Source: Oscillospiraceae bacterium
GTDB lineage: Bacteria > Bacillota > Clostridia > Christensenellales > Aristaeellaceae
DNA: 64,000 bases
Reading direction: 5' to 3'
NCBI GenBank assembly: GCA_031269355.1
Contig: JAISZG010000027.1
Location: 566-64,565, forward strand
Part shown: positions 1 to 64,000 of the stretch, piece by piece
Position numbering within the stretch: the first letter of the stretch is position 1
How the letters are laid out: the number at the start of each line of letters is the position of its first letter
Position numbers and translations under genes: made by a program
Notes under the pieces: generated by a model
Told to the model about the DNA's origin: nothing
What the model saw: the letters and a program-made list of their open reading frames with translations, nothing else
The model's database searches: none

Positions 1-115
1 CGAATGGTGGCAAATCGGATTTTCGAGAGAATGGGGGAATTGAAAAATGCAGCCATATCAAAGGGTTGCGGCTGCTGTATGACAGGCAGGGCGCGCACTT
101 GGCAAGGATGCGGTC

Positions 116-143
116 AGCGGTTCAAACCCGCTTGATGGCTCCA
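116..143 (+). other. tRNA-like 3' fragment (T-arm, acceptor 3' strand, discriminator U, CCA); not a complete tRNA
   Basis: AGCGG/TTCAAAC/CCGCT hairpin followed by TGATGGC-T-CCA. The only candidate 5' acceptor strand (GCCATAT, 52-58) pairs 5 of 7. I could not fold D or anticodon arms. Confidence 0.3.
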
Positions 144-315
144 AACATTTCATCCGCGCCGTATACGTCCTTTTTTGTTTTTCCTTTATCATAAGCTGCA
201 TCATCGCACAATATATGGGCGGGCACGCGATATTCGCTGTTTTTCTATAAATATCCCATTCGTTCGACACGCCTTGTTTCGATTACGCGCGTTCGCGGTG
301 TTTAGCACTACCTTT

Positions 316-391
316 AACGCGCGACATTCACTTTACTATTTAAATATGTTAAATGATATCTTCACTTTAAATGCGTCACAACGCGCGACAT
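316..391 (+). repeat. Direct repeats upstream of the collagen-like gene (AACGCGCGACAT x2, TTCACTTTA x2)
   Basis: AACGCGCGACAT at 316-327 and 380-391; TTCACTTTA at 327-335 and 361-369. Function unknown; possibly regulator sites. Confidence 0.5.
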
Positions 392-490
392 CGCAAAAAC
401 TGTTCAGAAACAAGAATGATTTTGAGAATAATGTGAATTAGAATCCGCGATGAGCATGGCTCGGATTCGAAAAAATATTGTGTAGGAGTA

Positions 491-2341
491 ATGAACATGA
501 CTACTACAAGTAATCCGTATCCAACCAACCTGTACTCGGGCAATCAATGCCAGAATACCCAGTACCCCAATAATCAGATTAGATGCCGCTATTGCGGCGA
601 CGGAACAAATCCCGATGTTGCAAACGCCGACGCAGGATGCACCGTATACTATAACAACTGTCCCGGCCCAAAGGGCGATATAGGCGATCCCGGCCCGATG
701 GGTCTGCCAGGGCCGCAGGGGCCTATGGGTCCGAAAGGTCAGAAAGGCGATCCAGGCGACCGCGGTTTGCAGGGCGCGCCCGGATGCCCTGGCCCCGCAG
801 GTTCGCCCGGCCCCGCCGGTCCGATGGGGCCGATGGGGAAGCAAGGCGTACGCGGAGACATAGGCCCGCAAGGAGATCCAGGATGCCAGGGGCCGCAAGG
901 CATAAAGGGAAACATCGGGCCTATGGGACCCGCCGGACCGCGCGGAGCGGTAGGCCCAAAGGGCGACCCCGGCCCGATCGGCCCGCAGGGTGATCCGGGG
1001 CCTGAAGGTCAGCAAGGCCCTGCCGGCCCCCCGGGCGCGCCGGGCGCTATGGGACCGGAAGGCGCCGCAGGGCCTCTAGGGCCGCAAGGAACCAGGGGCC
1101 CGCAGGGATGCGCAGGGCCGCAAGGGGCGCAGGGGCCTCAAGGCCTAATGGGACCAACCGGCGCGGAAGGCCCCGTAGGGCCAATGGGCCCCGCTGGACC
1201 CACCGGCGCAATCGGCACCGTCATAAAAGGCTCGTATACTAGTGTAGCCGACCTGCAAAGCGCGATTCCCACTGGAAACGCAGGAGACGGGTATCTTGTA
1301 AACGGCGACCTCTATACCTGGAACTCCGTTAATAATAGCTGGGATAATGTCGGCGCGCTTATCGGCCCTAGCGGTCCGACAGGCCCTAGCGGACCAACAG
1401 GCCCCCTCGGACCGACCGGCACAGTAATTAAAGGCTCGTACTCATCGCTGACCGACCTTCAAAGCGCAATTCCCGTTGGAAAAGATGGAGACGGCTACCT
1501 TATAAACGGCGACTTGTATTCTTGGGATACATCAACCGGCACTTGGAAGAATGTCGGCACGCTTCTTGGACCTATGGGACCGACAGGATCGCGAGGACCA
1601 GAGGGGCCAACCGGAGCAACCGGGCCTACAGGCGTAACCGGCCCGACCGGTTTAGGCACAATAATCAGAGACAGCTACAGAACGCTGGCCGAACTTCTGC
1701 AAGCGCACCCTTCAGGCTCGCTGGACGACGGTTACCTGGTGGACGGAGATTTATATGTGTGGGATACCACGCTAAATCCGCCGGCCTGGGCAAGCCGAGG
1801 CAGCTTGAGAGGCCAGTCGCGCACTTTAACAATCATCCCGTTCGCGTCGGGAAATGTAGTGCCTGTAAGCACCAGCGCAATTGGCACAAGCGCGAATTGC
1901 TTCGCCTTAGGCTACGGAGTCACATCCCCTCCTATGGTAACGTCAGCCCGCCCCGGCAACGTTGTTATGCCGGAAGATGCGCAGATGGTTTTCTCTATGC
2001 CATATAACGGCGTTATCGAAAGCTTCTACGCTTCCCTTGTAAACACAGCCGCCGTGACTACTCCGACAGGCATAAACGCCACGCTGGTTGTGCAGATATA
2101 TACGGCGGCCGGAGACAGCGCCTCCTTTGACGCGCTTCCAAACGCGAGGCTAGAATACGCGTTCAGCGGCACAAGGCCGGCCAATACCGTCACACCGCTG
2201 GCTTCCCCGGCTATGAATGTACCCATAAATGCCGGAAGGCGCGTTTTCATCGGCGTAACGCTGGAATCGACCGGCACCGGTACTCTTGATTTCTCCCTAG
2301 ACGTGGCTTTCTCGGGCGGTGTTTGCATAAGCAACCCGTAA
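491..2341 (+). CDS. Collagen-like triple-helix repeat protein with three interspersed globular modules and a non-collagen C-terminal domain (BclA/exosporium-filament-like)
   Basis: 616-aa ORF with about 61 uninterrupted Gly-X-Y triplets (nt 665-1213, my count). Three ~50-aa repeats (TVIKGSY..DLQSAIP..GDGYL.NGDLY.W....W.NVG) are separated by GPxGPT linkers. The last ~190 aa are globular. AGGAG at 484-488 favours the second ATG at 497. Confidence 0.85.
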
Positions 2342-2483
2342 TCGCCATCGATCGTTTCCCTCCTGATTCTGCCATGCGTACAATGCTTGCCAGCGCGCGG
2401 AACGAAGTCCCGCTTCGTTCGGGGGCGCCGGGGGCGGTGCCCCAGTCTAAGTTGTTATAACCTCTCAATATTATAAATAGAGT

Positions 2484-2527
2484 GCGGGCGGTGGATCTAC
2501 GGAGATATCTCCGCTTCCGCCGCCCGC
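2484..2527. terminator. Long GC-rich hairpin between the convergent collagen-like and L,D-transpeptidase genes
   Basis: GCGGGCGGTGGA (2484-2495) pairs with TCCGCCGCCCGC (2516-2527) around the inner palindrome GGAGATATCTCC. A T-rich tail is present only in the minus-strand sense. Confidence 0.55.
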
Positions 2528-2593
2528 ATTCCATAAAATCTCCAATTCGTGTAACTGGAAGCCGCTACCATATAGCCGCCCAATCGCGCCGCG

Positions 2594-3349
2594 TTATTCG
2601 CCGTTAACAATTTCCAATATCGTTCCACTTATACAATTATCGTATATCCATTTTATATTAGTATAGCTCATTCGCAGGCAGCCGCCCGTAACGTTTTTGC
2701 CTATGCCCGATACGGAACTGGATATCACCGTATCTATATCTTTGCTCTTGTAAAGCGGCCCGTGAAGATACTTGCCGCTTGCGTATCTCACGGCGAACGG
2801 AGCGTACGAAGAACCAAAGCTGTGCCATGTTTCGCGAGTGGTAAGCGTGAATTTTCCGGAAGGCGTGGGCGTGGATCGTTTTCCGATGGCCGTCGTAATC
2901 GATCGAACTACGGTATCGGTGCGCCTGCCGTTTTCGTCCGCGCGGTATACGGTCAGCGTATGAGTGGATTTATTTAAAAATAAATAATAATCACTCTTCG
3001 CAGCGGGCGCCGACGAGGACGCTGAAGAAGCGCCGCCGCTTTCTCTAATAAATTTGAGGTGCTTTACATATCCTGTAATTCCCTTATACGTGGTCTTTGC
3101 GTAGTCCGTGCCCTCCACCAGCTCGACCGTAAGGCGCGTATCGGCGGGAATATTTTTAATAACGGTCGCGTTGTCGTTTGGAGCGTCGCGCATGAAGCGT
3201 ACCGACGGATAGCTTCCCGTAACTGATGCGCTTGCGGAAAGCGGTGCTATTACTACGCACATCATAATGAACGCCGCAGCCAATGATAGCGCGCGTATGC
3301 ACGCCGTTCTCCGCTCTTCCTGTTTGGAGTGCCGCCTGCTTGTACTCAT
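2594..3349 (-). CDS. L,D-transpeptidase (YkuD domain) with N-terminal signal/anchor and SH3-like region
   Basis: C-terminal HG...GGCLRM catalytic motif; hydrophobic N-terminus. ATG at 3349 lies 11 nt after GGAGG; the ORF track starts at a TTG at 3358. Confidence 0.85.
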   Translation of the reverse strand: MSTSRRHSKQEERRTACIRALSLAAAFIMMCVVIAPLSASASVTGSYPSVRFMRDAPNDNATVIKNIPADTRLTVELVEGTDYAKTTYKGITGYVKHLKFIRESGGASSASSSAPAAKSDYYLFLNKSTHTLTVYRADENGRRTDTVVRSITTAIGKRSTPTPSGKFTLTTRETWHSFGSSYAPFAVRYASGKYLHGPLYKSKDIDTVISSSVSGIGKNVTGGCLRMSYTNIKWIYDNCISGTILEIVNGE

Positions 3350-3526
3350 GATAAGCAAAACCTCCGGTATAAGTTTGTTTACGAGCTCCTCGCCGTCAAA
3401 CCATATCGGAGTTAATATATGTTAGATGCATTTTGAATATGTATAAGATGCGCGCGATAAATTTTAACGATCTACCTCCAAACTTTCTCGCCCGCAAACT
3501 TCGTCCGCCAGCGCCCCTGCTTTTTA

Positions 3527-4741
3527 TCAAACTCCCAGCATCCGCATATTCGCGCTCACCGCGTTTAGAAATTCATCCGTAGTCAACGCGGCGGGGCGTT
3601 CCGCAGCGTCGAACAGCGCAGCCAAATCGCGGGTCATGGCGCCTGATTCGATCGTATCAATACATGCTTTATCCAGCGCGTCCGCAAACGCGCGCAGGTC
3701 GTTCGTCCCGTCGAGTTCGCCTCGCTTTCGCAGCGCGCCGCTCCAGGCGAATATGGTCGCGATCGGATTTGTCGAGGTCGTCTCGCCCATAAGGTGCCGC
3801 CGATAATGTCTCGTAACCGTGCCGTGAGCCGCTTCATATTCAAAGCATCCGCGTGGGCTTACGAGCACGCTCGTCATCATCGCGAGCGAACCAAACGCGG
3901 CGGACACCATATCGCTCATCACATCGCCATCATAATTTTTACACGCCCATATAAATCCGCCTTCCGAACGGATTACCCGCGCCACGGCGTCGTCAATCAA
4001 CATATAATAATATTCAATGCCCGCAGACTCGAACCTCGGGCGGTATTCTTTTTCATACAACTCGGCGAAAACATCCTTGAAGCGGTGGTCGTATTTCTTG
4101 GAAATCGTATCCTTCGCCGCAAACCAAAGATCCTGACCGACCGACAGCGCGTATTCCATGCAGGAGCGCGCGAACGAATCGATCGATTGATCCGTATTGT
4201 GCATCGCCTGAAGTATGCCCGATCCGTCGAACTTGTGAATTGGCGCTCTATTTTCGCTCCCGTCCTGCCGGTGGAATACCAGGAACGCCTCGCCCGCGCC
4301 TTCCGCGCGCAGCTCGACCGCCTTATATTGGTCGCCGTACGCGTGCCTGGCGATTGTAATCGGCTTCTTCCACGTGCGCACGGAAGGTTTTATATTTCGC
4401 GCGACGATCGGCGCGCGAAATACCGTGCCATCGAGCAGAGCGCGCAGCGTGGCGTTTGGGCTTGCCCACATATTTTTCAGGCCATATTCCTCGACGCGCT
4501 GCGCGTTTGGCGTGATAGTCGCGCATTTTACGCCTACCCCGAGGCGCAGGATCGCCTCGGCCGCTTCCGTGGTTACCGCGTCGCCCGTTTCGTCGCGATG
4601 CGAAAGCCCAAGATCGTAGTATTCAGTATTGAGCTGTATGTATGGCGACAGCAGCGTATCCTTTATTTTTCGCCATAGTATGCGCGTCATCTCATCCCCG
4701 TCGAGTTCAGCGATTGGGTTATGCATTATGATCCTGGCCAT
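3527..4741 (-). CDS. icd: NADP-dependent isocitrate dehydrogenase (about 400-aa eukaryote-like type)
   Basis: 404 aa; N-terminus MARIIMHNPIAELDGDEMTRILW and overall pattern typical of the IDH1-like family; GGAGA RBS 7 nt upstream. Confidence 0.9.
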   Translation of the reverse strand: MARIIMHNPIAELDGDEMTRILWRKIKDTLLSPYIQLNTEYYDLGLSHRDETGDAVTTEAAEAILRLGVGVKCATITPNAQRVEEYGLKNMWASPNATLRALLDGTVFRAPIVARNIKPSVRTWKKPITIARHAYGDQYKAVELRAEGAGEAFLVFHRQDGSENRAPIHKFDGSGILQAMHNTDQSIDSFARSCMEYALSVGQDLWFAAKDTISKKYDHRFKDVFAELYEKEYRPRFESAGIEYYYMLIDDAVARVIRSEGGFIWACKNYDGDVMSDMVSAAFGSLAMMTSVLVSPRGCFEYEAAHGTVTRHYRRHLMGETTSTNPIATIFAWSGALRKRGELDGTNDLRAFADALDKACIDTIESGAMTRDLAALFDAAERPAALTTDEFLNAVSANMRMLGV

Positions 4742-4800
4742 GCTTTTATCTCCGTATGTTTTTTATTTAATTATAATATTTAATTGTATATTATGTTCGG

Positions 4801-5568
4801 CTAATCGCAATTGCCGTCAGGTTTTGCGGCGTCGTAGAGCCGCGCGATTTCCCCGCCGTCAAGCTCGCGCCATTCGCCGCGCGCAAGATTTCCCAACTGA
4901 ACCGGCCCGAACTGAACGCGCCTAAGCTTCAGCACGCGATGCCCCACCGCCTCCGCCATGCGCCGTATTTGGCGGTTGCGCCCTTCATGAATCGTAAACA
5001 ATAAAACCGATTCCGTATCCGTTTGGCGAATAAGGCGAACATCTGCCGGAGCCGTTACTGCGTCGCCTATATCGACACCGACGCTGAGCGCGCGGAGCTT
5101 GGCCGGATCAACAAGTCCCTCCACTCGCGCGAGATATACTTTTTTCACCGTATGCCGCGGATGGAGCAGCCGCTCCGTCAGCGCGCCGTCGTTTGTCAGC
5201 AGCAGCGCGCCCTCGCTGTCATAATCGAGCCGCCCAACCGGATATACCCGCAGCCCTAGCGATTTGAACCTGTCCAGCACCGTAACGCGTCCCTGCGGAT
5301 CGTCGGCCGTGCATACCTCGCCCAGCGGCTTATGATATAGAATAACGATTCGCCTTGCCTCCGGCTCGATAAGCCGATCGTCCAGCGCGACCGCGTCGCC
5401 AGGCCGCACTCGCGAGCCGAGCGTATCGACGACTTGGCCGTTCACCCGCACTCGCCCTGCTAGTATCAGCTCCTCCGCATGGCGCCTGGAAGATATGCCG
5501 CATTGCGCGATATATTTCTGCAGGCGCGGGTAGGATGGCTCGGGTTGCATCGCGTCAGCTCCAATCAT
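4801..5568 (-). CDS. Pseudouridine synthase, RsuA/RluB family, with S4 RNA-binding domain
   Basis: S4-like QKYIAQCGISSRRHAEELILAGRVRVNG and catalytic GRLDYDSEGALLLTNDG. The alternative start at 5550 has a better SD. Confidence 0.85.
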   Translation of the reverse strand: MIGADAMQPEPSYPRLQKYIAQCGISSRRHAEELILAGRVRVNGQVVDTLGSRVRPGDAVALDDRLIEPEARRIVILYHKPLGEVCTADDPQGRVTVLDRFKSLGLRVYPVGRLDYDSEGALLLTNDGALTERLLHPRHTVKKVYLARVEGLVDPAKLRALSVGVDIGDAVTAPADVRLIRQTDTESVLLFTIHEGRNRQIRRMAEAVGHRVLKLRRVQFGPVQLGNLARGEWRELDGGEIARLYDAAKPDGNCD

Positions 5569-5580
5569 ATAATAGCTATA

Positions 5581-6174
5581 TTATTTAAATAATTTATAAA
5601 ACAGCATCGCGGCTTCGCGCAGCGAATCGGGAGTGCCTATTCGCTCGGGAAGCGCGGCATAGCGGAACATATCAACCCCGCCGAATCTATATCCGCATTT
5701 GAGAAAAAACTGGCACGCGCCGGGATTATTATCCTGCGTTTCCGCCGTTATGCCCGAATAGCCCTGCTGCCACGCCCAGCGCTCCAGCGCTTCTATCAGC
5801 GCGCGGCCGACGCCCTTCTTGCGTTCGCTCAGCGAAACCCTTATATCGCACACTTTAGCGAACCGGAATTCATGCTTGGCGGCGACCGCTTGTCCGATCA
5901 GTTTGGTTTCATCCCACGCGTAATACGCCGCGCCATCCGTGCCCGCGATAAGCGTTTTCGCGTCCGGGCGGCGGTACGCGTCCGGCAATGGGCTTAGCCA
6001 GTCCGACTGCCTGCCCGCTCGAAAATCAAGCTCCAATCCGTTTCGGCCAATGCGCACGACTACCGTATCCCCCGCCAAATGCTTATTATCAAGCGCGTCC
6101 AGGAGAGCGGATTCATTGCGCGACATTCGTTTGATTTCGAACACGGATACTCCGACGCGCGTAAGTCCTGCCAA
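5581..6174 (-). CDS. GNAT-family N-acetyltransferase
   Basis: Acetyl-CoA-binding-like segment RKKGVGRALIEALERWA with a typical GNAT C-terminal half. Start codon uncertain (TTG 6174 or ATG 6126). Confidence 0.7.
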   Translation of the reverse strand: MAGLTRVGVSVFEIKRMSRNESALLDALDNKHLAGDTVVVRIGRNGLELDFRAGRQSDWLSPLPDAYRRPDAKTLIAGTDGAAYYAWDETKLIGQAVAAKHEFRFAKVCDIRVSLSERKKGVGRALIEALERWAWQQGYSGITAETQDNNPGACQFFLKCGYRFGGVDMFRYAALPERIGTPDSLREAAMLFYKLFK

Positions 6175-6200
6175 ACCGCCGTACGCGCGCCGGGCGGTTT

Positions 6201-7376
6201 CTATATCAGCAGCCAGTTCCGTATTATCTGCCTAAGCGCTCCGACGAACGAGCGCCGCTCTATCGTGCTGTCGGCCACTATTGGACGCTCCGCGACAAGC
6301 GCGTCGTTCGCATATAGTTTCGCAAACCCGATTACCTCGCCCGGCCACGTAGGGGCGTTCACCACATCCGGCAGATCAAGTTCGACGCGAACGCTTTCGT
6401 TTTTCGAGAACGGCGCTGCGAGATCGCCGTCGAGCCGCAGCCGCACGCTCTGCTCCAATCCGTCGACTACAGGCAGCGAACGGATTATATCTCCGTCCGA
6501 CAGCATGCCGACCATCGAATATCCGTCAAACGCGAGGTTCATCAGCCGCTCGGCCTCGTCGAACCAATCGGAACAGTTGAGCACTACTCCTATTATTTCC
6601 ATCCCGTCGCGCTCCGCGCCAAACACCAGGCATCGCCCCGCCGCGCGGGTAAACCCGGTTTTGACGCCCGTCGCGCCGGAATAATCCGAGAGCAGCCGAT
6701 TTTTATTAACCAGCACGCGGTCGTATTCGTGGTTCGCCCAAGGGATAGCAGCCCGCTGGGTGGATACGATTTCACGAAACTTTGGTATACGCATCGCGGC
6801 CTGAGTGATCAGCGCAAGATCGTACGCGGTGGTATAATGCCCGTCGGTGGGCAGTCCGTTGGGGCTTGCGAAATTAGAATCATACGCGCCAAGCTGAAGC
6901 GCGCGGGTATTCATCATTTCATAAAAAGTAGGGAGGTCGCCGCCCACGTGCTCGGCGATCGCCACAGCCGCGTCGTTCCCGGAGGCCAGCATCAAGCCAA
7001 GCAGCATGTCGGCCATCGTAAGCTGTTCGCCCAGCTGCAGGTAGATAGAGGTGCCGCCTACTCCGAACGCGTTTCTCGAACAGGTGACGATTTCATCCAA
7101 TCCGCCGCGTTCAAGCGCGATCAGCGCGGTCATAACCTTGGTGGTGGAAGCCATAGGAAGCTGTTCGCGCGCGTTCCAGCTAAATAAAGTGCGCCCGGTC
7201 GAAGCCTCCATCACATAGGCGGACTTCGCGCTGGAATACGGCTCGCTTTCCGCGCGCGCATCTTTATTATACAGGAGAGCGCCGCTAAAGAAAAGGGCGC
7301 ACGCCACTAAAGAAACGGCGGATTTCATAACTGCAGATTTCATAACGGCGGATTTCATATTGGAATTGCTGCGCAT
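6201..7376 (-). CDS. D-alanyl-D-alanine carboxypeptidase (PBP5/DacB/DacF-like serine peptidase S11)
   Basis: SxxK (ASTTKVMT), SGND and KTG(FT) motifs plus a signal peptide. ATG at 7376 lies 7 nt after GGAGG. Confidence 0.9.
   Translation of the reverse strand: MRSNSNMKSAVMKSAVMKSAVSLVACALFFSGALLYNKDARAESEPYSSAKSAYVMEASTGRTLFSWNAREQLPMASTTKVMTALIALERGGLDEIVTCSRNAFGVGGTSIYLQLGEQLTMADMLLGLMLASGNDAAVAIAEHVGGDLPTFYEMMNTRALQLGAYDSNFASPNGLPTDGHYTTAYDLALITQAAMRIPKFREIVSTQRAAIPWANHEYDRVLVNKNRLLSDYSGATGVKTGFTRAAGRCLVFGAERDGMEIIGVVLNCSDWFDEAERLMNLAFDGYSMVGMLSDGDIIRSLPVVDGLEQSVRLRLDGDLAAPFSKNESVRVELDLPDVVNAPTWPGEVIGFAKLYANDALVAERPIVADSTIERRSFVGALRQIIRNWLLI
7315..7359 (-). repeat. 15-bp tandem triplication inside the signal-peptide coding region (MKSAV x3)
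   Basis: The plus strand reads acggcggatttcata / actgcagatttcata / acggcggatttcata. Each unit carries an in-frame ATG. Confidence 0.9.
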
Positions 7377-7531
7377 GCACACCTCCGGGAATCAATCGGC
7401 TTTTGAACAAGCATATTGAATTACAATCATAGCGCCCGGTAAAGAGTATATGCAGTCGAGACGGTTTATAAGATGGCTGATTTATTTGGCGAACAGCCGA
7501 CGGCAAATATCGACGCGCTCATCATATTCAT

Positions 7532-7563
7532 TATATTAAAACGACCCATCTAGCAGATGGATC
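7532..7563 (-). terminator. Rho-independent terminator candidate after the AraC-family gene
   Basis: Minus-sense GATCCATCT-GCT-AGATGGGTC followed by GTTTTAATATAA. Confidence 0.55.
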
Positions 7564-7588
7564 GATATAACATATAAACATGATCCAA

Positions 7589-8419
7589 TCAGTCTATATG
7601 GTTCAGTTGATACGTTTTTGGCGTAACGCCCGCCACGTCTTTAAACTGATGAGTAAACGCATACACGTCGGCGTAGTTAAGCCGTTCCGCGACCCGCTGT
7701 ATCGGTTCGCCGCTGGCGAGTTCCTGCTTGGCGCGCTCAATTCTGCGGACTATGCGCCACTGCCCGGGAGCCATTCCGTACATTTCAAGGAAATGTTTTC
7801 GGAATTGGCCGTAAGGTATGCCTACCCGCTGGGCGATCTCCGGCAGCGGCGTATTCATATTAATCGTCGCAAGCAATTGCGCGGCGGCTTTGATCGCTTC
7901 GTCAAATCGATTCTCGCGTGAATAGAACAGCGAGAACATCAGCGAGCGCAAATTCTTGAGAACAGCCGCCGGATCTGAATCGCCAAGCTTCTCGGTAGCC
8001 TCCACAAACGATAGGAACTGGAGGAACAGATCACCGTCGTAGGGCTGCTCAATAACGCTGTTCAACCGATTAATTTCCGGAAGCATATAAGAAAACAACT
8101 TCGCCAGTTCATCATCCAGATGAACGAATAAGCGCCGGTGAAGCGCGTGCGCATCCAACGCGAACACGCCGTTATGATTCGGCCTGCGAACCACCAGCAT
8201 GCCGCCGCTAAGCGCGCAGGTTTTATCCGATTCTTTATATACACCCGAGCCGGTGAGCAGCCAGCTTACGGAGAACATATCATTGCTCGCGTCCATGCGG
8301 GAGGTATTCGGCTGGTTCAGCGCTAAACCGCAGCGCAGTGAATTCGAAAAAGCGGATGCGTGCTTCGGCGCAATTCTATCATATGTATCCGTCCATAATT
8401 GGGCGGCGGAAGCGATCAT
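7589..8419 (-). CDS. AraC-family transcriptional regulator
   Basis: C-terminal double HTH pattern (IAQRVGIPYGQFRKHFLEMYGMAPGQW ... LNYADVYAFTHQFKDVAGVTPKTY); GAGGGG RBS. Confidence 0.85.
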   Translation of the reverse strand: MIASAAQLWTDTYDRIAPKHASAFSNSLRCGLALNQPNTSRMDASNDMFSVSWLLTGSGVYKESDKTCALSGGMLVVRRPNHNGVFALDAHALHRRLFVHLDDELAKLFSYMLPEINRLNSVIEQPYDGDLFLQFLSFVEATEKLGDSDPAAVLKNLRSLMFSLFYSRENRFDEAIKAAAQLLATINMNTPLPEIAQRVGIPYGQFRKHFLEMYGMAPGQWRIVRRIERAKQELASGEPIQRVAERLNYADVYAFTHQFKDVAGVTPKTYQLNHID

Positions 8420-8576
8420 CTATCAAAACCCCTCGCTTTCATTGACTAAAGGATAAACGAATATCGAACGAAACGCAACCGAAAAACCGTATTTTATTGG
8501 AAAGATTTGCAGACATTTTTAATGATTTGTCTAGGGCGCGCTCGTTTATGGGCGCGCGCGCAATCGGATGTGGGGC

Positions 8577-8607
8577 TTGACAGAACGATACATTATGTTA
8601 TAATGTA
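8577..8607 (+). promoter_or_regulatory. Sigma-A-type promoter with an overlapping palindrome (candidate GntR autoregulatory operator)
   Basis: TTGACA (8577-8582), 16-nt spacer, TGT-TATAAT (8599-8604). Inverted repeat TACATTAT-N3-ATAATGTA spans 8589-8607. Confidence 0.65.
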
Positions 8608-8657
8608 AATACAATATGAGCGCCGTTTAAGTATGTGTGGCAGGATGGTGTTTATCT

Positions 8658-9410
8658 ATGCCGTTAACGGTTTGGAAAGAAAAACTCAATCGCAGTATTC
8701 CCATCCCTTTGTATTATCAGCTCAAGCAGTGCATCCGGGAAGACATTGAGACCGGGTATTATCACATCGGAGATGTGCTGCCTACGGAAACGGAATTATG
8801 CAGCGAACTGGTTTTGAGCCGCCCCACGATCCGTCAATCGCTAATGGAACTTACAAAAGAAGGATACCTGGAAAGGGTTAAAGGCAAGGGTACCTATGTA
8901 TCAAGGCCAAAGCTTGAGGCGAATTTCATCCAGAAGCTGGAGAGCTTTCACGCGCAGATGCTCGCCCTGGGCGTTCAACCCATGACAAAAGTGATTCGGC
9001 TTGAAATAGTTCCGGCTATCCCGGCCGTTAACGCGGCGCTTAATATCCCAGATTCAGAGGAACTTGTGCTGCTCATAAGGCTTTGTTTCGGAGATAATTC
9101 TCCCATAGCGCTTATGGAATCATATTTGCCGGCGAAGCGGTTTGCAGGCATCGTCCATGAGGATTTGACTAACTATTCGCTTTATATAATATTCGCGAAG
9201 AGCTTTCATACAACCGTCACCCGCGTAACCCGCCAAATCGAAGCGATCAACGCTTCGCAGCGCGAGGCGGAATACCTCGGCATACAAAAAGGAAAGGCCA
9301 TCTGCCTTGTCCACAATACCGCATATGATCAGGACAATATAATCGCAGAATACAACATAGCCTATTATAGAGGCGAACGCAGCAAGTTTACAATGGAATT
9401 GAAGCAGTAA
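8658..9410 (+). CDS. GntR-family (HutC/UTRA-type) transcriptional regulator
   Basis: N-terminal wHTH (IPLYYQLKQCIREDIETGYY..GDVLPTETELCSELVLSRPTIRQSL) plus a UTRA-like C-terminal half. A GTG start at 8637 is also possible. Confidence 0.85.
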   Translation: MPLTVWKEKLNRSIPIPLYYQLKQCIREDIETGYYHIGDVLPTETELCSELVLSRPTIRQSLMELTKEGYLERVKGKGTYVSRPKLEANFIQKLESFHAQMLALGVQPMTKVIRLEIVPAIPAVNAALNIPDSEELVLLIRLCFGDNSPIALMESYLPAKRFAGIVHEDLTNYSLYIIFAKSFHTTVTRVTRQIEAINASQREAEYLGIQKGKAICLVHNTAYDQDNIIAEYNIAYYRGERSKFTMELKQ

Positions 9411-9431
9411 GAATTAATATAATAATATAAT

Positions 9432-9469
9432 AAAAGGGCTGCCGCGCGTTTGTGGCAGCCCTTTTTCTT
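9432..9469. terminator. Rho-independent terminator, possibly bidirectional
   Basis: GGGCTGCC (9435-9442) pairs with GGCAGCCC (9453-9460). Flanked by an A-run upstream and TTTTTCTTT downstream. Confidence 0.8.
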
Positions 9470-9504
9470 TAGACGGGGGTTCTTCCCCCGACCACCGAGC
9501 GAGA

Positions 9505-9536
9505 GCGGGGCTTGTTGCCGCGCCCCGTACCCGCCG
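9505..9536 (-). repeat. Copy D of the recurrent GC-rich element (box + hairpin), directly after the stop of the solute-binding gene
   Basis: Minus-sense GGCGGGTACGGGGCGCGGCAACAAGCCCCGC, with a CGGGGC/GCCCCG hairpin. Confidence 0.55.
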
Positions 9537-9538
9537 CC

Positions 9539-11107
9539 TTATTTCTGGGATGCGTAACGCTCATACATGGCGTTATATATGGTCATATATTGATCGACGC
9601 CCATTCTGTCAAACTCCGCGACATAGTTGTCCCAATCGCTGAGCGGCCTTCCTCCCGTGATGAACAGCGCGACCATTTCATCGATATAGGATTTGATGTC
9701 CGTCCAAACCTCGGCCATCGCCTCGTTTTCTTCAAACGTCGGATTGAAGGATTCCCAAATCTCTTCATTCAGATAAGGTCTATATTGTTCCATCAGTTCC
9801 GTGGCCGTCCAATAGGTTTCGGCGCCTTGATAATACTGATCGGAATATATAACCGCGCCTCCCTGGTAGCCCATGTAGTTGACGCGAACCTGCGTTAACG
9901 TTAACCCTTCGGGGTTGTTGATCATCAAGTCGGTGAATCGAACCGTTCCGTCTTCATTCTTAACGTATGTCAGCCCCTCGATGCCCATGTTTGACATCAG
10001 CTGGCCGTCCGCGCCATACCAATAATCCGCCCATTTCACCAATTCTTCCACATAGGGAGTTTTCGCATTTATTACAAACGAGCCTTGATTGGTCACCATG
10101 GCGCTAGTGCGCGTGTACGCTTTCTCGCCATAGTAATTCGTCATAACTGGAATGCAGCGGAATATCTCCTGCATAACCGAGCCAGTGTTTGTGACATAGT
10201 CGCCATGCGCTCCAACCAGGTTAGCGGATGTTTTCGCTACGATCTCGCGGGAAGTTTTATTCTCGAACGTCTGCGGATCGAGGAGCTTTTCGGAATAGAG
10301 CATATTCGCCCATGTCAGCAAATCCTTAAACTGAGTTGAGGTTGGAATGAAGCGCAGCGTTTCGTTTTCGTAATCCCAATCCACATAGCGGTGGCCGACG
10401 CCGCGGTTGCCAAGCCCGAAAAACGTATACAGTATCGGCAGAAAATGGCCGTCGTTATAGCGCACGATGAATGGGATTTCGTCGTTCGGATCGCCGTTTT
10501 CGTTGGCGTCGTTATCTCTGAACGCGCGGAGAACGTCTGTGAATTCATCTATCGATTCGGGAACCTCTTTGCCTACCGCCTTAAGCCAATCGGGGTTGAC
10601 GAACAGTTTATTTGTGCGCATGTTATCGCCTATATTCATGTTCGGCAATCCGTAGATATGTCCGTCCGCCATCGTAATCGCGCCGCGCACGGATGGGTTT
10701 TCATCGATTATGTTTTGGAAATTATACGCGCTGCTCGCGATATATGGATCGAGCTGGGCAAACACGCCCATCGCGCCGTATCGAACTAAATTGGCTGTGG
10801 ATATGCCCATCGCCCAGAACATATCCGGCAGGTCGTTCGAAGCCATAACTACGCTGAAACGCTCCTCGTAGGTTGCGGTCGGAACGTTTTCCCATTCAAT
10901 ATGAATGTTTGTCATTTTCTCGTATTCCTGCCACGCCGCCATCGTATTGTGATCTCCGCCCTGAGGCGATTGCAGCCCCATCGCCTTTATGGTTATAGGC
11001 TCCTCCACAAGCGGAAACGACCACGGCTGGGCGGTGTTCGCGCTTGCGAATGAAGCGAGCGCGCATAACAGAGTCAGGGTTAGCAGTGCGGAAAACATTC
11101 TTTTCAC
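9539..11107 (-). CDS. Extracellular solute-binding lipoprotein of a carbohydrate ABC transporter (LplA-like)
   Basis: 522 aa with a signal peptide (LTLLCALASFASA). Size and neighbouring LplB/LplC-type permeases fit. GTG start lies 9 nt after AAGGAG. Confidence 0.8.
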   Translation of the reverse strand: MKRMFSALLTLTLLCALASFASANTAQPWSFPLVEEPITIKAMGLQSPQGGDHNTMAAWQEYEKMTNIHIEWENVPTATYEERFSVVMASNDLPDMFWAMGISTANLVRYGAMGVFAQLDPYIASSAYNFQNIIDENPSVRGAITMADGHIYGLPNMNIGDNMRTNKLFVNPDWLKAVGKEVPESIDEFTDVLRAFRDNDANENGDPNDEIPFIVRYNDGHFLPILYTFFGLGNRGVGHRYVDWDYENETLRFIPTSTQFKDLLTWANMLYSEKLLDPQTFENKTSREIVAKTSANLVGAHGDYVTNTGSVMQEIFRCIPVMTNYYGEKAYTRTSAMVTNQGSFVINAKTPYVEELVKWADYWYGADGQLMSNMGIEGLTYVKNEDGTVRFTDLMINNPEGLTLTQVRVNYMGYQGGAVIYSDQYYQGAETYWTATELMEQYRPYLNEEIWESFNPTFEENEAMAEVWTDIKSYIDEMVALFITGGRPLSDWDNYVAEFDRMGVDQYMTIYNAMYERYASQK

Positions 11108-11182
11108 GAATTACATCTCCTTTATATTTTATTCCGAGTTTGCCGCGCGATTGCGTGGAAAAACTGTTTGCGCCTCCCTTCC

Positions 11183-12118
11183 TCAACCCTTAACCGCGCC
11201 GACCATTATTCCCTTCACAAAATAACGCTGAAAGAATGGATACAGCATAACCATCGGCAAGCTTGAAACGACTATTATAGCATATCGAATTCCCTCCGCT
11301 ACGGCGAAATAGTCCTCGCCCAGCATCGAATTGCTGTTGCTTATGGTTTCATTAATTTCGTTTGATACGAGTATATCCCGAAGCACAACCTGCAGCGGAT
11401 GAAGCGGCTTATCCGTAAGGTATATCAACGCGTTGAAGTATTCGTTCCAGTGGCTTACGCTATAGAATATAGCCATTACTGCTATGATGGGCATTGAAAG
11501 CGGAACGACGACGCGCGCGAGCGTTCCGATATGGGTCGCCCCGTCGATGCAAGCGGCCTCCTTCAACTCCCTGGGTATCGTCACCTGAAACGTGTTTTTC
11601 ATTATGAGGAAGTTTGTGACGCTGATCGCGTTCGGAAGCACGATCGCCCATATGGTGTTTACCATGTTCATCCGCTGAACCACCAAGTATGTCGGAATCA
11701 ATCCGCCGCTGAAAAGCATTGTGAATAGAATTAGCTGCGTGATTATTTTTCGCCCCGGCATCGATTCCTCGACCAGCGCGTAAGCGCCGGTAGTGGTAAG
11801 CAGAAGATTGATAGCGGTGCCCAATACGGTATATATTATCGTATTATAAAAACCAAGCGTCAGCCGATTCTCCGAGAATACCTTCGCGTACGACATAACG
11901 GTAGGCCGTATGGGCAGTAAAACCACCCGGCCCTGCATTACCGCCATAGGGCTTGAAATTGAGCAGCTCACCACATAAATAAGCGGATATATTGTTATAA
12001 GCAATATGATAAGCAATATCGCGTACACCACGGCGCTGATAACGCGATCCTCTTTGGATTTTATTCCTCGGAAAATCGTATCGCCGCGCGCTTTTTTAGC
12101 AAAGCCTTCGCCGTTCAT
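11183..12118 (-). CDS. Carbohydrate ABC transporter permease (LplC/MalG-like)
   Basis: Six-TM pattern and EAA-loop-like ELKEAACIDGATHIGTLARVVVPL. Confidence 0.85.
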   Translation of the reverse strand: MNGEGFAKKARGDTIFRGIKSKEDRVISAVVYAILLIILLITIYPLIYVVSCSISSPMAVMQGRVVLLPIRPTVMSYAKVFSENRLTLGFYNTIIYTVLGTAINLLLTTTGAYALVEESMPGRKIITQLILFTMLFSGGLIPTYLVVQRMNMVNTIWAIVLPNAISVTNFLIMKNTFQVTIPRELKEAACIDGATHIGTLARVVVPLSMPIIAVMAIFYSVSHWNEYFNALIYLTDKPLHPLQVVLRDILVSNEINETISNSNSMLGEDYFAVAEGIRYAIIVVSSLPMVMLYPFFQRYFVKGIMVGAVKG

Positions 12119-12133
12119 CGCTCTTCCTCCCGC

Positions 12134-13099
12134 TCACCATAAGCTGGTGCTGCTCACCTTGCCTGAGAGAGTGTTTACGCACAGTATCAGCACGGTATTG
12201 ATTACAGAGTTAAACAGCCCCACCGCCGTCGCGTAACTGTATTGTCCGTTGCGCAGACCGGCCTGATAAACATATGTTGTAATAACATCGGAAGAGGCGA
12301 TGTTCAGCGGATTTTGCATAAGAAGAACCTTCTCATAGCCTATGTTCATCACCTTGCCGCAGTTGAGAATCAGAAGCGTTATCATTGTGGGCGCGATAGA
12401 GGGCAGCGTAATGTGAAGGATGGATTTCAGCCTGCCCGCCCCGTCAACCCTGGCGGCTTCATACAGGTGCACGTCCACGGTGGACAGCGCGGCCATATAT
12501 ATCACCGCGTTCCAGCCGGATTCCTGCCATATGCTGGACAATATGTACAGCGGCTTGAACCACTGCTGTGAAGACATAAAGGCGATAGGTTCATTCACCA
12601 CCCCCATGTTCAGCAGAGCGGTATTTATGATGCCGTACCTCTGATTCGTAAGCGAGCTTAGCAGCCCCACCACCACGACGGTGGACAAAAAGTGCGGCGC
12701 GTACGTGATAGTTTGGGCGAAGCGTTTGACCGCCTTCGAGTGCACCTCGTTCAGCGTAAGCGCGATAAGAATCGGAACCGGGAACGAAAGAATCAGCGTG
12801 CCGAAGCTAAGCGTTAATGTGTTAATAATTATACGCTTAGCATAATAACTATTGAAAAACCGAACTACGTGCTTAAGTCCTACCCACGGACTGCCCCAAT
12901 AGCCCAGCGGCGGAAAGTAATCGCGGAAAGCCAGCTGAACTCCCACCATCGGCAGGTACCTGAAAACGACGAAGTACGCAAGCGTTGGCAGCAGCAATAC
13001 ATACAGCTGATAATTGCGCGCGCACCAACGCGCCCGGCGATGGAAACCGCCGCCGCGCGATTGGCGGAAGCCGTCGCGCACTGCGCCGTCGCCCGTCAT
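12134..13099 (-). CDS. Carbohydrate ABC transporter permease (LplB/MalF-like)
   Basis: EAA-loop-like LYEAARVDGAGRLKSILHITLP; GGAGG RBS 8 nt upstream. Confidence 0.85.
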   Translation of the reverse strand: MTGDGAVRDGFRQSRGGGFHRRARWCARNYQLYVLLLPTLAYFVVFRYLPMVGVQLAFRDYFPPLGYWGSPWVGLKHVVRFFNSYYAKRIIINTLTLSFGTLILSFPVPILIALTLNEVHSKAVKRFAQTITYAPHFLSTVVVVGLLSSLTNQRYGIINTALLNMGVVNEPIAFMSSQQWFKPLYILSSIWQESGWNAVIYMAALSTVDVHLYEAARVDGAGRLKSILHITLPSIAPTMITLLILNCGKVMNIGYEKVLLMQNPLNIASSDVITTYVYQAGLRNGQYSYATAVGLFNSVINTVLILCVNTLSGKVSSTSLW

Positions 13100-13153
13100 A
13101 CGCTTCCCCTCCTTGGATGGGGACTCTGCCCCGACGCTCCCCGTAACATCGCG

Positions 13154-14323
13154 TTACAGCTTGTACAAACGGACGGCGTTTTTGTAGAGCAGCTGCTCGG
13201 CCGTTTCCAAAGCCTGCGGTTTGGACAGCAGGTTGGTGTTCACAGCTTTTTCCAGCACATATTCCAGGGACGATTTGGCTATCTTGGAAGCCATCCACAC
13301 CATTTCGGGATGATGGTGCTGGCCTGTTCCGAACATCAGTTTATCGTGCGGACAAATGCCCAGCGCCTCTTCTATGCTGCGGCTGAAGCTGAGCGACGTC
13401 CACGGAAGAGTCCAGCTCAGATCGATCCACACGTTGGGGAAGCTGTGGGTAAGTAGCGCGGCATGCTCGATATCGGGATAGTTCGCGTGCAGGAACACGA
13501 TGTTCGCGCGATAGAACCGATCGTCCTGCAGAAACGGCACGATGGTGTACGGGTCGCAGTTGCCGATCAGGCCGTTGCCGGGGTTGCCCGTGCATCCGGT
13601 ATGTATATGAATCGGGAAATTCAGTTCCTGCGTCAGTATTAGCGCGTGGGCGAATATCGCGAGATAAACATCCTCCAGCGCTATCGCGTCTCCCGCCTTA
13701 GCGGCCGCGTACAGGCTCGCGGCCCGCGCGTCGTCTACCTTATGAGGATGCTGCGTCAGCCGCTCGAACACGTGGCACTTCACTCCGGCAAAGCCTTGCG
13801 CCAGCGCATGGCGCACCTCCGCGTCGAACGCATCCTTTAGTTCTTCAAAGCCGCCGCACTTCGCGAACAGCTCATCAAACTTTGGATCCATCTGGAAAAG
13901 CCTCAGTATGCGCGCGGGGAAGCAGTTCAGCGAATCGTCGCCCCAGGGCACGCCGCTGTCCACCATTTCCGCCAGCACGTTCGCTTCCTTATATAACTCC
14001 GACGCGTAGCCGAACATATCGACGGAGGATCGCTTATTGCGCTCGGCTGCCACAGCTTCAAGCGTGGGCTCGCAGCCGAATTTCTGGGAAAGAAGGTGTA
14101 TCAGCGTTTTGGCGGCGCCGGTATTCCGCACATGCTGGGCATATTGCGGGCTGCACCATTGTTTCCCGCGCGAGCCTTCCATCTTGTGGCCTTGCGCGTC
14201 TGGGATATCTCCATAGCCGTGGATGAACGCCAGCACAAGGTCAAGCGGTTCAAGCACATGGTTCTGCGTTTGGATGTTGTGCGTGTGGTTGTCGAAAAAC
14301 GGCAGATGCTCGAAAGAAAACAT
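13154..14323 (-). CDS. Amidohydrolase-superfamily metal-dependent hydrolase
   Basis: N-terminal FFDNHTHN (HxH metal motif) and TIM-barrel hydrolase-like length. ATG at 14323 lies 6 nt after GGAGG. Confidence 0.6.
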   Translation of the reverse strand: MFSFEHLPFFDNHTHNIQTQNHVLEPLDLVLAFIHGYGDIPDAQGHKMEGSRGKQWCSPQYAQHVRNTGAAKTLIHLLSQKFGCEPTLEAVAAERNKRSSVDMFGYASELYKEANVLAEMVDSGVPWGDDSLNCFPARILRLFQMDPKFDELFAKCGGFEELKDAFDAEVRHALAQGFAGVKCHVFERLTQHPHKVDDARAASLYAAAKAGDAIALEDVYLAIFAHALILTQELNFPIHIHTGCTGNPGNGLIGNCDPYTIVPFLQDDRFYRANIVFLHANYPDIEHAALLTHSFPNVWIDLSWTLPWTSLSFSRSIEEALGICPHDKLMFGTGQHHHPEMVWMASKIAKSSLEYVLEKAVNTNLLSKPQALETAEQLLYKNAVRLYKL

Positions 14324-14353
14324 AAATACCTCCATGTCGTCGCGTGATATTAT

Positions 14354-14656
14354 TCAGCCCGCGGTTTTTGCCGCGATACTTTCCGCCGCAGCCTTTCGCC
14401 CGCCGGGAAAACGCCGGTAATAGAAATACAAAGCCAGATCGGCGGATACGTTTATCAAATTAAAAAGATATATAGCGAGTACGAAATCGCGGGAATACAG
14501 CAGCTTGTGTATAGTACCCGCGATATATCCTATCCATATAAAGAACGTAAAAACGAGGCTCTTTCCCGCCGTACTTTTTGTTTTCCAAATTTTAAAAACT
14601 GAAACTGGCCAGGAGAATCCAAAACAGCACAACATTGTCAGTTCAAATATACTCAT
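14354..14656 (-). CDS. Small 3-TM membrane protein, PQ-loop/SemiSWEET-like
   Basis: 100 aa. WPVSVFKIWKTKSTAGKSL resembles the PQ-loop K-x-K-S-T-x-G-x-S motif, although the Q is replaced. GAGGTG RBS. Confidence 0.45.
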   Translation of the reverse strand: MSIFELTMLCCFGFSWPVSVFKIWKTKSTAGKSLVFTFFIWIGYIAGTIHKLLYSRDFVLAIYLFNLINVSADLALYFYYRRFPGGRKAAAESIAAKTAG

Positions 14657-14836
14657 TCCGACGGCACCTCGTTACGCAAACTTCAGGTTGACATTATGAC
14701 CTTATGTCCTTACATTATACACGTTAAACATAAAAATGCAAGCTTTATTTTTCTCGTATACATTTGCATAAAAGCGCGCAGCTGAAATTTTGCAGCTGGG
14801 CCTGATCGGCCAGCCGTACGGGAGTGCGTTCGTCGA

Positions 14837-14865
14837 TTGACACATTCCAGCAATTGGGCTATCCT
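14837..14865 (+). promoter_or_regulatory. Sigma-A-type promoter candidate for the EIIC-like gene
   Basis: TTGACA (14837-14842), 17-nt spacer, TATCCT (14860-14865). A second TTGACA-17-TACATT lies at 14688-14716. Confidence 0.45.
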
Positions 14866-14898
14866 TATATCGTTTTAAATAGAATGGGAGTGATTCGT

Positions 14899-15987
14899 AT
14901 GCCCGAAACGCAACGCGCTCAAACGCCGCCGCCGAATGAAATCAAACGCGCCAGTTTGTGGGGGCGCGCGTGGAAGCGCTATGGAATCGACGCGTTGAGC
15001 GCGATGGCGCTGGGGCTCTTCTCGTCGCTGATTATCGGCTTGATCCTTCAGCAAATCGGCAGAATACCGGGTTTATCCATGATAGCCGATTTCGCAAAAA
15101 CCGCGCAGTCCGCGCCCGTAGTCGGAGCCGCGATCGGCGTGGCCGTCGCGTGGAGCATGAAGGTGCCGCCGCTCGCGATGTTCTCGAACGCCGCAGTGGG
15201 CGCGGTCGGGTATGCGCTCGGCCAGCCGCTGGGCTGCTTCATAAGCTCTGTGGTCGGCGCGGAGCTTGGGCGGCTTGTCGCCGGGCGCACAAAGGTAGAT
15301 ATTATAGTAGTGCCGAGCGTTACGATATTGGCGGGCGGCTTAACCGCCATGGCGACCGCGCCGGCGGTGCTGTCCGTTATAAACGCGTTGCGCGGCTTTA
15401 TCGATACCGCCATGCTGTTGCAGCCTATTCCGATGGGAATCATTCTATCCGTAGTGGTGGGGCTGGTGCTGACCGCGCCCATTTCATCCGCCGCGCTGTG
15501 CGCGATGGTGTTCGCGGTGGCTGAAGGCGAGTCGCTTACGATCGGCCTGCAGCTTGCGGCGGGCGCCGCGACCGTCGGCTGCTGCGCGCAGATGATCGGC
15601 TTCGCTGTGTCGAGCTACCGCGACAACGGCGTCTCGGGGCTTATAGCGCAGGGGCTTGGCACATCCATGCTGCAGGTGCCAAACATACTAAGGCGCCCGG
15701 CGATACTGATTCCCCCGACGCTCGCCGCCGCGATTTTAGGCCCGCTCGCCGCGACGATATTCGACATGCGCAACGCCGGCGCGGCTGCCGGCATGGGCAC
15801 GTCCGGGCTGGTGGGGCAGATCGGCACGTGGAGCGCGATGATCGGCGAGAGCGCGCCATGGCCGCTGCTGCTGAAAATTATCGCGCTGCACTTTATACTG
15901 CCCGCCGCGCTGTCGCTCGCGTTCAGCGAAGGTCTGCGAAAAATCGGCTGGATTCGCCCTGGCGACCAGAAACTGACAGTGCGCTAG
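14899..15987 (+). CDS. Polytopic membrane protein, PTS EIIC-like (PTS_EIIC_2-type by recollection)
   Basis: About 10 hydrophobic segments; Gly/Ala-rich. GGGAG RBS 7 nt before the ATG at 14899. Confidence 0.5.
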   Translation: MPETQRAQTPPPNEIKRASLWGRAWKRYGIDALSAMALGLFSSLIIGLILQQIGRIPGLSMIADFAKTAQSAPVVGAAIGVAVAWSMKVPPLAMFSNAAVGAVGYALGQPLGCFISSVVGAELGRLVAGRTKVDIIVVPSVTILAGGLTAMATAPAVLSVINALRGFIDTAMLLQPIPMGIILSVVVGLVLTAPISSAALCAMVFAVAEGESLTIGLQLAAGAATVGCCAQMIGFAVSSYRDNGVSGLIAQGLGTSMLQVPNILRRPAILIPPTLAAAILGPLAATIFDMRNAGAAAGMGTSGLVGQIGTWSAMIGESAPWPLLLKIIALHFILPAALSLAFSEGLRKIGWIRPGDQKLTVR

Positions 15988-16028
15988 ACAAGCGCATATC
16001 GACGAAATTTGCCGATGCTTGGAGCCTT

Positions 16029-16406
16029 ATGTTTTATCAAAAGGATTATATACTGCGCCAGATAGAAACTACCATAAGCGCGCTCGCGCGCATAATATTC
16101 GGCAAGGAAGAGCCTGGGATTATCAGCCTTGATGAGGATCGAGCGGGAGCGGGCGATCCGCTGCTCGAGGAGCTGGGCAGGCTGCTCGAGCGCGGGAATG
16201 TGAACGAAGCCGAGCAGGCGCTGTTCGACGCGCTCGAGCTGCGCGCCGATCCGCCAAACCGCGCGCAGCTTCTGATCGCCCTAAAGTTTTACGATCGGCT
16301 CAATCGCTGGACGGACGCCGCGCTGTCCGCCGCCGGTTACGATCGATCGGAGATACGCGAGGGTCTGGCGGAGATAGCGCGGCTATATGGAGTCGATATA
16401 ATATAA
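16029..16406 (+). CDS. Hypothetical helical protein (125 aa)
   Basis: Start MFYQKDYILRQIE with GGAG 5 nt upstream. The longer track ORF (15828) overlaps the EIIC-like gene and looks like junk. Confidence 0.55.
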   Translation: MFYQKDYILRQIETTISALARIIFGKEEPGIISLDEDRAGAGDPLLEELGRLLERGNVNEAEQALFDALELRADPPNRAQLLIALKFYDRLNRWTDAALSAAGYDRSEIREGLAEIARLYGVDII

Positions 16407-16441
16407 CATATTATATAACAAACGAGAAGGGCGTGAGCAGC

Positions 16442-17005
16442 ATGAAGTTTCTTATAATCAGCGGGAATCCGAAATCCGACGGACTATGCCGCTCCATCGA
16501 GGAGGAGCTAGCGCGCGGCGCGCGGGACGGCGGCGCCGACGTGGACGCGCTGGATACCAATTCGTACCTGCGCTGCCAGGTTTGCGGGGATGGCTGGGGC
16601 ACGTGCCGCGAGCGGCATGAATGCGTGCTCGCGCCAAAGGACGGCTTCGACAAGGCGCAGGCCGCTATTAAGGAAGCGGACGCGCTGTGCGTCGTCACTC
16701 CCGTATACTGGGGCGAAATGGCCGAGGGGCTGAAGTCGTTCCTCGACAGATTCCGCCGCTGCGAATTTATTCACGGAGTACTCGCCGGGAAACCCGTGCT
16801 GCTGGTCGCGTCGCCGGGCGGTTCCGGCAACGGGCTGCTTACATGCCTTGAACAGATGGATAGATTCTGCCGCCACACCGGCGCGGTGATATTTGATTAC
16901 ATAGGCGTGAACAGGTGGAACCAGGATTACAAGCGCGCGGCGGCGTACGCGGCGGCCAAGGCGCTGGCCGAAGGCCGGAAAGCGGGAGAGACCTACGATG
17001 GTTAG
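16442..17005 (+). CDS. Flavodoxin-like NAD(P)H-dependent FMN reductase / iron-sulfur flavoprotein family
   Basis: MKFLIISGNPKSDGLC ... VVTPVYWGEMAEGLKSFLDR pattern and a Cys cluster CQVCGDGWGTC. Confidence 0.7.
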   Translation: MKFLIISGNPKSDGLCRSIEEELARGARDGGADVDALDTNSYLRCQVCGDGWGTCRERHECVLAPKDGFDKAQAAIKEADALCVVTPVYWGEMAEGLKSFLDRFRRCEFIHGVLAGKPVLLVASPGGSGNGLLTCLEQMDRFCRHTGAVIFDYIGVNRWNQDYKRAAAYAAAKALAEGRKAGETYDG

Positions 17006-17146
17006 GGCGGGTCGCTACGCCCTATCTGCGCTGCACCGCTTGATTTTTATGTAAAATTTGACTTTCCCGTATACGAATCACAGAACAATAAAACGGTGAA
17101 TCTGTTTCCTTTCTTCCCTATGTTTGATATTTTTTTCAAATTCTTG

Positions 17147-17175
17147 TTGACAGAATGTGGCTGCAGTGTTATCAT
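17147..17175 (+). promoter_or_regulatory. Near-consensus sigma-A promoter
   Basis: TTGACA (17147-17152), 17-nt spacer, TATCAT (17170-17175). Confidence 0.7.
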
Positions 17176-17217
17176 ATGCATGAAACTTCACACAACATAT
17201 ATTCAGGAGGGGAAACA

Positions 17218-17814
17218 ATGAAAGTTTTTGAAAAGCCGGTAGTCGTTCTCAACGAAATGTTGATGAATGAATCCATTGCGTCCGCGTGCTGCTACGATCA
17301 AAAGACGGATGGTCTTGTGACTACGCTTATCCCACTCAATGGCGGAACGATCGTTAAGGATTATAGGAGTTTTAGTTTAAACCCGGTGGTTCTTAATCTT
17401 CTTGGTAGTTATGCCACTGCGCCGTCGAATCACTATAAGCTGTATATTCCTACTGCAACTGCCAAGATTTCTTATACACCAGGTGCAGTACCCGATTTGT
17501 CGAGCGGTTATGAAGTTAAAAATGTCATTCGTTTTGAAAACACTGGGACTGGTGGAGTTAAGGACGTATACTATGTAGACGGATCAAAAGCACCCGGACA
17601 GGCTTTTTTGAGTGAAGCTTGCTCAGATCTTTATGACTACAACGGTGGAGCTTATATTCAACTTTCGCAGTCTGGTTGCACTCACTCGGATGGCAACTGC
17701 CCGTGGATGTCAGAAACTAAACTCTCTCTCGCCCACGTTGGCGCCACCCTGCCTCACGCGCTGGGAATGCCGAACTGGTCGCAGCCGCACCTTGCTGGTC
17801 AGTACAATTCCTAA
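17218..17814 (+). CDS. Hypothetical 198-aa protein, no signal peptide, N-terminal MKVFEKPVVVLNE...SACC motif
   Basis: AGGAGGGG RBS 5-6 nt upstream with its own promoter and terminator. Visibly more AT-rich than its neighbours. I do not recognise a family. Confidence 0.7.
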   Translation: MKVFEKPVVVLNEMLMNESIASACCYDQKTDGLVTTLIPLNGGTIVKDYRSFSLNPVVLNLLGSYATAPSNHYKLYIPTATAKISYTPGAVPDLSSGYEVKNVIRFENTGTGGVKDVYYVDGSKAPGQAFLSEACSDLYDYNGGAYIQLSQSGCTHSDGNCPWMSETKLSLAHVGATLPHALGMPNWSQPHLAGQYNS

Positions 17815-17842
17815 TCTGGAATTGGACAAGCTTACAAAATGG

Positions 17843-17871
17843 ACAGGCTTCCGCAAGGAAGCCTGTTTTTT
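17843..17871 (+). terminator. Rho-independent terminator
   Basis: ACAGGCTTCC-GCAA-GGAAGCCTGT followed by TTTTTT. Confidence 0.9.
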
Positions 17872-18017
17872 AGTGTGGCGACGCCTTCTTTGGGGCTATG
17901 CAATACGAGATGAGCCGCTGCCTTCACCTGAACTGGCTTTCTCTTCTCTCTACGCTCGCAGGTATCGATCCGAACCATCTTTAATTCTCAAATTTGGAAT
18001 TGCTGCTCAACAGCGTA

Positions 18018-18046
18018 TTGACGTTGCATATACTACGTAGTACAAT
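18018..18046 (+). promoter_or_regulatory. Toxin-antitoxin promoter with an embedded perfect 12-bp palindrome (candidate operator)
   Basis: TTGACG (18018-18023), 17-nt spacer, TACAAT (18041-18046). TACTACGTAGTA at 18031-18042 is self-complementary. Confidence 0.7.
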
Positions 18047-18065
18047 AGGTGCGGAGGTGATTGCT

Positions 18066-18347
18066 GTGCAGTCAAATACGGTTAACATAAGTATGCGCAT
18101 GGACGCAAAGGTTAAAGAGCAGGCGGAGATGTTATTTTCCGAGCTTGGTTTGACTTTAACGGCGGCGGTAAATATGTTTTTGCGCCAAGCGGTGTATGAA
18201 GCGGGTTTGCCGTTCACGCCAAACCGGCGACCGAACGCCGCGACGCTGGCGGCTATCGAAGAATCCGAGCGGTTATTGAACGATCCCGGCGCGAAGAGAT
18301 TTTCCAACTACGATGAATTGATGGCGGATTTGAACGATGAAGTATGA
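18066..18347 (+). CDS. RelB/DinJ-family type II antitoxin
   Basis: VNISMRMDAKVKEQAEMLFSELGLTLTAAVNMFLRQAVYEAGLPF is a typical DinJ ribbon-helix-helix region. GTG start lies 8 nt after GGAGGTG. It overlaps the toxin gene by 11 nt. Confidence 0.85.
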   Translation: MQSNTVNISMRMDAKVKEQAEMLFSELGLTLTAAVNMFLRQAVYEAGLPFTPNRRPNAATLAAIEESERLLNDPGAKRFSNYDELMADLNDEV

Positions 18348-18591
18348 AGTCATACGGACGAGTATGTTCAAGTCCGATTATAAGCTCGCGAAAAAACGCG
18401 GAAAAGACATGCGCAGGATTAATGAGGCCATTCGCATTCTAGCATATGGCGATCAGCTTGACGCGTCATACAAGGCGCATCCGCTGAAAGGCGGTTATGC
18501 CGGGTACATTGAATGCCATATTCAGCCTGACTGGCTTATGATATACAGAATTCGGGATACTACGTGGACGTCGTATACGTCGACCAGCTGA
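18337..18591 (+). CDS. YafQ/RelE-family type II toxin with an atypical C-terminus (possibly truncated or inactive)
   Basis: FKSDYKLAKKRGKDM...HPLKGGYAGYIECHIQPDWLMIY matches YafQ. The expected C-terminal RTGSHSDLF-like segment is replaced by RIRDTTWTSYTSTS. Confidence 0.75.
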   Translation: MKYEVIRTSMFKSDYKLAKKRGKDMRRINEAIRILAYGDQLDASYKAHPLKGGYAGYIECHIQPDWLMIYRIRDTTWTSYTSTS

Positions 18592-18664
18592 TTTCGCCCT
18601 GCGCGATAGGTAGCCGACGCCTTCCTACTTGTGTATAATGATAGTAAAAGGGAGGTGGCCGGGT

Positions 18665-18880
18665 ATGGCTGAGGGAAGCGCGTTTGTGGCTTGGTGGACT
18701 ATAGGCTGCGTGCTCGCGGGAGCCATTCCTATCTCGGTGCTGCTGTGTCGTCGCGTTTGGCGCATGTACAAACCGATGCGCGAGATGATGAAGCATTACG
18801 CGAACGGCGACTACACATACAATTTCTTCAAAGAAGAGCGTGAAAAAGCCGAAAGGGCTAAGGGCGGCAAGCGAACCTGA
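18665..18880 (+). CDS. Small single-pass membrane protein (71 aa), hypothetical
   Basis: GGAGGTGG lies 9 nt before the ATG and TATAAT is at 18634-18639. One TM (FVAWWTIGCVLAGAIPISVLLC) and a basic C-terminal tail. Confidence 0.5.
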   Translation: MAEGSAFVAWWTIGCVLAGAIPISVLLCRRVWRMYKPMREMMKHYANGDYTYNFFKEEREKAERAKGGKRT

Positions 18881-19205
18881 TACACGACGACGGGAGCGAC
18901 AAAAATCGCTTCCGTTATTATTGTCGGTAATGTTTGCACCATAGTCAATAAGGTAGCCACAAAAATACGTGACGCGCGGGCAAAACATTGCCGGAGCCAG
19001 GGGCCGCGTCCCCCTCTATACCTATGGTGAGCGCTATAGCCCCCGCCGCGCAGCAGCGAGAGCCGTCGGCTTACGCTTTCAAAAGACGAGACGGCATATC
19101 TCGAAGAACTGTACAGGCCGCATAATGTCGCGGGAGCGTTGATCAAATAGGATTATATTAATAAGGTTTATGCATTCATAAGGCAAACAAGCCTTGGACG
19201 CAATA

Positions 19206-19257
19206 GCGGAGCGCGCGCCGACCCGAATTAAATGGGGCCGCGCGCCATACCCGCCAA
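19206..19257 (-). repeat. Copy A of the recurrent GC-rich element, overlapping the stop codon of the 325-aa ORF
   Basis: Minus-sense GGCGGGTATGGCGCGCGGCCCCATTTAATTCGGGTCGGCGCGCGCTCCGC. Confidence 0.6.
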
Positions 19258-20205
19258 GAAGGATCCCCCGAATCCCCGGATATTCAACATCTCCTCAAAT
19301 ATTCCCTTTGCCGAAGCGTCAAGCGCGTCAACATGAAGTATCACCGACTTGGCGTTAAGCATCAACCCTCTGTCGTCTACATACTTCTCCCGCGATACCT
19401 GCAGCTTCTTGCTCGCGCGATACCATATAAACGTGTTCTGCCCCGATTCCACCATATAGGGCAAATCCTTCTCCCACCATGGCGCGGATGTCTCCCGATG
19501 CCGCGCGCGGTCAGAACGCCTAACGCGCCTTCTTTCCCCTTCCACAGGCGGCGGCGCGCCGTCTATCGCCTCCATTATCCCCACCAGCACCGGAATAACC
19601 CGCTCCGTCAGCAGCCGCGCGCTAACCTCCACCGAGGCGGTCTCAAGCACAAGCCCCTCCGCGTCCTGCGCGGTCGTTTCCGATATAACAAGCAGCCCCT
19701 GCGCCCGGCTCCACTGAAGCGTGTTATACATATTCGATATCACAAGCGGCTCGCTTGCGCCAAGAATCCTTACGCGCCGCGCGTACGGCGAGTGAATATT
19801 CGGCGCGCGCTTCTTCGAACCGCCGCGCAACCGCTCGGGCTTGCGGCTAGCGCCCGCGCCGGTTAAAGAGAAGCGCGGCCTGCGAAGCTCCGGTATCGAA
19901 CGAGCGGGCGCGTCGGATGGCGCGTCTGCGCGGTCGTCGGACTGCTCGTAATCAAAATCATATTCCTGAGAATACGCCGGTTCGTCGGGATCATCCTCGC
20001 CCTCTAAAGGATGGAAATCCGGTACAAGCGTATGCCACCATCTCAAAAGCCTGTCATGCATTTTTTCGCCGGGCACGGGCATATCCTCCGCGCCTTCCTC
20101 CGGCTCGAAGTCGTCGGGCGACAGCCAGCTTTTGACCGCGCGCAGGCCGCTTGACGCGTGCCGGCGCAGCGCGTCGGTGAATTTCCGTTTATCATCGTCA
20201 GGCAT
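19228..20205 (-). CDS. Hypothetical 325-aa protein (acidic disordered N-half, basic linker, globular C-half)
   Basis: Long ORF with a host-like GC-rich third-position pattern, 99 nt downstream of the topoisomerase A gene. I recognise no motif. Confidence 0.6.
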   Translation of the reverse strand: MPDDDKRKFTDALRRHASSGLRAVKSWLSPDDFEPEEGAEDMPVPGEKMHDRLLRWWHTLVPDFHPLEGEDDPDEPAYSQEYDFDYEQSDDRADAPSDAPARSIPELRRPRFSLTGAGASRKPERLRGGSKKRAPNIHSPYARRVRILGASEPLVISNMYNTLQWSRAQGLLVISETTAQDAEGLVLETASVEVSARLLTERVIPVLVGIMEAIDGAPPPVEGERRRVRRSDRARHRETSAPWWEKDLPYMVESGQNTFIWYRASKKLQVSREKYVDDRGLMLNAKSVILHVDALDASAKGIFEEMLNIRGFGGSFLAGMARGPI

Positions 20206-20304
20206 AGGTTATCCCCCGTTATAACTGGAAACAAATTCCGCAAATCCTACTTATTCGACGATATGCGCGCGCGTATTCTTCCCGCAGCTTACGCGTCCGC
20301 CGAT

Positions 20305-22794
20305 TTACGATTCCAGCGGAACGACGGCGACTATGGGCCGCTCCGCCGGTATCAGCGCCGCCGCGTGCCCCCTGCCCGAGCGGCTGGCCAGCGGCACCTC
20401 CTGCGTGGACAGCCGCGCGCAAAGCCCGGCGCCGGTGAACGCGCCGACGTCGTACGAATTTGTAACGTGCATCGCCTGCGCCAGGCGCGTTCCGTCCGCG
20501 CCGCTTTTCCCGAAAGATATGCAGCGCGCGCCCTTCCCGCCTCGGCTTTGCGGCTCAAAATCCGCGACGAGTATCCGCTTCGCGTACGCTCTGTCCGTCA
20601 TAATCAGCAGCTCGCCCTCGCCTGGTGGAATGAGCAACGCGTCCAGCAACTGATCGCGGGGATCGAATCGCATTCCGATAACGCCCGCTGAAATGCGCCC
20701 CGAAGGCTCGATCGACGCGGGATCGCTGAGCAGCGCCATCCCTTGTATGCTTACCATCAACAGCATCTGCGGCATATCTTCCCGCAGCTCGAGCACTGCG
20801 GCTAGCTCGTCGCCGACGCGAAGCTTTATCGCCACTATCTTCGATTTGCGGACGCGGTATTCCTGAAACGCCGTGCGCTTTATCATTCCGCGCCGCGTCA
20901 CGAAAAGCAGATCCGGCATAGCCTCCCCGTCGCCCGCGCGAACGCAAAGCGCGCGAACCACCGCCTCGTTTTCCTCCAGCCCCGCGAGCAGCGCGCTTAG
21001 ATTCGCGCCGCGATCCCTGGGCTTTACGGCCTCCGGCAGGCTCGACACCGGCAAGCGATACATATTGCCAACGTTCGTGAATAATAAAAGAATATCGTCC
21101 ATCTTCGTATCGAAGCGAGCCAGCGGCATTTCCGACAGCGACGGAGTTTCTGCCTGCGCTTTATCCCGCCCTATCCCGCCGCCCTTCGCGGTAACCGGAA
21201 GACGCTTTACCGCCCCGCCGCGCGTGATCAATACGCGCGTAGGTTCGGCTTCGGGCTGCTCCGGAGCTTCTTCTATTATATCATTCGGCGGCGCGATTAT
21301 CTCCGTGCGCCGAGGGTTCGCGAACCGCTTCGCTATATCGCTTAGTTCTGATTGAATAAGCTTGCGCAGCTTGGATTCGCTGGTCAGTATCGATTGCAGC
21401 TTATCGATTTGCTTGCGCAGCTGATCCAGCTCGCCGCGCAGTTCCAGGATTTCAAGGCCGGTCAGCCGCTGCAATCGCAAATCGAGTATCGCCTGCGCCT
21501 GGATCTCGGTAAACTGGAATCGCTCGACGAGGCGCCGTTTCGCTTCCTTCGCGTCGCGGGACGAGCGAATCAGCGCGATGATCTCGTCCAGGCAATCCAC
21601 CGCGCGTATAAGCCCTTCCAGGATATGCGCCCGCGCGCGCGCCTTCTCCAGATCGTAGCGTATCCTCCGCGTCAGCACTCGCTTTTGATGCTCTATATAT
21701 GCGTCTATCAACCCGAGCAAGCCCATCTGGCGCGGCTTGCCGTCCGCGATAACGAATATGTTCACCCCGAACGTTATCTGCAAATCTGTATATTTATATA
21801 ACAGTGCAAGCGTACGGGCGGGGTCTGCCTCGCGCTTCAGCTCCACGACCGCGCGCAGCCCGTCGCGATCAGATTCGTCGCGTATATCGTGTATGCATGT
21901 GCCAAGCGAGCGCTTCTCCTCGCTCGCCTTTAGGATTTTCTCCAGCAGCGCGGCCTTCGCGATTTGGTATGGCATCTCCGTTATCACTATTTGCTTGCGC
22001 CCGGCGGATGCGTCCTCTATATGCGCCCGCGCGCGAAGCTGAATCTTTGCGCGGCCGGTTTGATACGCCGCGCGAATTTCGTCGGTTTTAAGCAGCTGCC
22101 CGCCGGTTGGAAAATCGGGGCCGGGCATAATATTCATCAGCTCGTCCAGCGTCATTCCCGGCTTGTCGATGCGCGCGATAACCGCCGCTATCGCCTCGCC
22201 AAGGTTATGCGGCGGAATATTGGTAGCCAGCCCGACCGCGATTCCGCTCGATCCGTTCACCAGCAGGTTTGGATATCGGCTTGGCAGTATCTCCGGCTCC
22301 TTCAGCGTATCGTCGAAATTCAGCCGCAGCGGCACCGTATCCTTTTCCAGGTCGCGCAGCATTTCCATGGCCAGCGGGGTAAGCCGCGCCTCGGTATATC
22401 GCATCGCTGCGGCGGAATCGTTGTCGATCGATCCAAAGTTGCCGTGCCCGTCCACCAGCGGCGCGCGCATAGCGTACGGCTGCGCAAGCCGCACCATCGC
22501 GTCGTATACGGAGGAATCGCCATGCGGGTGGAATTTTCCTAGACAATCGCCTACGATGCGCACGGATTTACGATGCGGCTTATCAGGAGACAGGCCAAGT
22601 TCCAGCATCGTATAAAGTATCCGCCGCTGCACGGGCTTCAGCCCGTCCTCCACGCGGGGCAGCGCGCGATCGAGTATAACATGCTCCGCGTACGGTATCA
22701 TAGCGTCGCGAAGCACGTCCTCCAACCCTGCGGGCTGAATTCGCTCGCCGGGCGTTTCGGGAATCGTCGGCGGTTTTACCGGGCGTTTTGGCAT
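20305..22794 (-). CDS. Type IIA topoisomerase subunit A (GyrA/ParC family; features lean ParC-like)
   Basis: Catalytic [10 protein letters not shown]. 829 aa with a beta-pinwheel CTD. The canonical GyrA-box position reads TAKGGGIG rather than QRRGGKG; a QSRGGKG occurs only in a late blade. Confidence 0.9.
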
Positions 22795-22847
22795 ATCAAC
22801 TCGTCTCCATCAACAGTTTAAACGGCGGCTGAGGCGTGATAATCTTC

Positions 22848-24803
22848 TCAAACGAATTTTTCGAACGAATCCTCGCGGTTAAAATTCGCGTGACGTATGA
22901 TAAACTCGCGGCGCGGATCGACCCTATCGCCCATCAGCAGGCTTACCATGCGTTCGGCGTCGGCGGCGTCGTCAAGCGTAACCTGCAGCAGCTTGCGATT
23001 TTTTGGATTCATGGTGGTTTCCCAAAGCTGTTCGGGGTTCATCTCGCCCAGGCCTTTATATCGCTGTATCGTATAGTCCCTGCCGGACGCGTTTGTCAGT
23101 CGGCGCAGCTCCGTATCGTCGTACGCGTAGCGGGTGGTGCTCCCACGCTGCACGCGATAGAGCGGCGGCAGGCCTATATAAACATGCCCGCGCGCTACAA
23201 GGGGGCGCATATATCTAAAGAAAAACGTCAGCAATATCGCGCGGATATGCGCGCCGTCCTGATCCGCGTCGGATAGGATTATCACCCTGTGATATTTCAG
23301 CGCGGCGGTTTGAAAATCCTCACCCACGCCCGCGCCGAGCGCTGTGATAAGCGAGCGGAACTCCTCGTTGCCCAGCACTTTGTCCAGCTGCTTGCGCTCC
23401 ACGTTCAGCGGCTTGCCCCTCAGCGGCAGTATCGCCTGGAACCTGCGGTCGCGGCCTTGCTTGGCGGAACCGCCCGCAGAGTCGCCCTCCACTATCAGCA
23501 GCTCGTTTTCCTCCGCGCGCCGTCCGGTGCAGCTGGCGAGCTTGCCCACCAGCGGCGCGGCTTCCAGCTGATTCTTCTGCCGCGCCAGATCGCGAGCTTT
23601 ACGCGCGGCGTCGCGCACCTTTGCCGCGCGCGCGGCTTTTTCCACGATCGCCAGCGCGACCTCCGCGTTTTTCAGATCTTCCAGATACGCGGACATCTTC
23701 CCGAATATCATAGCCTCGATAATCGGGCGCACCTCCGTGTTGCCCAGCCGGCTTTTCGTTTGCCCCTCAAACTGCGGATTGGGCACGTATACGGACAGGC
23801 ACGCGGTTATCCCCTCGCGGGTATCCTCGCCGCTGAGGTTTGGATCCTTATCCTTCAGCGCGCCAATCTTGCGCGCGTATTCGTTAAACGCCTTTGTAAA
23901 TCCCGCGCGAAAGCCGGCCTCGTGCGAGCCCCCCTCGCCGGTGGGAATATTGTTTACATATGAGAAAAGATTCTCCGTGTATCCGTCGGTATATTGAATC
24001 GCGACGGACATGCGCACCCCTTGATTTACCTCGTCGAACACGATGGGGTGGGGATGCGTCGTCGTTTTATCCCGGTTGAGGTCGGCCACCAGGTCGGCGA
24101 TGCCGCCGTCATATAAATATACGGATTCGCGCTGCTCGGGATCGCTCGCGGTTTCGTCTACGAACGCGACGCGCAGCCCTTTATTCAGATACGCGAGGTC
24201 GCGAAGGCGCCGCCGCACTTGTTCGCTTTGGAATCGGCAATCCTCAAAAATCGTGTCGTCAGGCAAAAACCGCACGGTCGTGCCGCGCTGCCTGGTGCCG
24301 GATACGCGCACAAGCGGCGTTACCGGCTTTCCCGCGTCCGTCTTTTGCGTGGCGGGGTTATACGCGCTTTCAAAGCGCATGCGGTAGTGCGAGCCGTCCA
24401 GGTATACGTCCGCCTGCAGCCACCGCGACAGCGCGTTCACCACGGACGCGCCGACGCCGTGCAGCCCGCCGGAATATTGATATTGCTCGTGATTGAATTT
24501 TCCGCCAGCGTGCAGCTTTGTAAATATAACCTCCAAGCCCGACACGCCAAGCTGCGGATGCGGGTCGACGGGCAAGCCGCGTCCGTTATCCTCCACGGAC
24601 GCGCTGCCGTCCGCGTGCAACGTTACGGTTATGCGGTCCGCGTAGCCGTTGCACGCCTCGTCTATCGCGTTGTCTACGATTTCCCATAATAGGTAATGCA
24701 GCCCGCGCGAGCCTGTGGAGCCAACGTACATGCCTGGCCGAACGCGAACGGCTTCCAGCCCCTCGAGAACCTGTATATCGCTTGAGTCATATTTTTTTGG
24801 CAT
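22848..24803 (-). CDS. Type IIA topoisomerase subunit B (GyrB/ParE family)
   Basis: GHKL ATPase N-terminus (LEGLEAVRVRPGMYVGST, EIVDNAIDEA) and Toprim EGDSAGGSAKQGRDRRFQAILPLRGK. Confidence 0.92.
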   Translation of the reverse strand: MPKKYDSSDIQVLEGLEAVRVRPGMYVGSTGSRGLHYLLWEIVDNAIDEACNGYADRITVTLHADGSASVEDNGRGLPVDPHPQLGVSGLEVIFTKLHAGGKFNHEQYQYSGGLHGVGASVVNALSRWLQADVYLDGSHYRMRFESAYNPATQKTDAGKPVTPLVRVSGTRQRGTTVRFLPDDTIFEDCRFQSEQVRRRLRDLAYLNKGLRVAFVDETASDPEQRESVYLYDGGIADLVADLNRDKTTTHPHPIVFDEVNQGVRMSVAIQYTDGYTENLFSYVNNIPTGEGGSHEAGFRAGFTKAFNEYARKIGALKDKDPNLSGEDTREGITACLSVYVPNPQFEGQTKSRLGNTEVRPIIEAMIFGKMSAYLEDLKNAEVALAIVEKAARAAKVRDAARKARDLARQKNQLEAAPLVGKLASCTGRRAEENELLIVEGDSAGGSAKQGRDRRFQAILPLRGKPLNVERKQLDKVLGNEEFRSLITALGAGVGEDFQTAALKYHRVIILSDADQDGAHIRAILLTFFFRYMRPLVARGHVYIGLPPLYRVQRGSTTRYAYDDTELRRLTNASGRDYTIQRYKGLGEMNPEQLWETTMNPKNRKLLQVTLDDAADAERMVSLLMGDRVDPRREFIIRHANFNREDSFEKFV

Positions 24804-24949
24804 CAAGTTCCTCTATTTATATATTTTGGGTTTTGTATGGATTTATATGTATGCATATGATATATATTCTATTCGTGGTTGAATTGTACAATATTTTTTG
24901 GGATTGGTCAAATGGAGAGCGAAATCATTTACTCTCATATAGCGGTATG

Positions 24950-24978
24950 TTGACAACGTACATTTTGCATAGTACAAT
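24950..24978 (+). promoter_or_regulatory. Near-consensus sigma-A promoter for the LplBCA-type operon
   Basis: TTGACA (24950-24955), 17-nt spacer, TACAAT (24973-24978). Confidence 0.7.
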
Positions 24979-24993
24979 TAAACAAATTGTTAA

Positions 24994-25012
24994 TCGATTT
25001 CGCAGCGAAATC
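24994..25012. promoter_or_regulatory. Perfect 19-bp palindrome just downstream of the predicted start site (candidate operator)
   Basis: CGATTTCGC-A-GCGAAATCG. The 1-nt centre makes a DNA operator more likely than an RNA hairpin. Confidence 0.55.
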
Positions 25013-25035
25013 GGTCAATCTATTGTACAAGCTCT

Positions 25036-26544
25036 ATGCTCTGGAAGGCTGTGCCCTGTATGGCTGATTTTACTCTCGCTAAACGCCGACCGAATCCTTC
25101 GTCTCAAAACGGCGTAAGTCCCTGGCTGCTGCTTCCGCTTCGTATCGTCGCCGTGCTAGGCGCGGCGGGATTGTTTATTCCCGTAGGCAACCCGGTTCGC
25201 CTGAGCAGCCTTATCAGCGCGAATACATCTCTGTTTACCTGCGCCGTTTCTTATGCCGCAGTGGTTGAACCATTCACCCGCGCGTTGCTTCGGGGATGGA
25301 TTGACGCCGCGTCGCTGAAGTTTACGTACGCAGCCGCGCTGCTGCTCGCGCTCTCCTGCGCCGGACTTACCGCCGGGGTGTGCTTGTCGCTAGGGAATCT
25401 GCGTTTAAAAAGGCTAGGTTTCACGGTAACGCTCGCTTCGTCCGCTGCGGGCGCCGCCGCCGCGCTGTCGCTGTTTGCTTTGGCGGCGCGGTTTCGGGGC
25501 GCCGCCGACGTCGGGCGCATCGAACCGCTGCTCCCCGTCGGAATATGGGTATATCTCGGCGTATTCGCCGCGACGGGCACGCTCGCGTTCGCCACGCTGC
25601 GCACAGCCGAAAGGCCGCTGCCGGGCGAAGAATATCAAATGCCCGCCAGATACGCGTTGTTTCTAATGGCGCTGCCGTTCTTCGCATTGACTGTTGTGTT
25701 CTCATACCTTCCTCTTCTGGGCTGGCGGTATGCGTTCTACGACTACAAGCCCGGCTTCGCGCTGACGCCCGACCGGTTCGTGGGATTCAAGTGGTTCGGC
25801 TTCCTTCTTCAGAACTCGGCCGGCCGCGCGGACATACTAAGAGTGCTGCGCAACACGCTGGTCATGAGCGGCATAGGCATCGCCACATCATGGCTGCCCA
25901 TGGTGTTCGCTATATTCCTGACTGAAATGAACCGCCTGGCTCCCCGCAAGCTTGTACAAACCATCACCACCATACCTAACTTCATCAGCTGGGTGCTTGT
26001 GTACGCGGTAGCATTCGCCATGTTCTCAACGGAGGGCTTTGTCAATTCCATGCTCATCCGGCTAGGCGTGATCACTACGGGGAGCAACTTCCTGATGAGC
26101 GCTAACAATATCTGGCTTAAGATGTGGCTTTGGGGAGTATGGAAGGGGCTGGGTTGGAGCGCCGTCATATACATCGCGTCCATATCCGGCATCGACCAGC
26201 AGTTATACGAAGCGGCGTCGATCGATGGGGCGGGCAGGTTCGCCAGGATGGGTCACATTACGCTGCCGGGGCTTATGCCCACGTTCTGCGTGCTGCTGCT
26301 GCTGGCCATCGCAAACGTGCTGTCCAACGGAATGGATCAGTATCTCGTGTTTCGTAACCAGATGAACAAGCAGCCGATCGAGGTGCTTGATCTTTACGTA
26401 TATACGCTGGGTCTGGCCTCGGGCGGAAATTCTAACATTTCGCTTGCGACGGTGGTCGGGATGTTCAAATCGCTGATCAGCGTTACGCTGCTGTTCGGCG
26501 CGAACAAAGCCTCGCAGTTGATCAGAGGGGAAGGGATCGTATGA
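25036..26544 (+). CDS. Carbohydrate ABC transporter permease (LplB-like) with an about 200-aa N-terminal polytopic extension
   Basis: The core from MPARYALFLMALPFFALTVVFSYLPLLGW (nt 25639) onward matches LplB/MalF-type permeases (EAA loop LYEAASIDGAGRFARMGHITLP). Residues 1-200 form extra hydrophobic segments. The start may be ATG 25060. Confidence 0.8.
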   Translation: MLWKAVPCMADFTLAKRRPNPSSQNGVSPWLLLPLRIVAVLGAAGLFIPVGNPVRLSSLISANTSLFTCAVSYAAVVEPFTRALLRGWIDAASLKFTYAAALLLALSCAGLTAGVCLSLGNLRLKRLGFTVTLASSAAGAAAALSLFALAARFRGAADVGRIEPLLPVGIWVYLGVFAATGTLAFATLRTAERPLPGEEYQMPARYALFLMALPFFALTVVFSYLPLLGWRYAFYDYKPGFALTPDRFVGFKWFGFLLQNSAGRADILRVLRNTLVMSGIGIATSWLPMVFAIFLTEMNRLAPRKLVQTITTIPNFISWVLVYAVAFAMFSTEGFVNSMLIRLGVITTGSNFLMSANNIWLKMWLWGVWKGLGWSAVIYIASISGIDQQLYEAASIDGAGRFARMGHITLPGLMPTFCVLLLLAIANVLSNGMDQYLVFRNQMNKQPIEVLDLYVYTLGLASGGNSNISLATVVGMFKSLISVTLLFGANKASQLIRGEGIV

Positions 26545-27473
26545 ACGCCATAACGCGTGCGCGGCACGCCGGATTCAAGCGCACGACGGGCGACGCGGTC
26601 TTCCACGCCGTCAACTATACCGTGTTCATGCTGTTTGCATTCGCGTGCCTGTTCCCATTTTATTATTTATTTATTAATACGATAAGTGATAACGAGTTGG
26701 TGCGGATCGGCGCGATCAAGCTGATTCCGCGCGGCGTTCATTTCAACAACTATGTCAAGCTGCTCTCCGTCTCCGATATAGGCCGCTCGCTCATAGTAAC
26801 GATCTACCGCACCGTATTGGGTACGGCGTTGATGGTGGCGGCCTCCGCGTTTATGGGATACCTCGTTACCAAGCAGGAAATGTTCGCCAGGCGCGTGGTG
26901 TATCGTGCGCTCGTGGCTACAATGTACTTCAACGCCGGGCTGATTCCATGGTTTCTGAACATGTCCATGCTCGGGCTAACCGGAAATTTCTGGGGGTACG
27001 TCATTCCGTCGATCGTCTCGCCGTTCAATATCATATTGGTTAAAACGTACGTGGAGTCGCTGCCCAAAGAGCTGGAAGAAAGCGCGACCATAGACGGGGC
27101 CTGGTATCCGACGGTGTTTCGGCGCATCGTGTTCCCGCTGTGCAAACCCGTATTGGCGACCATCGCCATATTCGGCGCGGTGGGTCACTGGAACAGCTTC
27201 ACCGATTCTATAATATTGATGTCAAGCCAGCCCAAGCTATACACCCTTCAGCACAGGCTATATATATACCTGAACAGCTCCAGCAACCTGGGCGCCCTCA
27301 TGAGCGCCGGAAGCGGCGGCACGATTTCAGAGAGCGCCATTGCCTCAACGCTAAACATGCGCACCATGCAGCTTACCGTCGCCATGGTAACCATACTGCC
27401 AATACTATTCGTATATCCATTTATGCAGCGGTATTTTCAGAAGGGAATAATGATCGGCGCGGTCAAGGGTTGA
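26541..27473 (+). CDS. Carbohydrate ABC transporter permease (LplC-like)
   Basis: EAA-loop-like ELEESATIDGAWYPTVFRRIVFPL; 4-nt overlap with the upstream permease. Confidence 0.85.
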   Translation: MNAITRARHAGFKRTTGDAVFHAVNYTVFMLFAFACLFPFYYLFINTISDNELVRIGAIKLIPRGVHFNNYVKLLSVSDIGRSLIVTIYRTVLGTALMVAASAFMGYLVTKQEMFARRVVYRALVATMYFNAGLIPWFLNMSMLGLTGNFWGYVIPSIVSPFNIILVKTYVESLPKELEESATIDGAWYPTVFRRIVFPLCKPVLATIAIFGAVGHWNSFTDSIILMSSQPKLYTLQHRLYIYLNSSSNLGALMSAGSGGTISESAIASTLNMRTMQLTVAMVTILPILFVYPFMQRYFQKGIMIGAVKG

Positions 27474-27524
27474 TCCTGGGCCGTTATGATATATCAAATC
27501 AATGGAACGCTAAGGAGGCTGCCC

Positions 27525-29219
27525 ATGAAGAATCGAACCGTTCTTCTCACGCTCATACTAACGCTGGCGCTGCTCATATCCTCTGCGAGCGCATCGGGCG
27601 CGTATGAGATACCGGAGGATGTCCTCCCGTCCAGCACGCTCACCCTGAACGTATACTCGCAGCTGGCCAATTACTCGGGCGAGCAGGTCGGCTGGTTCGC
27701 TCAGGTGATGCTGGACAAATTCAACGTGAAGCTGAACATCGTCAACGAGGCTGACGGCACGTTCGCCACGCGCATGGCGTCCGGCGACCTGGGCGACATC
27801 ATACTGTTTGGCAACGACGGCGACGAATATTTGCAAGCCGTAAACGCCGGGATGCTGTTCCCCTGGGAGGATGAGGATCTATTACAGGCGTACGGCGGGT
27901 ACATATCCGCCAACATGTCGAAAGCACTCGAGAAAAACAAAGCGCTGTCCGGCGGCACGCTTTATGGATTCGGTCACAACGTTGGAACGTCAGTCACCGA
28001 CCACGAAGCGTTCTTCTACTATCCCGACCTGCGCTGGGATTTGTATAAGCAAATAGGCTATCCGCAGATAGCTACGCTGGAGGATTACGTCGGCGTACTC
28101 AAGCAGATGCAGCAGATCGCCCCCGAATCCGATACCGGCGGCAGGACATATGGCGTATCGCTGTTCCCGGATTGGGACGGCGATATGGTGATGTTCGTAA
28201 AGGCGACCGGCGCGCTGTATGGATACGACGAGTTCGGCATCGGTTTATACGACGTGAACACCCAAACATATGAGGACGCGCTCGCGCCGGACGGTATGTA
28301 CCTTCGCGCGCTGCGCTTCTACAACACGCTCTACCGCGAAGGCCTGCTTAACCCCGACAGCATGACGCAGACTTTCAACGACGTATCCGAGGATTATCAA
28401 ACCGGCGCGGCGTTCTTCAACCTTTTCCAATGGATGGGCAGCGGGTTGTATAACACGCCGGAACACATTGATCAAGGTAAGATGATGTACGCCGTAACTG
28501 CCGACGACGCGCTGAACCTGTGCTACGGGTTAAACGTGAACGGCGGAAATCGCATATGGGCGATAGGATCAAAGACATACTACCCCGAATTGTGCATGGC
28601 CATAATCAACTGGCTTGCGACGCCCGAGGGCGTAATGACGTATAACTATGGCCCACTTGGCGTCACATGGGAGTATGGCGACGACGGCGCGCCGACGTTC
28701 ACCGAGCTTGGTCTAAAGACAAGCTCCGATAACACGACGCCCATGCCCGCGCCGTACTCCGGCACATTCGACGACGGTTCGTTTAAGATGAACAACACCA
28801 CCTGGTCGCTGGACGCGTCCAACCCGGACGCCCCAGGCACCACGTTCAACAAGACATTCTGGCCGTCTACGCTGGCATCCGCCCCATCCGACATCATGCG
28901 GGACTGGCAGGAAAAGACGGGCGCGCAGGTGGCTGACGACTACCTGGAGGGCAACGGGCACATATCCATCGCCATCGGTACAAGCTTCTCGTTCGCGCCG
29001 CGCAGCGACGAGATGAACACGATTTGGACGCAGGTCGTCACCGCCGTCAAGGATGGTTCATGGAAGGCCATCTACGCGGCCTCCGACGCCGAGTTCGACA
29101 AGATCGTATCCGATATGACCGCGCAGGCCAAGGCCTATGGGTATGACCAGTGCGTCGCGTTTACGCAAGAGCAGGCTGTACTGAGGAAAGCCGCCGAGGA
29201 CGCGGCGAAGGCGGAATGA
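27525..29219 (+). CDS. Extracellular solute-binding protein (LplA-like) of a carbohydrate ABC transporter
   Basis: AAGGAGG lies 6 nt before the ATG. Signal peptide MKNRTVLLTLILTLALLISSASA. About 560 aa. Confidence 0.8.
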   Translation: MKNRTVLLTLILTLALLISSASASGAYEIPEDVLPSSTLTLNVYSQLANYSGEQVGWFAQVMLDKFNVKLNIVNEADGTFATRMASGDLGDIILFGNDGDEYLQAVNAGMLFPWEDEDLLQAYGGYISANMSKALEKNKALSGGTLYGFGHNVGTSVTDHEAFFYYPDLRWDLYKQIGYPQIATLEDYVGVLKQMQQIAPESDTGGRTYGVSLFPDWDGDMVMFVKATGALYGYDEFGIGLYDVNTQTYEDALAPDGMYLRALRFYNTLYREGLLNPDSMTQTFNDVSEDYQTGAAFFNLFQWMGSGLYNTPEHIDQGKMMYAVTADDALNLCYGLNVNGGNRIWAIGSKTYYPELCMAIINWLATPEGVMTYNYGPLGVTWEYGDDGAPTFTELGLKTSSDNTTPMPAPYSGTFDDGSFKMNNTTWSLDASNPDAPGTTFNKTFWPSTLASAPSDIMRDWQEKTGAQVADDYLEGNGHISIAIGTSFSFAPRSDEMNTIWTQVVTAVKDGSWKAIYAASDAEFDKIVSDMTAQAKAYGYDQCVAFTQEQAVLRKAAEDAAKAE

Positions 29220-29277
29220 CGGCGAGCGCTAAGCGCGGCAAACTCTAGCCGCAGATGCGCGTTTGAGAAATCACGCG

Positions 29278-29313
29278 GGAAGACCGAGGAAAGCTCCGGT
29301 CTTCCTCATTTTT
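29278..29313 (+). terminator. Rho-independent terminator
   Basis: GGAAGACCG (29278-29286) pairs with CGGTCTTCC (29297-29305), followed by TCATTTTTA. Confidence 0.8.
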
Positions 29314-29348
29314 ATGGCGCTTGATATGTTATACTAGTATTAACTAAT

Positions 29349-30416
29349 TTATCCCCTTCGCTCTGCCCATGTCATAAGCTCCGTCAGCATTAAAAATGTC
29401 AGCCCCTGCCCGTACGCGGTAGGGGCGACTTTTATTTTTTTATAATGTTCCAAATCGTGCCCCATTCCAGTGCCGCCGGATACGCCGTTCACCGCGCCGT
29501 CCGGGGCTATCTTGCCGATCACTGCGGACGCGGCCGCAAATCCCATCTCCTCGTATGTTTCGCTCAGGTACCTTAAGCGCGCGCCCTTTAGCACGCCGTA
29601 CGCAATAGCCGCCGTCGCGGAAGTTTCCTCGTATGTCTCCTCAACGTCCAGCAGTGTTGTAAACAATCCGCTCTCGCGCTGCAGCTTCCATAGCGCGTGC
29701 GCCTGATCCCGCAGCGCTGCTATAATAAACCGGCACGCCGCGTCGTGCTCCGGAAGCAGCGACAGCATCTCTACGGACGCCGCCGTAAACCACGCGTTGC
29801 CGCGCGCCCAGTATGCGCCCGCGAAGCTGTGCCTAAGGTCGAACGTCCAGCCGTGCGTCCACAAACCCGTGCGTTTATCCTGAAGATATTTTATATGTAT
29901 TATGAATTGATATTTAGCGTCCTCAACCCAATCGGCTCGCGACAGAGTCAACCCCGCCTTCAGAAGGAACAGCGCGGTCATAAACAGCGTGTCCGCCCAA
30001 AGCTGCTGATAATGCTTATTCCAAACGGTGATATGCTGCAGCCCGCCAAACTCCGTGCGGGGCATCTCGTTCGCCACCCAATTCGCCCACGATTCGATAT
30101 GGGGCAAATATGCCGGATTGTGCGTTCGCTCGTACAGGCAGGTCAGCGCGAGCATAGGCGCGACGCTGTTTACGTTATGATGCGGCGAGGGCTTCGCCAG
30201 CCATCGTTCATACCAATCTGTCAGGTACGCCAGAGTTTGCGCGTCGCTTGTCTGCTCGTAGGTTTTCCATATTCCGTACAGCGCCACGCCCGTGGGCCAT
30301 TCCCAATTTTCCATAGTAAGATGTCCGGCGTTCGCCTCGTTTTCCGCCCGCTCTCCGCGCAGCATGTTCAGCACGGAGTCCGATAGTTTTTTTAACTCCG
30401 CTTTGTCTAGCGTCAT
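29349..30416 (-). CDS. Unsaturated rhamnogalacturonyl/glucuronyl hydrolase (Pfam Glyco_hydro_88 type; GH105/GH88)
   Basis: 355 aa. WEWPTGVALYGIWKTYE and WADTLFM segments resemble YteR-type enzymes. It neighbours a rhamnogalacturonan acetylesterase-like gene. Confidence 0.7.
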   Translation of the reverse strand: MTLDKAELKKLSDSVLNMLRGERAENEANAGHLTMENWEWPTGVALYGIWKTYEQTSDAQTLAYLTDWYERWLAKPSPHHNVNSVAPMLALTCLYERTHNPAYLPHIESWANWVANEMPRTEFGGLQHITVWNKHYQQLWADTLFMTALFLLKAGLTLSRADWVEDAKYQFIIHIKYLQDKRTGLWTHGWTFDLRHSFAGAYWARGNAWFTAASVEMLSLLPEHDAACRFIIAALRDQAHALWKLQRESGLFTTLLDVEETYEETSATAAIAYGVLKGARLRYLSETYEEMGFAAASAVIGKIAPDGAVNGVSGGTGMGHDLEHYKKIKVAPTAYGQGLTFLMLTELMTWAERRG

Positions 30417-30448
30417 TTGCTAATCCCCTTCTTGTATATTTTATATTA

Positions 30449-31099
30449 TTATATAAGCTTTAAATCCCTCAGAGCGCTCGCCGCCAGCTCCGCCACGGTT
30501 TGCGCTCCATGCATATTAAAGTGGGTTTTGTCATGCCAGCCGTCGGGCAGCTCTGGATATTCGCCGGGTTCCACGTTAACGAACAGCGACTTGCTTTCCT
30601 CGGCTCCCAGGCGAATCAAAAGCGCGCGAGTCGCCGCGTGCAAATCGATCAGCGGCGCGCCGCGCAGCCGCGCAAGCTCGCGCACCGCGCGGGGATATTC
30701 GCCGTGCGTATACATCAAAGAGCCGTCGTCCGTAAAAAAGCAGCGGCTGACGCTTGTTATAAGAACGGGCGTCGCGCCAGCAGATTCGGCGGCGTCCATA
30801 TACAGCGACAGCGATTCCGGGAAAGTATCGTCGGGATCGGTATGCCGCGCGGCGTCGTCCTTCTCGTCGTTATGTCCAAATTGAATAAGCAGCAAATCGC
30901 GCGCGCGAATCTCCCGGCATATAGGATCGAACAATCCCTCGTCCCGGAAGCTTTTGGAGCTGCGTCCGCTTTTGGCGCCGTTCACCACCCGTATCGAATC
31001 CGGCAGCAGGCGCGCTAATTGACCGCCCCATCCGAAGAACGGCGCGCGGCCGTCCTCCACCGTGGAATCTCCGACAATATATATTGTTTTATCGTACAT
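30449..31099 (-). CDS. SGNH/GDSL hydrolase, rhamnogalacturonan acetylesterase-like
   Basis: Block I IYIVGDSTV, GHND block and C-terminal DKTHF (DxxH) block. Confidence 0.75.
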   Translation of the reverse strand: MYDKTIYIVGDSTVEDGRAPFFGWGGQLARLLPDSIRVVNGAKSGRSSKSFRDEGLFDPICREIRARDLLLIQFGHNDEKDDAARHTDPDDTFPESLSLYMDAAESAGATPVLITSVSRCFFTDDGSLMYTHGEYPRAVRELARLRGAPLIDLHAATRALLIRLGAEESKSLFVNVEPGEYPELPDGWHDKTHFNMHGAQTVAELAASALRDLKLI

Positions 31100-31204
31100 A
31101 AATGAAAACTCCTCCGGAGTTCCTTTGAATTCGTTACAGCTAGCCGCGCGCGCCTCTTCGCTTAAATCGGCAGGCTGGAGCGTTCGGCCTCCCCCTTCGC
31201 GAGA

Positions 31205-32263
31205 TTATTCCGCCGAAACGTCTATTTTTCGCCGAAGATACGCGCCGCAGGATTCGCGAATGATAAGCGTCGATTCGCGCGCCTGATTAAACGACGCGGC
31301 GTTCGAATCGTGCGCATGGAGCAGCGCGCGCGTGCCGAGCAAGCCAAGCTCCTCCGGCGCGAGATCGATAGTCGTCAGCGGCGGATTCGTATATTCTGAG
31401 AAGAATTGGTTATCGCACCCGACCACGGCCATTTCCTCCGGAACCGATATGCCCAGCTTGCGCAGTCCCTTCAGCACGCCCAGCGCGACCAGATCGTTTA
31501 CCACCACAAGCGCGGTAGGCGCGCGATCGCCGCCCTCTTCCGCCAGCAGCCGCCGAACGCTTGTCTCGCCCATAGCCGGAGTATGTATGTTTTCCACAAG
31601 AAGAATCGGTTCCAGCCCGAGCTGAGCCATCTCTTCCTCGAAGCCGAGCTGGCGCTCGCCGACGCTGCGCGTTTCGTGCGTCGCGCCTATGAACGCGATT
31701 CGCCTGTGCCCCAGCTGGCTTAGGTGGCGAACGACCTTGCGCACCCCGCTGCGCAGGTCGGTATATATATTTATACAGCGCAGCCCCGTTATCGGCGGGC
31801 ATATGGTTACTATTGGCATATACCGCTGCAGCCGATGCAGCACGTCCGGCAGATCGTTCGCGCAGGTAGGCTCGATAAACCCGCCGCACAGCAGCACTCC
31901 GTCGAGCCGCCGCTCGATCAGCTGGTTAATGAAGTCGTCCGTTATGGTAGAGTTATACGCTAAACGATAAAATTGCACTACATATCCAGAGCTCATGGCT
32001 TCGCGCTGCGCGGCGGAAAACACGCTCGCGTAATAAGGATGCTTTATATCCGGCAGTATTATTCCCAGCGTATGCGATTGGCGCTGTAGCAAGCCGCGGG
32101 CAATGCTGTTTGGTTTATAATTATATTTATCAACTACGGCCTTAACCTTTTGAAAGGTATCCGGCCGCACGTTGGGATGCTGGGACAGCACCCTTGAAAC
32201 CGTTGCGGACGATACGCCCGCTTCTCGCGCTATATCCAAAATAGTCAGGCTTTCAGCAGACAC
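31205..32263 (-). CDS. LacI-family transcriptional regulator
   Basis: N-terminal HTH LTILDIAREAGVSSATVSRVLS and a periplasmic-binding-fold C-terminus; GTG start. Confidence 0.88.
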   Translation of the reverse strand: MSAESLTILDIAREAGVSSATVSRVLSQHPNVRPDTFQKVKAVVDKYNYKPNSIARGLLQRQSHTLGIILPDIKHPYYASVFSAAQREAMSSGYVVQFYRLAYNSTITDDFINQLIERRLDGVLLCGGFIEPTCANDLPDVLHRLQRYMPIVTICPPITGLRCINIYTDLRSGVRKVVRHLSQLGHRRIAFIGATHETRSVGERQLGFEEEMAQLGLEPILLVENIHTPAMGETSVRRLLAEEGGDRAPTALVVVNDLVALGVLKGLRKLGISVPEEMAVVGCDNQFFSEYTNPPLTTIDLAPEELGLLGTRALLHAHDSNAASFNQARESTLIIRESCGAYLRRKIDVSAE

Positions 32264-32519
32264 GTCGTCCCTCCTCCCTATATGATAAGTGTATCATAAA
32301 ATGAAAAGGTTTGCAACAAACGCGTATATTTTCTCATATATATATTTATATATGATTATGTCGATAATTATTTTGTGATCGCTACATGGAATATAATTAG
32401 CGGAAGCGCCGTTTGGATTATGTGCAAGCGACCGCGCGTTATGCGCCGGACATGCCTCCCCAAATAGCATGCTCGGCCAATAAAACTCAGCGATATATGA
32501 ATCCCGAGGAGGTTTTGCT

Positions 32520-33449
32520 ATGCCGGATACCGGCGTGCTGCGCGCCCTTGATACCGAAACGGTCTCCGCGAGAAGCCGATACATCGACACATTGACGCCC
32601 GCCGCGTTTGTCGAGCTGATGAACGCATTTGATCGCGAGGCCGCCGACGCCGTTCAAACCGCGCTTCCGGTTATAGCCGAGGCGATTTCCATTATCGCCG
32701 ACCGCCTGCGCGCCGGGGGAAGCCTTTATTATATAGGCGCCGGTACCAGCGGACGCCTTGGCATTCTGGACGCATCCGAATGCCCCCCCACATTCGGCGT
32801 GCCATCCGATCTCGTGCGGGGAATAATCGCGGGCGGCGACACGGCGATTCGCTTCGCGGTGGAGGGAGCGGAGGACGATCCCGACGCTGCGGCGCGCGAT
32901 CTTGACGCGGCAGGCTTCCGCTCCGCCGACGCGCTTGTCGCGATAAGCGCCAGCGGTTACGCTCCGTATTGCGTCGGCGGACTGCGCCACGCACGTTCGA
33001 TCGGCGCGCTGGCCGTATCCGTCGCGTGCAATCAAAACGCGCCTATGTCCCGCGACGCCGATATCGCCGTCGAAGCGCCGACAGGCCCGGAGATTCTCTC
33101 CGGCTCCACGCGGCTAAAAGCCGGAACGGCTACAAAAATGATACTGAATATGATCTCCACCGGCGTTATGCTGCAACTGGGCAAGGTATATCAAAACCTC
33201 ATGGTAGATGTCCGCGCTTCAAACGCCAAGCTTCGCGACCGCGTCGCGCGCATCGTGATGGCGGCGACGGAACTGCCCCGCGACGAAGCCGAGTCGCTGC
33301 TGGCCGCGTGCGAGCATCAACCGAAAACCGCAATCGTAATGCATAAAACGGGACGCGCGGCGGACGATTGCCGCCGCGCGCTGAACGCATGCGGCGGCCG
33401 CGTATCCGAGGCGATCGACGACCTCACCCGCCGTACGGCGCCGGAGTGA
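32520..33449 (+). CDS. murQ: N-acetylmuramic acid 6-phosphate etherase
   Basis: SIS domain GAGTSGRLG, TRLKAGTATKM and length about 300 aa; GAGGAGG RBS. Confidence 0.88.
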   Translation: MPDTGVLRALDTETVSARSRYIDTLTPAAFVELMNAFDREAADAVQTALPVIAEAISIIADRLRAGGSLYYIGAGTSGRLGILDASECPPTFGVPSDLVRGIIAGGDTAIRFAVEGAEDDPDAAARDLDAAGFRSADALVAISASGYAPYCVGGLRHARSIGALAVSVACNQNAPMSRDADIAVEAPTGPEILSGSTRLKAGTATKMILNMISTGVMLQLGKVYQNLMVDVRASNAKLRDRVARIVMAATELPRDEAESLLAACEHQPKTAIVMHKTGRAADDCRRALNACGGRVSEAIDDLTRRTAPE

Positions 33450-34587
33450 TATTTCCGAGAATAACCTGGCCGCGCGCGCCGGTCGCGCCCGGAACGTTGC
33501 CAGGCCTGCCATGCATCGTCTCATAGCCCAGCATCGCGAAGGCAACCGCCTCCTTCGCGTCGGAATTATATTTAGACGATCCCGCGCCCCGCGCCCGCGC
33601 CAAATCTTCCTGCGTCAATATTTCGCATTCGGGAAGCGCGCGGGCTATTTCTCGCCGCATCGTCTCGTTATGAGCGCCTCCGCCGGAGAGTATCACCTCT
33701 TTTACACGGCAGCGCGGGAATACGTACATGCGATAGTTAAGCTCGATAGCCGCCGCCGTGTAGCGCGTCGCCGTCGCCAGCCAATCCTCGGGGCGTATAT
33801 CCGGACGCGCTGCCAGCGCGGACTCCACGAACTGCGCGCCGTATAATTCGCGTCCTGTCGCCTTTGGCGGCGGCGCGGAGACGTACGGAATAGCCATCCA
33901 CTCTGCCAGCAGAGCTTCGTCGACCGCGCCTGTCGCCGCGATTTTGCCGCCGTCGTCGAACTCCACACCGAAAAAGCGCTTTGCGAGCGCGTCGATTATC
34001 ATGTTCGCCGGGCCGGTGTCAAACGCGAAAACATCGGATAGCTCGGCGTTCTCCTTCAATACGGTTACATTGCCTATGCCGCCGAGGTTTTGAAGCGCGC
34101 GCGGAGTCTCGCCGCGGTACAGCAGATATTCGGCATACGGCACCAATGGCGCGCCGCGCCCTCCCGCCGCCATATCCATCGCGCGCATACTCGATACCAC
34201 CGGAATTCCCGTTTGATAGGCGATCACCGACGGCTCGCCAAGCTGAAGCGTCGAGGCGAGAAATTCGCCTTCGTCCTCCGGAATATGGTATACCGTCTGC
34301 CCGTGCGAGCCTATGCAGGCAACATGCGCGGGAGCGATCCCCGCTTGCTCGCAAACAGCCATGGCCGCCTTGGCAAACCAATATCCTATCTCGACGTTTA
34401 CGCTGCATATAAGCCGAACGTTCGAGCGCGCAATATCGCAGCAATCGAGTATTTTCGCTCGCAGCGACTCAGGCATGGGCACAGTTATAAACGCCGCAAG
34501 CCGTACTTCTTTCCCGTCGATCTCTATCAGCGCGGCGTCGCACCCGTCTAGCGACGTGCCGCTTATCAGGCCGATTGCGTAATCCAT
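33424..34587 (-). CDS. anmK: Anhydro-N-acetylmuramic acid kinase
   Basis: N-terminal GLISGTSLDGCDAAL, about 385 aa. Convergent 26-nt overlap with murQ. ATG at 34587 lies 9 nt after GGAGA. Confidence 0.88.
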   Translation of the reverse strand: MDYAIGLISGTSLDGCDAALIEIDGKEVRLAAFITVPMPESLRAKILDCCDIARSNVRLICSVNVEIGYWFAKAAMAVCEQAGIAPAHVACIGSHGQTVYHIPEDEGEFLASTLQLGEPSVIAYQTGIPVVSSMRAMDMAAGGRGAPLVPYAEYLLYRGETPRALQNLGGIGNVTVLKENAELSDVFAFDTGPANMIIDALAKRFFGVEFDDGGKIAATGAVDEALLAEWMAIPYVSAPPPKATGRELYGAQFVESALAARPDIRPEDWLATATRYTAAAIELNYRMYVFPRCRVKEVILSGGGAHNETMRREIARALPECEILTQEDLARARGAGSSKYNSDAKEAVAFAMLGYETMHGRPGNVPGATGARGQVILGNITPAPYGG

Positions 34588-34627
34588 AACATTGGTCTCC
34601 ATTATCAAAATTATTTATATTGTAATA

Positions 34628-35599
34628 TTATTTATCGTATAGGTGGCACGCTACGACGTGCCCTTCCTCAGCCGTTACCGGTTCGGGGATTTTTTGCGAG
34701 CACAGCGGTTTCGCGCGGGCGCAGCGCGTATGAAACGGGCAGCCATCGGGCGGATTCGCAGGGTTCGGCACGTCGCCTTCTAGCGCTATATGGCGCTTTT
34801 TAAGCAGTGGATCGCGCGAGGGAACCGCCGACAGCAGCGCCTGGGTATATGGATGAAGCGGCCTATCGTATACCAACGCGGTGTTTCCCTGTTCCATAAT
34901 ACGGCCAAGGTACATAACGCATACGTTGGCGCTGATATGGCGAACTACATTCAGATCGTGCGATATAAAAATCATAGACAGGCGCATATCCCGCTGCAGC
35001 CGCATCAACAGGTTTAATATCTGAGCCTGAATAGATACGTCGAGCGCGGAAACCGGCTCGTCGGCGACGACGAATCGCGGGCGGCTGATCAACGCCCTGG
35101 CTATCGAAACGCGCTGCTTTTGACCGCCTGAAAATTGGTGCGGGTAGCGCGTCAATTGATCGGGCGTCATACCCACAAGCTCCAGCATCTCATCTACCTG
35201 CTCTCGCGTTTGAGCTTCGGATAGGTTGAAATGCACTCGCAGCGGTTCGGAAAGCAGCGCGCGCACGTTCATGCGCGGGTTAAGGGAGCCGTACGGGTTT
35301 TGAAATATGAACTGCATGTCGCGTCTTTTCACGCGCATTTCCTCCGGAGTCAGCGCGCGTATGTCCGCGCCGTCAAATACGATGTTTCCGCCCGTCGGCT
35401 CGATCAACCGCAGTATGCTCGATCCTGCGGTGCTCTTGCCGCATCCGCTTTCGCCCACGATCGCCAATACCTCGCGGTCGTTCACATCAAAGCTTATATC
35501 CTCCACGGCGTGAACATATCCGACAGTCTTGCGCAATAGGCCAGATTTTATAGGGAAATAAGTTTTTAAATTCCGTACGGAAAGCAGCGGCTCGCTCAT
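34628..35599 (-). CDS. Oligopeptide/dipeptide ABC transporter ATP-binding protein (OppF-like)
   Basis: Walker A GESGCGKST, signature FSGGQKQR and Walker B VVADEP. ATGA overlap with the OppD-like gene. Confidence 0.88.
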   Translation of the reverse strand: MSEPLLSVRNLKTYFPIKSGLLRKTVGYVHAVEDISFDVNDREVLAIVGESGCGKSTAGSSILRLIEPTGGNIVFDGADIRALTPEEMRVKRRDMQFIFQNPYGSLNPRMNVRALLSEPLRVHFNLSEAQTREQVDEMLELVGMTPDQLTRYPHQFSGGQKQRVSIARALISRPRFVVADEPVSALDVSIQAQILNLLMRLQRDMRLSMIFISHDLNVVRHISANVCVMYLGRIMEQGNTALVYDRPLHPYTQALLSAVPSRDPLLKKRHIALEGDVPNPANPPDGCPFHTRCARAKPLCSQKIPEPVTAEEGHVVACHLYDK

Positions 35600-36642
35600 C
35601 GCGCCTCCACCTCCTCGCCGGTACGAAAGCAGCGGCACAGGTGGCCGGGGGCTATCTCGCAGAGCGCTGGCAAAGCTTCGGCGCAGCGCGGCGCGGCGCG
35701 GTCGCACCGATCGCGGAATCGGCAGCCGCTCGACCATTCGCCGCCCGGCGGCACCATCCCGGGAATAGTATACAGTTCATTTTGGTGCGGGGCTTCCGCC
35801 TCTGATTGGCTGGTACTGCGCCCCATATCCGCGCGATCGCCGTCCAGCGACGTCACAGCGCGCAGCAAGCCCTCCGTATATGGGTGGGCGGTATTATGAA
35901 ACAGCTCGGCTGCGGGCGCCTGCTCTACCACCTGCCCGGCATAGAACACCGCCACTTCCTCGCAGGTTTCCGCGATAACGCCCAAATCGTGCGTAATCAT
36001 AATTATCGACGTGCCGTTGGCGGCCTTCAAGCCGTTCATCAGCTCGAGTATTTGTGCCTGTATCGTAACGTCGAGCGCTGTCGTAGGTTCGTCCGCTATC
36101 AGCAGCCGCGGATTGTTCAGCATAGCCATCGCGATCATCACGCGCTGCAGCTGCCCCCCTGAGATCAGGTGCGGGTAACTGCGCAGCGTTTGCTCCGGCC
36201 TTGGGATTTTGACGCTGCGCAGCATTTCAAGCGCGCGCTCGTGCATCTCCCGCTTGCCTATCCTTTTGTTATGAAATGATAGAGCTTCGAACATTTGATA
36301 CTCCACCGTGAATATGGGATCGAGCGACGTCATCGGCTCCTGGAATATCATCGCGATTTCTCGACCGCGCAGGCCGCGAATCTCTTCGGCGGGCAGCGAC
36401 AGCAATTCCTTCTCGCCGTTCAGGCTTTGATAGCGCGCCGTGCCGTCGGACACGCGAAGCGGATATGGCAGAAGCTGCATCAGCGCGTTCGCTGTGATGC
36501 TCTTGCCGCAGCCGCTCTCGCCAACAATTCCGAAACTCTGTCCTTTTTTTACCGACAGATCGACCTTATCCAGCAGCATCGCCTTGCCGCCGCCTCTTCG
36601 CGTTTCTATCCGAAGGCCGCAGATATCAAGCAGATGATCCAT
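35596..36642 (-). CDS. Oligopeptide/dipeptide ABC transporter ATP-binding protein (OppD-like)
   Basis: Walker A GESGCGKS, signature ISGGQLQR and Walker B LIADEPTTALD. Confidence 0.88.
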   Translation of the reverse strand: MDHLLDICGLRIETRRGGGKAMLLDKVDLSVKKGQSFGIVGESGCGKSITANALMQLLPYPLRVSDGTARYQSLNGEKELLSLPAEEIRGLRGREIAMIFQEPMTSLDPIFTVEYQMFEALSFHNKRIGKREMHERALEMLRSVKIPRPEQTLRSYPHLISGGQLQRVMIAMAMLNNPRLLIADEPTTALDVTIQAQILELMNGLKAANGTSIIMITHDLGVIAETCEEVAVFYAGQVVEQAPAAELFHNTAHPYTEGLLRAVTSLDGDRADMGRSTSQSEAEAPHQNELYTIPGMVPPGGEWSSGCRFRDRCDRAAPRCAEALPALCEIAPGHLCRCFRTGEEVEAR

Positions 36643-36654
36643 CCGCGCGCCCTC

Positions 36655-37548
36655 CTACAGCTTCAGCTTCGGATCCAGCACGTCGCGCAGGCTGTCTCCG
36701 AGCACGTTAAACGACAATATCGTCAGTATTATAAACAGCGCGGGGAATATAACCAGCCACGGCGCGATTTCCATATATTTGCGCGCGTCCGACAGCATCG
36801 AGCCCCATGAAGGCTGCGGCGGCTGTATGCCAAGGCCAAGGAAGCTCATGGACGCTTCCGTCAGAATCGCGCCGGATAGCGCCAGCGTCGCCTGCACTGT
36901 GAACGGCGCGAGAACGTTCGGCGTCACGTGGCGCAGAAGCACCCCTCGCGGCGTCAATCCAATAGAGATAGCGTTTTTTATATAATCCATCGACTTCACC
37001 GATTTAACGGACGCGCGCACCGTTCGGGTAAACACCGGAACGTTCACTATGCCGATTGCGATCATCGTGTTTATTATATTCGGACCCAGCGCCGATACGA
37101 TGAACAGCGCAAGAAGGATCGACGGAAATGCGAAAATTATATCCATCGCCATCATTATTATGCTTTCGCATTTTCCCTCGAAAAATCCCGCGAGAATGCC
37201 GAGCAAATAGCCAAGCCCCGCCGCGATGCCAACCGACACTATGCCGACGATCAGCGAAACCCGCGCCCCGTACACAATTCGGCTGAACACGTCGCGTCCG
37301 AAATTGTCGGAACCGAAGAAAAACGTCAGGCCGGGCGCCGTAAGCTTTGCCTTCGGATGCATCTCCGCCACGCCGTAGCGCGCGATAACAGGCGCGCATA
37401 TCGCCATTAACGCGATCAGCGCCACGCCGCATAAACCTGCGCGCCCCAGCGGATCGCGCCATACCAATATAAACGCGCTTTCGCTTTGGCGCGGCAACGC
37501 AGCGCCCGCCCCAGGCAGCGCGCGCCTCAGTATCGCTTGCTTACTCAT
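36655..37548 (-). CDS. Peptide ABC transporter permease (OppC/DppC-like)
   Basis: BPD-transporter pattern, EAA-like region and six TMs. Confidence 0.82.
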   Translation of the reverse strand: MSKQAILRRALPGAGAALPRQSESAFILVWRDPLGRAGLCGVALIALMAICAPVIARYGVAEMHPKAKLTAPGLTFFFGSDNFGRDVFSRIVYGARVSLIVGIVSVGIAAGLGYLLGILAGFFEGKCESIIMMAMDIIFAFPSILLALFIVSALGPNIINTMIAIGIVNVPVFTRTVRASVKSVKSMDYIKNAISIGLTPRGVLLRHVTPNVLAPFTVQATLALSGAILTEASMSFLGLGIQPPQPSWGSMLSDARKYMEIAPWLVIFPALFIILTILSFNVLGDSLRDVLDPKLKL

Positions 37549-37560
37549 CGAACACCGCCT

Positions 37561-38505
37561 TCACGCATATTGGATTCGCGGATCAACATATGTATAAATA
37601 ATATCGACAAATAAATTTATAATAACATAAATGAATGCGATGAATAGCACGCACCCCTGCACCACCGGATAGTCCCGCTGCGAAATGCCTGTCAGCACAT
37701 ACTGACCCAAGCCCGGGATCGAAAAGATCTGCTCGATCACAACGGTGCCGCCGAGCAGGCCGCCCATTTGCATTCCCACAAGCGTGATTATCGGGATGCA
37801 GCCGTTTTTCAGCGCGTGGCGGAATATAGTGATTCTCTCCGGCGCGCCCTTCGCCCTAACCGCCTTAATGAAATCCTGCCGCATAACCTCGAGTATGGAC
37901 GAGCGCGTCATGCGCATCACCGACCCGGCCATCGTAGTGCCGAGTATCAGCGCGGGCAGTATCATAATTTCAAGATTTGTTCCAGGGTTTTGTATAAGCG
38001 AAACATACTTCACCGGAGTAAAATAGCCGAACGCCTTCGATAAAAATAATATGATCAGAGTGGCCGACGCGAACGACGGCATTGACACGCCCATAAGCGC
38101 GGCGACGCGCACAACCTTATCCACGGGACGGTTGCGCTTTAGGGCCGAGACTATTCCCAACGGTATCGCGATGATAAGAGAGGTTAGGCACGACAGCAGC
38201 GCCAGCTCCGCCGTTATTGTAAAGCGGCTGATTATTTCCGGGAACACCTGCGCGCCCGTTCGGAACGATTCGCCGAAATCACCGCGCAGCACGTTGCCCA
38301 TCCAGCGAAAATATTGTATAAGCGGCGGCTGGTCGAGTCCCAGCTTTTTCTCCCATATTGCCCGCAGCTCCGGCGTTTGTTCGATTCCGAGTATGCCGTT
38401 TACGACGTTGCCGGGGACAAGCTGCATAATAGTAAATACGCATACGCTGATGCCAAGCAGTATTGGGATAAGCATCAGCAGCCTGCGCAGTATATAATCG
38501 CGCAT
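37561..38505 (-). CDS. Peptide ABC transporter permease (OppB/DppB-like)
   Basis: Start MRDYILRRLLMLIPILLG is typical of OppB. GGGAGA lies 6 nt upstream. Confidence 0.85.
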   Translation of the reverse strand: MRDYILRRLLMLIPILLGISVCVFTIMQLVPGNVVNGILGIEQTPELRAIWEKKLGLDQPPLIQYFRWMGNVLRGDFGESFRTGAQVFPEIISRFTITAELALLSCLTSLIIAIPLGIVSALKRNRPVDKVVRVAALMGVSMPSFASATLIILFLSKAFGYFTPVKYVSLIQNPGTNLEIMILPALILGTTMAGSVMRMTRSSILEVMRQDFIKAVRAKGAPERITIFRHALKNGCIPIITLVGMQMGGLLGGTVVIEQIFSIPGLGQYVLTGISQRDYPVVQGCVLFIAFIYVIINLFVDIIYTYVDPRIQYA

Positions 38506-38613
38506 CGCTTTCTCCCTTATAATCGGAATAAACGAGGATATGGTCGCGGACTCGCGCCGATATGCCAATAAAAATAAAGGGCGCGCGGATATTCGCGCGC
38601 CCATGGCTTATGT

Positions 38614-40125
38614 CTATTCCGCGAGGTACGCAGTCGCCAGGCTGTAAGGCTCTGCAGCGCTGGGCTCAAATCCCAGCAGCTTAGCGGACGACAGGAAATA
38701 TTCCCGAGGGCTCGCGATTACAACGTTCGGCTCTTCGTCAAGTATAATCTCTATCGCTTCCTTGTAGTACTCCTCACGCTGGGCGACGTCCGTCGTACCC
38801 GCGCCAAGCTCGCACAGCTCGTCCACGCGCGCGTTCGAATATCCGGCAATGTTCGCGCTGTTTCCCGTTTTGAAGAAGAACGCCACGCCTCTGCTCGGAT
38901 CGGAACCCGCGCCGTTTTGGCAGGCCATTATCTCAAAATCGTGAGCGCTCCACAGCGCGACATATTCGGCGTTTTCTTTATTTACCACGTTTACGGTGAT
39001 GCCGATCTCGGCCAGCTGCTGCTGAGCCACTGCACCGATGTCGCGCAGGCTGTCGAGCAGCCCGACGATCAGCGTCACTTCAAATCCGTCGGCATAGCCG
39101 GCTTCGCTCATCAAAGCTTTCGCCTTTTCGATATCCTGCTGGTACAGCGGATGCTCCGTCACGTCGACCGCCCAGTGACCCAACGACGCCGGTACGAAGC
39201 CGGAAACTTCCGCCTCGCCGTTATATGCCAGGTCGATTATATCCTGGCGGTTCAGCGCCAGCGAAATCGCCTGACGCACGCGTACGTCGGAGAATTGCGG
39301 AAGCGTTGTATTAAGGCATAGAGCCGCGTAGTTGCGCGACTGATACGACAGCGTATTGATATTCGCGTCGCCCGCGACCAGCGGGAGCATAGACGTATCG
39401 GCGGCGATCAGGTCGACGCTTCCCGTGCGCAGCGCTGCCAGGCGCGCGGAGCTGTCGGTCATCACATAGAACTCGATTCCGTCAACCTTTGGCTGATCCG
39501 GAATAAAGTAACCGTCATACTTGTTAATCGACACCATGTTGTCCGGAATCCATTCGCCAAGCGTGAACGGACCGGTGCCGCCGTCGGCGCTGAGAAGATC
39601 GCCGTTTTCCTCGACTGCTTCCTTCGCGACGATCGAGCAGTACCAGCTCGACAGGCTGGCCAGGAACGGCGCGTTAATCTGCTTGAGCGTGAACTTCACG
39701 GTTAGATCGTCGATAATCTCTATCGACTCTATATCCCCCGCGTAGCTCGCGCTGCTGCCCAGCGCGCCTACGTTCGGGTCGAGGATACGCTCGAAACTGT
39801 ACTTGACATCCTCGGCGGTCATCGACCTGCCATTATGAAAGGTTACGTCGCCGCGCAGATGAAAAATGTACGTGGTATCGTCCGGCTGTTCCCAACTCTC
39901 GGCAAGTTCGGGAACCACGTTTAAGTCGCCGTCGACGTCGACGAGCTGGTTGTACAGCTGTGTCATTACGCGAGCGGACGCGACGGCGGAAATCGTGTGC
40001 GGATCGAAGCCAATCGGCTCGGCGTCGGTTCCCACGCGCAGAATTCCTCCGTCGGCCAGCGCGAATGTAGGCGCGGCGCTTAATAGCAGTACTGTACATA
40101 CGAACAGCGCGAAAAGTCTTTTCAT
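38614..40125 (-). CDS. Family-5 peptide/muropeptide solute-binding protein (OppA/MppA-like)
   Basis: Signal peptide MKRLFALFVCTVLLLSAAPTFALA, about 500 aa. GGAGGTG lies 7 nt upstream. Confidence 0.82.
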   Translation of the reverse strand: MKRLFALFVCTVLLLSAAPTFALADGGILRVGTDAEPIGFDPHTISAVASARVMTQLYNQLVDVDGDLNVVPELAESWEQPDDTTYIFHLRGDVTFHNGRSMTAEDVKYSFERILDPNVGALGSSASYAGDIESIEIIDDLTVKFTLKQINAPFLASLSSWYCSIVAKEAVEENGDLLSADGGTGPFTLGEWIPDNMVSINKYDGYFIPDQPKVDGIEFYVMTDSSARLAALRTGSVDLIAADTSMLPLVAGDANINTLSYQSRNYAALCLNTTLPQFSDVRVRQAISLALNRQDIIDLAYNGEAEVSGFVPASLGHWAVDVTEHPLYQQDIEKAKALMSEAGYADGFEVTLIVGLLDSLRDIGAVAQQQLAEIGITVNVVNKENAEYVALWSAHDFEIMACQNGAGSDPSRGVAFFFKTGNSANIAGYSNARVDELCELGAGTTDVAQREEYYKEAIEIILDEEPNVVIASPREYFLSSAKLLGFEPSAAEPYSLATAYLAE

Positions 40126-40147
40126 GTGGTTACACCTCCATATGTAG

Positions 40148-40176
40148 ACTGTAACACAATCGGACAATATTTTCAA
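40148..40176 (-). promoter_or_regulatory. Sigma-A-type promoter candidate for the peptide-transporter operon
   Basis: Minus-sense TTGAAA (40176-40171), 17-nt spacer, TACAGT (40153-40148). Confidence 0.5.
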
Positions 40177-40287
40177 CATTTTAAACGCGGCTTTGCCACT
40201 GCCTCCCGAAATGAAACGCGGCTGATAGCGCGACGCGCGGCGTGCCCGACGCGCCGCGCGTTACAGTTATCAGCCTTATCAGCCTGA

Positions 40288-40839
40288 TTAAATTTGCGGC
40301 ACATCGCGGCAAAGCACCGTCGTCGCGCGCAGGCCGATTCCGTCGGGCATAACCTTCCGAAGCAGCTTATCGTTCAGAAGTTCGGAAACCGACGGGTTTT
40401 CGTTGCCGTACAAATCGAACAGGTCGTCAATCCAAACCTGAATAACCTGTTTTTCCGCAACGATGAAGATATAGTTGCTGACTCCCAACGCTCCTTGGAC
40501 AAGCAATATTTGCCTTATCCGCGAATTTCCAGCGAACGCGGCGTTGGCTTGAGCAAGCCACGCGGCCGTGTCGTCCGCCGGAATATCCTGCGGGAAATAT
40601 TCCGTTCCGCTATTGTCGAAAACTCGGATAACCGTACTGTCTATGATATAGTTGAGGCTTATAACATTTGCCAGCGCCTGCGCCTTTGCGGGAGTAGTCG
40701 CTGTCAAAACGGCGTAAGCCGCACCATCGTCGTCGGTCATAGTGCTTACGGCGACGCTTGAATCGCATCGGAAGAAGGCCTTCAATTCCCAATAGGCCAT
40801 ATATTGGGGCGCGAGCAATCTTGGCATATTGTCAGGCAT
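40288..40839 (-). CDS. Hypothetical 183-aa cytoplasmic protein
   Basis: ORF with a GGGAGTGAG RBS. No motif recognised. Confidence 0.6.
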   Translation of the reverse strand: MPDNMPRLLAPQYMAYWELKAFFRCDSSVAVSTMTDDDGAAYAVLTATTPAKAQALANVISLNYIIDSTVIRVFDNSGTEYFPQDIPADDTAAWLAQANAAFAGNSRIRQILLVQGALGVSNYIFIVAEKQVIQVWIDDLFDLYGNENPSVSELLNDKLLRKVMPDGIGLRATTVLCRDVPQI

Positions 40840-40849
40840 TTTCTCACTC

Positions 40850-40920
40850 CCATTTAAACGGGGGCATGCCCCCTACGCCAGCGAGCAAGGCGGGGAAGCG
40901 TCCGGCGCCATATCGCGCTT
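40850..40920 (-). repeat. Copy H of the recurrent GC-rich element in the 5' leader of the 183-aa gene
   Basis: Minus-sense GCGCGATATGGCGCCGGACGCTTCCCCGCC...GGGGGCATGCCCCCGTTTAAATGGGAGTGAG, then ATG. Confidence 0.5.
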
Positions 40921-41029
40921 GGCGGCGCGCATACGCGCGATATTTGGAAAACGGCGGAATACGCGCTGTTATAATATATGCGCGGCGGCAGGGTTGTGTG
41001 CAGAACACCGCACGGCGCGTTTTCGCAAG

Positions 41030-41059
41030 TTGACGCCGCCATATTCATAAATGTATACT
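41030..41059 (+). promoter_or_regulatory. Sigma-A-type promoter candidate for ychF-mnmE
   Basis: TTGACG (41030-41035), 18-nt spacer, TATACT (41054-41059). Confidence 0.45.
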
Positions 41060-41130
41060 GTGGTTGGCGCGCGGCGTCAAAGCGCGCGGTTAAATATATA
41101 ATATAAAAATAATTACAAGGACGTTTATTT

Positions 41131-42228
41131 ATGAAATGCGGCGTCATCGGTTTACCCAACGTCGGCAAGTCAACGCTGTTTAACGCCATTACCCGCGCCG
41201 GAGCCGAAGCGGCTAACTATCCGTTTTGCACAATCGAACCGAACACGGGGGTCACGGCGGTGCCGGACGCGCGGCTCGCCGCGTTGACCGATATGTACCA
41301 TCCCAAAAAGACAACGCCCGCGCTGGTCGAGTTCGTAGATATCGCCGGATTGGTGAAGGGCGCGAGCAAGGGCGAGGGGCTGGGCAACAAGTTCCTTTCC
41401 CATATACGCGAGGTGGACGCGCTGGTGCACGTTGTGCGCTGCTTTGACGATTCCAACGTTCAGCACGTCGACGGACGGGTCGACCCCGTGCGGGACGCGG
41501 AGGTCGTCAACCTGGAGCTTATACTCGCCGATTTGGATACGGTGGAGCGAAGGGAAGACCGCGCGCGCAAATCCGTTAAAACCGGAGATAAAAAGACCGC
41601 TCTTGAGGCGGACACGGCGGCAAAGATCCGCGCCCATTTGGAGGGCGAACAGCCCGTGCGCACATGCGCGCTTACAAGCGAGGAGCGAGAGATCGCGCGC
41701 GGATGGTTCCTGCTTACAGACAAGCCGGTGCTGTACGCCGCGAACATAGGCGAGGATCAAATAGGGCTGCCGGAGGATACGCTGCCCGGCATACCGGAAC
41801 TTAAGGCGCTCGCCGCGAAGGAACGCGCCGAGACGCTGGTGATTTCCGCGAGGGTCGAGGCCGATATAGCTGCGATGGAACCGGAGGATAAGGCGCTGTT
41901 TCTGGAAGAACTGGGGATCGGCCAGCCCGGACTCGATAGATTCGCCAAGGCGAGCTATAAGCTGCTCGGGCTGATTTCGTTCCTGACTGCCGGAGCGGAC
42001 GAGGTGCGCGCGTGGACTATCCGCGAAGGGGATCGCGCGCCGCAGGCCGCCGGAAAGATTCACACCGATTTCGAGCGCGGATTTATACGCGCGGAAATCG
42101 TCGCGTTCGACGCGCTTATGCGCGAGGGCGGAATGGCGGCTTGCAAGGAGAAGGGACTTGTGCGCTCGGAGGGCAAGGATTATGTTATGAAGGACGGCGA
42201 CGTAGCGCTGTTCCGGTTCAACGTGTAG
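41131..42228 (+). CDS. ychF: Redox-regulated ribosome-binding ATPase YchF
   Basis: [19 protein letters not shown] and a C-terminal TGS-like end [11 protein letters not shown]; 365 aa. Confidence 0.95.
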
Positions 42229-42229
42229 C

Positions 42230-43624
42230 ATGCGAACATATCAAACGGCGGATACGATCGCCGCGATAGCGACGCCTCCCGGATCGGGCGGCATAGCGAT
42301 ACTGCGCGTCAGCGGATCGAACGCGGAGGCGATACTGCGCGCGATATTTCGGCGTCCGGGCGGCGAAACGGCGGCATCGTCCGATTGGGAAAGCCATCGT
42401 TTATACTATGGTTATGTTTATAATAGAGGCGAGACAATCGACGAAGCTATGGCCGTGCTGATGCGCTCGCCGCGCTCGTATACGCGCGAGGACGTCGCGG
42501 AATTGCACGTTCACGGCGGCGCGGAGACGGCGCGCCGCGCGCTTGAGGCCGCGCTGGCGCAAGGCGCGCGGGTCGCGGAGCCGGGCGAATTTACGCGCAG
42601 GGCGTTTGAATCCGGGAGAATTGATCTAGCGCAGGCGGAAGCGACTATGCGGCTGATAGGCGCGTCGGGAGAAGCGGCCGCCCGCTCGGCTCTGCGCGCG
42701 CTGGCTGGAGGTCCGTCGCGCTTTGTGAAGGACGCACAATCACGGCTTATCGAGCTGCTCGCGCGGCTGGGGGCGGCGATTGATTTTCCGGATGAAATAG
42801 AGGAGAGCGGCGTCTCACGAGAAATCGCCGCGCATATCGCGCTTTTGCGCCGCAGCCTGGAGAGGGAGTGCGATCCGCGAGCCGGGCGCGTGCTGGATGA
42901 GGGGCTGGATATAGCGATCGTCGGCGCGCCAAACGCGGGCAAGTCGTCGCTGCTGAACGCGCTGCTGAACGAGGAGCGTGCGATTGTGCATGCGTCTCCG
43001 GGAACCACGCGCGACGTGCTGACCGCGAGGCTCGATATTTCGGGGCTTCGCGTCAACCTGTCCGATACGGCGGGGCTTCGCGAAACGAGCGATCCCGTCG
43101 AGATGATCGGAGTGACGCGCGCGAAGGCGCGAATGGATCGAGCCGACCTTACGCTGCTGGTGATAGACGCGTCGGAACCGTTCTCGGTAGATATTCAATG
43201 CGCGGCGGCTTCGCTGCCGGTAGGGCGGCGGGCGGTGATACTCAACAAATCCGACCTGCCCGCTCGGATTAATCCGCAGGAAATCGCGGCTCTCGCTCCG
43301 GACGCGGCATGCCTGTCCGTCAGCGCGGCTACGGGCGACGGTTTGGAGAGGGTGCGCGAATTGATCGCCAAGTTCGCGCGCGCGCTTCCGCTGGAATCGG
43401 CCTCGCTTACCGGAGCGCGCCATGTGGAAGCCGCGCGGCGCGCGGCGGCTTCGCTTGCCGAAGCGGAGGCATGCCTGCTGGATTCCTCGATGGGCGGCGC
43501 GGCGATCGATCTGGCGACCGTCGACCTGAACGCGGCGCTGCGCGCGCTGTGCGAGATCACCGGCGAAACGGCGGACGAGGCGGTAATCGACGCGGTGTTC
43601 GCGAACTTTTGCGTAGGCAAATAA
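42230..43624 (+). CDS. mnmE: tRNA modification GTPase MnmE
   Basis: DTIAAIATPPGSGGIAILRVSG, G-domain GAPNAGKSSLLNAL and the C-terminal CVGK motif. Confidence 0.95.
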   Translation: MRTYQTADTIAAIATPPGSGGIAILRVSGSNAEAILRAIFRRPGGETAASSDWESHRLYYGYVYNRGETIDEAMAVLMRSPRSYTREDVAELHVHGGAETARRALEAALAQGARVAEPGEFTRRAFESGRIDLAQAEATMRLIGASGEAAARSALRALAGGPSRFVKDAQSRLIELLARLGAAIDFPDEIEESGVSREIAAHIALLRRSLERECDPRAGRVLDEGLDIAIVGAPNAGKSSLLNALLNEERAIVHASPGTTRDVLTARLDISGLRVNLSDTAGLRETSDPVEMIGVTRAKARMDRADLTLLVIDASEPFSVDIQCAAASLPVGRRAVILNKSDLPARINPQEIAALAPDAACLSVSAATGDGLERVRELIAKFARALPLESASLTGARHVEAARRAAASLAEAEACLLDSSMGGAAIDLATVDLNAALRALCEITGETADEAVIDAVFANFCVGK

Positions 43625-43687
43625 TATGCATGTCCCGCCGTCTGCGGAATATGATAATACGACGTCGAGAACATACAACCGACACGC

Positions 43688-43743
43688 TGCGGATATGGGT
43701 CGCGGCTCCGTTCCGCCAGGGCGGCGAGGCGCGAAACTCCGCT
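43688..43743 (+). repeat. Copy F of the recurrent GC-rich element in the leader of the nitroreductase gene
   Basis: TGCGGATATGGGTCGCGGCTCCGTTCCGCCAGGGCGGCGAGGCGCGAAACTCCGC, then AAAAGGAGG and ATG. Confidence 0.55.
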
Positions 43744-43767
43744 ATAACTCTAAAAGGAGGCAAATCG

Positions 43768-44346
43768 ATGCAAACCACAGTGCAGTCAAGTTTCCATACT
43801 CCCGCCCAGGAGACCAGCTCTTTTCTGGATTTATGCGCCAGGCGGCAGAGCTGCCGCTCGTTCTCCGATCAGCCGATCGACCATAATACGCTCGTTGCCG
43901 TTGCGGAAGCCGCGCGGCTTGCGCCATCCGCGTGCAACAGCCAGCCGTGGTCGTTCGTGCTGGTTGAATCGCCTGAAAAAGTTGCGGAAGCGGCCAGGTG
44001 CGGGCAGGCGATGGGCATCAACGGATTCCTGAACGACGCGAAGGCGATACTTCTTATACTGGAGCAGCCCGCGCGCTTGATGCCGCAGATCGGCGGGCTG
44101 CTTGACAGCCAGTACTTCGCGGCGGGGGATATCGGCGGCGCGGCGCTTGCCGCGTGCCTCGCGGCCGAGGATCATGGCGTGGGCAGCTGCATAATAGGCC
44201 TATTCGACCGTCCCAAGCTGCGCGAGCTGCTCGACCTGCCGGATTGGCAGCCTATCGCGTATTATATCGCGCTTGGATATCCCAAGAATCCGGTCGTTCG
44301 CCCCAAAGCCCGCAAGGCTCTGGCGGAATTGGTGAAGTTCGTTTAA
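43768..44346 (+). CDS. Nitroreductase-family protein
   Basis: LCARRQSCRSFSDQPI...APSACNSQPW motif. AAGGAGG lies 7 nt upstream. The track ORF from 43309 overlaps mnmE and is rejected. Confidence 0.85.
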   Translation: MQTTVQSSFHTPAQETSSFLDLCARRQSCRSFSDQPIDHNTLVAVAEAARLAPSACNSQPWSFVLVESPEKVAEAARCGQAMGINGFLNDAKAILLILEQPARLMPQIGGLLDSQYFAAGDIGGAALAACLAAEDHGVGSCIIGLFDRPKLRELLDLPDWQPIAYYIALGYPKNPVVRPKARKALAELVKFV

Positions 44347-44363
44347 CAGATACCACTGTTTAT

Positions 44364-44399
44364 ACACGCCGACGCAATCGCGCCATTGCGTCGGCGTGT
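44364..44399 (+). terminator. 15-bp perfect hairpin after the nitroreductase gene
   Basis: ACACGCCGACGCAAT-cgcgcc-ATTGCGTCGGCGTGT with a weak U-tract. A second small hairpin with a T8 run lies at 44442-44461. Confidence 0.6.
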
Positions 44400-44477
44400 T
44401 CGTATCGCCATAGGCAGTATTGAGCATTTTGAATTTTCCAGAAACGCGCAGCGTTTTTTTTCGATTTTTTCCATTTA

Positions 44478-44680
44478 GGGCGTGTTCGAAAAATATCTCG
44501 AGGCTGAATGTGCTGGATTTTGATGAGGCGCAAGGAGCCATGAGGGAGGCGTAGTGGAGCTACGTCGACTGCGCGTAAACCCACCGCCGCCTGTGGCGGA
44601 TGAAGGCGGGTTGGAGCGCGCGACGCCGCGATGGATAAAAAGACAGTGCATTCAGACCGAGAGATTTTTCGAACACGCCC
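44478..44680 (+). ncRNA. Candidate structured RNA with a very long closing stem (6S-like architecture) or a MITE-like inverted-repeat element
   Basis: Arm 44478-44515 pairs with 44644-44680 (17 bp, one mismatch, 5 bp, small internal loop, 12 bp). Two G-U wobbles are valid only in the plus-strand RNA. The GC-rich interior holds several local hairpins. No credible ORF. Confidence 0.4.
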
Positions 44681-44828
44681 AAAATTTGTCAACTATATCG
44701 GCCAATTTTAGCAACATTGCGCGAAAATATTTACGCTTTTATGAATAACAAACGGTTGATATATCATAGAGTTCCTCGGAAGGTGCGAATAGGCAAATTC
44801 GCCCCCATTCGCTTGAGGAGGGATCGTC

Positions 44829-45320
44829 ATGCTGTTGACTATCACAATGTTCAAGAAAAACATCAAACAGTATCTGGCGCAGGCGACGCAGGAGGATCTG
44901 TACTTAATCAAGTACGGCAAGTGCGTCGCCAAGCTAACGAGCTGTAAGGAAGCGCCGCCCGCGCAAACCCTGGCGGTCGCCGCGCCGCCGAAGAAAAAAG
45001 CGGAGGTAAAGCCTAAGAAAAAGAAGGAACCTAAAGCCGAAAAACCCACGCCTCAAACCGCAGCCGAGATAAAACCCAAACCTGAGAAAAAGAAAAAGGA
45101 ATCGGTCAAATCAGCAAAACCCGCAGCTGCAGTAAAACCGGCGAAGGAGCCGAAAGCAAAGCCCGTTTCCGAAACGGGGTCGAAAGCAAAAGCGAAGAAG
45201 ACGCCGTTGAAACCAAAGCCCGTCGAAACAAAGGCGCCTGAAGAAAAATCCGACGGCAAGAAAACGGACGCAAAAACAACAGCAAAAAAAGAACCCAAAG
45301 CCACCAAAGCGAAAAAGTGA
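44829..45320 (+). CDS. Phd/YefM-like N-terminal domain fused to a histone-H1-like Lys/Pro/Ala-rich tail
   Basis: N-terminus TITMFKKNIKQYLAQATQEDLYLIKYGKCVAKLTS resembles Phd/YefM antitoxins. Residues 45-163 are KPK/AKK low-complexity repeats. GAGGAGG RBS. Confidence 0.7.
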   Translation: MLLTITMFKKNIKQYLAQATQEDLYLIKYGKCVAKLTSCKEAPPAQTLAVAAPPKKKAEVKPKKKKEPKAEKPTPQTAAEIKPKPEKKKKESVKSAKPAAAVKPAKEPKAKPVSETGSKAKAKKTPLKPKPVETKAPEEKSDGKKTDAKTTAKKEPKATKAKK

Positions 45321-45534
45321 TCGAATCCTCTGAAACAAAAGCGAAAGCGGCGGATGGGAATAACCGATAATCCCCACCGGCTGGGCGAAGCCCACGCAAA
45401 TTTGAATGAAGCAAAATCGGTGGAAATAAATCCGGTCAATGGGCGGCTGACCAATACTCTGTCCGCAACTTGACCGGATTTTATTAATTAAAATCCAACC
45501 GAGCGGGAATTCCACATGAACCGCGCGCCGAGAA

Positions 45535-45563
45535 TTGCGCCGCGAATGCCGCTATGTTAGAAT
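45535..45563 (+). promoter_or_regulatory. Sigma-A-type promoter abutting the mnmG start codon (possible leaderless transcript)
   Basis: TTGCGC (45535-45540), 17-nt spacer, TGT-TAGAAT (45558-45563). The ATG at 45571 lies 7 nt after the -10, and there is no SD. Confidence 0.45.
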
Positions 45564-45570
45564 ATCGCAT

Positions 45571-47463
45571 ATGGAAAAGCATTCGCCGACGGACGTTGTG
45601 GTAATAGGCGCGGGGCACGCGGGGTGCGAAGCGGCGCTCGCCTGCGCGCGCATGGGTATGCGGACTCTCCTTATCACGCTGCACCTGGACGCGGTCGCGC
45701 TGATGCCCTGCAATCCCGCCGTCGGCGGCACGGGCAAGGGACATCTCGTGCGCGAGGTGGACGCGCTGGGCGGCGAGATGGGTCGCTGCATCGACGCCGT
45801 AACTATTCAATCGCGAATGTTAAACCGCTCGAAGGGTCCGGCGGTGCACAGCCTTCGCGCGCAGGCGGACAAGCGCGCGTATCATGAGCGCATGCTGCAA
45901 ACGCTGCTAGGCGAACCAAACCTGACGCTGCGCCAGGGAGAAGTTGGGCGGATCGCCACGGCAAACGGCAAAATCTCCGGTGTAGTCACGCTGACCGGAC
46001 AGGCCGTCGATTGCCGGGCGGTCGTGGTCGCGGCGGGCGTATATCTAAACGGCAGAATAATCATCGGCGAATACGCGCGCGATGGCGGACCTTCGGGGCT
46101 TACATGCGCCTCCGCGCTGTCCGGCGCGCTGTTCGATCTGGGATTTACACTGCGCAGATTTAAAACCGGAACGCCCGCGCGGCTGGATGGCAAAACGATC
46201 CGCTTCGACAGAATGGAGCCGCAGCCGGGCGACGAGCCAGTCACGCCGTTTTCGTTTTTAACGGACGTTCCGCCGGAAAACCTAGCGATGTGCTATCTGA
46301 CCTGGACGAACGAGCGCACGCATTCCATAATCCGCGCGAATCTGAGCCGCGCGCCGATGTATCAAGGGACGATTCACGGAACAGGCGCGCGCTACTGCCC
46401 GTCGATCGAGGATAAAATAGTTCGCTTCGCGGATAAAGCGCGGCATCAGGTATTCATTGAGCCGGAAGGGCTGCGCTCGCCGGAATGGTATGTGCAGGGC
46501 GTATCTACATCTCTGCCGGAGGATGTGCAGATAGACCTGATCCATTCCATCGCCGGGCTGGAGGACGCGAACCTTCTTCGGCTGGCGTACGCGATCGAGT
46601 ACGATTGCATCGATCCAACCCGGCTGGACGCGTCTATGGCGGCGCATGACGTGCCTGGACTGTTCCTTGCCGGTCAGATAAACGGAACATCCGGATATGA
46701 GGAGGCGGCCGCGCAGGGAACGCTCGCGGGAATCAACGCCGCGCTGTACCTGCGGGGCGACGCGCCGTTTACGATCGCGCGGGATGAGGGATATATAGGC
46801 GTGCTCGCGGACGACCTCACTGTCAAAGGCACGGACGAGCCTTATCGCATGATGACCTCGCGTGCGGAATACCGGCTTTTGCTGCGCCAGGATAACGCCG
46901 ATCTGCGATTGACGGAGCGCGCGCACGCGATCGGGCTGGCCGGAGAGGAACGGCTTGCCCGCGCGATCGACAAAAAAGAACAAACTGCGCGAACGCTCGA
47001 GCTGCTTCGATCCTCGCGCGTTCCTCCGGACGCGCGGCTCGGCTCGTGGCTGGAAGAGATTGGGCAGCCGCAGGTTCAATCGGGAATATCGCTGCTTGAG
47101 CTAATTCGCAGACCCGGCGTCGATTACGCCGCGCTTCGCGTGCTGCGGCCGGAGCTTCCGGAACTCGCGCCGTCCGTCGAGCGGCAGGTTTGCCTGACCG
47201 CAAGGTACGAGGGATATCTCGAAAAGCAGCGGCGCGAGGCGGTTAAGTTTCGCGCGCTGGAGGCGAGACCCATTCCCGTGGATATTGATTACGGCGCGCT
47301 GCCTGGCTTGCGCATCGAGGCGCGGCAGAAGCTGTCCGCCGTTCGCCCATCGTCGCTCGGCCAGGCGTCCAGGATACCCGGAGTGTCGCCTGCGGACGCG
47401 GCGGTGCTGTCGGCGCATATATCCAGGACGCGGCGCGCGGCACCCGTTCGACAGGAGGAATAA
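45571..47463 (+). CDS. mnmG: tRNA uridine 5-carboxymethylaminomethyl modification enzyme MnmG (GidA)
   Basis: VVVIGAGHAGCEAALA FAD motif, PCNPAVGG and about 630 aa. Confidence 0.95.
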   Translation: MEKHSPTDVVVIGAGHAGCEAALACARMGMRTLLITLHLDAVALMPCNPAVGGTGKGHLVREVDALGGEMGRCIDAVTIQSRMLNRSKGPAVHSLRAQADKRAYHERMLQTLLGEPNLTLRQGEVGRIATANGKISGVVTLTGQAVDCRAVVVAAGVYLNGRIIIGEYARDGGPSGLTCASALSGALFDLGFTLRRFKTGTPARLDGKTIRFDRMEPQPGDEPVTPFSFLTDVPPENLAMCYLTWTNERTHSIIRANLSRAPMYQGTIHGTGARYCPSIEDKIVRFADKARHQVFIEPEGLRSPEWYVQGVSTSLPEDVQIDLIHSIAGLEDANLLRLAYAIEYDCIDPTRLDASMAAHDVPGLFLAGQINGTSGYEEAAAQGTLAGINAALYLRGDAPFTIARDEGYIGVLADDLTVKGTDEPYRMMTSRAEYRLLLRQDNADLRLTERAHAIGLAGEERLARAIDKKEQTARTLELLRSSRVPPDARLGSWLEEIGQPQVQSGISLLELIRRPGVDYAALRVLRPELPELAPSVERQVCLTARYEGYLEKQRREAVKFRALEARPIPVDIDYGALPGLRIEARQKLSAVRPSSLGQASRIPGVSPADAAVLSAHISRTRRAAPVRQEE

Positions 47464-47467
47464 CGCG

Positions 47468-48037
47468 GTGTTTTATGACGCGATTATAGTGCTCGGTTTG
47501 CACATGCCGGGCGGCGTTCCGCCCGACGAGCTAACGGCGCGGGTGCGCGTCGCCGCGCAGTGCTGGATAGACGGACGCGCGCCGGCCGTGATACCGTGCG
47601 GCGGCCAGCGGGAAGACGAACCGTTCCCGGAAGCGCGGTGGATGGCGGAGCAGCTTTCGCGCATGGGGCTGCCCATAAGCGCAATCCATCCGGAAACGGA
47701 GTCTCTTAATACCGAGCAGAATCTGCGCGGCGCGCAGCGGATAATTATGGGTTGGGGCGGTACGTCCGCGCTGATCGTCACGAGCGAATCGCATATGCGG
47801 CGCGCGCTCGCGGTATGCAGGGACATCGGCCTGCAAGCCAGGGGCGTGCCAGTCCGAACGGCGGGCGGGCGCGTCGCCGCTAAGGCGCGCGTAACGGAGG
47901 CGCTCGGCTGGATAGAATACAAGCTCGGCATGCAGCGCGGCTCGGCATCGCATTGCTCCGGCGAGTCGGGCGCGGCGCCTCCGTCCGATAAGATGGGCTT
48001 TATTTCCCGCCTGATCAGGAAGGCGACGCGTTCATGA
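47468..48037 (+). CDS. YdcF/ElyC-like DUF218 protein
   Basis: FYDAIIVLG...IPCGG...TEQN pattern. GTG start 4 nt after the mnmG stop. ATGA overlap with tadA. Confidence 0.7.
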   Translation: MFYDAIIVLGLHMPGGVPPDELTARVRVAAQCWIDGRAPAVIPCGGQREDEPFPEARWMAEQLSRMGLPISAIHPETESLNTEQNLRGAQRIIMGWGGTSALIVTSESHMRRALAVCRDIGLQARGVPVRTAGGRVAAKARVTEALGWIEYKLGMQRGSASHCSGESGAAPPSDKMGFISRLIRKATRS

Positions 48038-48522
48038 CGGACGACGCGAAGCGCGCTGTCGATATTATATCGGCGAGGGAATCGTATATGCGCGCGGCTC
48101 TGGCCGAAGCCGACCGCGCGGCCGCGCTGGGCGAAATACCCGTCGGCGCGGTGGTGATACGCGGAGGATCGATTATCGCGCGCGCGCACAACCGCTGCCG
48201 GATAGATTGCGATCCGACGGCGCACGCTGAAATAATCGCGCTGCGAGAGGCCGCTCGCGCTCGTGGCGATTGGCGGCTGGCCGGCTGCGCGCTCTATGTA
48301 ACGCTCGAACCATGCCCGATGTGCGCCGGAGCGATCGCGCTGGCGCGTTTGGACGAGGTATGGTACGGCGCGCCGGACACACGGCAGGGCTGCTGCGGCA
48401 GCGTTTACAGGATAACGGAGGATCGCGCGCTGGGCGTGTTCGTTCCCGCGAACGGCGGATTGCTCGCCGACGAATGCGCGGCGCGGCTGAGCGCGTTTAT
48501 GAGCGCGGTTCGAAAAAAATAG
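48034..48522 (+). CDS. tadA: tRNA adenosine(34) deaminase
   Basis: HAEIIALREA and PCPMCAGA zinc motifs; 162 aa. Confidence 0.93.
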   Translation: MTDDAKRAVDIISARESYMRAALAEADRAAALGEIPVGAVVIRGGSIIARAHNRCRIDCDPTAHAEIIALREAARARGDWRLAGCALYVTLEPCPMCAGAIALARLDEVWYGAPDTRQGCCGSVYRITEDRALGVFVPANGGLLADECAARLSAFMSAVRKK

Positions 48523-48558
48523 CGATCCGCGGCGGTCGGAACGATCGAAAGGAATAAT

Positions 48559-51210
48559 ATGGATATTGACGATAGATCCCGCGAGAGATCCGAATTGTGC
48601 GTTTGCATCGACGGCAACAGTCTGATGTACCGCGCGTTTTTCGCGCTTCCCGAGCTGACGGACCGCCATGGGAATCCAGTAAACGCGGTGTTTGGATTTT
48701 TGATGATGCTGCTAAAGCTGGTGGCCGAGCGGCGGCCGGATTATCTCGTGGTGGCGTTCGACGTGCACGGACCTACGCGGCGGCATATTCAGTACGACGA
48801 GTATAAGGCGCACCGCCCGCCGACGCCAGAAACGCTGCGCCCGCAGTTCACGCTGATAAAGGAGCTGCTCGCCAAGATGGGCGTCGCCATACTGACGAGC
48901 GTTGGCTGGGAAGCGGACGATCTGCTTGGAACCGTCGGCGGCGCGTGCGAGGCCCGGGGGATAAACGCGCTGCTTGTGACCGGCGACAGGGACGCGTTTC
49001 AGCTGATCACACAGCGGACGCACGTGCTGTTTACGAAGCGCGGGGTGAGCGAAACGGTGGAGTACGATCCAGTTTCGCTAGCCGAGGAATACGGAGTATC
49101 GCCCGATCAGATACCGGATCTGAAAGGGCTGACGGGCGACAAATCCGACAATATACCCGGCGTGCCGGGCGTCGGCGACAAAACCGCCGTCAAACTTCTA
49201 AACGAATATAAAACGCTGCTCAACGCGCTGGCGCACGCGCACGAGCAAAAGGGCAAGCTCCGCGAGCGGCTGGAGACATACGCCGATCAGGCGCGGATGA
49301 GCTTGAGCCTGGCGACGATCGACCGCGACGCGCCGGTTGATATCGATTGGCCGAAACTGCGAATGCCTACACTCGCAAGCGCGAGACCGCTTTTCGAACG
49401 ACACGGCTTCACATCGCTTATCGCGAGGCTCGACGCTATAATATTAGACGGCGGTTCCCGCGCCGACGCCGCCGAATATGGCGAAGCGCCGCGCGAACTG
49501 TCGGCGGCGCGGCAGACTATCTACCTGTCGACGCCGGAGGAGCTGGAGGCGTTCGTCGCCGATCCACCCGACCCCCCTCTCGCGCTTGTGTTTGGCGCGG
49601 GTGCGGTGCGCGGTTCCGTTTCAGGAGCGACGGGGATAGAGCCTCCGCTTCAGGAAGAATTGACGTTCGCCGACGCGAGCCGCATATGGCGCGCGCCGCT
49701 CGCCGTCGATTTGATCGCGCAGGGAATACGCCCCGACATGGCGCAGGACGCGATACTGCCGCTCCTTCGCAATCCGGAAGGGTTAATATTGTACGACGCG
49801 AAGCCATATTTGTCGCTGATCCAGGCGCGGCCAGGTGCGCGGGCGGGCGGAGACGCGCGGATAGCCGCGTATCTGATCGACGCGCTGAGCAAGTCGAGCG
49901 GGCTGTCCGATCTGATGGGCGAGGGCGAGCGAGCGGACGCCGCCGCATTGTACGACCTAAACGAGCGGCAGCGCGCGTCGATCGCCGATATGGGCGCGAC
50001 GCGCCTATATGAGGAGATAGAGCTTCCGCTTACTGGCGTGCTTGCCGATATGGAGCGCGAGGGGTTCCTGATCGACCCCGACGAACTGCGCGATATCGGA
50101 GCGCGGCTGGACGAGCGGGAGGCGTCGCTGCGGGGCGATATATTCCGTCGGCTGAACGTAGCGCCGTTCAATCTGAACAGCCCGAAGCAGCTGGGAAAGG
50201 CGTTGTTTGAAGATCTTGGACTGCCGACCGGGCGCAAGACAAAATCCGGATATTCGACGGACGCGGATACGCTGGAATCGCTCGCCGACCGATACCCCGT
50301 AGTCGCGGGCATATTGGACTGGCGGCACGTGGTAAAGCTGAAAGGCACGTATATCGACGGATTATTATCGAAGCTGGACTCCAACAGCCGCGTGCACAGC
50401 ACGTTCTTTCAAACCGCTGCGGTTACGGGCCGCATTTCCTCAAACGAGCCGAACCTGCAAAATATCCCCACGCGCACCGCACAGGGACGGGAAATACGGC
50501 GCGCGTTTATCGCGCGTCCGGGATGGACGCTGGTAGACGCGGACTATTCGCAAATAGAGCTTCGAATACTCGCGCACCTCGCGGAGGATCCGTCGATGCT
50601 CGGCGCGTTCGAGCGGGGCGAGGATATTCACACGCGCATGGCGGCGGAGGTAAACGGCGTGGCGGTGGAACAGGTGACACCCGAGATGCGCTCAGCGGCG
50701 AAGGCGGTCAACTTTGGAATCGTATATGGTCAGAGCGATTACGGGCTGGCTAGAACGATCGGCGTGACGCGCGCGGAGGCCGGCGATATGATCGCCCGGT
50801 ATTTCGCCAGATATCCGAGCATTAAACGATATTTGGATGAATCGGTGGCGCAAGGCAAAGCAAACGGATACGCGCGCACACTTCTGGGCAGGCGCAGGCC
50901 GCTGCCGGAGCTGGCGTCCGCGAATCGCTCGATCCGCATGTTTGGCGAGCGCGCCGCTATGAACACGCCCGTGCAGGGTTCGGCGGCGGATATAATAAAG
51001 CTGGCGATGGTGCGCGTGGCGAAGGAGCTGACCGATATGTCGGCTCGGCTGATCCTTCAGGTGCACGACGAGCTGATAGTCGAGTGCCCGATTGAGGAAG
51101 CGGAAAAGGTCGCCGCGATATTGCGGGAGCAGATGCAAGGCGCGGCGGAGCTGCGCGTCCCGCTGCTGGTGGATATAGGCGTCGGCAGAACATGGTACGA
51201 TTGCAAGTAA
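48559..51210 (+). CDS. polA: DNA polymerase I
   Basis: 5'-nuclease domain (GDKSDNIPGVPGVGDKTA), polymerase motifs DYSQIELR and QVHDEL; 883 aa. Confidence 0.95.
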   Translation: MDIDDRSRERSELCVCIDGNSLMYRAFFALPELTDRHGNPVNAVFGFLMMLLKLVAERRPDYLVVAFDVHGPTRRHIQYDEYKAHRPPTPETLRPQFTLIKELLAKMGVAILTSVGWEADDLLGTVGGACEARGINALLVTGDRDAFQLITQRTHVLFTKRGVSETVEYDPVSLAEEYGVSPDQIPDLKGLTGDKSDNIPGVPGVGDKTAVKLLNEYKTLLNALAHAHEQKGKLRERLETYADQARMSLSLATIDRDAPVDIDWPKLRMPTLASARPLFERHGFTSLIARLDAIILDGGSRADAAEYGEAPRELSAARQTIYLSTPEELEAFVADPPDPPLALVFGAGAVRGSVSGATGIEPPLQEELTFADASRIWRAPLAVDLIAQGIRPDMAQDAILPLLRNPEGLILYDAKPYLSLIQARPGARAGGDARIAAYLIDALSKSSGLSDLMGEGERADAAALYDLNERQRASIADMGATRLYEEIELPLTGVLADMEREGFLIDPDELRDIGARLDEREASLRGDIFRRLNVAPFNLNSPKQLGKALFEDLGLPTGRKTKSGYSTDADTLESLADRYPVVAGILDWRHVVKLKGTYIDGLLSKLDSNSRVHSTFFQTAAVTGRISSNEPNLQNIPTRTAQGREIRRAFIARPGWTLVDADYSQIELRILAHLAEDPSMLGAFERGEDIHTRMAAEVNGVAVEQVTPEMRSAAKAVNFGIVYGQSDYGLARTIGVTRAEAGDMIARYFARYPSIKRYLDESVAQGKANGYARTLLGRRRPLPELASANRSIRMFGERAAMNTPVQGSAADIIKLAMVRVAKELTDMSARLILQVHDELIVECPIEEAEKVAAILREQMQGAAELRVPLLVDIGVGRTWYDCK

Positions 51211-51218
51211 GGCGAACT

Positions 51219-52391
51219 CTAGTCCGCGCCGACCGTAACGCTCGCCGCGCCGCGCTTGGCCATGCGTATATGAACGTCAACCGCCGTGTCCGTCTCTCCG
51301 ACCTCGATCGCCGCGTCGATGCCGGTGCGGCGCATTTGATCCGTCAGATCGCGCATCGCGTTGACGTACGGCCTATGATCCCGCACTACGCCCGTAACCC
51401 TGCGGCGGGTGGCGGGAGCTTCGCGCAGTATCGATTCGACGAGCGATTCCGCATCCCGAAGCGTCAGCTGGTTCTCGAAAATTTTTCGAGCGACGGATTG
51501 CTGTTTGGATTCCTCCGTAAGCTTCAGCAGCACGCGCGCGTACCGCTCCGATATGTCAAGCTCGCGGATAAGCTTGCGCGTCGGCTCGGGTATGCGCAGC
51601 AAGCGCAGCTTGGCGGATAGCGCGTTCGCGCTGATGCCTATCAGTCCGCTCATTTCCTGAACCGATAGCCCGCTCTTTCTTAGTATCGCGTCGAGTGTTT
51701 CAGCTTCCTCGATATAGTGCGAAGGTTCGCGCTGAAGGTTTTCCACAATGCCCAGCAGATCGCTGTCGATTTCACCGGCGGGCAGCACTATCGCGTCTAT
51801 ATGGGTCATGCCCAGCTTTTCGCACGCGCGAAGCCGACGCGCGCCCGCGATTAGCTCGAACCTTCCCGAAACGGTCAGCCGCACCGTGATAGGCTGCAAT
51901 AGGCCAAGCTCGCGAATGGACGCCGCCAGCTCGTCTAGCCTGCGCTCGTCTATAGCGCCGCGCAGCTTGCCGGTCGCCTCTCCGATAAGGCGAATCGGAA
52001 GCCAGCGCACCTGGCGCCGCGCCGCGCTTTCCGCCTCCGGCGGTTCCGAGAACGCTCTTTGCGGTTTGTCTGCGGCGATCTCCCGCTCATGTGCCGCCAA
52101 GGAGCGGCCGGCCTGCTCGCTCGCGCGAAAATGTCGAAGCGCCGTCACGAATCGCATCCCTCGCTGTTCGTTTTTTATTAGTTCCCGCATCGGCTTATAT
52201 GTCGGATCGTACATCGGCTCGTATATCGCCGTATAGAACGCGTTTCGATATCCGGGCGGGAACTCCTTCAAACGGGCGCTGAGAATCGTTCGCCTCGGTT
52301 CGCCTTGATTTGATGCGATTTTCCGCGCGGGCGCGAAGAAGCGCGCAGCGAATCGGTTTTCATCGAACCTAATCGGGCGAATCTGCGGCAT
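51219..52391 (-). CDS. ParB/Spo0J/Noc-family protein with an unusual about 130-aa N-terminal extension (start uncertain)
   Basis: ParB N-domain LLQPITV...ELIAGARRLRA plus an HTH region. No adjacent parA. No good SD at 52391. Confidence 0.75.
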   Translation of the reverse strand: MPQIRPIRFDENRFAARFFAPARKIASNQGEPRRTILSARLKEFPPGYRNAFYTAIYEPMYDPTYKPMRELIKNEQRGMRFVTALRHFRASEQAGRSLAAHEREIAADKPQRAFSEPPEAESAARRQVRWLPIRLIGEATGKLRGAIDERRLDELAASIRELGLLQPITVRLTVSGRFELIAGARRLRACEKLGMTHIDAIVLPAGEIDSDLLGIVENLQREPSHYIEEAETLDAILRKSGLSVQEMSGLIGISANALSAKLRLLRIPEPTRKLIRELDISERYARVLLKLTEESKQQSVARKIFENQLTLRDAESLVESILREAPATRRRVTGVVRDHRPYVNAMRDLTDQMRRTGIDAAIEVGETDTAVDVHIRMAKRGAASVTVGAD

Positions 52392-52445
52392 ATATCGAAT
52401 TTTCGTAATGTTCTGGAAAGTCTTATTAAAAGGAGGATATGAAAT

Positions 52446-52556
52446 ATGGCGAAAAAAAAGCGCGCGTCCGGCGCTACGCTGGCTGCGCGGGGAATCGCGG
52501 GCGCGATCGCGCTGTTTATGGTGCTGGCTCTGATCGCGACGTTTGTGATTCGTTAA
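52446..52556 (+). CDS. Candidate 36-aa single-pass membrane peptide
   Basis: AGGAGG (52431-52436) lies 9 nt before the ATG. Sequence MAKKKRASGATLAARGIAGAIALFMVLALIATFVIR. It is below the ORF-track size cutoff and overlaps the 3' end of the phosphatase gene convergently by 41 nt. Confidence 0.4.
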   Translation: MAKKKRASGATLAARGIAGAIALFMVLALIATFVIR

Positions 52557-53073
52557 CGGCGGAATCGATCGGCGGAAGCGAACGGATCATCCTGCGCAGT
52601 CCCGCGTCGATAAGCTTGCGCAGCTGCGCCCCGCACGCGCTGTATTCAGCCGCGCCGCCGCAATATGGATCGCATACGTCGCCGTCCTGATCGGCGGCCC
52701 AGGCGCTGATAGTCATTACGCGCGCGCGCGGCGCTATTCTGCGCGCGACGGCGGCCTGCGCGCGGGTCATAGTAAGCACAAGCGCGCCCTCCGCCTGCTC
52801 GGCGGCAAACCTGCGCGTCTTGTGATCGTCCAGCGATAACCCCGCCACGCGAACCGCTCCGCACGCGCCGTCGGACGCCGGAGCGCCTATCGGCGCGGAA
52901 ATTCCTGCGGACGATATCCGCCATCGCGCCAGGCAGCTCGGGCAGTTGCGCTTTAGCCAGTCGCGCGCGAACGCTTCCGCCATAGGGCTGCGGCAGGTAT
53001 TGCCCGTGCATACGAACACAATCGAATACAGCGGCGGCAGCTCGTTTGCGGGGACGCGCCTAAACTGAGTCAT
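52516..53073 (-). CDS. Low-molecular-weight protein-tyrosine phosphatase / ArsC-like phosphatase
   Basis: P-loop VCTGNTCRSPMAE and DPY general-acid motif. ATGA overlap with the upstream GuaA-like gene. Confidence 0.85.
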   Translation of the reverse strand: MTQFRRVPANELPPLYSIVFVCTGNTCRSPMAEAFARDWLKRNCPSCLARWRISSAGISAPIGAPASDGACGAVRVAGLSLDDHKTRRFAAEQAEGALVLTMTRAQAAVARRIAPRARVMTISAWAADQDGDVCDPYCGGAAEYSACGAQLRKLIDAGLRRMIRSLPPIDSAVNESQTSRSEPAP

Positions 53074-54476
53074 TCGGCGGTCAATTCGTAGTATACGTGC
53101 TTAACGCCGGGAAGATCGGCTCCGACGCGCTCGACTACGCGCCCCAGCAAATCAAACGGAAGCCGCGCAGCGGTCGCTTTCTCGCCCCCTGAAAGCGCGC
53201 GCAGCACAAGCGTCGTATCCCGCGAATCCGTCAGCATCGCGTAATATTGGCGAAGCCGCCGCTCCTGCCCGGCCGCCTCTATTTCTTCCTGAAATATCAC
53301 GTCCGCAGCGCGCAATATATTAAGGCGCCCGGCGTCCACCTCGCCAAGTATGCGCCCGGCCAGACCCGTCGCAGGGAATGATTGCATTTGTATAATTGAT
53401 TGAGGCAGCCCCAGCAGCTCGCCGACCGCGCGCACCTCATCCTTGAACAATTCTATAAGCGGTTCGACCACCGCCCTAAACGGAGCATACTCCCTATCTA
53501 TATCGGAGCTTCCATCGCCGTCCAGCACCTCGGAATAATTTGTTCCAAGAACCAGCGTGGCGCTCTCGGCTTCGCAGCCGACGCTTCTGGTCAGCGCCTC
53601 CCAGAACGCGCCGTTTACGGCCTGCTCCTTGCCGCACGGATCGCTTATGCATTTTAGGCGATCAAGAAACAGCTCGCGCGCGTCTTCGCGAGTTAAATCG
53701 GAGTTTAACTGCTGCCTGCAAAACGATTCGATCCGCCTGTCCTCGCCCTGGCGCATCAGCCCTGTATCGATAAAAACAGGCCGCATTCGGCTGCCGACCG
53801 CGCGTTTGCACAGCATCGCGCATACGGACGAATCGACGCCGCCGCTCAGCGCGCATATCAGCAGGCCGTTTCCCGCCAGGCGCGCGAGCTCCGACGTCGC
53901 GCGTTCGACGAACGCTTCCGTGGACCACCACTTCGTGCACCCGCATATCTGCACGCAGAAATTCGCGAGCATCTCTACGCCGTCCGGATCGTTGCGCTCA
54001 AACGAGAACTGCAGCCCGTACAGAGAACGGTTCTTGTCGCAGAACCCAACGTCTACGCCGTTCGCCTTCGCTATCGACATCAGATTCGGGGAAAGCGTAA
54101 GCCGCTCCGCGCGGGAGAACCAGCGCTCGCCCGAGGATATGCCCTCGAACAACAGCTGCGCGTCGTACTCCACTGGCGCGGTGGTGTCCGTTAATATCGA
54201 GCCGTCGGATTGCGCGCCGAGCATGTCGGCAAGCTGCAGCGCGGCGGCGCCGACCGCGAGCATCGGCGTATCCAAGTTCAGTATGCCCTCGTCCAACGGC
54301 CTGAGGTCGCTTTCCTGACCCGCCCACACAATCCCGCTGGCATCCTGCGCCGCAACCTCCGAGGCCGCAGAATCGCCCGGAAGTATCTTGCAGTAGATAT
54401 GCTGGGAGCGGAGCTTCCTCGCAATGGATATGCTCCCATATGTATCCATATCCAGCACAAGTATTTTATCAAGCAT
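53070..54476 (-). CDS. GuaA-like PP-loop ATP pyrophosphatase with a degenerate glutamine-amidotransferase domain
   Basis: PP-loop ALSGGVDSSV and VEPLIELFKDEVR are conserved. The GATase Cys site reads AVGAAAL and the FHPE site reads FSFE. The C-terminal VGVMGD and PPATIEWE segments are absent. Confidence 0.8.
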   Translation of the reverse strand: MLDKILVLDMDTYGSISIARKLRSQHIYCKILPGDSAASEVAAQDASGIVWAGQESDLRPLDEGILNLDTPMLAVGAAALQLADMLGAQSDGSILTDTTAPVEYDAQLLFEGISSGERWFSRAERLTLSPNLMSIAKANGVDVGFCDKNRSLYGLQFSFERNDPDGVEMLANFCVQICGCTKWWSTEAFVERATSELARLAGNGLLICALSGGVDSSVCAMLCKRAVGSRMRPVFIDTGLMRQGEDRRIESFCRQQLNSDLTREDARELFLDRLKCISDPCGKEQAVNGAFWEALTRSVGCEAESATLVLGTNYSEVLDGDGSSDIDREYAPFRAVVEPLIELFKDEVRAVGELLGLPQSIIQMQSFPATGLAGRILGEVDAGRLNILRAADVIFQEEIEAAGQERRLRQYYAMLTDSRDTTLVLRALSGGEKATAARLPFDLLGRVVERVGADLPGVKHVYYELTAE

Positions 54477-54497
54477 ACTGAACGGCTCCTCCCTTTA

Positions 54498-54558
54498 GCG
54501 CGGGGTTTCACACCCCGCCGCCCCGCGAATTAAATGGGGCTGCGCCACATACCCGCCG
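54498..54558 (-). repeat. Copy B of the recurrent GC-rich element in the 5' leader of the GuaA-like gene
   Basis: Minus-sense GGCGGGTATGTGGCGCAGCCCCATTTAATTCGCGGGGCGGCGGGGTGTGAAACCCCGC, then AAAGGGAGGAG and ATG. Confidence 0.6.
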
Positions 54559-54672
54559 ACGTAACGAACGGCGTTTGCGGCGCACGGACTAAAATTTATA
54601 TGCGAGCGCCTTTTATTATAAGACAGGCGATGACGAGCACGCCAACCTGCGGCGTCTTCCGCAGCCGCTTGC

Positions 54673-56601
54673 TCATAAGGCTGCGTTTCGCGCCAGCTCG
54701 CAAGCCGTTTGCGCAGACCAGGCCGGGAACTGGGCTATGCGCAGGCGCGTTTGCGCGTATGGCGTCAGCGTTCGCTCGCATATGGAATCCGCCAGGATTT
54801 CCGGATCGCGGGGCGGCGCTGCTGCCGCTTTATGTTTCACTCCCCACCCGGGCGCTTGAGCGGTTGAACAGCGCACCAGCGGCGGTTCGCCGGTTCGAAG
54901 CGCGGGAACCTTTTCCAGCTCAGCATCTGCGGCAAGCGCTACCTTCCATTCGGAACAAGCGGAGTACGCGAACGCTTCCTCGCCCGCCGCCGCTGAAACC
55001 GCCGTTTCACGCGCCTCTATCGGAAGCGCGTACAGCGTCGGGCCGATCGCTACGGATAGATTCGCCGGGCTTACCTCGACGAGTTCAGGCCGCATAGGCA
55101 GCGTCAGGCGAATACAGTCGCCGCTGCGGAATACGCGCTCGACGCGCACGAACGTTCCCGGAGAGCATTCAAGCGTTTGACCGTCCGGCAGCGTCGCGAA
55201 AGCGCCGTTAGCCCAGGCGGGTATGCGCAGATAAATCGGCAGCTTTACCGGATCTTTGCACGATATGCGAATGCGAACCGTTTCCTCATACGGATACGCC
55301 GTTTCGACATCCAGGCGTATAAGCCGCCCGTCGACGCGATGCCTCACCACGCAGGGCGCCGCGCCCATCATCGCCAATCCCGCGTCCTCCGCGCGCATCC
55401 ATAGCGATACGACGTACTCCGGCAGCGCGCCGAAAAGCCTCGAAGCGACGGGATCGGTCGGCGGTCGGCGTATATATAATCCGGCGTCGTCGCTCAGGCT
55501 GTAATGCGCGCGCGCAACCGCCGAGCACTCTATCTGGTTCACGCGTTGCGCTTCCTGAACGGAGCGCGCGTCCGGCGATATGGCTGCGGGAATCAGGTTG
55601 AACGCCAACCTTTCAAGTATATCCGCATATCTCGCGATCCAACCGACATCGTCCGTCGCCCATAGCGCAGTGATAAGCGCGCGCATCGTCTCGCAGACGG
55701 CGGCGCTAGATATCCCCTTCGACGGATCGCGCCCTTCCAGATATTCGTCGCATGTGAACATATCCGCCGCGACGCCATGATTCTTTATCAGTTTCTCAAA
55801 CCCTATCGAAAACGCCTGTTCGTCCTTCAGGCCTCCGGTGAACATGCTCTTCACCGCGCACGCGCGCAGACCCATAGCCGCCATATCGCCGCGAGCCGCG
55901 AGCGAGAGATGCGTATGGAACGGGAGAACCGCGCCGATCATCTGAGCTCGTTCCTCGCGCGCAATGCGGGCGAGCTGTTCCGAGGGTATCGATCGGTTCA
56001 TCGGCTGAATCTGGGGAAAGCGGTGATACCAGCCCGTCCAGTCCAAACCGATACGCGACCACTTCTGCGCCAGCTTCAGCAATTGAGCGCGGCCGGTATG
56101 ATTATACGCGTTCAGCGCGATATACGCGAACTCACCCCAAACCGCCAGCGATTCCGGATCGCCGGGCGCAGATTTCACCAGCGCGCCAAGCTGATCCGCG
56201 CAGTGGCGAAGCGCATATTGGATAGCGCGCGCGTCGCCGGTCGCTTCAAAATAATGGAGCGCGGCGCGCGGCGCGACGTACGATTCCGGCGCGATGGAGA
56301 CAATCGAGCGATTCCCGCCGCCAGCCTCGTCCAAATCGAACAAACGGGCGAACGCTCGATCGGTATGCCGAAGCAGCGATGCGTCGCCCGTGACGCGAGA
56401 TACGTACAGCAGCGCTTCCATCGCGCGCGGCAGGGACGATTCATCCCGCGCGGAGTTCTGCTCAAGCGTCTCCAGCCATCGTTCGTTCTGCGCGCTGAGT
56501 TTATCGCCAAGCCAGCCCGACGCGCGTACTGCACCGATCGGAAGCGGCGTAAAGCGGTTTGCTCGAAGCGGCGAGCGATTCCAGGAGGATTGGACGGGCA
56601 T
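54673..56601 (-). CDS. Glycoside hydrolase, DUF1680/GH127-like (beta-L-arabinofuranosidase family)
   Basis: About 640 aa. The N-terminal pattern and a CET-containing segment are reminiscent of GH127. Assigned from memory; start set at the ATG at 56601. Confidence 0.5.
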   Translation of the reverse strand: MPVQSSWNRSPLRANRFTPLPIGAVRASGWLGDKLSAQNERWLETLEQNSARDESSLPRAMEALLYVSRVTGDASLLRHTDRAFARLFDLDEAGGGNRSIVSIAPESYVAPRAALHYFEATGDARAIQYALRHCADQLGALVKSAPGDPESLAVWGEFAYIALNAYNHTGRAQLLKLAQKWSRIGLDWTGWYHRFPQIQPMNRSIPSEQLARIAREERAQMIGAVLPFHTHLSLAARGDMAAMGLRACAVKSMFTGGLKDEQAFSIGFEKLIKNHGVAADMFTCDEYLEGRDPSKGISSAAVCETMRALITALWATDDVGWIARYADILERLAFNLIPAAISPDARSVQEAQRVNQIECSAVARAHYSLSDDAGLYIRRPPTDPVASRLFGALPEYVVSLWMRAEDAGLAMMGAAPCVVRHRVDGRLIRLDVETAYPYEETVRIRISCKDPVKLPIYLRIPAWANGAFATLPDGQTLECSPGTFVRVERVFRSGDCIRLTLPMRPELVEVSPANLSVAIGPTLYALPIEARETAVSAAAGEEAFAYSACSEWKVALAADAELEKVPALRTGEPPLVRCSTAQAPGWGVKHKAAAAPPRDPEILADSICERTLTPYAQTRLRIAQFPAWSAQTACELARNAAL

Positions 56602-56761
56602 ACGGTTCCTTCTTCCGTTCTTCAATGAATACAATTTGGATACAATTTCTACATAATTATATCGCAAACCCAGCCGTACGTAAAGTGCGATAAAAAACAT
56701 TTCGCCATATAAAGTGTATATCTCGACATTTATACGATCACCAACAACTGACGCATTGCCG

Positions 56762-57070
56762 TCAATCCAAGCCGAACATAGCGATTGTCGGTTGATTATC
56801 TTCCAGCCAATATACCGAACAGTTTGGCTCTCTACTTAAAAATCCCCTGTCATACATGTCACGCCTTAGCATTGCCCAATCCTCAAACGTGTGCCAGTTT
56901 TGTAAGATTTGATTAATTTCTTTTTCAGAATATTTCTTTCCAGATTCAAACTTCGACGCAAGATAAAAAAGAGCGATGATTTTCAGCTTTAATTTTGAAG
57001 GATAGCTTATTAGCCGTCCCTCGTTATCAAGGAAGTTTTTCAGTTCTTTTTCAAATAATTGATTATCCAT
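56762..57070 (-). CDS. DUF2087-like small protein
   Basis: LKIIALFYLASKFESGKKYSEKEINQILQNWHTFEDWAMLRRDMYDRGFL matches my recollection of DUF2087. AT-rich islet. Confidence 0.6.
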   Translation of the reverse strand: MDNQLFEKELKNFLDNEGRLISYPSKLKLKIIALFYLASKFESGKKYSEKEINQILQNWHTFEDWAMLRRDMYDRGFLSREPNCSVYWLEDNQPTIAMFGLD

Positions 57071-57121
57071 TGTAACCACCAACTTTAATAACAAGCTGTC
57101 AGCAATCTATCGATCAGAATT

Positions 57122-57727
57122 TTATCGATTGGAACAAACAATCACCCAGTAGCCGCTTTCGCGCGAGACGCGTTCCACGCTTGCGAACCTCTCGCCAAGC
57201 CAGCGCATGGCGGACTCAGCGCCCTGCTGCTTGCGCCATACGAGAACCAGCGCGCCGCGCTCCGTCAAACGCGCGCGCGCCTCCTCAATCAACCGATAAA
57301 CGGTTTGCTTGCCCGCGCGGATAGGCGGGTTCATCACTATCCAATCAAACTCGCCCGGCACGTCGGCCAGTCCGTCGGATACGTACGCCTCCGCGTCGAT
57401 CCCGTTGCGCGCGAGATTGGCGCGCGTTAGCTCTACCGCGCGCGGGTTTACGTCGCCGCATACGACCGACAGCCCGGGATATCGCGCCGCCAGCGCCGCG
57501 CCAACCGCTCCCCACCCGCAACCGAGATCGAGCAGCCGCCCGGACATCGATCGCCCCTCGAGTGCGTCCAGCAGTACGCGCGTTCCCTTATCAAGCTCCG
57601 TGCGCGAGAATACGCCGGAATCCGTTTCAAACGCAAGCTCCCGCGTACCCGACCGAATTACGACAGTATGCGGCTTATGCTGGGTTTGCGCGCCGCCGGT
57701 AAAGTAATGGGAAAATTGATCCCGCAT
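57122..57727 (-). CDS. Class I SAM-dependent methyltransferase (RsmC/RlmG-like small MTase domain)
   Basis: Motif I LLDLGCGWGAVG and motif IV VMNPPIRAG. Confidence 0.8.
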   Translation of the reverse strand: MRDQFSHYFTGGAQTQHKPHTVVIRSGTRELAFETDSGVFSRTELDKGTRVLLDALEGRSMSGRLLDLGCGWGAVGAALAARYPGLSVVCGDVNPRAVELTRANLARNGIDAEAYVSDGLADVPGEFDWIVMNPPIRAGKQTVYRLIEEARARLTERGALVLVWRKQQGAESAMRWLGERFASVERVSRESGYWVIVCSNR

Positions 57728-57758
57728 CAATAGCGTATTCCTTAATAGTTTTTATTAT

Positions 57759-58493
57759 TTATAATGAGATGCCGACCGCCGAGCGCAGCGCGGCTTCCTC
57801 GTCAGCCGTTAGCGCCCGGCATGCGCCCGGCTCCAAAAGCGGATCGATCGTTATGGGGCCGATAGATAGCCGACGCAGCGCGCAAACCTCGCGCCCTCGC
57901 GCCGCGAACATCCGCTTTACCTGATGGTATTTTCCTTCTTGGATTATAACATACGCTGCGTCCGCGCGTTCGGGATCGCGCTTAAGCAGCGCGGGCAGAG
58001 CTTGAAAATCGCGAAGCCGCATGCCTGCGGCGAACGACTCGACGTCCGCGTCGGCAATCGGCGCGTCAAGAATAGCGTGGTACCGCTTATCCAAATGACG
58101 TTTTGGATGCAGTATGCGGTGCGCGAACGTGCCGTCATCCGTAAATAGCAGCAGGCCCGTCGTATCCATATCGAGCCGTCCGACAGGCATTAAGCCGCGA
58201 GCGCGCCAGGCGTCCGGCAGAAGGTCGGCCACGGTTTTACGGGAAGCGTCCCGCGCGGCGGTGAGAACGCCCGCAGGCTTGTTCATCATGACGGCGGGCG
58301 CGGGCGCGAGCGAAAGCGTCCGCCCGTCCAGCGTGACGAGTGCGGTTTCCGATTCGATATAAGCGGACGGCGCGCATTCGACCCTGCCGTCCACGCGCAC
58401 GCGCCCCTCGCGGATAGCCGAGCGCGCTTCGCTTCGCGTGCCAAGCCCTGCGATCCCCAAATTGGAAAGCAGCCGATCCAGGCGCGCGCGCAC
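57759..58493 (-). CDS. Pseudouridine synthase, RsuA-like, with S4 domain
   Basis: GRLDMDTTGLLLFTDDG and an S4-like N-terminus; GTG start. Confidence 0.85.
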   Translation of the reverse strand: MRARLDRLLSNLGIAGLGTRSEARSAIREGRVRVDGRVECAPSAYIESETALVTLDGRTLSLAPAPAVMMNKPAGVLTAARDASRKTVADLLPDAWRARGLMPVGRLDMDTTGLLLFTDDGTFAHRILHPKRHLDKRYHAILDAPIADADVESFAAGMRLRDFQALPALLKRDPERADAAYVIIQEGKYHQVKRMFAARGREVCALRRLSIGPITIDPLLEPGACRALTADEEAALRSAVGISL

Positions 58494-58496
58494 GAT

Positions 58497-59234
58497 TCAG
58501 CGAACCTCGCCCGTTATCGTCGGCTCGCCGCGCAGCGTCGTATAATAAGCGCACTCCGTCAGCATCTGATAGGGCAGAGTATATATTATAGCGAGGCCAA
58601 ACGTAACTGCGGTAAGCAGCGCCCATCCTATAAATGATATGTCGAGCGCGAAGAACAGCTCCAGCCGCCGGCCGCGCGTCGTATTAATGCTCCGCGCGAC
58701 CGCCTCGCCGCCGGATATTCTGGGATTCTCCGCGACGATATACGGCGTAAACAAATACGCGATAGATCGATTGAGCGACCACGCGAACACCGCGACGCTC
58801 AGTATCGCGCCTAACGAGCCGGGTATAGTCAGCTGCACGATCAGCAAAAGCAAGCCCCAGCCTTCAAGGCGCAGCTGCATCGGCAGCATCGCGCGCACTA
58901 TCCTGAAATATCCCGAATCAAAACAAGAAAACACGCCGAGCACGCGCGGCTTTTCCGATGTCTCCAGCGTATGCAAAAGCACCTGAGAAAGCGAAACGCG
59001 CATTGGCGCGATAAGCAATATATTCACGGCGAGACTGAGTAAGTGCACCCCCGTGATTGTGTCGACCGATCCGCTCTCGTTTTGAAACAGTATGCTGCTG
59101 CCGCGCGCGCCGGTAATAACAATGGTAAGCGACGGCAGCAAGCACGCGACGAACAGCCACCCCCAAATGCCGCGCATGCGAGCACGCACCTCCGCCTTGA
59201 TGCGCACCCGCCCAAGCGTGTCAATATTATACAT
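58497..59234 (-). CDS. DUF975-like polytopic membrane protein
   Basis: Six hydrophobic segments and ARSINTTRGRRLELFFALDISFIGWALL, typical of DUF975 by recollection; GGAGGA RBS. Confidence 0.65.
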   Translation of the reverse strand: MYNIDTLGRVRIKAEVRARMRGIWGWLFVACLLPSLTIVITGARGSSILFQNESGSVDTITGVHLLSLAVNILLIAPMRVSLSQVLLHTLETSEKPRVLGVFSCFDSGYFRIVRAMLPMQLRLEGWGLLLLIVQLTIPGSLGAILSVAVFAWSLNRSIAYLFTPYIVAENPRISGGEAVARSINTTRGRRLELFFALDISFIGWALLTAVTFGLAIIYTLPYQMLTECAYYTTLRGEPTITGEVR

Positions 59235-59274
59235 AATTCCTCCAACGCGATTATCCTTTGTTTCCGGCTATGCC

Positions 59275-60747
59275 TTACCCGTTTTTATCATCGGCGGGCG
59301 CCGGGTGTTCATCCGAATTTTCTTTTTCATATTGGAACGGGGTTTCATCCTCAGCCTGCTCCGACGACACGGTAGGCAGGTCGGGCGCGGGCGGCTTTAG
59401 CTCAACGGAGGGGTTCCGCTGCCGCGAGCTTTGCGGAGGCTTCGCCATGCCTATTATATATAGCAGCGTCGGATGCCGGTCGCGGAAATCGCGCTTCATT
59501 TCAAGGTAGAACGCGTAGAAGCTCGCGTACGCGACGGGCGCGACATATACCAGCAGCAATTGGTTGAGCGCGGCGACCACGATAAAAAATCTGCGCAGCG
59601 ATTGGGATAGATATTCCGTAAAGCCAAACGTATTTCCGAGCGGCGTTACCAGCGGCAGCAATATTAGCGAGCCGATGGCGGGCAGGAAATAATAGAGGAA
59701 GCTCATCCACATGCCAAACAAGCGCGTCTTTCGCCCGCGCATCAGCCAGCGGCTCGCGCGCATCGCCCGGCGCGCCGTCAAATTTTTCTGCGTTGCGATA
59801 AGACATGGCGCGAGGCTGTACGCGAGCCAACGGTTGATAAGGCGCAGCCCCAGCGCGACGAACGCGACGACCGTCAGCGCGATCAGCGCGGGGAAGAGAA
59901 CCAGCAAATGAGGCGTCGCCTGCTCGGGATATCTGTTTATTAACGCGACGCCGCCAATATATATCGCGGGCGGCGCTGCGACGAACAGCGCGCCCCAAAT
60001 TGTAAGCCACAAGGAGTGGTACGCCATACCGCCCAGCGCGCGCTCGTACGATTTGACAAAGCAGCCATACGCGTCCAGCGGCGACGGTCTGCGCCCAAAA
60101 AGCAGCCGCGTGAAATAATCCGCGCGCGACACCCGCATAGGATTAAACGCGAGCAGCCCTGCGCCCATCAGCACGATCAGACCGGGCGCGCATTTAAGCA
60201 AAGCTTCCGGAGTTCCTGAAAAATCCGGCAGCGTACCGGAGGCGATCAGCGCGAGGGCGACGCGCACGTCTCCCATTTGTTCGGCGAAAATATCAAACGG
60301 CGTCTTTATCGCCTCATATATTTTCTGAAAAGGATTAAGAAAAACATACACGCCGCCATGAACCGCCGCGATAGGCAGCGCGCCCAGCAGCAGCGCGAGC
60401 AGCGGTCCGCCCCACGCGCGGTGGAGCAAATCGCGCACCCGCGCGCGAATATCTAAATTATCCGCGCGATAGATTTGGTCGAGCGGTATCGGCGCTGGCT
60501 CTGACGCCTCCGCGTCGGCCTGCCTTCGGCGTAGCAGAAAAAACAGAGCGCCCAAGCCCAGCGCAACGGCGCCGCCCGCGATTGTAAGCGTCAGCCAATA
60601 TGGCTCAAGTACCAGCGCGTTTTCGAGAAATCCCAGCCAGGCCGCAGCGCCGACGATCGTATATATAGGCAAAAACCGCACGGCAAGTCCCAATAGCGCG
60701 GCGATCAAGCCCAGCGACGCGCCGACGCCCGCAAGCGCCTTTTTCAT
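59275..60747 (-). CDS. Large polytopic membrane protein; C-terminal half is DUF975-like, with an acidic disordered tail
   Basis: 490 aa. AMRASRWLMRGRKTRLFGMWMSFLYYFL parallels the downstream DUF975-like protein. Confidence 0.7.
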   Translation of the reverse strand: MKKALAGVGASLGLIAALLGLAVRFLPIYTIVGAAAWLGFLENALVLEPYWLTLTIAGGAVALGLGALFFLLRRRQADAEASEPAPIPLDQIYRADNLDIRARVRDLLHRAWGGPLLALLLGALPIAAVHGGVYVFLNPFQKIYEAIKTPFDIFAEQMGDVRVALALIASGTLPDFSGTPEALLKCAPGLIVLMGAGLLAFNPMRVSRADYFTRLLFGRRPSPLDAYGCFVKSYERALGGMAYHSLWLTIWGALFVAAPPAIYIGGVALINRYPEQATPHLLVLFPALIALTVVAFVALGLRLINRWLAYSLAPCLIATQKNLTARRAMRASRWLMRGRKTRLFGMWMSFLYYFLPAIGSLILLPLVTPLGNTFGFTEYLSQSLRRFFIVVAALNQLLLVYVAPVAYASFYAFYLEMKRDFRDRHPTLLYIIGMAKPPQSSRQRNPSVELKPPAPDLPTVSSEQAEDETPFQYEKENSDEHPAPADDKNG

Positions 60748-60764
60748 TATGCTTCATCCTTCCG

Positions 60765-60845
60765 ATAAACGGGACGCCAGCCCCGACGCCCCAACGCAGG
60801 GGCGGCATTCTGCCGTCCGGAGCCGCACCCCGCACCCGCCTGCTG
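60765..60845 (-). repeat. Copy E (variant) of the recurrent GC-rich element in the leader of the 490-aa membrane-protein gene
   Basis: Minus-sense GGCGGGTGCGGGGTGCGGCTCCGGACGGCAGAATGCCGCCCCTGCGTTGGGGCGTCGGGGCTGGCGTCCCG, then GGAAGGA and ATG. Confidence 0.5.
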
Positions 60846-60879
60846 CGAGCTGCCGATTTATAATCATACGTTTATTTAT

Positions 60880-60908
60880 ATTATAAGCGATGCGCCCTTC
60901 ATGCGCAA
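60880..60908 (-). promoter_or_regulatory. Sigma-A-type promoter defining an about 125-nt leader
   Basis: Minus-sense TTGCGC (60908-60903), 17-nt spacer, TATAAT (60885-60880). Confidence 0.6.
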
Positions 60909-61089
60909 GGCGAATGGATAGGGAAGTTTTACCGCCGCATCTCGACGGCGTTACGGGTTCCGCCGCAGGAAATCTGATATGCGCGGCGGCGTGATCCCAC
61001 CGAAGGCATAGCTGGCTGCGAATATCCGCCACGAGACCGCCGGACATTTCGCGATATGTAATATGAATCCTTGAATTGTATCGCTTTCC

Positions 61090-62079
61090 TTATTTCGCTC
61101 TTGCTACTTGATCGTTATATTTTTGTTTCAATGATTCATACGGATTCACATTGCGCCTCACCGCGTCTTCATATTCGCGAATCCATAGGTCGGTTAATTT
61201 CAGTTGGTTCAGCTCATCCAATAGCATATACAACTTGACCTCTTCCCTTTTTTCGGTTAGGTTGTTTTTGTAGAAAGCGATGCCCTTGTCATACTCATAC
61301 AGCGCGCATTGCAAGCTGAAGTACAGCTCCACCGCGTGATTGCGCCGCTGCTTTTCCAGGTAGCTTTCATCTGCATCGTACCGATTTTTCTTTGGGTCGG
61401 GCGGCTTGGGCTTTGTTCTCGCCAAAAAGTCGACGCACTCCTCGGCCGCCATCTCCTTCAGCATAGGCGTTTTGAGATATTTCACAAAATCATGGCGCAT
61501 ATAACTTGTCAGAGTATCGCGATCCACCCGTGGATCAATAGTCAGTTCGACCGCTGTTTTCATTGCAGCTGGAGTCGCGCCGGAATAGAACAATTTAGAT
61601 ACTACTACCATAAATAAATCGCGCTGTTGATATCCTACCGCAGAGAATGGCGCCTCTGTGTTGAATACATACCTATGGCACGCTTCGCACAATATGGTGT
61701 ACAGTGTCGCCATAAACTGCGCCGCAGCAGGCGCGTCCTCGCCCTTGACTTCGAGCAGCTTTTTTAGTAAATCCCTGACCACAAACCGCCATTTGGATCG
61801 CTGCGCCTTGGATATGAAACGATTGGGCTCACTGTAGTATCCACTATGTACATATTCAACAAATAACTCAATATGACTTTTAAGCGACGCAAAGTCTACC
61901 GCTATGGCCTTCTTCACTGCTTTTTCTTCTTTTGAAAGCGCATAATCCAAAATCATAGCGTCTATCTGATCATCATCCCTGCGCTGCTTTGGCACGCGTC
62001 GATATAGCTGCGCGGCAATTTCGATGATGGTTTCTTGGTCATAGTCGCGCAGGCGACTGCGCACTTCGGCGACTGTCAT
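61090..62079 (-). CDS. Hypothetical 329-aa helical protein
   Basis: Clean ORF, AT-richer than its surroundings, with an AGGAAGG RBS. No motif recognised with confidence. Confidence 0.65.
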   Translation of the reverse strand: MTVAEVRSRLRDYDQETIIEIAAQLYRRVPKQRRDDDQIDAMILDYALSKEEKAVKKAIAVDFASLKSHIELFVEYVHSGYYSEPNRFISKAQRSKWRFVVRDLLKKLLEVKGEDAPAAAQFMATLYTILCEACHRYVFNTEAPFSAVGYQQRDLFMVVVSKLFYSGATPAAMKTAVELTIDPRVDRDTLTSYMRHDFVKYLKTPMLKEMAAEECVDFLARTKPKPPDPKKNRYDADESYLEKQRRNHAVELYFSLQCALYEYDKGIAFYKNNLTEKREEVKLYMLLDELNQLKLTDLWIREYEDAVRRNVNPYESLKQKYNDQVARAK

Positions 62080-62103
62080 AACTTGTCCGTTCCGCCTTCC
62101 TAT

Positions 62104-62145
62104 AAATTCATATCAATTAAATTCATATCAATTGTAATATCAATT
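62104..62145. repeat. 15-bp tandem direct repeat x2 plus a 12-bp partial copy, immediately upstream of the 329-aa gene
   Basis: aaattcatatcaatt (62104-62118), aaattcatatcaatt (62119-62133), gtaatatcaatt (62134-62145). Confidence 0.9.
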
Positions 62146-62237
62146 GCCGAAACGAATGAAAACCGGCGCGCCCTCCAGCAAGTAATTCCTCCATAAGCAA
62201 ACTCGCCAAAGCCGGAAAGCGCGCTGGTTCTCGACGC

Positions 62238-63731
62238 TTATACGCTATAGATCGCTCCAAACTTTTCGTTCAGATATTTAGTATAGTATACCGGATTGAA
62301 TCGCTCGCCCGTCGCCTTAAGCAGCACTTCCTCGGGCAGGAACAGACCGCCGTGCGCATGTACGTTCTCCTTCAACCACCCGTGCACCTTTGAAAAATTG
62401 CCTTTAGCAATATCACCTTTCCAATCGACCGACTTGGATAACGCGTTCAGCAGCTGCGCCGCATACGCCGTGCCCAGCGCGTACGTCGGGAAATAACCGA
62501 CCGCCCCGCCGCTCCAGTGCGTATCCTGAAGCACGCCCTCCGAATGCTTCTTCGGACTAATGCCGAGATATTCCTTATATAGCGCGTTCCACAATTCAGG
62601 CAGCTCGTTCGTATTGACTTCGCCTTGCAGTATCTTCTTCTCGATTTCGTATCGCACCATGATATGCAAGCAGTATGTCAGCTCATCGGCTTCCGTGCGG
62701 ATTAGCGACGGATCGGCGATATTTACGGCGGAGTATAGTTCGTCTGCGCTCCAGTCCTGGAAATAGGGGAATCGCACTTTCAGCAATCTCAACAGAACAC
62801 CAGTGAATGCGCGGCTCCTGCCGATGATGTTCTCATAGAAGCGCGACTGGCTCTCATGCATGCCCATAGACATGCTGTCGCTCAATCCGTATGGATATAA
62901 ATCCTTGCGCACGCCCTGGTTGTATATAGCATGTCCGCATTCATGTATTGTTGAATATAAGCCCGATAGCAGATCGCCATTATAGGCGATCGCTATGCGT
63001 ATATCATCCGGATTGATCATCATGCTATATGGATGAACTGTTTCGCCGACACGTCCGCGCGAACTGTCGAATCCTACCATATCAGCCAATCTGTATGTAA
63101 GAATTCTCTGCTGTCCGGGCAAGAAACGCTCCTTGACTTTTCTTGGTTTTGCATCGCTATGCGCTATCTTGCGCAGCAGCGGAACTATTGTGCCGCGCAG
63201 CTCGCCGAAGAACCCATCGAGAGTACGCACCGTAAGACCGATCTCATACTCATCCAGCAAAGCGTCATATGGATGATCCTTATATCCGCGCCAGTCCGCC
63301 ACGCGCCTGACGAAGTCGAATATCCTAGCGAAATACGACTCCACAGACGCGTAGTCGCTCTTATCTTTGGCGGCGCGCCACGCATTATCAGCCTCTGTGG
63401 TCAGCGCGGAAAATTTCTCCAACTCCGCTTTAGGAATTGCACTGTTCAAACGATACGCGCGCGCGAAGTCGCGAGCCATAGCCGCTTCCTCCGACGTCAG
63501 CGAAGCGTCGCCTTCGAGCGTCTCGAATGCGGCGCGGGTATCGTCAGCAACAATACGCTTATATTGCTCGCCTGAAGAAAAAGCGATAGACGCGCTTCGA
63601 TACCCGAACGACGTTTTTGGCGCGCCGCCGTCTGTTGTGCTATCCCAGTGAAAAACATTGCTCAGCTGCCCGATAGCCTGTGTCTCCGCAATCTTGCCTT
63701 TGAGTATGTTCAGCGCTTCCTGTTTGGTCAT
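62238..63731 (-). CDS. M32-family metallocarboxypeptidase (Taq-type)
   Basis: HECGHAIY (HExxH), HESQSRFYEN, IRTEADE and LQDTHW motifs; 497 aa. Confidence 0.92.
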   Translation of the reverse strand: MTKQEALNILKGKIAETQAIGQLSNVFHWDSTTDGGAPKTSFGYRSASIAFSSGEQYKRIVADDTRAAFETLEGDASLTSEEAAMARDFARAYRLNSAIPKAELEKFSALTTEADNAWRAAKDKSDYASVESYFARIFDFVRRVADWRGYKDHPYDALLDEYEIGLTVRTLDGFFGELRGTIVPLLRKIAHSDAKPRKVKERFLPGQQRILTYRLADMVGFDSSRGRVGETVHPYSMMINPDDIRIAIAYNGDLLSGLYSTIHECGHAIYNQGVRKDLYPYGLSDSMSMGMHESQSRFYENIIGRSRAFTGVLLRLLKVRFPYFQDWSADELYSAVNIADPSLIRTEADELTYCLHIMVRYEIEKKILQGEVNTNELPELWNALYKEYLGISPKKHSEGVLQDTHWSGGAVGYFPTYALGTAYAAQLLNALSKSVDWKGDIAKGNFSKVHGWLKENVHAHGGLFLPEEVLLKATGERFNPVYYTKYLNEKFGAIYSV

Positions 63732-63749
63732 GGTCTGATCCTTCCTGCA

Positions 63750-63810
63750 GCGCGGAGTTCTGCCCCGCCGCCCCGAATTGAATGAACCTGCACCCCATAC
63801 CCGCTCCGTT
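63750..63810 (-). repeat. Copy C of the recurrent GC-rich element in the 5' leader of the M32 carboxypeptidase gene
   Basis: Minus-sense AGCGGGTATGGGGTGCAGGTTCATTCAATTCGGGGCGGCGGGGCAGAACTCCGCGC, then GCAGGAAGGA and ATG. Confidence 0.6.
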
Positions 63811-63915
63811 ATAGCGAGAGCGCCGCATTTATCACATTACCCTTTGCGGGTTCGCCAAACTTGCTTCCTTCCGTTCATTACGAGGAATCGTCAATACGCG
63901 GAGGATTTTACGGCT

Positions 63916-63944
63916 ATTCTACCAATATCGTCGACGTTCGTCAA
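63916..63944 (-). promoter_or_regulatory. Sigma-A-type promoter defining an about 175-nt leader for the M32 gene
   Basis: Minus-sense TTGACG (63944-63939), 17-nt spacer, TGG-TAGAAT (63921-63916). Confidence 0.65.
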
Positions 63945-64000
63945 CGCGCGCATGATAGCTAACATTAATTTATAATGGTTGTATGTGTAGTGATGTGTGA

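Follow-up and report, generated by a model that had tools for sequence, protein, structure and literature searches.

The Correia elements (NEMIS) of Neisseria occur in classes of 107 and 155 bp that differ by an internal block of about 50 bp, have TA termini and are mostly intergenic, and their transcripts form a long stem-loop that is cut by RNase III (PMC2229807). In Streptococcus pneumoniae, RUP is paired with IS630-Spn1 and is present in about 100 highly conserved copies (PMC2229807). Target duplications in the IS5/Harbinger superfamily are 0, 2 (TA) or 3 bp long (PMC12730594). Miniature inverted-repeat transposable elements (MITEs) derived from IS5 are the bacterial counterpart of the eukaryotic PIF/Harbinger transposons with their Tourist-type MITEs.

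We analyzed a 203-nt element at positions 44478–44680 of a 64,000-nt stretch of DNA (the window) from an Oscillospiraceae bacterium (assembly GCA_031269355.1, contig JAISZG010000027.1). A preliminary description had given equal weight to a 6S-like non-coding RNA and to a MITE; only the MITE half of that proposal stood, as the element has no Rfam match, is multicopy and is not syntenic. The element is very probably a MITE that carries the 17-bp ends of a small IS5-family IS and no gene. Such an element is ordinary selfish DNA, not a regulatory RNA of the 6S type.

Architecturally, the nearest counterpart of the family is Correia/NEMIS: both are non-coding, 100–200 bp long, bounded by long terminal inverted repeats and present in many copies, and the 160- and 203-nt classes found here parallel the 107- and 155-bp classes of Neisseria. 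The two families have no sequence similarity and come from different phyla (here Bacillota, Oscillospiraceae) and, unlike Correia/NEMIS, the present family has an identified autonomous IS with matching ends, a member of the IS5 family. An IHF site, promoter activity and RNase III processing are features reported for Correia/NEMIS and not for this family. As with RUP and IS630-Spn1, the shared terminal inverted repeats and the TA target imply mobilization in trans, and the pairing of MITE and IS would by analogy follow the same logic; the partner, however, belongs to the IS5 family rather than to IS630, and the element is twice the length of RUP, with a GC-rich core that is modular. The copy numbers of the two are comparable. 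Small IS5-family ISs (ISL2/IS427/IS1031-type; NF033580) have TA flanks and termini that are identical (L139) or nearly identical (P0134, P0145, L091) to those of the window element, which differs from them in having no transposase gene and only the 17-bp ends in common. Its partner places the family among MITEs derived from IS5-family elements.

Structure of the element

The window copy is a complete member of the 203-nt size class ('A'), with boundaries set by the family alignment and the termini and with an arbitrary orientation, given here as the + strand. Its left arm (GGGCGTGTTCGAAAAATATCTCGAGGCTGAATGTGCTG, 38 nt, 44478–44515) and right arm (CAGTGCATTCAGACCGAGAGATTTTTCGAACACGCCC, 37 nt, 44644–44680) are inverted relative to each other. 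This long-stem element with its 38-nt arm was as the preliminary description had drawn it, down to ends that are exactly those of the mobile element. A repeat search resolved the inverted repeat into two blocks, one of 28 nt (93%) and one of 21 nt (76%). The outer part of each arm is a perfect 17-nt core, the presumed transposase-binding end: GGGCGTGTTCGAAAAAT at 44478–44494 on the + strand and its reverse complement at 44664–44680 on the – strand. The left-arm extension (element positions 18–38; 44495–44515) pairs with the right-arm extension (44644–44663) and is specific to this genome's family; both positions that give G-U pairs on the + strand sit in the right-arm extension. About 40 nt inside each end lies a second conserved motif, the subterminal GGATTTT tract (44515–44521) and its mirror AAAAAGAC (44637–44644), whose columns are invariant or near-invariant in the superfamily alignment (A1).

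Between the arms, the element contains a 5-bp hairpin, CGTAG-TGGAG-CTACG (44550–44564, + strand), and a GC-rich palindromic block (44570–44616, + strand) that includes the hairpin CCGCC-TGT-GGCGG (44587–44599); both hairpins had been pointed out before. The GC-rich block is what distinguishes the 203-nt class from the 160-nt one, where CGAAT stands in its place, and all 33 genomic matches to it fall within copies of the MITE. We found no plausible open reading frame over the element, in agreement with the earlier reading, and the overlapping frames fall in sequence that is repeated about 60 times. A promoter scan likewise returned no candidate, and none had been discerned previously.

The + strand RNA is predicted to fold with a minimum free energy of –103.4 kcal/mol (z = –8.49, none of 200 shuffles as stable), including about 35 closing pairs, in keeping with the long closing stem first noticed. 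The – strand reaches nearly the same stability (–91.9 kcal/mol, z = –8.33). Therefore, the two G-U wobbles, which had been taken to argue for a plus-strand RNA, say little about strandedness and simply reflect places where the inverted repeat is imperfect. In some copies, a G-to-A change makes such a pair perfect (CAGTACATTC in contigs C17 and C93). The inverted ends produce the long stem as a side effect.

A family of near-identical copies

The organism's own genome is a 2.47-Mb draft MAG (102 contigs, 55% GC, 91%-complete, smallest contig 2.5 kb). A BLAST search of this genome, the check originally suggested for a MITE, returned 105 matches to the element, of which about 17 were full length and 16 of these were 94–100% identical to it; the window copy is 100% identical to C84:16854-17053. 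The terminus GGGCGTGTTCGAAAAAT occurs 118 times at up to one mismatch, compared to zero occurrences of the reversed control, and pairing the termini yielded 37 complete copies, 33 termini whose element is cut by a contig end and 23 ends that are solo or degraded. The homologous blocks number 86, are spread over most contigs and sum to 11.7 kb (0.47% of the genome). The near-identical copies number about 60. Contig ends lie inside a copy in 36 of 204 cases (18%), which makes the family an important source of breaks in the assembly of this MAG, with about a fifth of them due to it.

The copies fall into two main size classes of 203 and 160 nt, together with forms of 259, 213, 221, 115, 57 and 31 nt. 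These short members (31–259 nt) without coding capacity, with terminal inverted repeats and with many dispersed copies have the properties of MITEs. In pairwise comparisons, copies of either main class are on average about 94.5% identical to others of that class. Between the classes, blocks of variants are shuffled, a pattern that points to recombination among copies. The near-identity of the copies, together with the identical twin of the window copy, indicates recent activity.

The hairpin at 44550–44564 varies across the family, having a TGGAG loop in 39 copies and a flipped CTCCG loop in 14. Rare variants of its stem are compensatory (CGCAG...CTGCG), and the corresponding hairpin in the sister genus is CGGAC-TGGAT-GTCCG. 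Each loop sequence is nearly the reverse complement of the other, as would result from a flip of the hairpin. As a separate observation, the 4,039-nt contig C2, which is bounded by a MITE copy, contains long, repetitive, beta-rich open reading frames resembling phage structural parts and may be a prophage fragment.

Probable insertion at TA dinucleotides

Nearly all copies share the flank pattern YTA^GGGCG...CGCCC^TAR, where carets mark the ends of the element. We compiled statistics over the 35 copies that have both flanks. A TA dinucleotide is present on the left of 31, on the right of 27 and on both sides of 24 of these copies, compared to a genomic TA frequency of 0.051. The preliminary description had named many near-identical copies with target-site duplications as the observation that would speak against a non-coding RNA gene, and the family displays many such copies, with probable TA duplications. 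At the next base outward, a pyrimidine occupies position –3 in 31 of 35 copies (T in 18, C in 13) and a purine occupies position +3 in 30 of 35 (A in 19, G in 11). These TA flanks with variable Y and R neighbors fit a 2-bp TA duplication at a YTAR site. The flank statistics, the stop-codon cases described below and the IS relatives all argue that the TA is a duplication and not a part of the element. A 4-bp CTAG duplication was excluded because the outer bases vary independently. At the window copy, the left TA (44476–44477) is intact in the flank cattTA^GGGCG, and the expected right TA (44681–44682) reads AA, a degenerate form one substitution away; the sequences on either side of the target TA are TTTTTCCATT (left) and AAATTTGTC (right).

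Across all copies, the flanks are 71% AT, compared to 45% for the genome. The complete copies are all located between genes or at gene ends and stop codons, in a genome that is about 86% coding according to a simple codon-usage gene caller. TA is rare in this genome of 55% GC except in AT-rich intergenic DNA and in TAA and TAG stop codons, and consequently copies pile up there. Six junctions form a TAG stop codon, and five of these end long open reading frames (276–465 aa) that we took as real genes. Each junction TAG consists of the duplicated TA and the element's first G, with the original TAA or TAG on the far side of the element. This layout is the one predicted for insertion into the TA of a stop codon, whereby the protein is left intact: the element's terminal G rebuilds an in-frame TAG and the host gene is undamaged. 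Regeneration of the stop codon shows how a TA-targeting element can occupy gene ends without cost.

We also considered orientation bias as a mark of selection at the RNA level. Complete copies were distributed 19 of 29 and 20 of 29 with respect to the adjacent gene (not significant), and when truncated copies were included, 50 of 87 were co-oriented (P = 0.20), so that neither test revealed a significant bias. The 259-nt copies were examined as a potential internal empty site. Their insert is a different, 57-nt repeat that entered without a duplication and, therefore, these copies are silent on the MITE's own duplication.

Related elements and a probable IS5-family partner

Among 300 genomes of the same taxonomic family, related elements were found in only one other genus (G060, G118 and G197), where they have the ends GGGCCTGTTCGAAAAAT, the same YTA flanks and a 160-nt class. 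A scan of one genome per species located the terminus in two further genomes, Neglectibacter sp. X58 and a Ruminiclostridium MAG. In both, the termini number about 30 and the MITEs are about 160 nt long with TA flanks, together with variants of 113–118, 178 and 203–204 nt. Further members of 148 and 160 nt are present on metagenome contigs. Across genera, only the terminal 15–17 nt and the subterminal tract about 40 nt inside the ends (GGATTTTT / AAAAAGAC) are conserved. In an alignment of representatives, the 38-nt stem was confined to the family of this genome, with no conservation in sister families. Conservation confined to the termini and the subterminal tracts is the pattern expected when a protein recognizes transposon ends, and not when an RNA fold is maintained. 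The whole superfamily can be recognized by a simple marker, the terminus GGGCNTGTTYGAAAAAT flanked by TA.

A metagenome scan with the window copy's exact terminus identified an IS in which both 17-bp ends are identical to those of the MITE (L139:14-980, on contig Ga0209629_10360139). The IS is 967 bp long and apparently intact, is flanked by cTA^...^TAa and shares nothing with the MITE except these ends; its flank (40% GC) comes from an organism other than that of the window. The transposase is encoded in two overlapping frames that are joined at an A5G5 run (CAAAAAGGGGGC), which is likely a programmed –1 frameshift or transcriptional slippage site. The –1 fusion scores 285 bits against the NCBIfam profile transpos_IS5_3 (NF033580), covering profile positions 2–258 of 258. 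The closest homologs of this transposase (P0121–P0145) are single open reading frames, unlike the split frames of L139.

The Ruminiclostridium MAG, which is also full of MITEs of about 160 nt, contains an 841-bp degenerate element with TA flanks and ends of the same kind (L091/L116). Its stop-interrupted gene encodes DUF4096 and DDE_Tnp_1 domains and scores 269 bits on transpos_IS5_3 (cut-off 110). The Pfam matches of the partner transposase are to DUF4096 (6.5e-28) and DDE_Tnp_1 (6.5e-14). Intact homologs are common, as single-frame proteins of about 252 aa with 60–70% identity, located in ISs of about 850 bp that end in TA^GGCCTTGTTTGAAAAA or TA^GGGCTTGTTTGAAAAA, with the general pattern TA^GG(G)C(C/T)TGTTTGAAAAA.

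The 91%-complete draft of the element's own genome contains no intact transposase of the transpos_IS5_3 or IS630 type. With a smallest contig of 2.5 kb, a collapsed IS of about 1 kb could have been dropped from the draft. At about positions 335–440 of contig C12, we found a decayed, 32-residue C-terminal fragment of a transpos_IS5_3-type transposase (IKLKQWRGIVTRYAKK...). The start of the contig falls within an IS3-like orfA (helix-turn-helix, – strand), which the decayed IS5-type fragment follows, and C12:1-440 consists of remnants of larger ISs at an assembly break.

Several other candidates for the partner were rejected. The genes beside solo termini and on short contigs of this genome were housekeeping genes only, and none of the other large repeats (C56/C102, C45/C85 and others) proved to be an IS with the GGGCGTGTTCGAAAAAT terminus. 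In Neglectibacter, a terminus followed by a ribosome binding site and an ATG (L100) is a solo end beside an L-lactate dehydrogenase gene, and the IS5_3-type genes there are without the terminus.

A proposed mechanism for mobilization and spread

We propose that a transposase of the transpos_IS5_3 type (DUF4096 and DDE_Tnp_1 domains, about 260 aa), supplied in trans, would bind both GGGCGTGTTCGAAAAAT ends, probably aided by the conserved subterminal T/A tracts. The transposase would then excise the element, which would insert at a YTAR site where the central TA becomes duplicated. The family amplified recently, and its diversity arose through internal deletion or insertion (forms of 160, 203 and 259 nt) and through recombination among copies. 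Where RNA polymerase reads through a copy, the transcript would form a long, double-stranded hairpin that RNase III could cut.

We assign a low probability, about that of an outside chance, to the idea that the family is more than a passive passenger, namely that it is designed for spread without harming genes, that its hairpins are functional and that some copies shape transcripts. The terminal G that rebuilds TAG stop codons, the hairpin pairing kept across two genera despite changes of sequence and a flipped loop, and the modular, hairpin-capturing core would fit such a design. The conserved hairpins could then be functional parts, such as a transposition enhancer, a host-factor site or an RNase site. 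By analogy with Correia elements, some copies, that in the window included, could shape the 3′ ends or the stability of neighboring transcripts.

Alternative explanations

According to the 6S-like reading, the element would be a stand-alone regulatory RNA gene on the + strand with a functional stem-bubble-stem layout. The very stable fold, the length of about 200 nt and the GC-rich interior with local hairpins agree with such a gene, and the two G-U pairs favor the + strand by about 11 kcal/mol, although the likeness to 6S RNA (RF00013) consists only of the length and of a closing stem with a looser interior. The Rfam search that had been recommended to settle the matter gave nothing relevant: positions 43800–45400 returned only noise at E ≤ 10, the whole window returned nothing at the gathering thresholds and no copy of the element matches RF00013. 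The best match to that covariance model in this genome lies at another locus, C19:35839-36016 on the – strand (40 bits, gathering threshold 46.4, E = 1.2e-6), where the candidate spans model positions 5–182 and abuts the contig end. A 6S gene is also hard to reconcile with some 60 copies that lie in both orientations relative to genes, with the absence of the element from the relatives' syntenic gap, with the lack of a promoter in the scan and with sister families that conserve the 17-nt ends and not the long stem. We consider a 6S-like or other stand-alone RNA gene exceedingly improbable.

Two other readings accept the element as a MITE. One assigns its mobilization to an IS630/Tc1-mariner-type transposase, which would make it Stowaway- or RUP-like. 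The TA duplication at a YTAR/CTAG-like target is a hallmark of IS630, RUP and IS630-Spn1 provide a precedent, and DDE_3 genes are present in two sister-genus MAGs (G060 and G197); however, these genes are orthologous and degenerate with no matching terminus nearby, the element's own genome is without DDE_3 (PF13358) or mariner (PF01359) genes, and every IS with identical or near-identical termini encodes an IS5-family transposase. An IS630-type source is thus very unlikely. The other reading, to which we give equally little credence, is that the MITE has been domesticated as a transcript-level signal for neighboring genes, whether as an RNase III site, as a terminator or attenuator, or as a promoter donor. 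Correia elements provide known examples of such action, the window copy lies between a nitroreductase stop codon (131 nt away) and the open reading frame at 44829 (148 nt away), and the pairing of the internal hairpin survives sequence change both in this genome and in the sister genus. The copies nevertheless show no orientation bias and no consistent T-run after the stem, two terminator-like hairpins already lie upstream of the window copy, and the high identity among copies suggests recent spread rather than long retention at fixed sites. The preferred reading remains a MITE with the ends of a small IS5-family IS.

The terminus sequence was not found in the searchable literature, and the family therefore seems undescribed. 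With it, a MITE can be matched to an IS5-family IS in the gut Oscillospirales, whose mobile DNA has been little catalogued. Its value is mostly one of annotation and it represents no new kind of biology; the copies will keep surfacing as "structured RNA" candidates, and the family should therefore be masked before searches for non-coding RNAs.

Surroundings of the window copy and other repeats

The region downstream of the nitroreductase gene (44364–44468, + strand) contains the two hairpins already noted upstream of the element, which we located at 44364–44399 and 44440–44458; the latter resembles a terminator, with a T run after it. The MITE landed in this AT-rich terminator region, which lies outside the element itself. 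On the other side, the protein of the small, lysine-rich open reading frame (44829–45320) is 163 aa long and combines a short Phd/YefM-like segment at its N-terminus with a long tail rich in lysine, proline and alanine; a good GGAGG site precedes the gene and mnmG comes after it. Exact-protein look-ups of both neighboring genes returned no match, the nearest homolog being 71% identical, and the organism is found only once in public data.

Three of the nearest relatives, whose nitroreductases are 66–71% identical, retain the upstream synteny (YchF-MnmE-nitroreductase). The element is absent from their syntenic gap of 400–460 nt, which is occupied by a probable proS T-box leader without similarity to it, contrary to a single, conserved, syntenic non-coding RNA. 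With this leader and proS at the position of the gene at 44829–45320, the gene order here has undergone rearrangement. The gaps upstream of proS (L060:4577-5036, L062:4577-4978 and L063:4577-4986) show the T-box motif GGGTGGTACCGCG together with a hairpin that resembles a terminator, and are probable proline T-box leaders.

Element positions 107–133 (CGCCGCCTGTGGCGGATGAAGGCGG) have matches of 21–27 nt at 91–100% identity (L031–L038, in genomes G016, G011, G014, G007 and G012) in other genera of the taxonomic family that are without the MITE. They may represent a shared small hairpin repeat or chance similarity in GC-rich DNA.

The 57-nt insert of the 259-nt copies is a GC-rich, double-hairpin repeat (CAGGGTGCGGGACGAAGTCCCGCTTCGTTCGGGGCGGCGGGGCAGAGCCCCGCGTTA) that forms a dispersed family of its own, with 52 matches outside MITEs and seven inside. 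Examples within MITEs are C87:8237-8495, C46:1-255 and C93:102677-102935 of the same genome (G000), and free examples are C43:49404-49460 and C13:2193-2245. Its insertions into MITE copies occupy two positions that mirror each other, are in opposite orientations and left no duplication. The repeat has the motif CCCCGCCGCCCCG in common with a REP-like repeat at 54498–54558 of the window.

What the first reader, a model, noticed from the sequence alone, without database searches (positions are those of the whole stretch)
52516..54476. GuaA paralog with a dead glutaminase domain and missing XMP-site motifs, translationally coupled to an LMW phosphatase
The 468-aa protein keeps the PP-loop (ALSGGVDSSV) and the central ATP-pyrophosphatase core (VFIDTGLMR, VEPLIELFKDEVR). 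The class-I amidotransferase nucleophile position (GxCYGMQ in GuaA) reads AVGAAAL. The FHPE histidine position reads FSFE. The KSHHNVGGLP, VGVMGDxRxY and C-terminal PPATIEWE segments of bona fide GMP synthases are absent. Its stop overlaps (ATGA) the start of a CX5R low-molecular-weight phosphatase gene. The pair is preceded by an about 130-nt leader carrying copy B of the recurrent element. This suggests an adenylating enzyme repurposed for a substrate other than XMP and working with a phosphatase. I know of no described pathway with this pairing.
Basis: partly seen in the sequence, partly recalled or inferred. Interest (0 to 1): 0.6.

Follow-up and report, generated by a model that had tools for sequence, protein, structure and literature searches.

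The report
Degenerate GMP synthase paralog, unknown role
This gene is an old, conserved duplicate of GMP synthase that keeps its ATP-binding core but has lost the parts needed to make GMP, so it does something else that is still unknown, and its link to the neighbouring phosphatase looks recent and incidental.

Summary
The minus-strand gene 53070..54476 encodes a full-length, well-folding GuaA homolog. The glutaminase nucleophile Cys is Gly76 and the triad His is Ser158. The invariant IK(S/T)HH lid loop and the VGVMGDxRxY hairpin are deleted, and the KPPxTIEWE tail that holds the XMP phosphate is gone. The PP-loop, the FKDEVR Lys/Glu/Arg and an acidic residue at the adenylation position remain.

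An intact canonical guaA lies on another contig. The protein belongs to a single-origin clade of "lidless" GuaA paralogs, roughly 70-85 clusters at 50% identity. I found the clade only in uncultured gut Clostridia of one order. No curated family model or paper describes it.

The proposed partnership with the phosphatase is not supported. That adjacency occurs only in the closest relatives (54-57% identity). The phosphatase is the genome's only LMW phosphatase, carries the YwlE-type phospho-arginine P-loop (CTGNTCRS, DPY), and an McsB-type arginine kinase is encoded elsewhere.

The more widely conserved neighbour is an upstream GH127-like gene that has itself lost its catalytic and zinc cysteines. 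Best reading: an ATP-binding protein that does not make GMP, either a re-targeted adenylating enzyme or a regulatory pseudoenzyme. Substrate unknown.

The parts
53070..54476 (-). GuaA-derived 'lidless' paralog, 468 aa, with a strong RBS (GGGAGGAG) 8 nt upstream of the ATG
   Evidence: AF2 model pLDDT 88.5, pTM 0.83. Foldseek top hits are all GMP synthases, TM 0.72-0.82.
53922..54476 (-). Residues 1-185: class-I GATase-fold domain without a catalytic triad (Gly76 for Cys, Ser158 for His, Glu160 kept). Carries paralog-specific invariant residues Arg118 and Asp163 (motif E-RNDPDG).
   Evidence: TIGR00888 scores only 55.6 bits against a cut-off of 172.
53337..53921 (-). Residues 186-380: ATP-pyrophosphatase core. 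PP-loop S211-GGVDS-216 lies at nt 53829-53846. Also VFIDTG (Thr238 for His), GTNYSEVLDG (Glu316 and Asp319 at the Asp371/Glu374 positions), F-K345-D-E347-V-R349 and R375. The lid loop is reduced to a disordered stub, residues 314-327.
53073..53336 (-). Residues 381-468: dimerisation-type C-terminal domain (two helices plus a three-stranded sheet predicted). It lacks the VGVMGDxRxY hairpin and the KPPxTIEWE XMP-phosphate clamp.
   Evidence: PMC4673825
52516..53073 (-). LMW phosphatase, 185 aa, YwlE-type (C22-TGNT-C27-R28-S29, D135-P-Y). Its start ATG overlaps the paralog's TGA stop (ATGA). It is the sole LMWPc gene in the genome.
54477..54672 (-). 196-nt intergenic leader between the GH127-like gene and the paralog. 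It contains the dispersed GC-rich hairpin repeat (54498-54558). No Rfam family matches.
   Evidence: earlier finding e1-3021564
54673..56700 (-). GH127-like (DUF1680-type) gene directly upstream; the likely true start is Met34. HypBA1-type zinc and nucleophile cysteines are missing (ETC becomes ETM at residue 337; CACCPPN becomes RRPPTDP at residue 411). It is the recurrent neighbour of the paralog across a deep subclade.

Best explanation
The gene is a member of an old, single-origin clade of guaA duplicates. I found the clade only in one order of uncultured gut Clostridia. The losses came in steps: first the glutaminase nucleophile and His, then the IK(S/T)HH lid loop, then the XMP-contacting hairpin and the C-terminal XMP-phosphate clamp.

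What is kept is the GMP-synthase fold, the dimerisation-type C-domain and an intact ATP site: the PP-loop SGGVDS, Lys345/Glu347/Arg349, Arg375, and an acidic residue at the adenylation position. Two new invariant residues, Arg118 and Asp163, sit beside the retained Glu160 in the former glutaminase pocket.

Shown: it is not the cell's GMP synthase, because a canonical guaA is present, and it lacks elements that are invariant and required in every characterised GMP synthase.

Inferred: it still binds ATP and probably hydrolyses or transfers from it. With the lid and hairpin removed the active site is open. It either adenylates a different, possibly bulkier substrate (my preferred reading, about 45%) or acts as a nucleotide-binding regulatory or scaffold pseudoenzyme (about 35%).

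The downstream phosphatase is the genome's YwlE-type protein-arginine phosphatase. It became translationally coupled to the paralog only in the window's immediate clade. The longer-standing partner is the upstream GH127-like protein, which has no catalytic cysteines.
For: The GuaA model scores 278 bits against a cut-off of 400, and no other PP-loop family scores above 39 bits. PDB GMP synthases match at E 1e-50 over the full length. The AF2 model has pLDDT 88.5 and Foldseek hits to GMPS have TM 0.72-0.82. Canonical guaA is on C93 at 767 bits with all motifs.

Site table over 52 non-redundant paralogs against 20 canonical GuaA:
- Cys nucleophile 0/52; triad His 4/52.
- Lid IKSHH deleted in 52/52; hairpin deleted in 46-49/52; Lys547-equivalent kept in 2/52.
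- PP-loop Ser 48/52 (Thr in 4), Gly-Gly 52/52, Asp 50/52, second Ser 52/52.
- FKDE Lys 49/52; Glu 51/52; Arg 50/52; GLxxR Arg 52/52.
- Asp371-equivalent acidic in 52/52.

Paralog-specific invariants are Arg118 52/52 and Asp163 52/52. In the tree, lidless paralogs form one clade (SH-aLRT 95). That clade is sister to a glutaminase-dead form that keeps the lid, and the joint clade has support 100.

PMC4673825 reports IK(T/S)HH conserved in 600 GMPS, a 420-fold loss for D371A, and Lys547/Glu553 at the XMP-phosphate position.

Distribution: all 9 sampled genomes of the own family have two GuaA-like hits; the five fetched and typed included a lidless paralog. None of about 380 genomes from other Clostridia orders scores above the canonical background. 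About 85 clusters at 50% identity match in 1.84 billion representatives.

Neighbourhood and phosphatase evidence.
Against: There is no biochemical or expression data.

Four of 52 paralogs have TGGLDS or TGGLNS in place of SGGVDS. In those lineages ATP chemistry may be lost, which favours the pseudoenzyme reading.

The Glu374 equivalent is not conserved. Neighbourhoods outside the GH127-linked subclade are heterogeneous: rplQ plus purEFMN, PPK1, an NlpC-like gene plus an uncharacterised 269-aa ORF that I guessed from its sequence to be GNAT-like, or isolated. They point to no pathway.

The ATGA coupling to the phosphatase is conserved in four genomes. A lineage-specific functional link therefore cannot be excluded.
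Confidence: 0.7

Rival explanations
1. It is a non-catalytic pseudoenzyme. The protein would bind ATP or another nucleotide, or nothing. It would act by protein-protein contact, for example by dimerising through the retained C-terminal domain with itself or with canonical GuaA, as 'prozyme' paralogs do, or by pairing with the cysteine-less GH127-like partner.
For: Both catalytic centres of the parent enzyme are dismantled. Some clade members have altered PP-loops, TGGLDS or TGGLNS. The dimerisation-type domain is retained and confidently modelled. GMPS nucleotide sites include residues from both monomers (PMC4673825). The conserved neighbour is itself an enzyme homolog that has lost its catalytic cysteines.
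Against: The PP-loop, the Lys/Glu/Arg of FKDEVR and an acidic residue at the adenylation position are almost invariant over very deep divergence (30-40% identity). That is more than scaffolding alone would need. In the window protein the dimer-interface residues of canonical GMPS (RVVYD...TIEWE) are themselves changed to KHVYYE.
Confidence: 0.35
2. It is still a GMP synthase that uses free ammonia. The dead glutaminase domain would be irrelevant in the ammonia-rich gut.
For: Glutaminase-dead but otherwise complete GuaA proteins do occur in this order, and in some genomes they are the only copy: G001 (L017/L050) and G141 (L012/L041). C89A PfGMPS keeps its ammonia-dependent activity (PMC4673825).
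Against: Unlike those forms, this protein also lacks the lid loop IK(S/T)HH, the hairpin, the KRK arginine and the KPPxTIEWE clamp. A fully canonical guaA is present in the same genome.
Confidence: 0.05
3. The paralog and the LMW phosphatase would form a dedicated two-enzyme pathway: adenylation or phosphorylation of a novel substrate followed by dephosphorylation.
For: The 4-nt ATGA overlap in the window is repeated in L052. The genes are 2 nt apart in L004 and 19 nt apart in L053.
Against: The pairing is confined to one shallow subclade. The phosphatase is the only LMWPc gene in the genome. It has the YwlE phospho-arginine signature, and an McsB-type kinase is present. In a sister subclade the corresponding accessory gene is an 87-aa CPYC thioredoxin-fold protein, not a phosphatase.
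Confidence: 0.08
4. It is a decaying pseudogene or an annotation artefact.
For: Many parent-enzyme motifs have been lost.
Against: The reading frame is intact with a strong RBS. The AF2 model is confident. Intact full-length homologs exist in dozens of species, with invariant residues and a coherent phylogeny.
Confidence: 0.01

Closest known systems
Glutamine-hydrolysing GMP synthase GuaA (EC 6.3.5.2; e.g. E. coli 1GPM, A. baumannii 7SBC, T. thermophilus 2YWB)
   Same: It has the same three-part architecture and fold: a class-I GATase-fold N-domain, a PP-loop ATP-pyrophosphatase and a C-terminal dimerisation-type domain. The match runs over the full length (E 1e-50; TM 0.72-0.82). The PP-loop, FKDEVR and PFPxxGLxxR motifs are kept.
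   Different: It has no Cys or His in the triad. The IK(S/T)HH lid, the VGVMGDxRxY hairpin and the KPPxTIEWE XMP-phosphate clamp are all missing. It scores 278 bits against the 400-bit family cut-off. A separate canonical guaA is present in the genome.
Glutaminase-dead but otherwise complete GuaA forms in the same order (L012/G141, L017/G001, L022/L023), and the ammonia-type GuaA family noted in earlier finding e1-959284
   Same: They share loss of the GATase nucleophile. L012 also shares the E-(Q/R)ND motif and is the sister of the lidless clade.
   Different: Those proteins keep the lid loop, the hairpin and the KPPxTIEWE tail, so they can plausibly still make GMP with ammonia. The window protein cannot by the known mechanism.
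Catalytically dead paralogs that partner their parent enzyme ('prozymes', e.g. trypanosomatid AdoMetDC prozyme; PMC6221367, seen)
   Same: It is a duplicate of a housekeeping enzyme that has lost catalytic residues, keeps the oligomerisation domain and coexists with the active copy.
   Different: No evidence here of interaction with canonical GuaA. The ATP site is conserved, which a pure activator subunit would not need.
YwlE / PtpB protein-arginine phosphatases of Firmicutes (LMW-PTP family)
   Same: The downstream gene has the C(X)4CR(S/T) P-loop with Thr at position 5 and the D-P-Y triad. An McsB-type kinase is present in the genome.
   Different: It has N- and C-terminal extensions of about 35 aa in total. 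Activity is not tested. In B. subtilis ywlE is not linked to a guaA-like gene (from my own knowledge).
GH127 beta-L-arabinofuranosidase (HypBA1 type; PDB 4QJY, 5MQO)
   Same: The upstream neighbour matches the GH127 middle domain (49.7 bits) and, weakly, the catalytic domain.
   Different: The zinc and nucleophile cysteines are replaced or deleted in the window protein and in most partner orthologs. The catalytic-domain score is below the Pfam cut-off (21.2 against 24.9).

Membership tests
GMP synthase, glutamine-hydrolysing (GuaA) | Score at or above the curated cut-off of the equivalog model NF000848 (400 bits) | tested here: not met
   278.1 bits. The genome's canonical copy scores 767 bits.
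GMP synthase, glutamine-hydrolysing (GuaA) | Class-I amidotransferase triad Cys-His-Glu | tested here: not met
   Gly76, Ser158 and Glu160 occupy the triad positions. Cys is present in 0/52 and His in 4/52 clade members.
GMP synthase, glutamine-hydrolysing (GuaA) | PP-loop SGGxDS ATP-pyrophosphatase motif | tested here: met
   S211-G-G-V-D-S216
GMP synthase, glutamine-hydrolysing (GuaA) | Lid loop with invariant IK(T/S)HH | tested here: not met
   Deleted in the window protein and in 52/52 clade members. Reported conserved in 600 GMPS sequences (PMC4673825).
GMP synthase, glutamine-hydrolysing (GuaA) | Catalytic Asp and Glu of the YPDxIES helix (PfGMPS Asp371 and Glu374) | tested here: inconclusive
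   The window has Glu316 and Asp319 (GTNYSEVLDG). The first position is acidic in 52/52 members. The second is not conserved.
GMP synthase, glutamine-hydrolysing (GuaA) | XMP-phosphate clamp K-P-P-x-T-I-E-W-E at the C-terminus, and the VGVMGDxRxY hairpin | tested here: not met
   Both are absent; the protein ends ...KHVYYELTAE.
GMP synthase, glutamine-hydrolysing (GuaA) | GMP-synthase fold | tested here: met
   AF2 pLDDT 88.5. The top 41 Foldseek PDB hits are all GMP synthases or their subunits.
GMP synthase, glutamine-hydrolysing (GuaA) | Catalyses XMP + ATP + Gln or NH3 -> GMP | not testable with these tools
   Needs an enzyme assay or complementation.
PP-loop ATP pyrophosphatase superfamily | SGGxDS loop in a Rossmann-like alpha/beta fold, with the conserved Lys, Glu and Arg of the ATP site | tested here: met
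LMW-PTP / YwlE-type arginine phosphatase (downstream gene) | Pfam LMWPc above cut-off; C(X)4CR(S/T) P-loop; D-P-Y general-acid triad | tested here: met
   91.8 bits against a cut-off of 23.2. C22TGNTC27R28S29 and D135PY.
LMW-PTP / YwlE-type arginine phosphatase (downstream gene) | Thr at P-loop position 5 (phospho-arginine selectivity) and a cognate McsB kinase in the genome | tested here: met
   Thr26. The rule comes from PMC8001253. ATP-gua_Ptrans scores 219 bits on C93. Activity itself was not tested.
GH127 beta-L-arabinofuranosidase (upstream gene) | Catalytic-domain model above cut-off; Glu-x-Cys and Cys-Cys zinc/nucleophile motifs | tested here: not met
   PF07944 scores 21.2 bits against a cut-off of 24.9. 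ETC becomes ETM and CACCPPN becomes RRPPTDP.

The most novel reading that the evidence does not exclude
The lidless GuaA paralog and the cysteine-less GH127-like protein would form a previously unrecognised two-protein module. It would have a variable small accessory: a YwlE-type phosphatase in the window's clade and a CPYC thioredoxin-fold protein in a sister clade. The remodelled, opened PP-loop site would adenylate a new, bulkier substrate such as a glycan-, peptide- or nucleic-acid-borne group. The six-hairpin partner would hold that substrate. The result would be a new ATP-dependent modification chemistry specific to one order of gut Clostridia.
Probability: 0.2. Interest if true: 0.65.

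Novelty: new variant of a known kind. Interest (0 to 1): 0.4.

Why it matters
Current pipelines annotate these genes as "GMP synthase", "7-cyano-7-deazaguanine synthase", "PAPS reductase family" or "hypothetical protein". That inflates purine-pathway calls in gut metagenome-assembled genomes.

The clade preserves several stages in one lineage of how a two-site, channel-coupled enzyme is taken apart while its nucleotide-binding core is kept. The order of events was glutaminase death, then lid loss, then loss of the substrate clamp. That makes it a useful natural series for studying neofunctionalisation versus pseudoenzyme formation in PP-loop enzymes.

If the protein still adenylates something, it marks an unknown reaction in abundant uncultured gut Clostridia. 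The finding does not by itself open a long-standing question, and the proposed phosphatase pathway is not supported.

Tried and rejected
- Rfam scans found no riboswitch or other family in the window or in 10 related loci, so no purine-type leader gives a functional clue.
- The 280-380 nt "leaders" upstream of the paralog in L059, L064, L068 and L072 are not RNA elements. They encode an 87-aa CPYC thioredoxin-fold ORF.
- I considered a sulfur-transfer role, because PP-loop sulfurtransferases use active-site cysteines. No paralog-specific conserved cysteine exists: C178 and C180 are also common in canonical GuaA. Rejected.
- The search for related loci with the single protein found nothing in GTDB genomes. 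The 17-row motif alignment was too diverse to search with. A 6-row motif alignment worked.
- The full-length paralog HMM does not separate paralogs from canonical GuaA, which scores 380-440 bits. I separated them by motif states, by paired phmmer scores and with an 80-aa paralog-specific profile.
- My naive ORF-based neighbour clustering was confused by long antisense ORFs in these GC-rich genomes. I used only the recurrent clusters that tblastn confirmed.
- Literature searches found no paper on such paralogs.
- I did not attempt dN/dS because the nearest homolog with DNA in hand is only 55% identical, so synonymous sites are saturated.
Full report
**What is there**

Two co-directional minus-strand genes occupy 52516..54476. 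One is a 468-aa ORF at 53070..54476. The other is a 185-aa ORF at 52516..53073, whose ATG overlaps the first gene's TGA stop (ATGA). A strong RBS (GGGAGGAG) precedes the first gene.

Pfam sees only NAD_synthase (31 bits) and a sub-threshold GMP_synt_C match. NCBIfam aligns the whole protein to the GuaA equivalog, but at 278 bits against a cut-off of 400. No other PP-loop family exceeds 39 bits. PDB GMP synthases match end to end at E about 1e-50.

**Motif losses**

The genome has a second, canonical guaA on contig C93, scoring 767 bits. It carries GICYGMQ, FHPE, SGGVDS, KSHHNVGGLP, VGVMGDERTY and KPPASIEWE. Aligned to it, the window protein differs as follows:
- Gly76 replaces the nucleophile Cys.
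- Ser158 replaces the triad His. Glu160 is kept.
- There is a deletion in place of the lid loop.
- There is a deletion in place of the VGVMGD hairpin.
- The C-terminal clamp is absent; the protein ends KHVYYELTAE.

According to PMC4673825, IK(T/S)HH is conserved in 600 GMPS sequences and Asp371 is essential for adenyl-XMP formation. The same paper places Lys547 and Glu553 at the XMP-phosphate position and reports that the nucleotide site uses both monomers.

**Not a pseudogene**

An AlphaFold2 model built from 17 homologs is confident: pLDDT 88.5, pTM 0.83. Only the lid stub, residues 314-327, is disordered. Its best 41 PDB matches are GMP synthases or their subunits, with TM 0.72-0.82 for full-length enzymes.

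**The family**

A word-indexed search returned 120 top hits of 466-505 aa. They come from uncultured Clostridia (Oscillospiraceae, Ca. Ventricola, Ca. Aphodomonas and others). Sources name them variously as hypothetical protein, GMP synthase, QueC or PAPS reductase.

A motif-directed scan of GTDB species genomes found 21 further loci. All are gut metagenome-assembled genomes from termite, chicken, roe deer, human and other hosts.

I scored 76 sequences for six motifs and built a maximum-likelihood tree. The lidless proteins form one clade (SH-aLRT 95). Their sister is L012 (G141), a form that has lost Cys and His but keeps the lid, the hairpin and the EWE tail. The joint clade has support 100. 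Early-branching lidless members (L013, L014, L047-L049) still keep the EWE tail. The losses were therefore stepwise.

Over 52 non-redundant lidless members:
- Lost: Cys 0/52, His 4/52, lid deleted in 52/52, hairpin deleted in 46-49/52, Lys547-equivalent kept in 2/52.
- Kept: PP-loop Ser 48/52 (Thr in 4), Gly-Gly 52/52, Asp 50/52, second Ser 52/52.
- Kept: FKDE Lys 49/52, Glu 51/52, Arg 50/52, GLxxR Arg 52/52.
- The Asp371 position is acidic in 52/52.

Two residues are invariant only in the paralogs: Arg118 and Asp163. They lie next to the retained Glu160 in the former glutaminase pocket.

All nine sampled genomes of the window's own family have two GuaA-like hits. The five I fetched and typed each carry a lidless paralog. 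A sample of 399 Clostridia genomes, scanned with an 80-aa paralog-specific profile, gave above-background scores only for the own-family genomes G000 and G008. Across 1.84 billion representative proteins the same profile finds about 85 clusters at E <= 1e-10.

**Neighbours**

The LMW phosphatase follows the paralog only in the window, L004 (the same contig as L058; also found in G219 as L080), L052 and L053. Those paralogs are 54-57% identical to the window's. It is absent from about 30 other paralog loci. Among 12 same-family genomes with an LMW phosphatase homolog, only two have the paralog upstream.

The phosphatase is the genome's only LMWPc gene. Its P-loop is C-T-G-N-T-C-R-S, with Thr at position 5, and it has a D-P-Y triad. 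This is the signature that directs YwlE and PtpB to phospho-arginine (PMC8001253). An McsB-type arginine kinase is encoded on C93. The simplest reading is a housekeeping arginine phosphatase that became translationally coupled to the paralog recently.

The upstream GH127-like gene shows a deeper association. It sits directly before the paralog in 12 distinct loci: the window, L004, L052, L053, L055, L059, L064, L067, L068, L072, L074 and L076. L058 and L073 are second copies of L004 and L055. Those paralogs are only 36-57% identical to the window's, and the rest of the synteny differs. Intergenic gaps range from 11 to 380 nt. All these loci fall in one 25-row subclade with support 92.

The GH127-like proteins themselves lack the HypBA1-type zinc and nucleophile cysteines. 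In the window, ETC has become ETM and CACCPPN has become RRPPTDP. In the 520-530-aa orthologs that segment is deleted. L052 keeps a Cys-Cys pair.

In the L059/L064/L068/L072 group the apparent long leader encodes an 87-aa CPYC thioredoxin/glutaredoxin-fold protein, lying between the two genes. Other lineages place the paralog in different settings: after rplQ and before purEFMN (L007), beside PPK1, OadB and DeoR genes, between an NlpC-like gene and an uncharacterised 269-aa ORF, or alone. No Rfam element is present.

**Interpretation**

Shown:
- It is a conserved, single-origin GuaA-derived paralog.
- It coexists with canonical GuaA.
- It has lost the glutaminase, the lid and the XMP-clamp features.
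- It retains the ATP-site residues and the fold.
- The phosphatase linkage is limited to one clade.

Inferred: ATP binding, and probably adenylyl-transfer chemistry, persists. The loss of the lid and hairpin opens the site to a different substrate. Alternatively the protein is a nucleotide-binding pseudoenzyme. I put these at about 45% and 35%. Residual ammonia-dependent GMP synthesis gets about 5%, and a dedicated paralog-phosphatase pathway about 8%. The substrate cannot be deduced from these data.

**Comparison and novelty**

The closest known entity is GuaA itself. The membership tests fail on the equivalog score, the triad, the lid and the XMP clamp. They pass on the PP-loop and the fold.

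Glutaminase-dead but otherwise complete GuaA forms occur in the same order and are sometimes the only copy (G001, G141). They are a different, less reduced state.

I found no curated model or paper for the lidless clade. I class it as a new variant of a known kind and of moderate interest.

The leader repeat is real. It matches the earlier REP-like assessment e1-3021564 and is not specific to this gene.

Noticed in passing
window 54673-56700 (minus strand): The GH127-like gene directly upstream of the paralog lacks the HypBA1-type zinc and nucleophile cysteines (ETC becomes ETM; CACCPPN becomes RRPPTDP). It is the paralog's most widely conserved neighbour, present in 12 distinct loci. So two adjacent genes both look like enzymes that have lost their catalytic residues.
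   Followed up: partly
L064 7317-7580 (also L059, L068, L072; remnant in L074): In a sister subclade, an 87-aa CPYC thioredoxin/glutaredoxin-fold ORF sits between the GH127-like gene and the paralog. It sits next to the paralog, upstream of it, whereas the window's accessory, the phosphatase, lies downstream.
   Followed up: partly
L012/L041 (G141), L017/L050 (G001), L022 (G165), L023 (G028): These GuaA proteins have no nucleophile Cys (GIGYGA, GIGYSHQ, GIGQGQ) but have a complete lid, hairpin and KPPATIEWE tail. In G141 and G001 this is the only GuaA-like gene, and no separate GuaA-type GATase subunit was found. That suggests ammonia-dependent GMP synthesis in some gut Clostridia.
   Followed up: partly
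L039, L045, L046 (G105, G047, G176): A few lidless paralogs have the PP-loop changed to TGGLDS or TGGLNS, so ATP chemistry may be lost in those lineages.
   Followed up: no
window 665-1143: Direct-repeat families D1 and D4 are GGN-NNN-NNN repeats (GGCCCAAAGGGCGAT...). They look like a collagen-like Gly-X-Y repeat coding region.
   Followed up: no
window 19224-19255, 54526-54557, 63774-63805: Three copies of the CGAATTAAATGGGGC...CATACCCGCC element (75-91% identical). One lies in the paralog's leader. This is consistent with the dispersed REP-like repeat described in earlier finding e1-3021564.
   Followed up: partly
G000 contig C93:151385-151972 (outside the window): An McsB-type protein arginine kinase domain (ATP-gua_Ptrans, 219 bits). 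It is the likely counterpart of the window's YwlE-type phosphatase.
   Followed up: partly
window 56762-57094 (minus strand): A DUF2087 protein (90 bits) is encoded in the AT-rich islet between the GH127-like gene and the MTS methyltransferase gene. It is absent from the syntenic locus L004, where a CorA gene sits instead.
   Followed up: no

Follow-up and report, generated by a model that had tools for sequence, protein, structure and literature searches.

What kind of element occupies the spacer between a GH127 gene and a GuaA-like gene, where positions 54,498 to 54,558 of the DNA shown above were flagged, and what do its likenesses elsewhere in the same DNA mean? The window, that is, the whole 64,000-nt stretch that was analysed, has a GC content of 57% and ribosome-binding sites of the Firmicute type. 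An earlier note had quoted seven GC-rich boxes from it, every one of which I found at its position and on its strand, and had left the choice between a cis-acting RNA, a REP-like repeat family and a protein-binding DNA site. As I will argue in this article, the second of these options is supported and the other two are not: the element is probably a lineage-specific family of small hairpin-forming dispersed repeats, REP- or RPE-like, carried by an uncultured Oscillospiraceae MAG (LBS72_), with 11 copies of 50-85 nt and ~67% GC counted in the window (Table 1). By analogy it may be seen as a functional counterpart of the REP, BOX, bcr and Rickettsia-palindromic-element repeats without being a member of those families.

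The core of the box, GCGGRTRYGNNNNGCRG, has eight exact matches in the 64 kb against an expectation of 0.12 from dinucleotide-preserving shuffles; six of them are copies A, B, C, D, E and F, and the two that go beyond the earlier list are copies K and L. When an nhmmer profile was built from four copies, A, B, C and F were found at E values of 1e-17 to 1e-19, but such values are circular (the copies being inside their own profile), and leave-one-out profiles were therefore made, which recovered A, B, C, D and F at E values of 6e-7 to 1e-3 and E, H, I and J weakly, at 0.07-2 (copy I, for one, reaches 1.2e-8 when in the profile and 0.07 by leave-one-out). These weak copies align with the rest over a 3' module, GGNGNCGGGG-loop-CCCCG-NYTAAAG, and copies D and H have a long 3' half in common, CCCCGC-TCTCGCTCGGTGG-TCGGGGG-loop-CCCCCGTNTAAA. 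The "hairpin-only relative" that had been pointed out ahead of the permease ribosome-binding site is borne out as copy J, its 3' module being homologous to that of the others. The copies are shown to be homologous to each other and not convergent, with even a loop sequence, ATTTAATTCG, in common.

Table 1. Copies of the element in the window and the two exact core matches beyond the earlier list, in order of position (CM, covariance model).
Feature	Position	Strand	CM score (bits)	Description
Copy I (new)	2385..2455	+		between the stop of the collagen-repeat gene (491-2341) and a bidirectional terminator
Copy D	9462..9538	-	48.6	leave-one-out E 2.8e-5
Copy J	13105..13150	-		3' module only (E 4.6e-4), in the 54-nt amidohydrolase/permease spacer; abuts SD
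Copy A	19192..19258	-	55.5	decayed, 3' hairpin arm deleted
Copy L (new)	35785..35832	-	46.7	48-nt in-frame insertion in OppD-like ABC ATPase, encodes ADMGRSTSQSEAEAPH; exact box match
Exact core match (copy L)	35816-35832	-		
Copy H	40848..40921	-		5' box divergent; 3' half clearly homologous to copy D; abuts SD of 183-aa gene; 3' module E 3e-4
Copy F	43685..43762	+	59	full element in the mnmE/nitroreductase spacer; abuts SD AAGGAGG
Copy K (new)	49597..49653	+	56.9	57-nt in-frame insertion in DNA polymerase I, encodes AGAVRGSVSGATGIEPPLQ
Exact core match (copy K)	49597-49613	+		
Copy B (flagged)	54488..54560	-	65	full element in the 196-nt GH127/GuaA-like spacer; 3' end abuts SD GGGAGG of the GuaA-like gene
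Copy E	60758..60843	-	42.9	longer variant with an extra apical hairpin; abuts SD of DUF975 gene; leave-one-out weak
Copy C	63745..63808	-	62	full element abutting SD of M32 carboxypeptidase gene

The best conserved part of the element is the 17-nt 5' box, and its bounds, as given by the junctions in the PolA gene discussed below, are a start at GCGGR and an end at CYCCGC-N-YTNNAG, after which follows a purine-rich tract. One covariance-model match, at 52594-52640 (-) within an LMWPc phosphatase gene (24 bits, E ~0.002), was rejected as a false positive, since the peptide encoded there, SACGAQLRKLIDAGLRR, is conserved in orthologs and contains no insertion; it marks the noise level of this GC-rich model. 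Two marginal profile matches (E 0.09-0.8) could be very degraded copies: the one at 33571-33600 (-), within the anmK gene, has a box-like GCGGGCGCGGGGCGCGG followed by CGTCTAAAT, and the one at 40173-40224 (-) lies in the spacer ahead of an SBP_bac_5 gene.

Now consider copies K and L, which lie inside genes. Every leave-one-out profile matched a site in the PolA gene, 49596-49660 (+), at E values of 2.5e-5 to 1e-3, and precisely at copy K the PolA of the window has 19 extra residues, AGAVRGSVSGATGIEPPLQ, relative to the 63%-identical PolA of relative L018, a segment that is found in none of 10 further PolA homologs from a 50%-identity representative library. Similarly, compared with M. tuberculosis Rv1281c (PDB 8j5q_D), the OppD-like protein has 16 residues more, ADMGRSTSQSEAEAPH, and this insertion of copy L breaks the Pfam oligo_HPY domain up into two parts. 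At 57 and 48 nt, the inserts each have a length divisible by three; they run sense to their host genes, and they share one reading frame with respect to the box, GCG-GRT-RYG-G.. The junctions, with slashes at the ends of the element, are TTTGGC/GCGGG...CTTCAG/GAAGAA in PolA and GATCGC/GCGGA...AAAAT/GAACTG in OppD, and at these two sites, for which the empty state can be reconstructed, there is no target-site duplication. As an aside on annotation, the OppD-like ORF overlaps the mechanically called OppF-like ORF by 142 nt (35596-35737, -), and the latter probably starts downstream of where it was called, close to its MSEPLL motif (residue 47 as called).

Looking beyond the window, the comparison set of relatives comprised ~104 kb from five genomes (L014-L021) with a GC content of 54-62%, and the closest other homolog of the GuaA-like protein (locus tag LBS72_03610) is 64% identical. 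In these ~104 kb no member was found with nhmmer profiles of 4, 7 or 11 copies, no match with a profile of the 3' module and none with covariance model R1 (best match E 1.6), and the box pattern gave a single match, within priA; P0139 and P0129 led to two other MAGs, which lack the element. P0124 can be assigned to the source MAG by the proximity of accessions (MDR1568880 versus MDR1569560). Orthologous sites can be compared directly: the GH127 to GuaA-like spacer, which has 196 nt with copy B in the window, measures 80, 12 and 34 nt without the element in L014, L016 and L018, the DUF975 leader that holds copy E in the window is AT-rich and without the element in L016, and the PolA of relatives lacks the 19-aa insert of copy K. 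When the element patterns were run against 185,579 representative genomes, JGI metagenome contigs and IMG/VR, all that came back was unrelated (coding sequence of purL and of phages, and chance matches in high-GC DNA), and from these comparisons the family appears to be restricted to one lineage. Within the species, copy B is present in a second strain as well (L010, 99.7% identity across 3.3 kb), where it differs by a single substitution, GCAGCCCC to GCAGCACC (L010 856-860, window ~54538), which falls in the proposed helix P2 and would break a G-C pair; as L010 has 10 substitutions in the 3.3 kb overall, this single change in copy B is not significant. No presence/absence polymorphism was seen within the species, the sole second strain also having copy B.

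The placement of the copies is far from even. Nine of the 11 are in the non-coding ~11% of the window (binomial p ~1e-7), and the called genes are separated by 31 spacers of 40 nt or more, 8 of which contain a copy, a tally that leaves out copy C, which is upstream of the last called gene. The earlier note had placed the box mostly in long 5' leaders, and about half of this stands: six copies of the 11 (B, C, E, F, H and J) are directly upstream of a ribosome-binding site, ending 0-1 nt before the SD with the start codon 7-12 nt beyond, but another three sit at gene 3' ends or past them, and the remaining two (K and L) are intragenic and in-frame. A promoter-like site at 63944-63916 ahead of copy C defines a leader of ~175 nt; an upstream promoter module, GGCGC..CGC.TATAA, common to B, C and E was not significant. 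That A and D sit at gene 3' ends, as had been noticed, is correct: D starts 4 nt past the stop codon of a solute-binding-protein gene and upstream of the terminator of that same gene, and A straddles a stop, overlapping the last codons and the stop of ORF 19228-20205, with no SD or start codon after it. Copy I, like D, lies between a stop and a terminator. All 11 copies are single. The genes downstream encode the GuaA-like ATP-pyrophosphatase, the M32 peptidase, the DUF975 protein, the nitroreductase, the 183-aa protein and the ABC permease, and the neighbours of the copies in general are unrelated housekeeping or catabolic genes. A transposase or RAYT-like gene was found nowhere among the ORFs of the 64-kb window.

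Several features beside the copies deserve a mention in their own right. The collagen-repeat gene next to copy I (491-2341, +) encodes a 616-aa protein with four stretches of Pfam collagen triple-helix repeats (E 1.7e-32). In the GntR/solute-binding-protein spacer, an AT-rich tract with a terminator hairpin at 9378-9489 (+) gives weak Rfam matches to L20_leader (E 0.33), rli56 and ctRNA_p42d, which look like terminator look-alikes and not true family members. A protein with a RelB antitoxin domain is encoded near the decayed copy A (17994-18347, +), and the small ORF adjoining it (18337-18591) may be its toxin partner. Upstream of copy B, at 54566-54612 (-), there is an extra segment, GTGCGCCGCAAACGCCGTTCGTTACGTCGGCGGGTATGTGGCGCA, that is predicted to pair with the 5' box, a pairing that would sequester the box of copy B in a long hairpin; such a segment is absent from the other copies.

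With regard to orientation, the claim that the box is always sense to the local gene holds for all 11 copies and the transcripts that carry them (two-sided p ~0.001). Replication strand was considered as the cause and rejected, since copy F (+) shares one side of the mnmE/mnmG region with copies B, C and E (-), and all four track the direction of their local genes. Genes of an origin-proximal style (gyrB, gyrA, ychF, mnmE, mnmG and ParB-like) are located at 20305-24806 (-), 41131-47463 (+) and 51219-52391 (-), and the sign of the GC skew switches at ~40-41 kb and again at ~51-52 kb, tracking gene strand and not a single replication switch. The tracts that follow the element 3' read AG/GAGG, AG/GAAGG or AG/GAAGA (slash at the end of the element) in six intergenic copies and at the PolA junction.

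Does the element fold in a manner that selection has kept? From four copies, RNAalifold proposes an imperfect helix P2 that is closed by a helix P1 (GCGGR/YCCGC). The MFE folds are heterogeneous between copies, with a GC-rich hairpin in every one: A and F fold into P1 plus P2 (a single long P1+P2 hairpin in F), D and H into a short P1 enclosing P2 and then a separate P3 hairpin, and in B and C the 3' strand of P1 is also claimed by hairpin P3 (GCGGGG-loop-CYCCGC). The 5' GCGGG and the 5' arm of P3 have the same CCCGC target, which makes the two helices mutually exclusive in B, C, D and E. Shuffle z-scores of the folds are modest (-0.4 to -2.3). The palindromic potential is real, since 86.5% of the cells of an eight-copy alignment are paired versus 44-57% in slid controls. 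The covariation score of 0.173 equals the shuffle mean of 0.172, with one double-sided change and one broken cell at the same pair (eight sequences from one genome, hence low power), and P3 scores 0.101 versus 0.137 for shuffles, with no double-sided change; in this small one-genome sample of little power there is no positive evidence for a selected fold. The compensatory change that the earlier note had seen in the closing helix (A-U in F versus G-C in B) lacks statistical support, being a single cell whose pair is broken in copy L, where GCGGA faces CCCGC. Its failure to place the box among the purine, ZTP, ykkC/PRPP, guanidine or fluoride riboswitches was well founded, for no copy has an Rfam match: nothing reached a gathering threshold, and the seven weak matches obtained at E<=10 all fall outside the copies.

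The reading that has to be weighed most carefully is that of a cis-regulatory RNA leader, whether riboswitch, protein- or sRNA-responsive leader or processing/stability element, recruited upstream of the genes of a regulon, in which the 5' GCGGR would either close P1 or leave the P3 hairpin to form and so control access to the adjoining SD. The sense orientation of all copies, the six that stop just short of an SD and start codon, the mutually exclusive P1 and P3 helices of B, C, D and E and a pairing potential well above slid controls are what one would hope to see of such a leader. I nevertheless consider it unlikely, given that covariation does not rise above shuffles and the one A-U/G-C swap is cancelled by L, that the predicted folds vary by copy with unremarkable z-scores, that the downstream genes are functionally unrelated, that five of the 11 copies are outside leaders (three at or beyond 3' ends, two in ORFs), that the element is absent ahead of the orthologous GuaA-like genes of L014, L016 and L018 and the DUF975 gene of L016, and that Rfam has no match for it. 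Leaders of the integron attC, ANTAR, RAT, PyrR or T-box style presumably do not fit either, the R'/R'' boxes being absent, the loops wrong and the context one of housekeeping genes. A G-quadruplex was suggested by the GGG-GGGG-GGGG-GGGG runs of C and E and was rejected, as F, A and D do not have four G runs.

A binding site at the DNA level, for a regulator, a nucleoid protein or an alternative sigma factor, would explain why conservation is highest in the 17-nt 5' box and why several copies are 30-55 nt downstream of -10-like hexamers, but it is very improbable: the copies are homologous over 50-85 nt, loops and 3' hairpin included, which is far more than a binding site, the box is without dyad symmetry, some copies follow stop codons or lie within ORFs, a common upstream promoter motif was not found, and orientation tracks transcription, which a symmetric operator would not need. 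It might finally be argued that we are looking at chance or compositional likeness among the GC-rich spacers of a genome of 57% GC, all the more so with one demonstrable false positive of the covariance model (LMWPc, 24 bits) and with E, H, I and J weak by leave-one-out. I give this next to no credence in view of the eight exact box matches versus 0.12 expected, the single match in 104 kb of relatives of equal GC, leave-one-out E values down to 6e-7 and two independent matches that coincide exactly with lineage-specific in-frame insertions; chance is effectively refuted for A, B, C, D, F, K and L and is possible for the weak members J, I and H alone.

What decides in favour of a dispersed inserted repeat, as opposed to a conserved regulatory RNA or an operator, is therefore the combination of a common loop sequence, a decaying copy, empty orthologous sites, frame-preserving insertions in two essential genes, unrelated neighbours, no covariation and apparent restriction to one lineage, and the element is most likely a selfish, REP-like DNA and not a riboswitch. 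The earlier note had reckoned that randomly oriented copies, or copies frequent in coding regions with no covariation, would reduce it to an ordinary REP, and much of this is what was found (two copies in-frame in ORFs, covariation at the level of shuffles), except that orientation is not random but sense throughout.

How might such a repeat behave? It may be, or have been, spread as a non-autonomous element by an enzyme acting in trans whose gene lies elsewhere in the genome, with copies surviving only where they are tolerated, in transcribed but untranslated spacers or at frame-preserving positions in protein loops. Taken at face value, 11 copies per 64 kb would extrapolate to a few hundred per genome, copy number and mobility alike being projected from one 64-kb window. 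The orientation bias and the placement 5' of the SD could arise from a strand- and target-specific insertion step, or from selection at the RNA level, for example if the C-rich antisense form or hairpins elsewhere were deleterious, or if sense hairpins stabilised the mRNA; sense G-rich hairpins may thus be harmless or mildly stabilising. Any effect on expression would then be a by-product of stable GC hairpins placed shortly before the ribosome-binding site and not a ligand-dependent regulation.

Comparison with known repeats helps to situate the family. Like the REP/BIME elements of Proteobacteria, which can affect mRNA stability (PMC3184786), the element is a short, GC-rich, imperfect palindrome that is lineage-specific in sequence and, as far as the 64-kb window goes, locally dense and mostly extragenic yet transcribed (intercistronic or in 3' UTRs) (PMC3184786). 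However, it is longer, with 2-3 hairpins, it occurs as single copies and not as the inverted doublets or clusters of REPINs and BIMEs, its copies all have one orientation to transcription, many are directly 5' of an SD and not after genes, two are intragenic, and the host is a Firmicute with no RAYT transposase in its 64-kb window. Small repeats are known to insert in-frame into ORFs (PMC10969869, PMC3184786), and the Rickettsia palindromic elements are likewise palindromic and found both in spacers and in-frame in unrelated housekeeping ORFs, with a common frame and related peptides (PMC10969869, PMC3184786), an analogy of behaviour only; in ORFs the present element has 48-57 nt versus ~100-150 nt for RPE, the host phylum is unrelated, and only two of the 11 copies are intragenic. 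Within the Firmicutes, the pneumococcal BOX, RUP and SPRITE repeats and bcr1-bcr18 of the Bacillus cereus group are transcribed in mRNAs, predicted to fold as RNA, sometimes fused to ORFs and lineage-restricted (PMC3184786), all of which applies here too, but the element has no modular boxA/B/C as in BOX, no terminal inverted repeats or target-site duplications as in RUP and bcr1 and no terminator-like U tract as in SPRITE, and it is GC-rich where Gram-positive small repeats are AT-rich.

With MITEs the element shares a small size, a lack of coding capacity, multiple copies, apparent insertion and short inverted termini (GCGGR ... YCCGC), but these termini have only 5 bp (versus ~10 bp or more), PolA and OppD show no target-site duplication, and no parent IS is known. 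Its likeness to riboswitches and structured leaders of Rfam goes as far as a position in the 5' UTR next to the SD and possible alternative helices, and ends at the lack of an Rfam match, of covariation, of retention at orthologous genes and of a coherent regulon, and at the copies in 3' UTRs and ORFs. No REP/RPE-like repeat family is known to have been described for Oscillospiraceae, and a search of the literature found none.

One aspect a neutral selfish-repeat model does not account for, namely the strict co-orientation and the abutment to SD-like purine tracts, the PolA junction included; co-orientation in 11 of 11 copies and SD abutment in six hint at a role at the RNA level. A bolder version of the dispersed-repeat reading, and one that I rate as rather unlikely, if anything slightly more doubtful than the regulatory leader, would make of the element an orientation-specific mobile leader module that inserts or is retained directly 5' of purine-rich SD-like tracts, co-directional with transcription, as a portable structured RNA whose P1/P3 alternatives tune mRNA stability or translation initiation of the gene behind it. 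Were this true, it would mean transcription- or RNA-coupled insertion, or a genome-wide RNA-level function of a selfish repeat in a Firmicute.

For annotators there is a warning here, since repeats of this kind mimic riboswitch-like leaders in being GC-rich and SD-adjacent and in having alternative helices, and can give rise to spurious RNA-motif calls in MAGs. If the preferred reading of a dispersed repeat is correct, it adds a REP/RPE-like repeat family to the Oscillospiraceae and provides a further case of small palindromic repeats written in-frame into essential proteins, here DNA polymerase I and the ATPase of an oligopeptide transporter. The family could also help to mark strains or lineages in termite-gut-type metagenomes, and its co-orientation and abutment to ribosome-binding sites, if confirmed genome-wide, would be informative on the mechanism of insertion or on selection at the RNA level.
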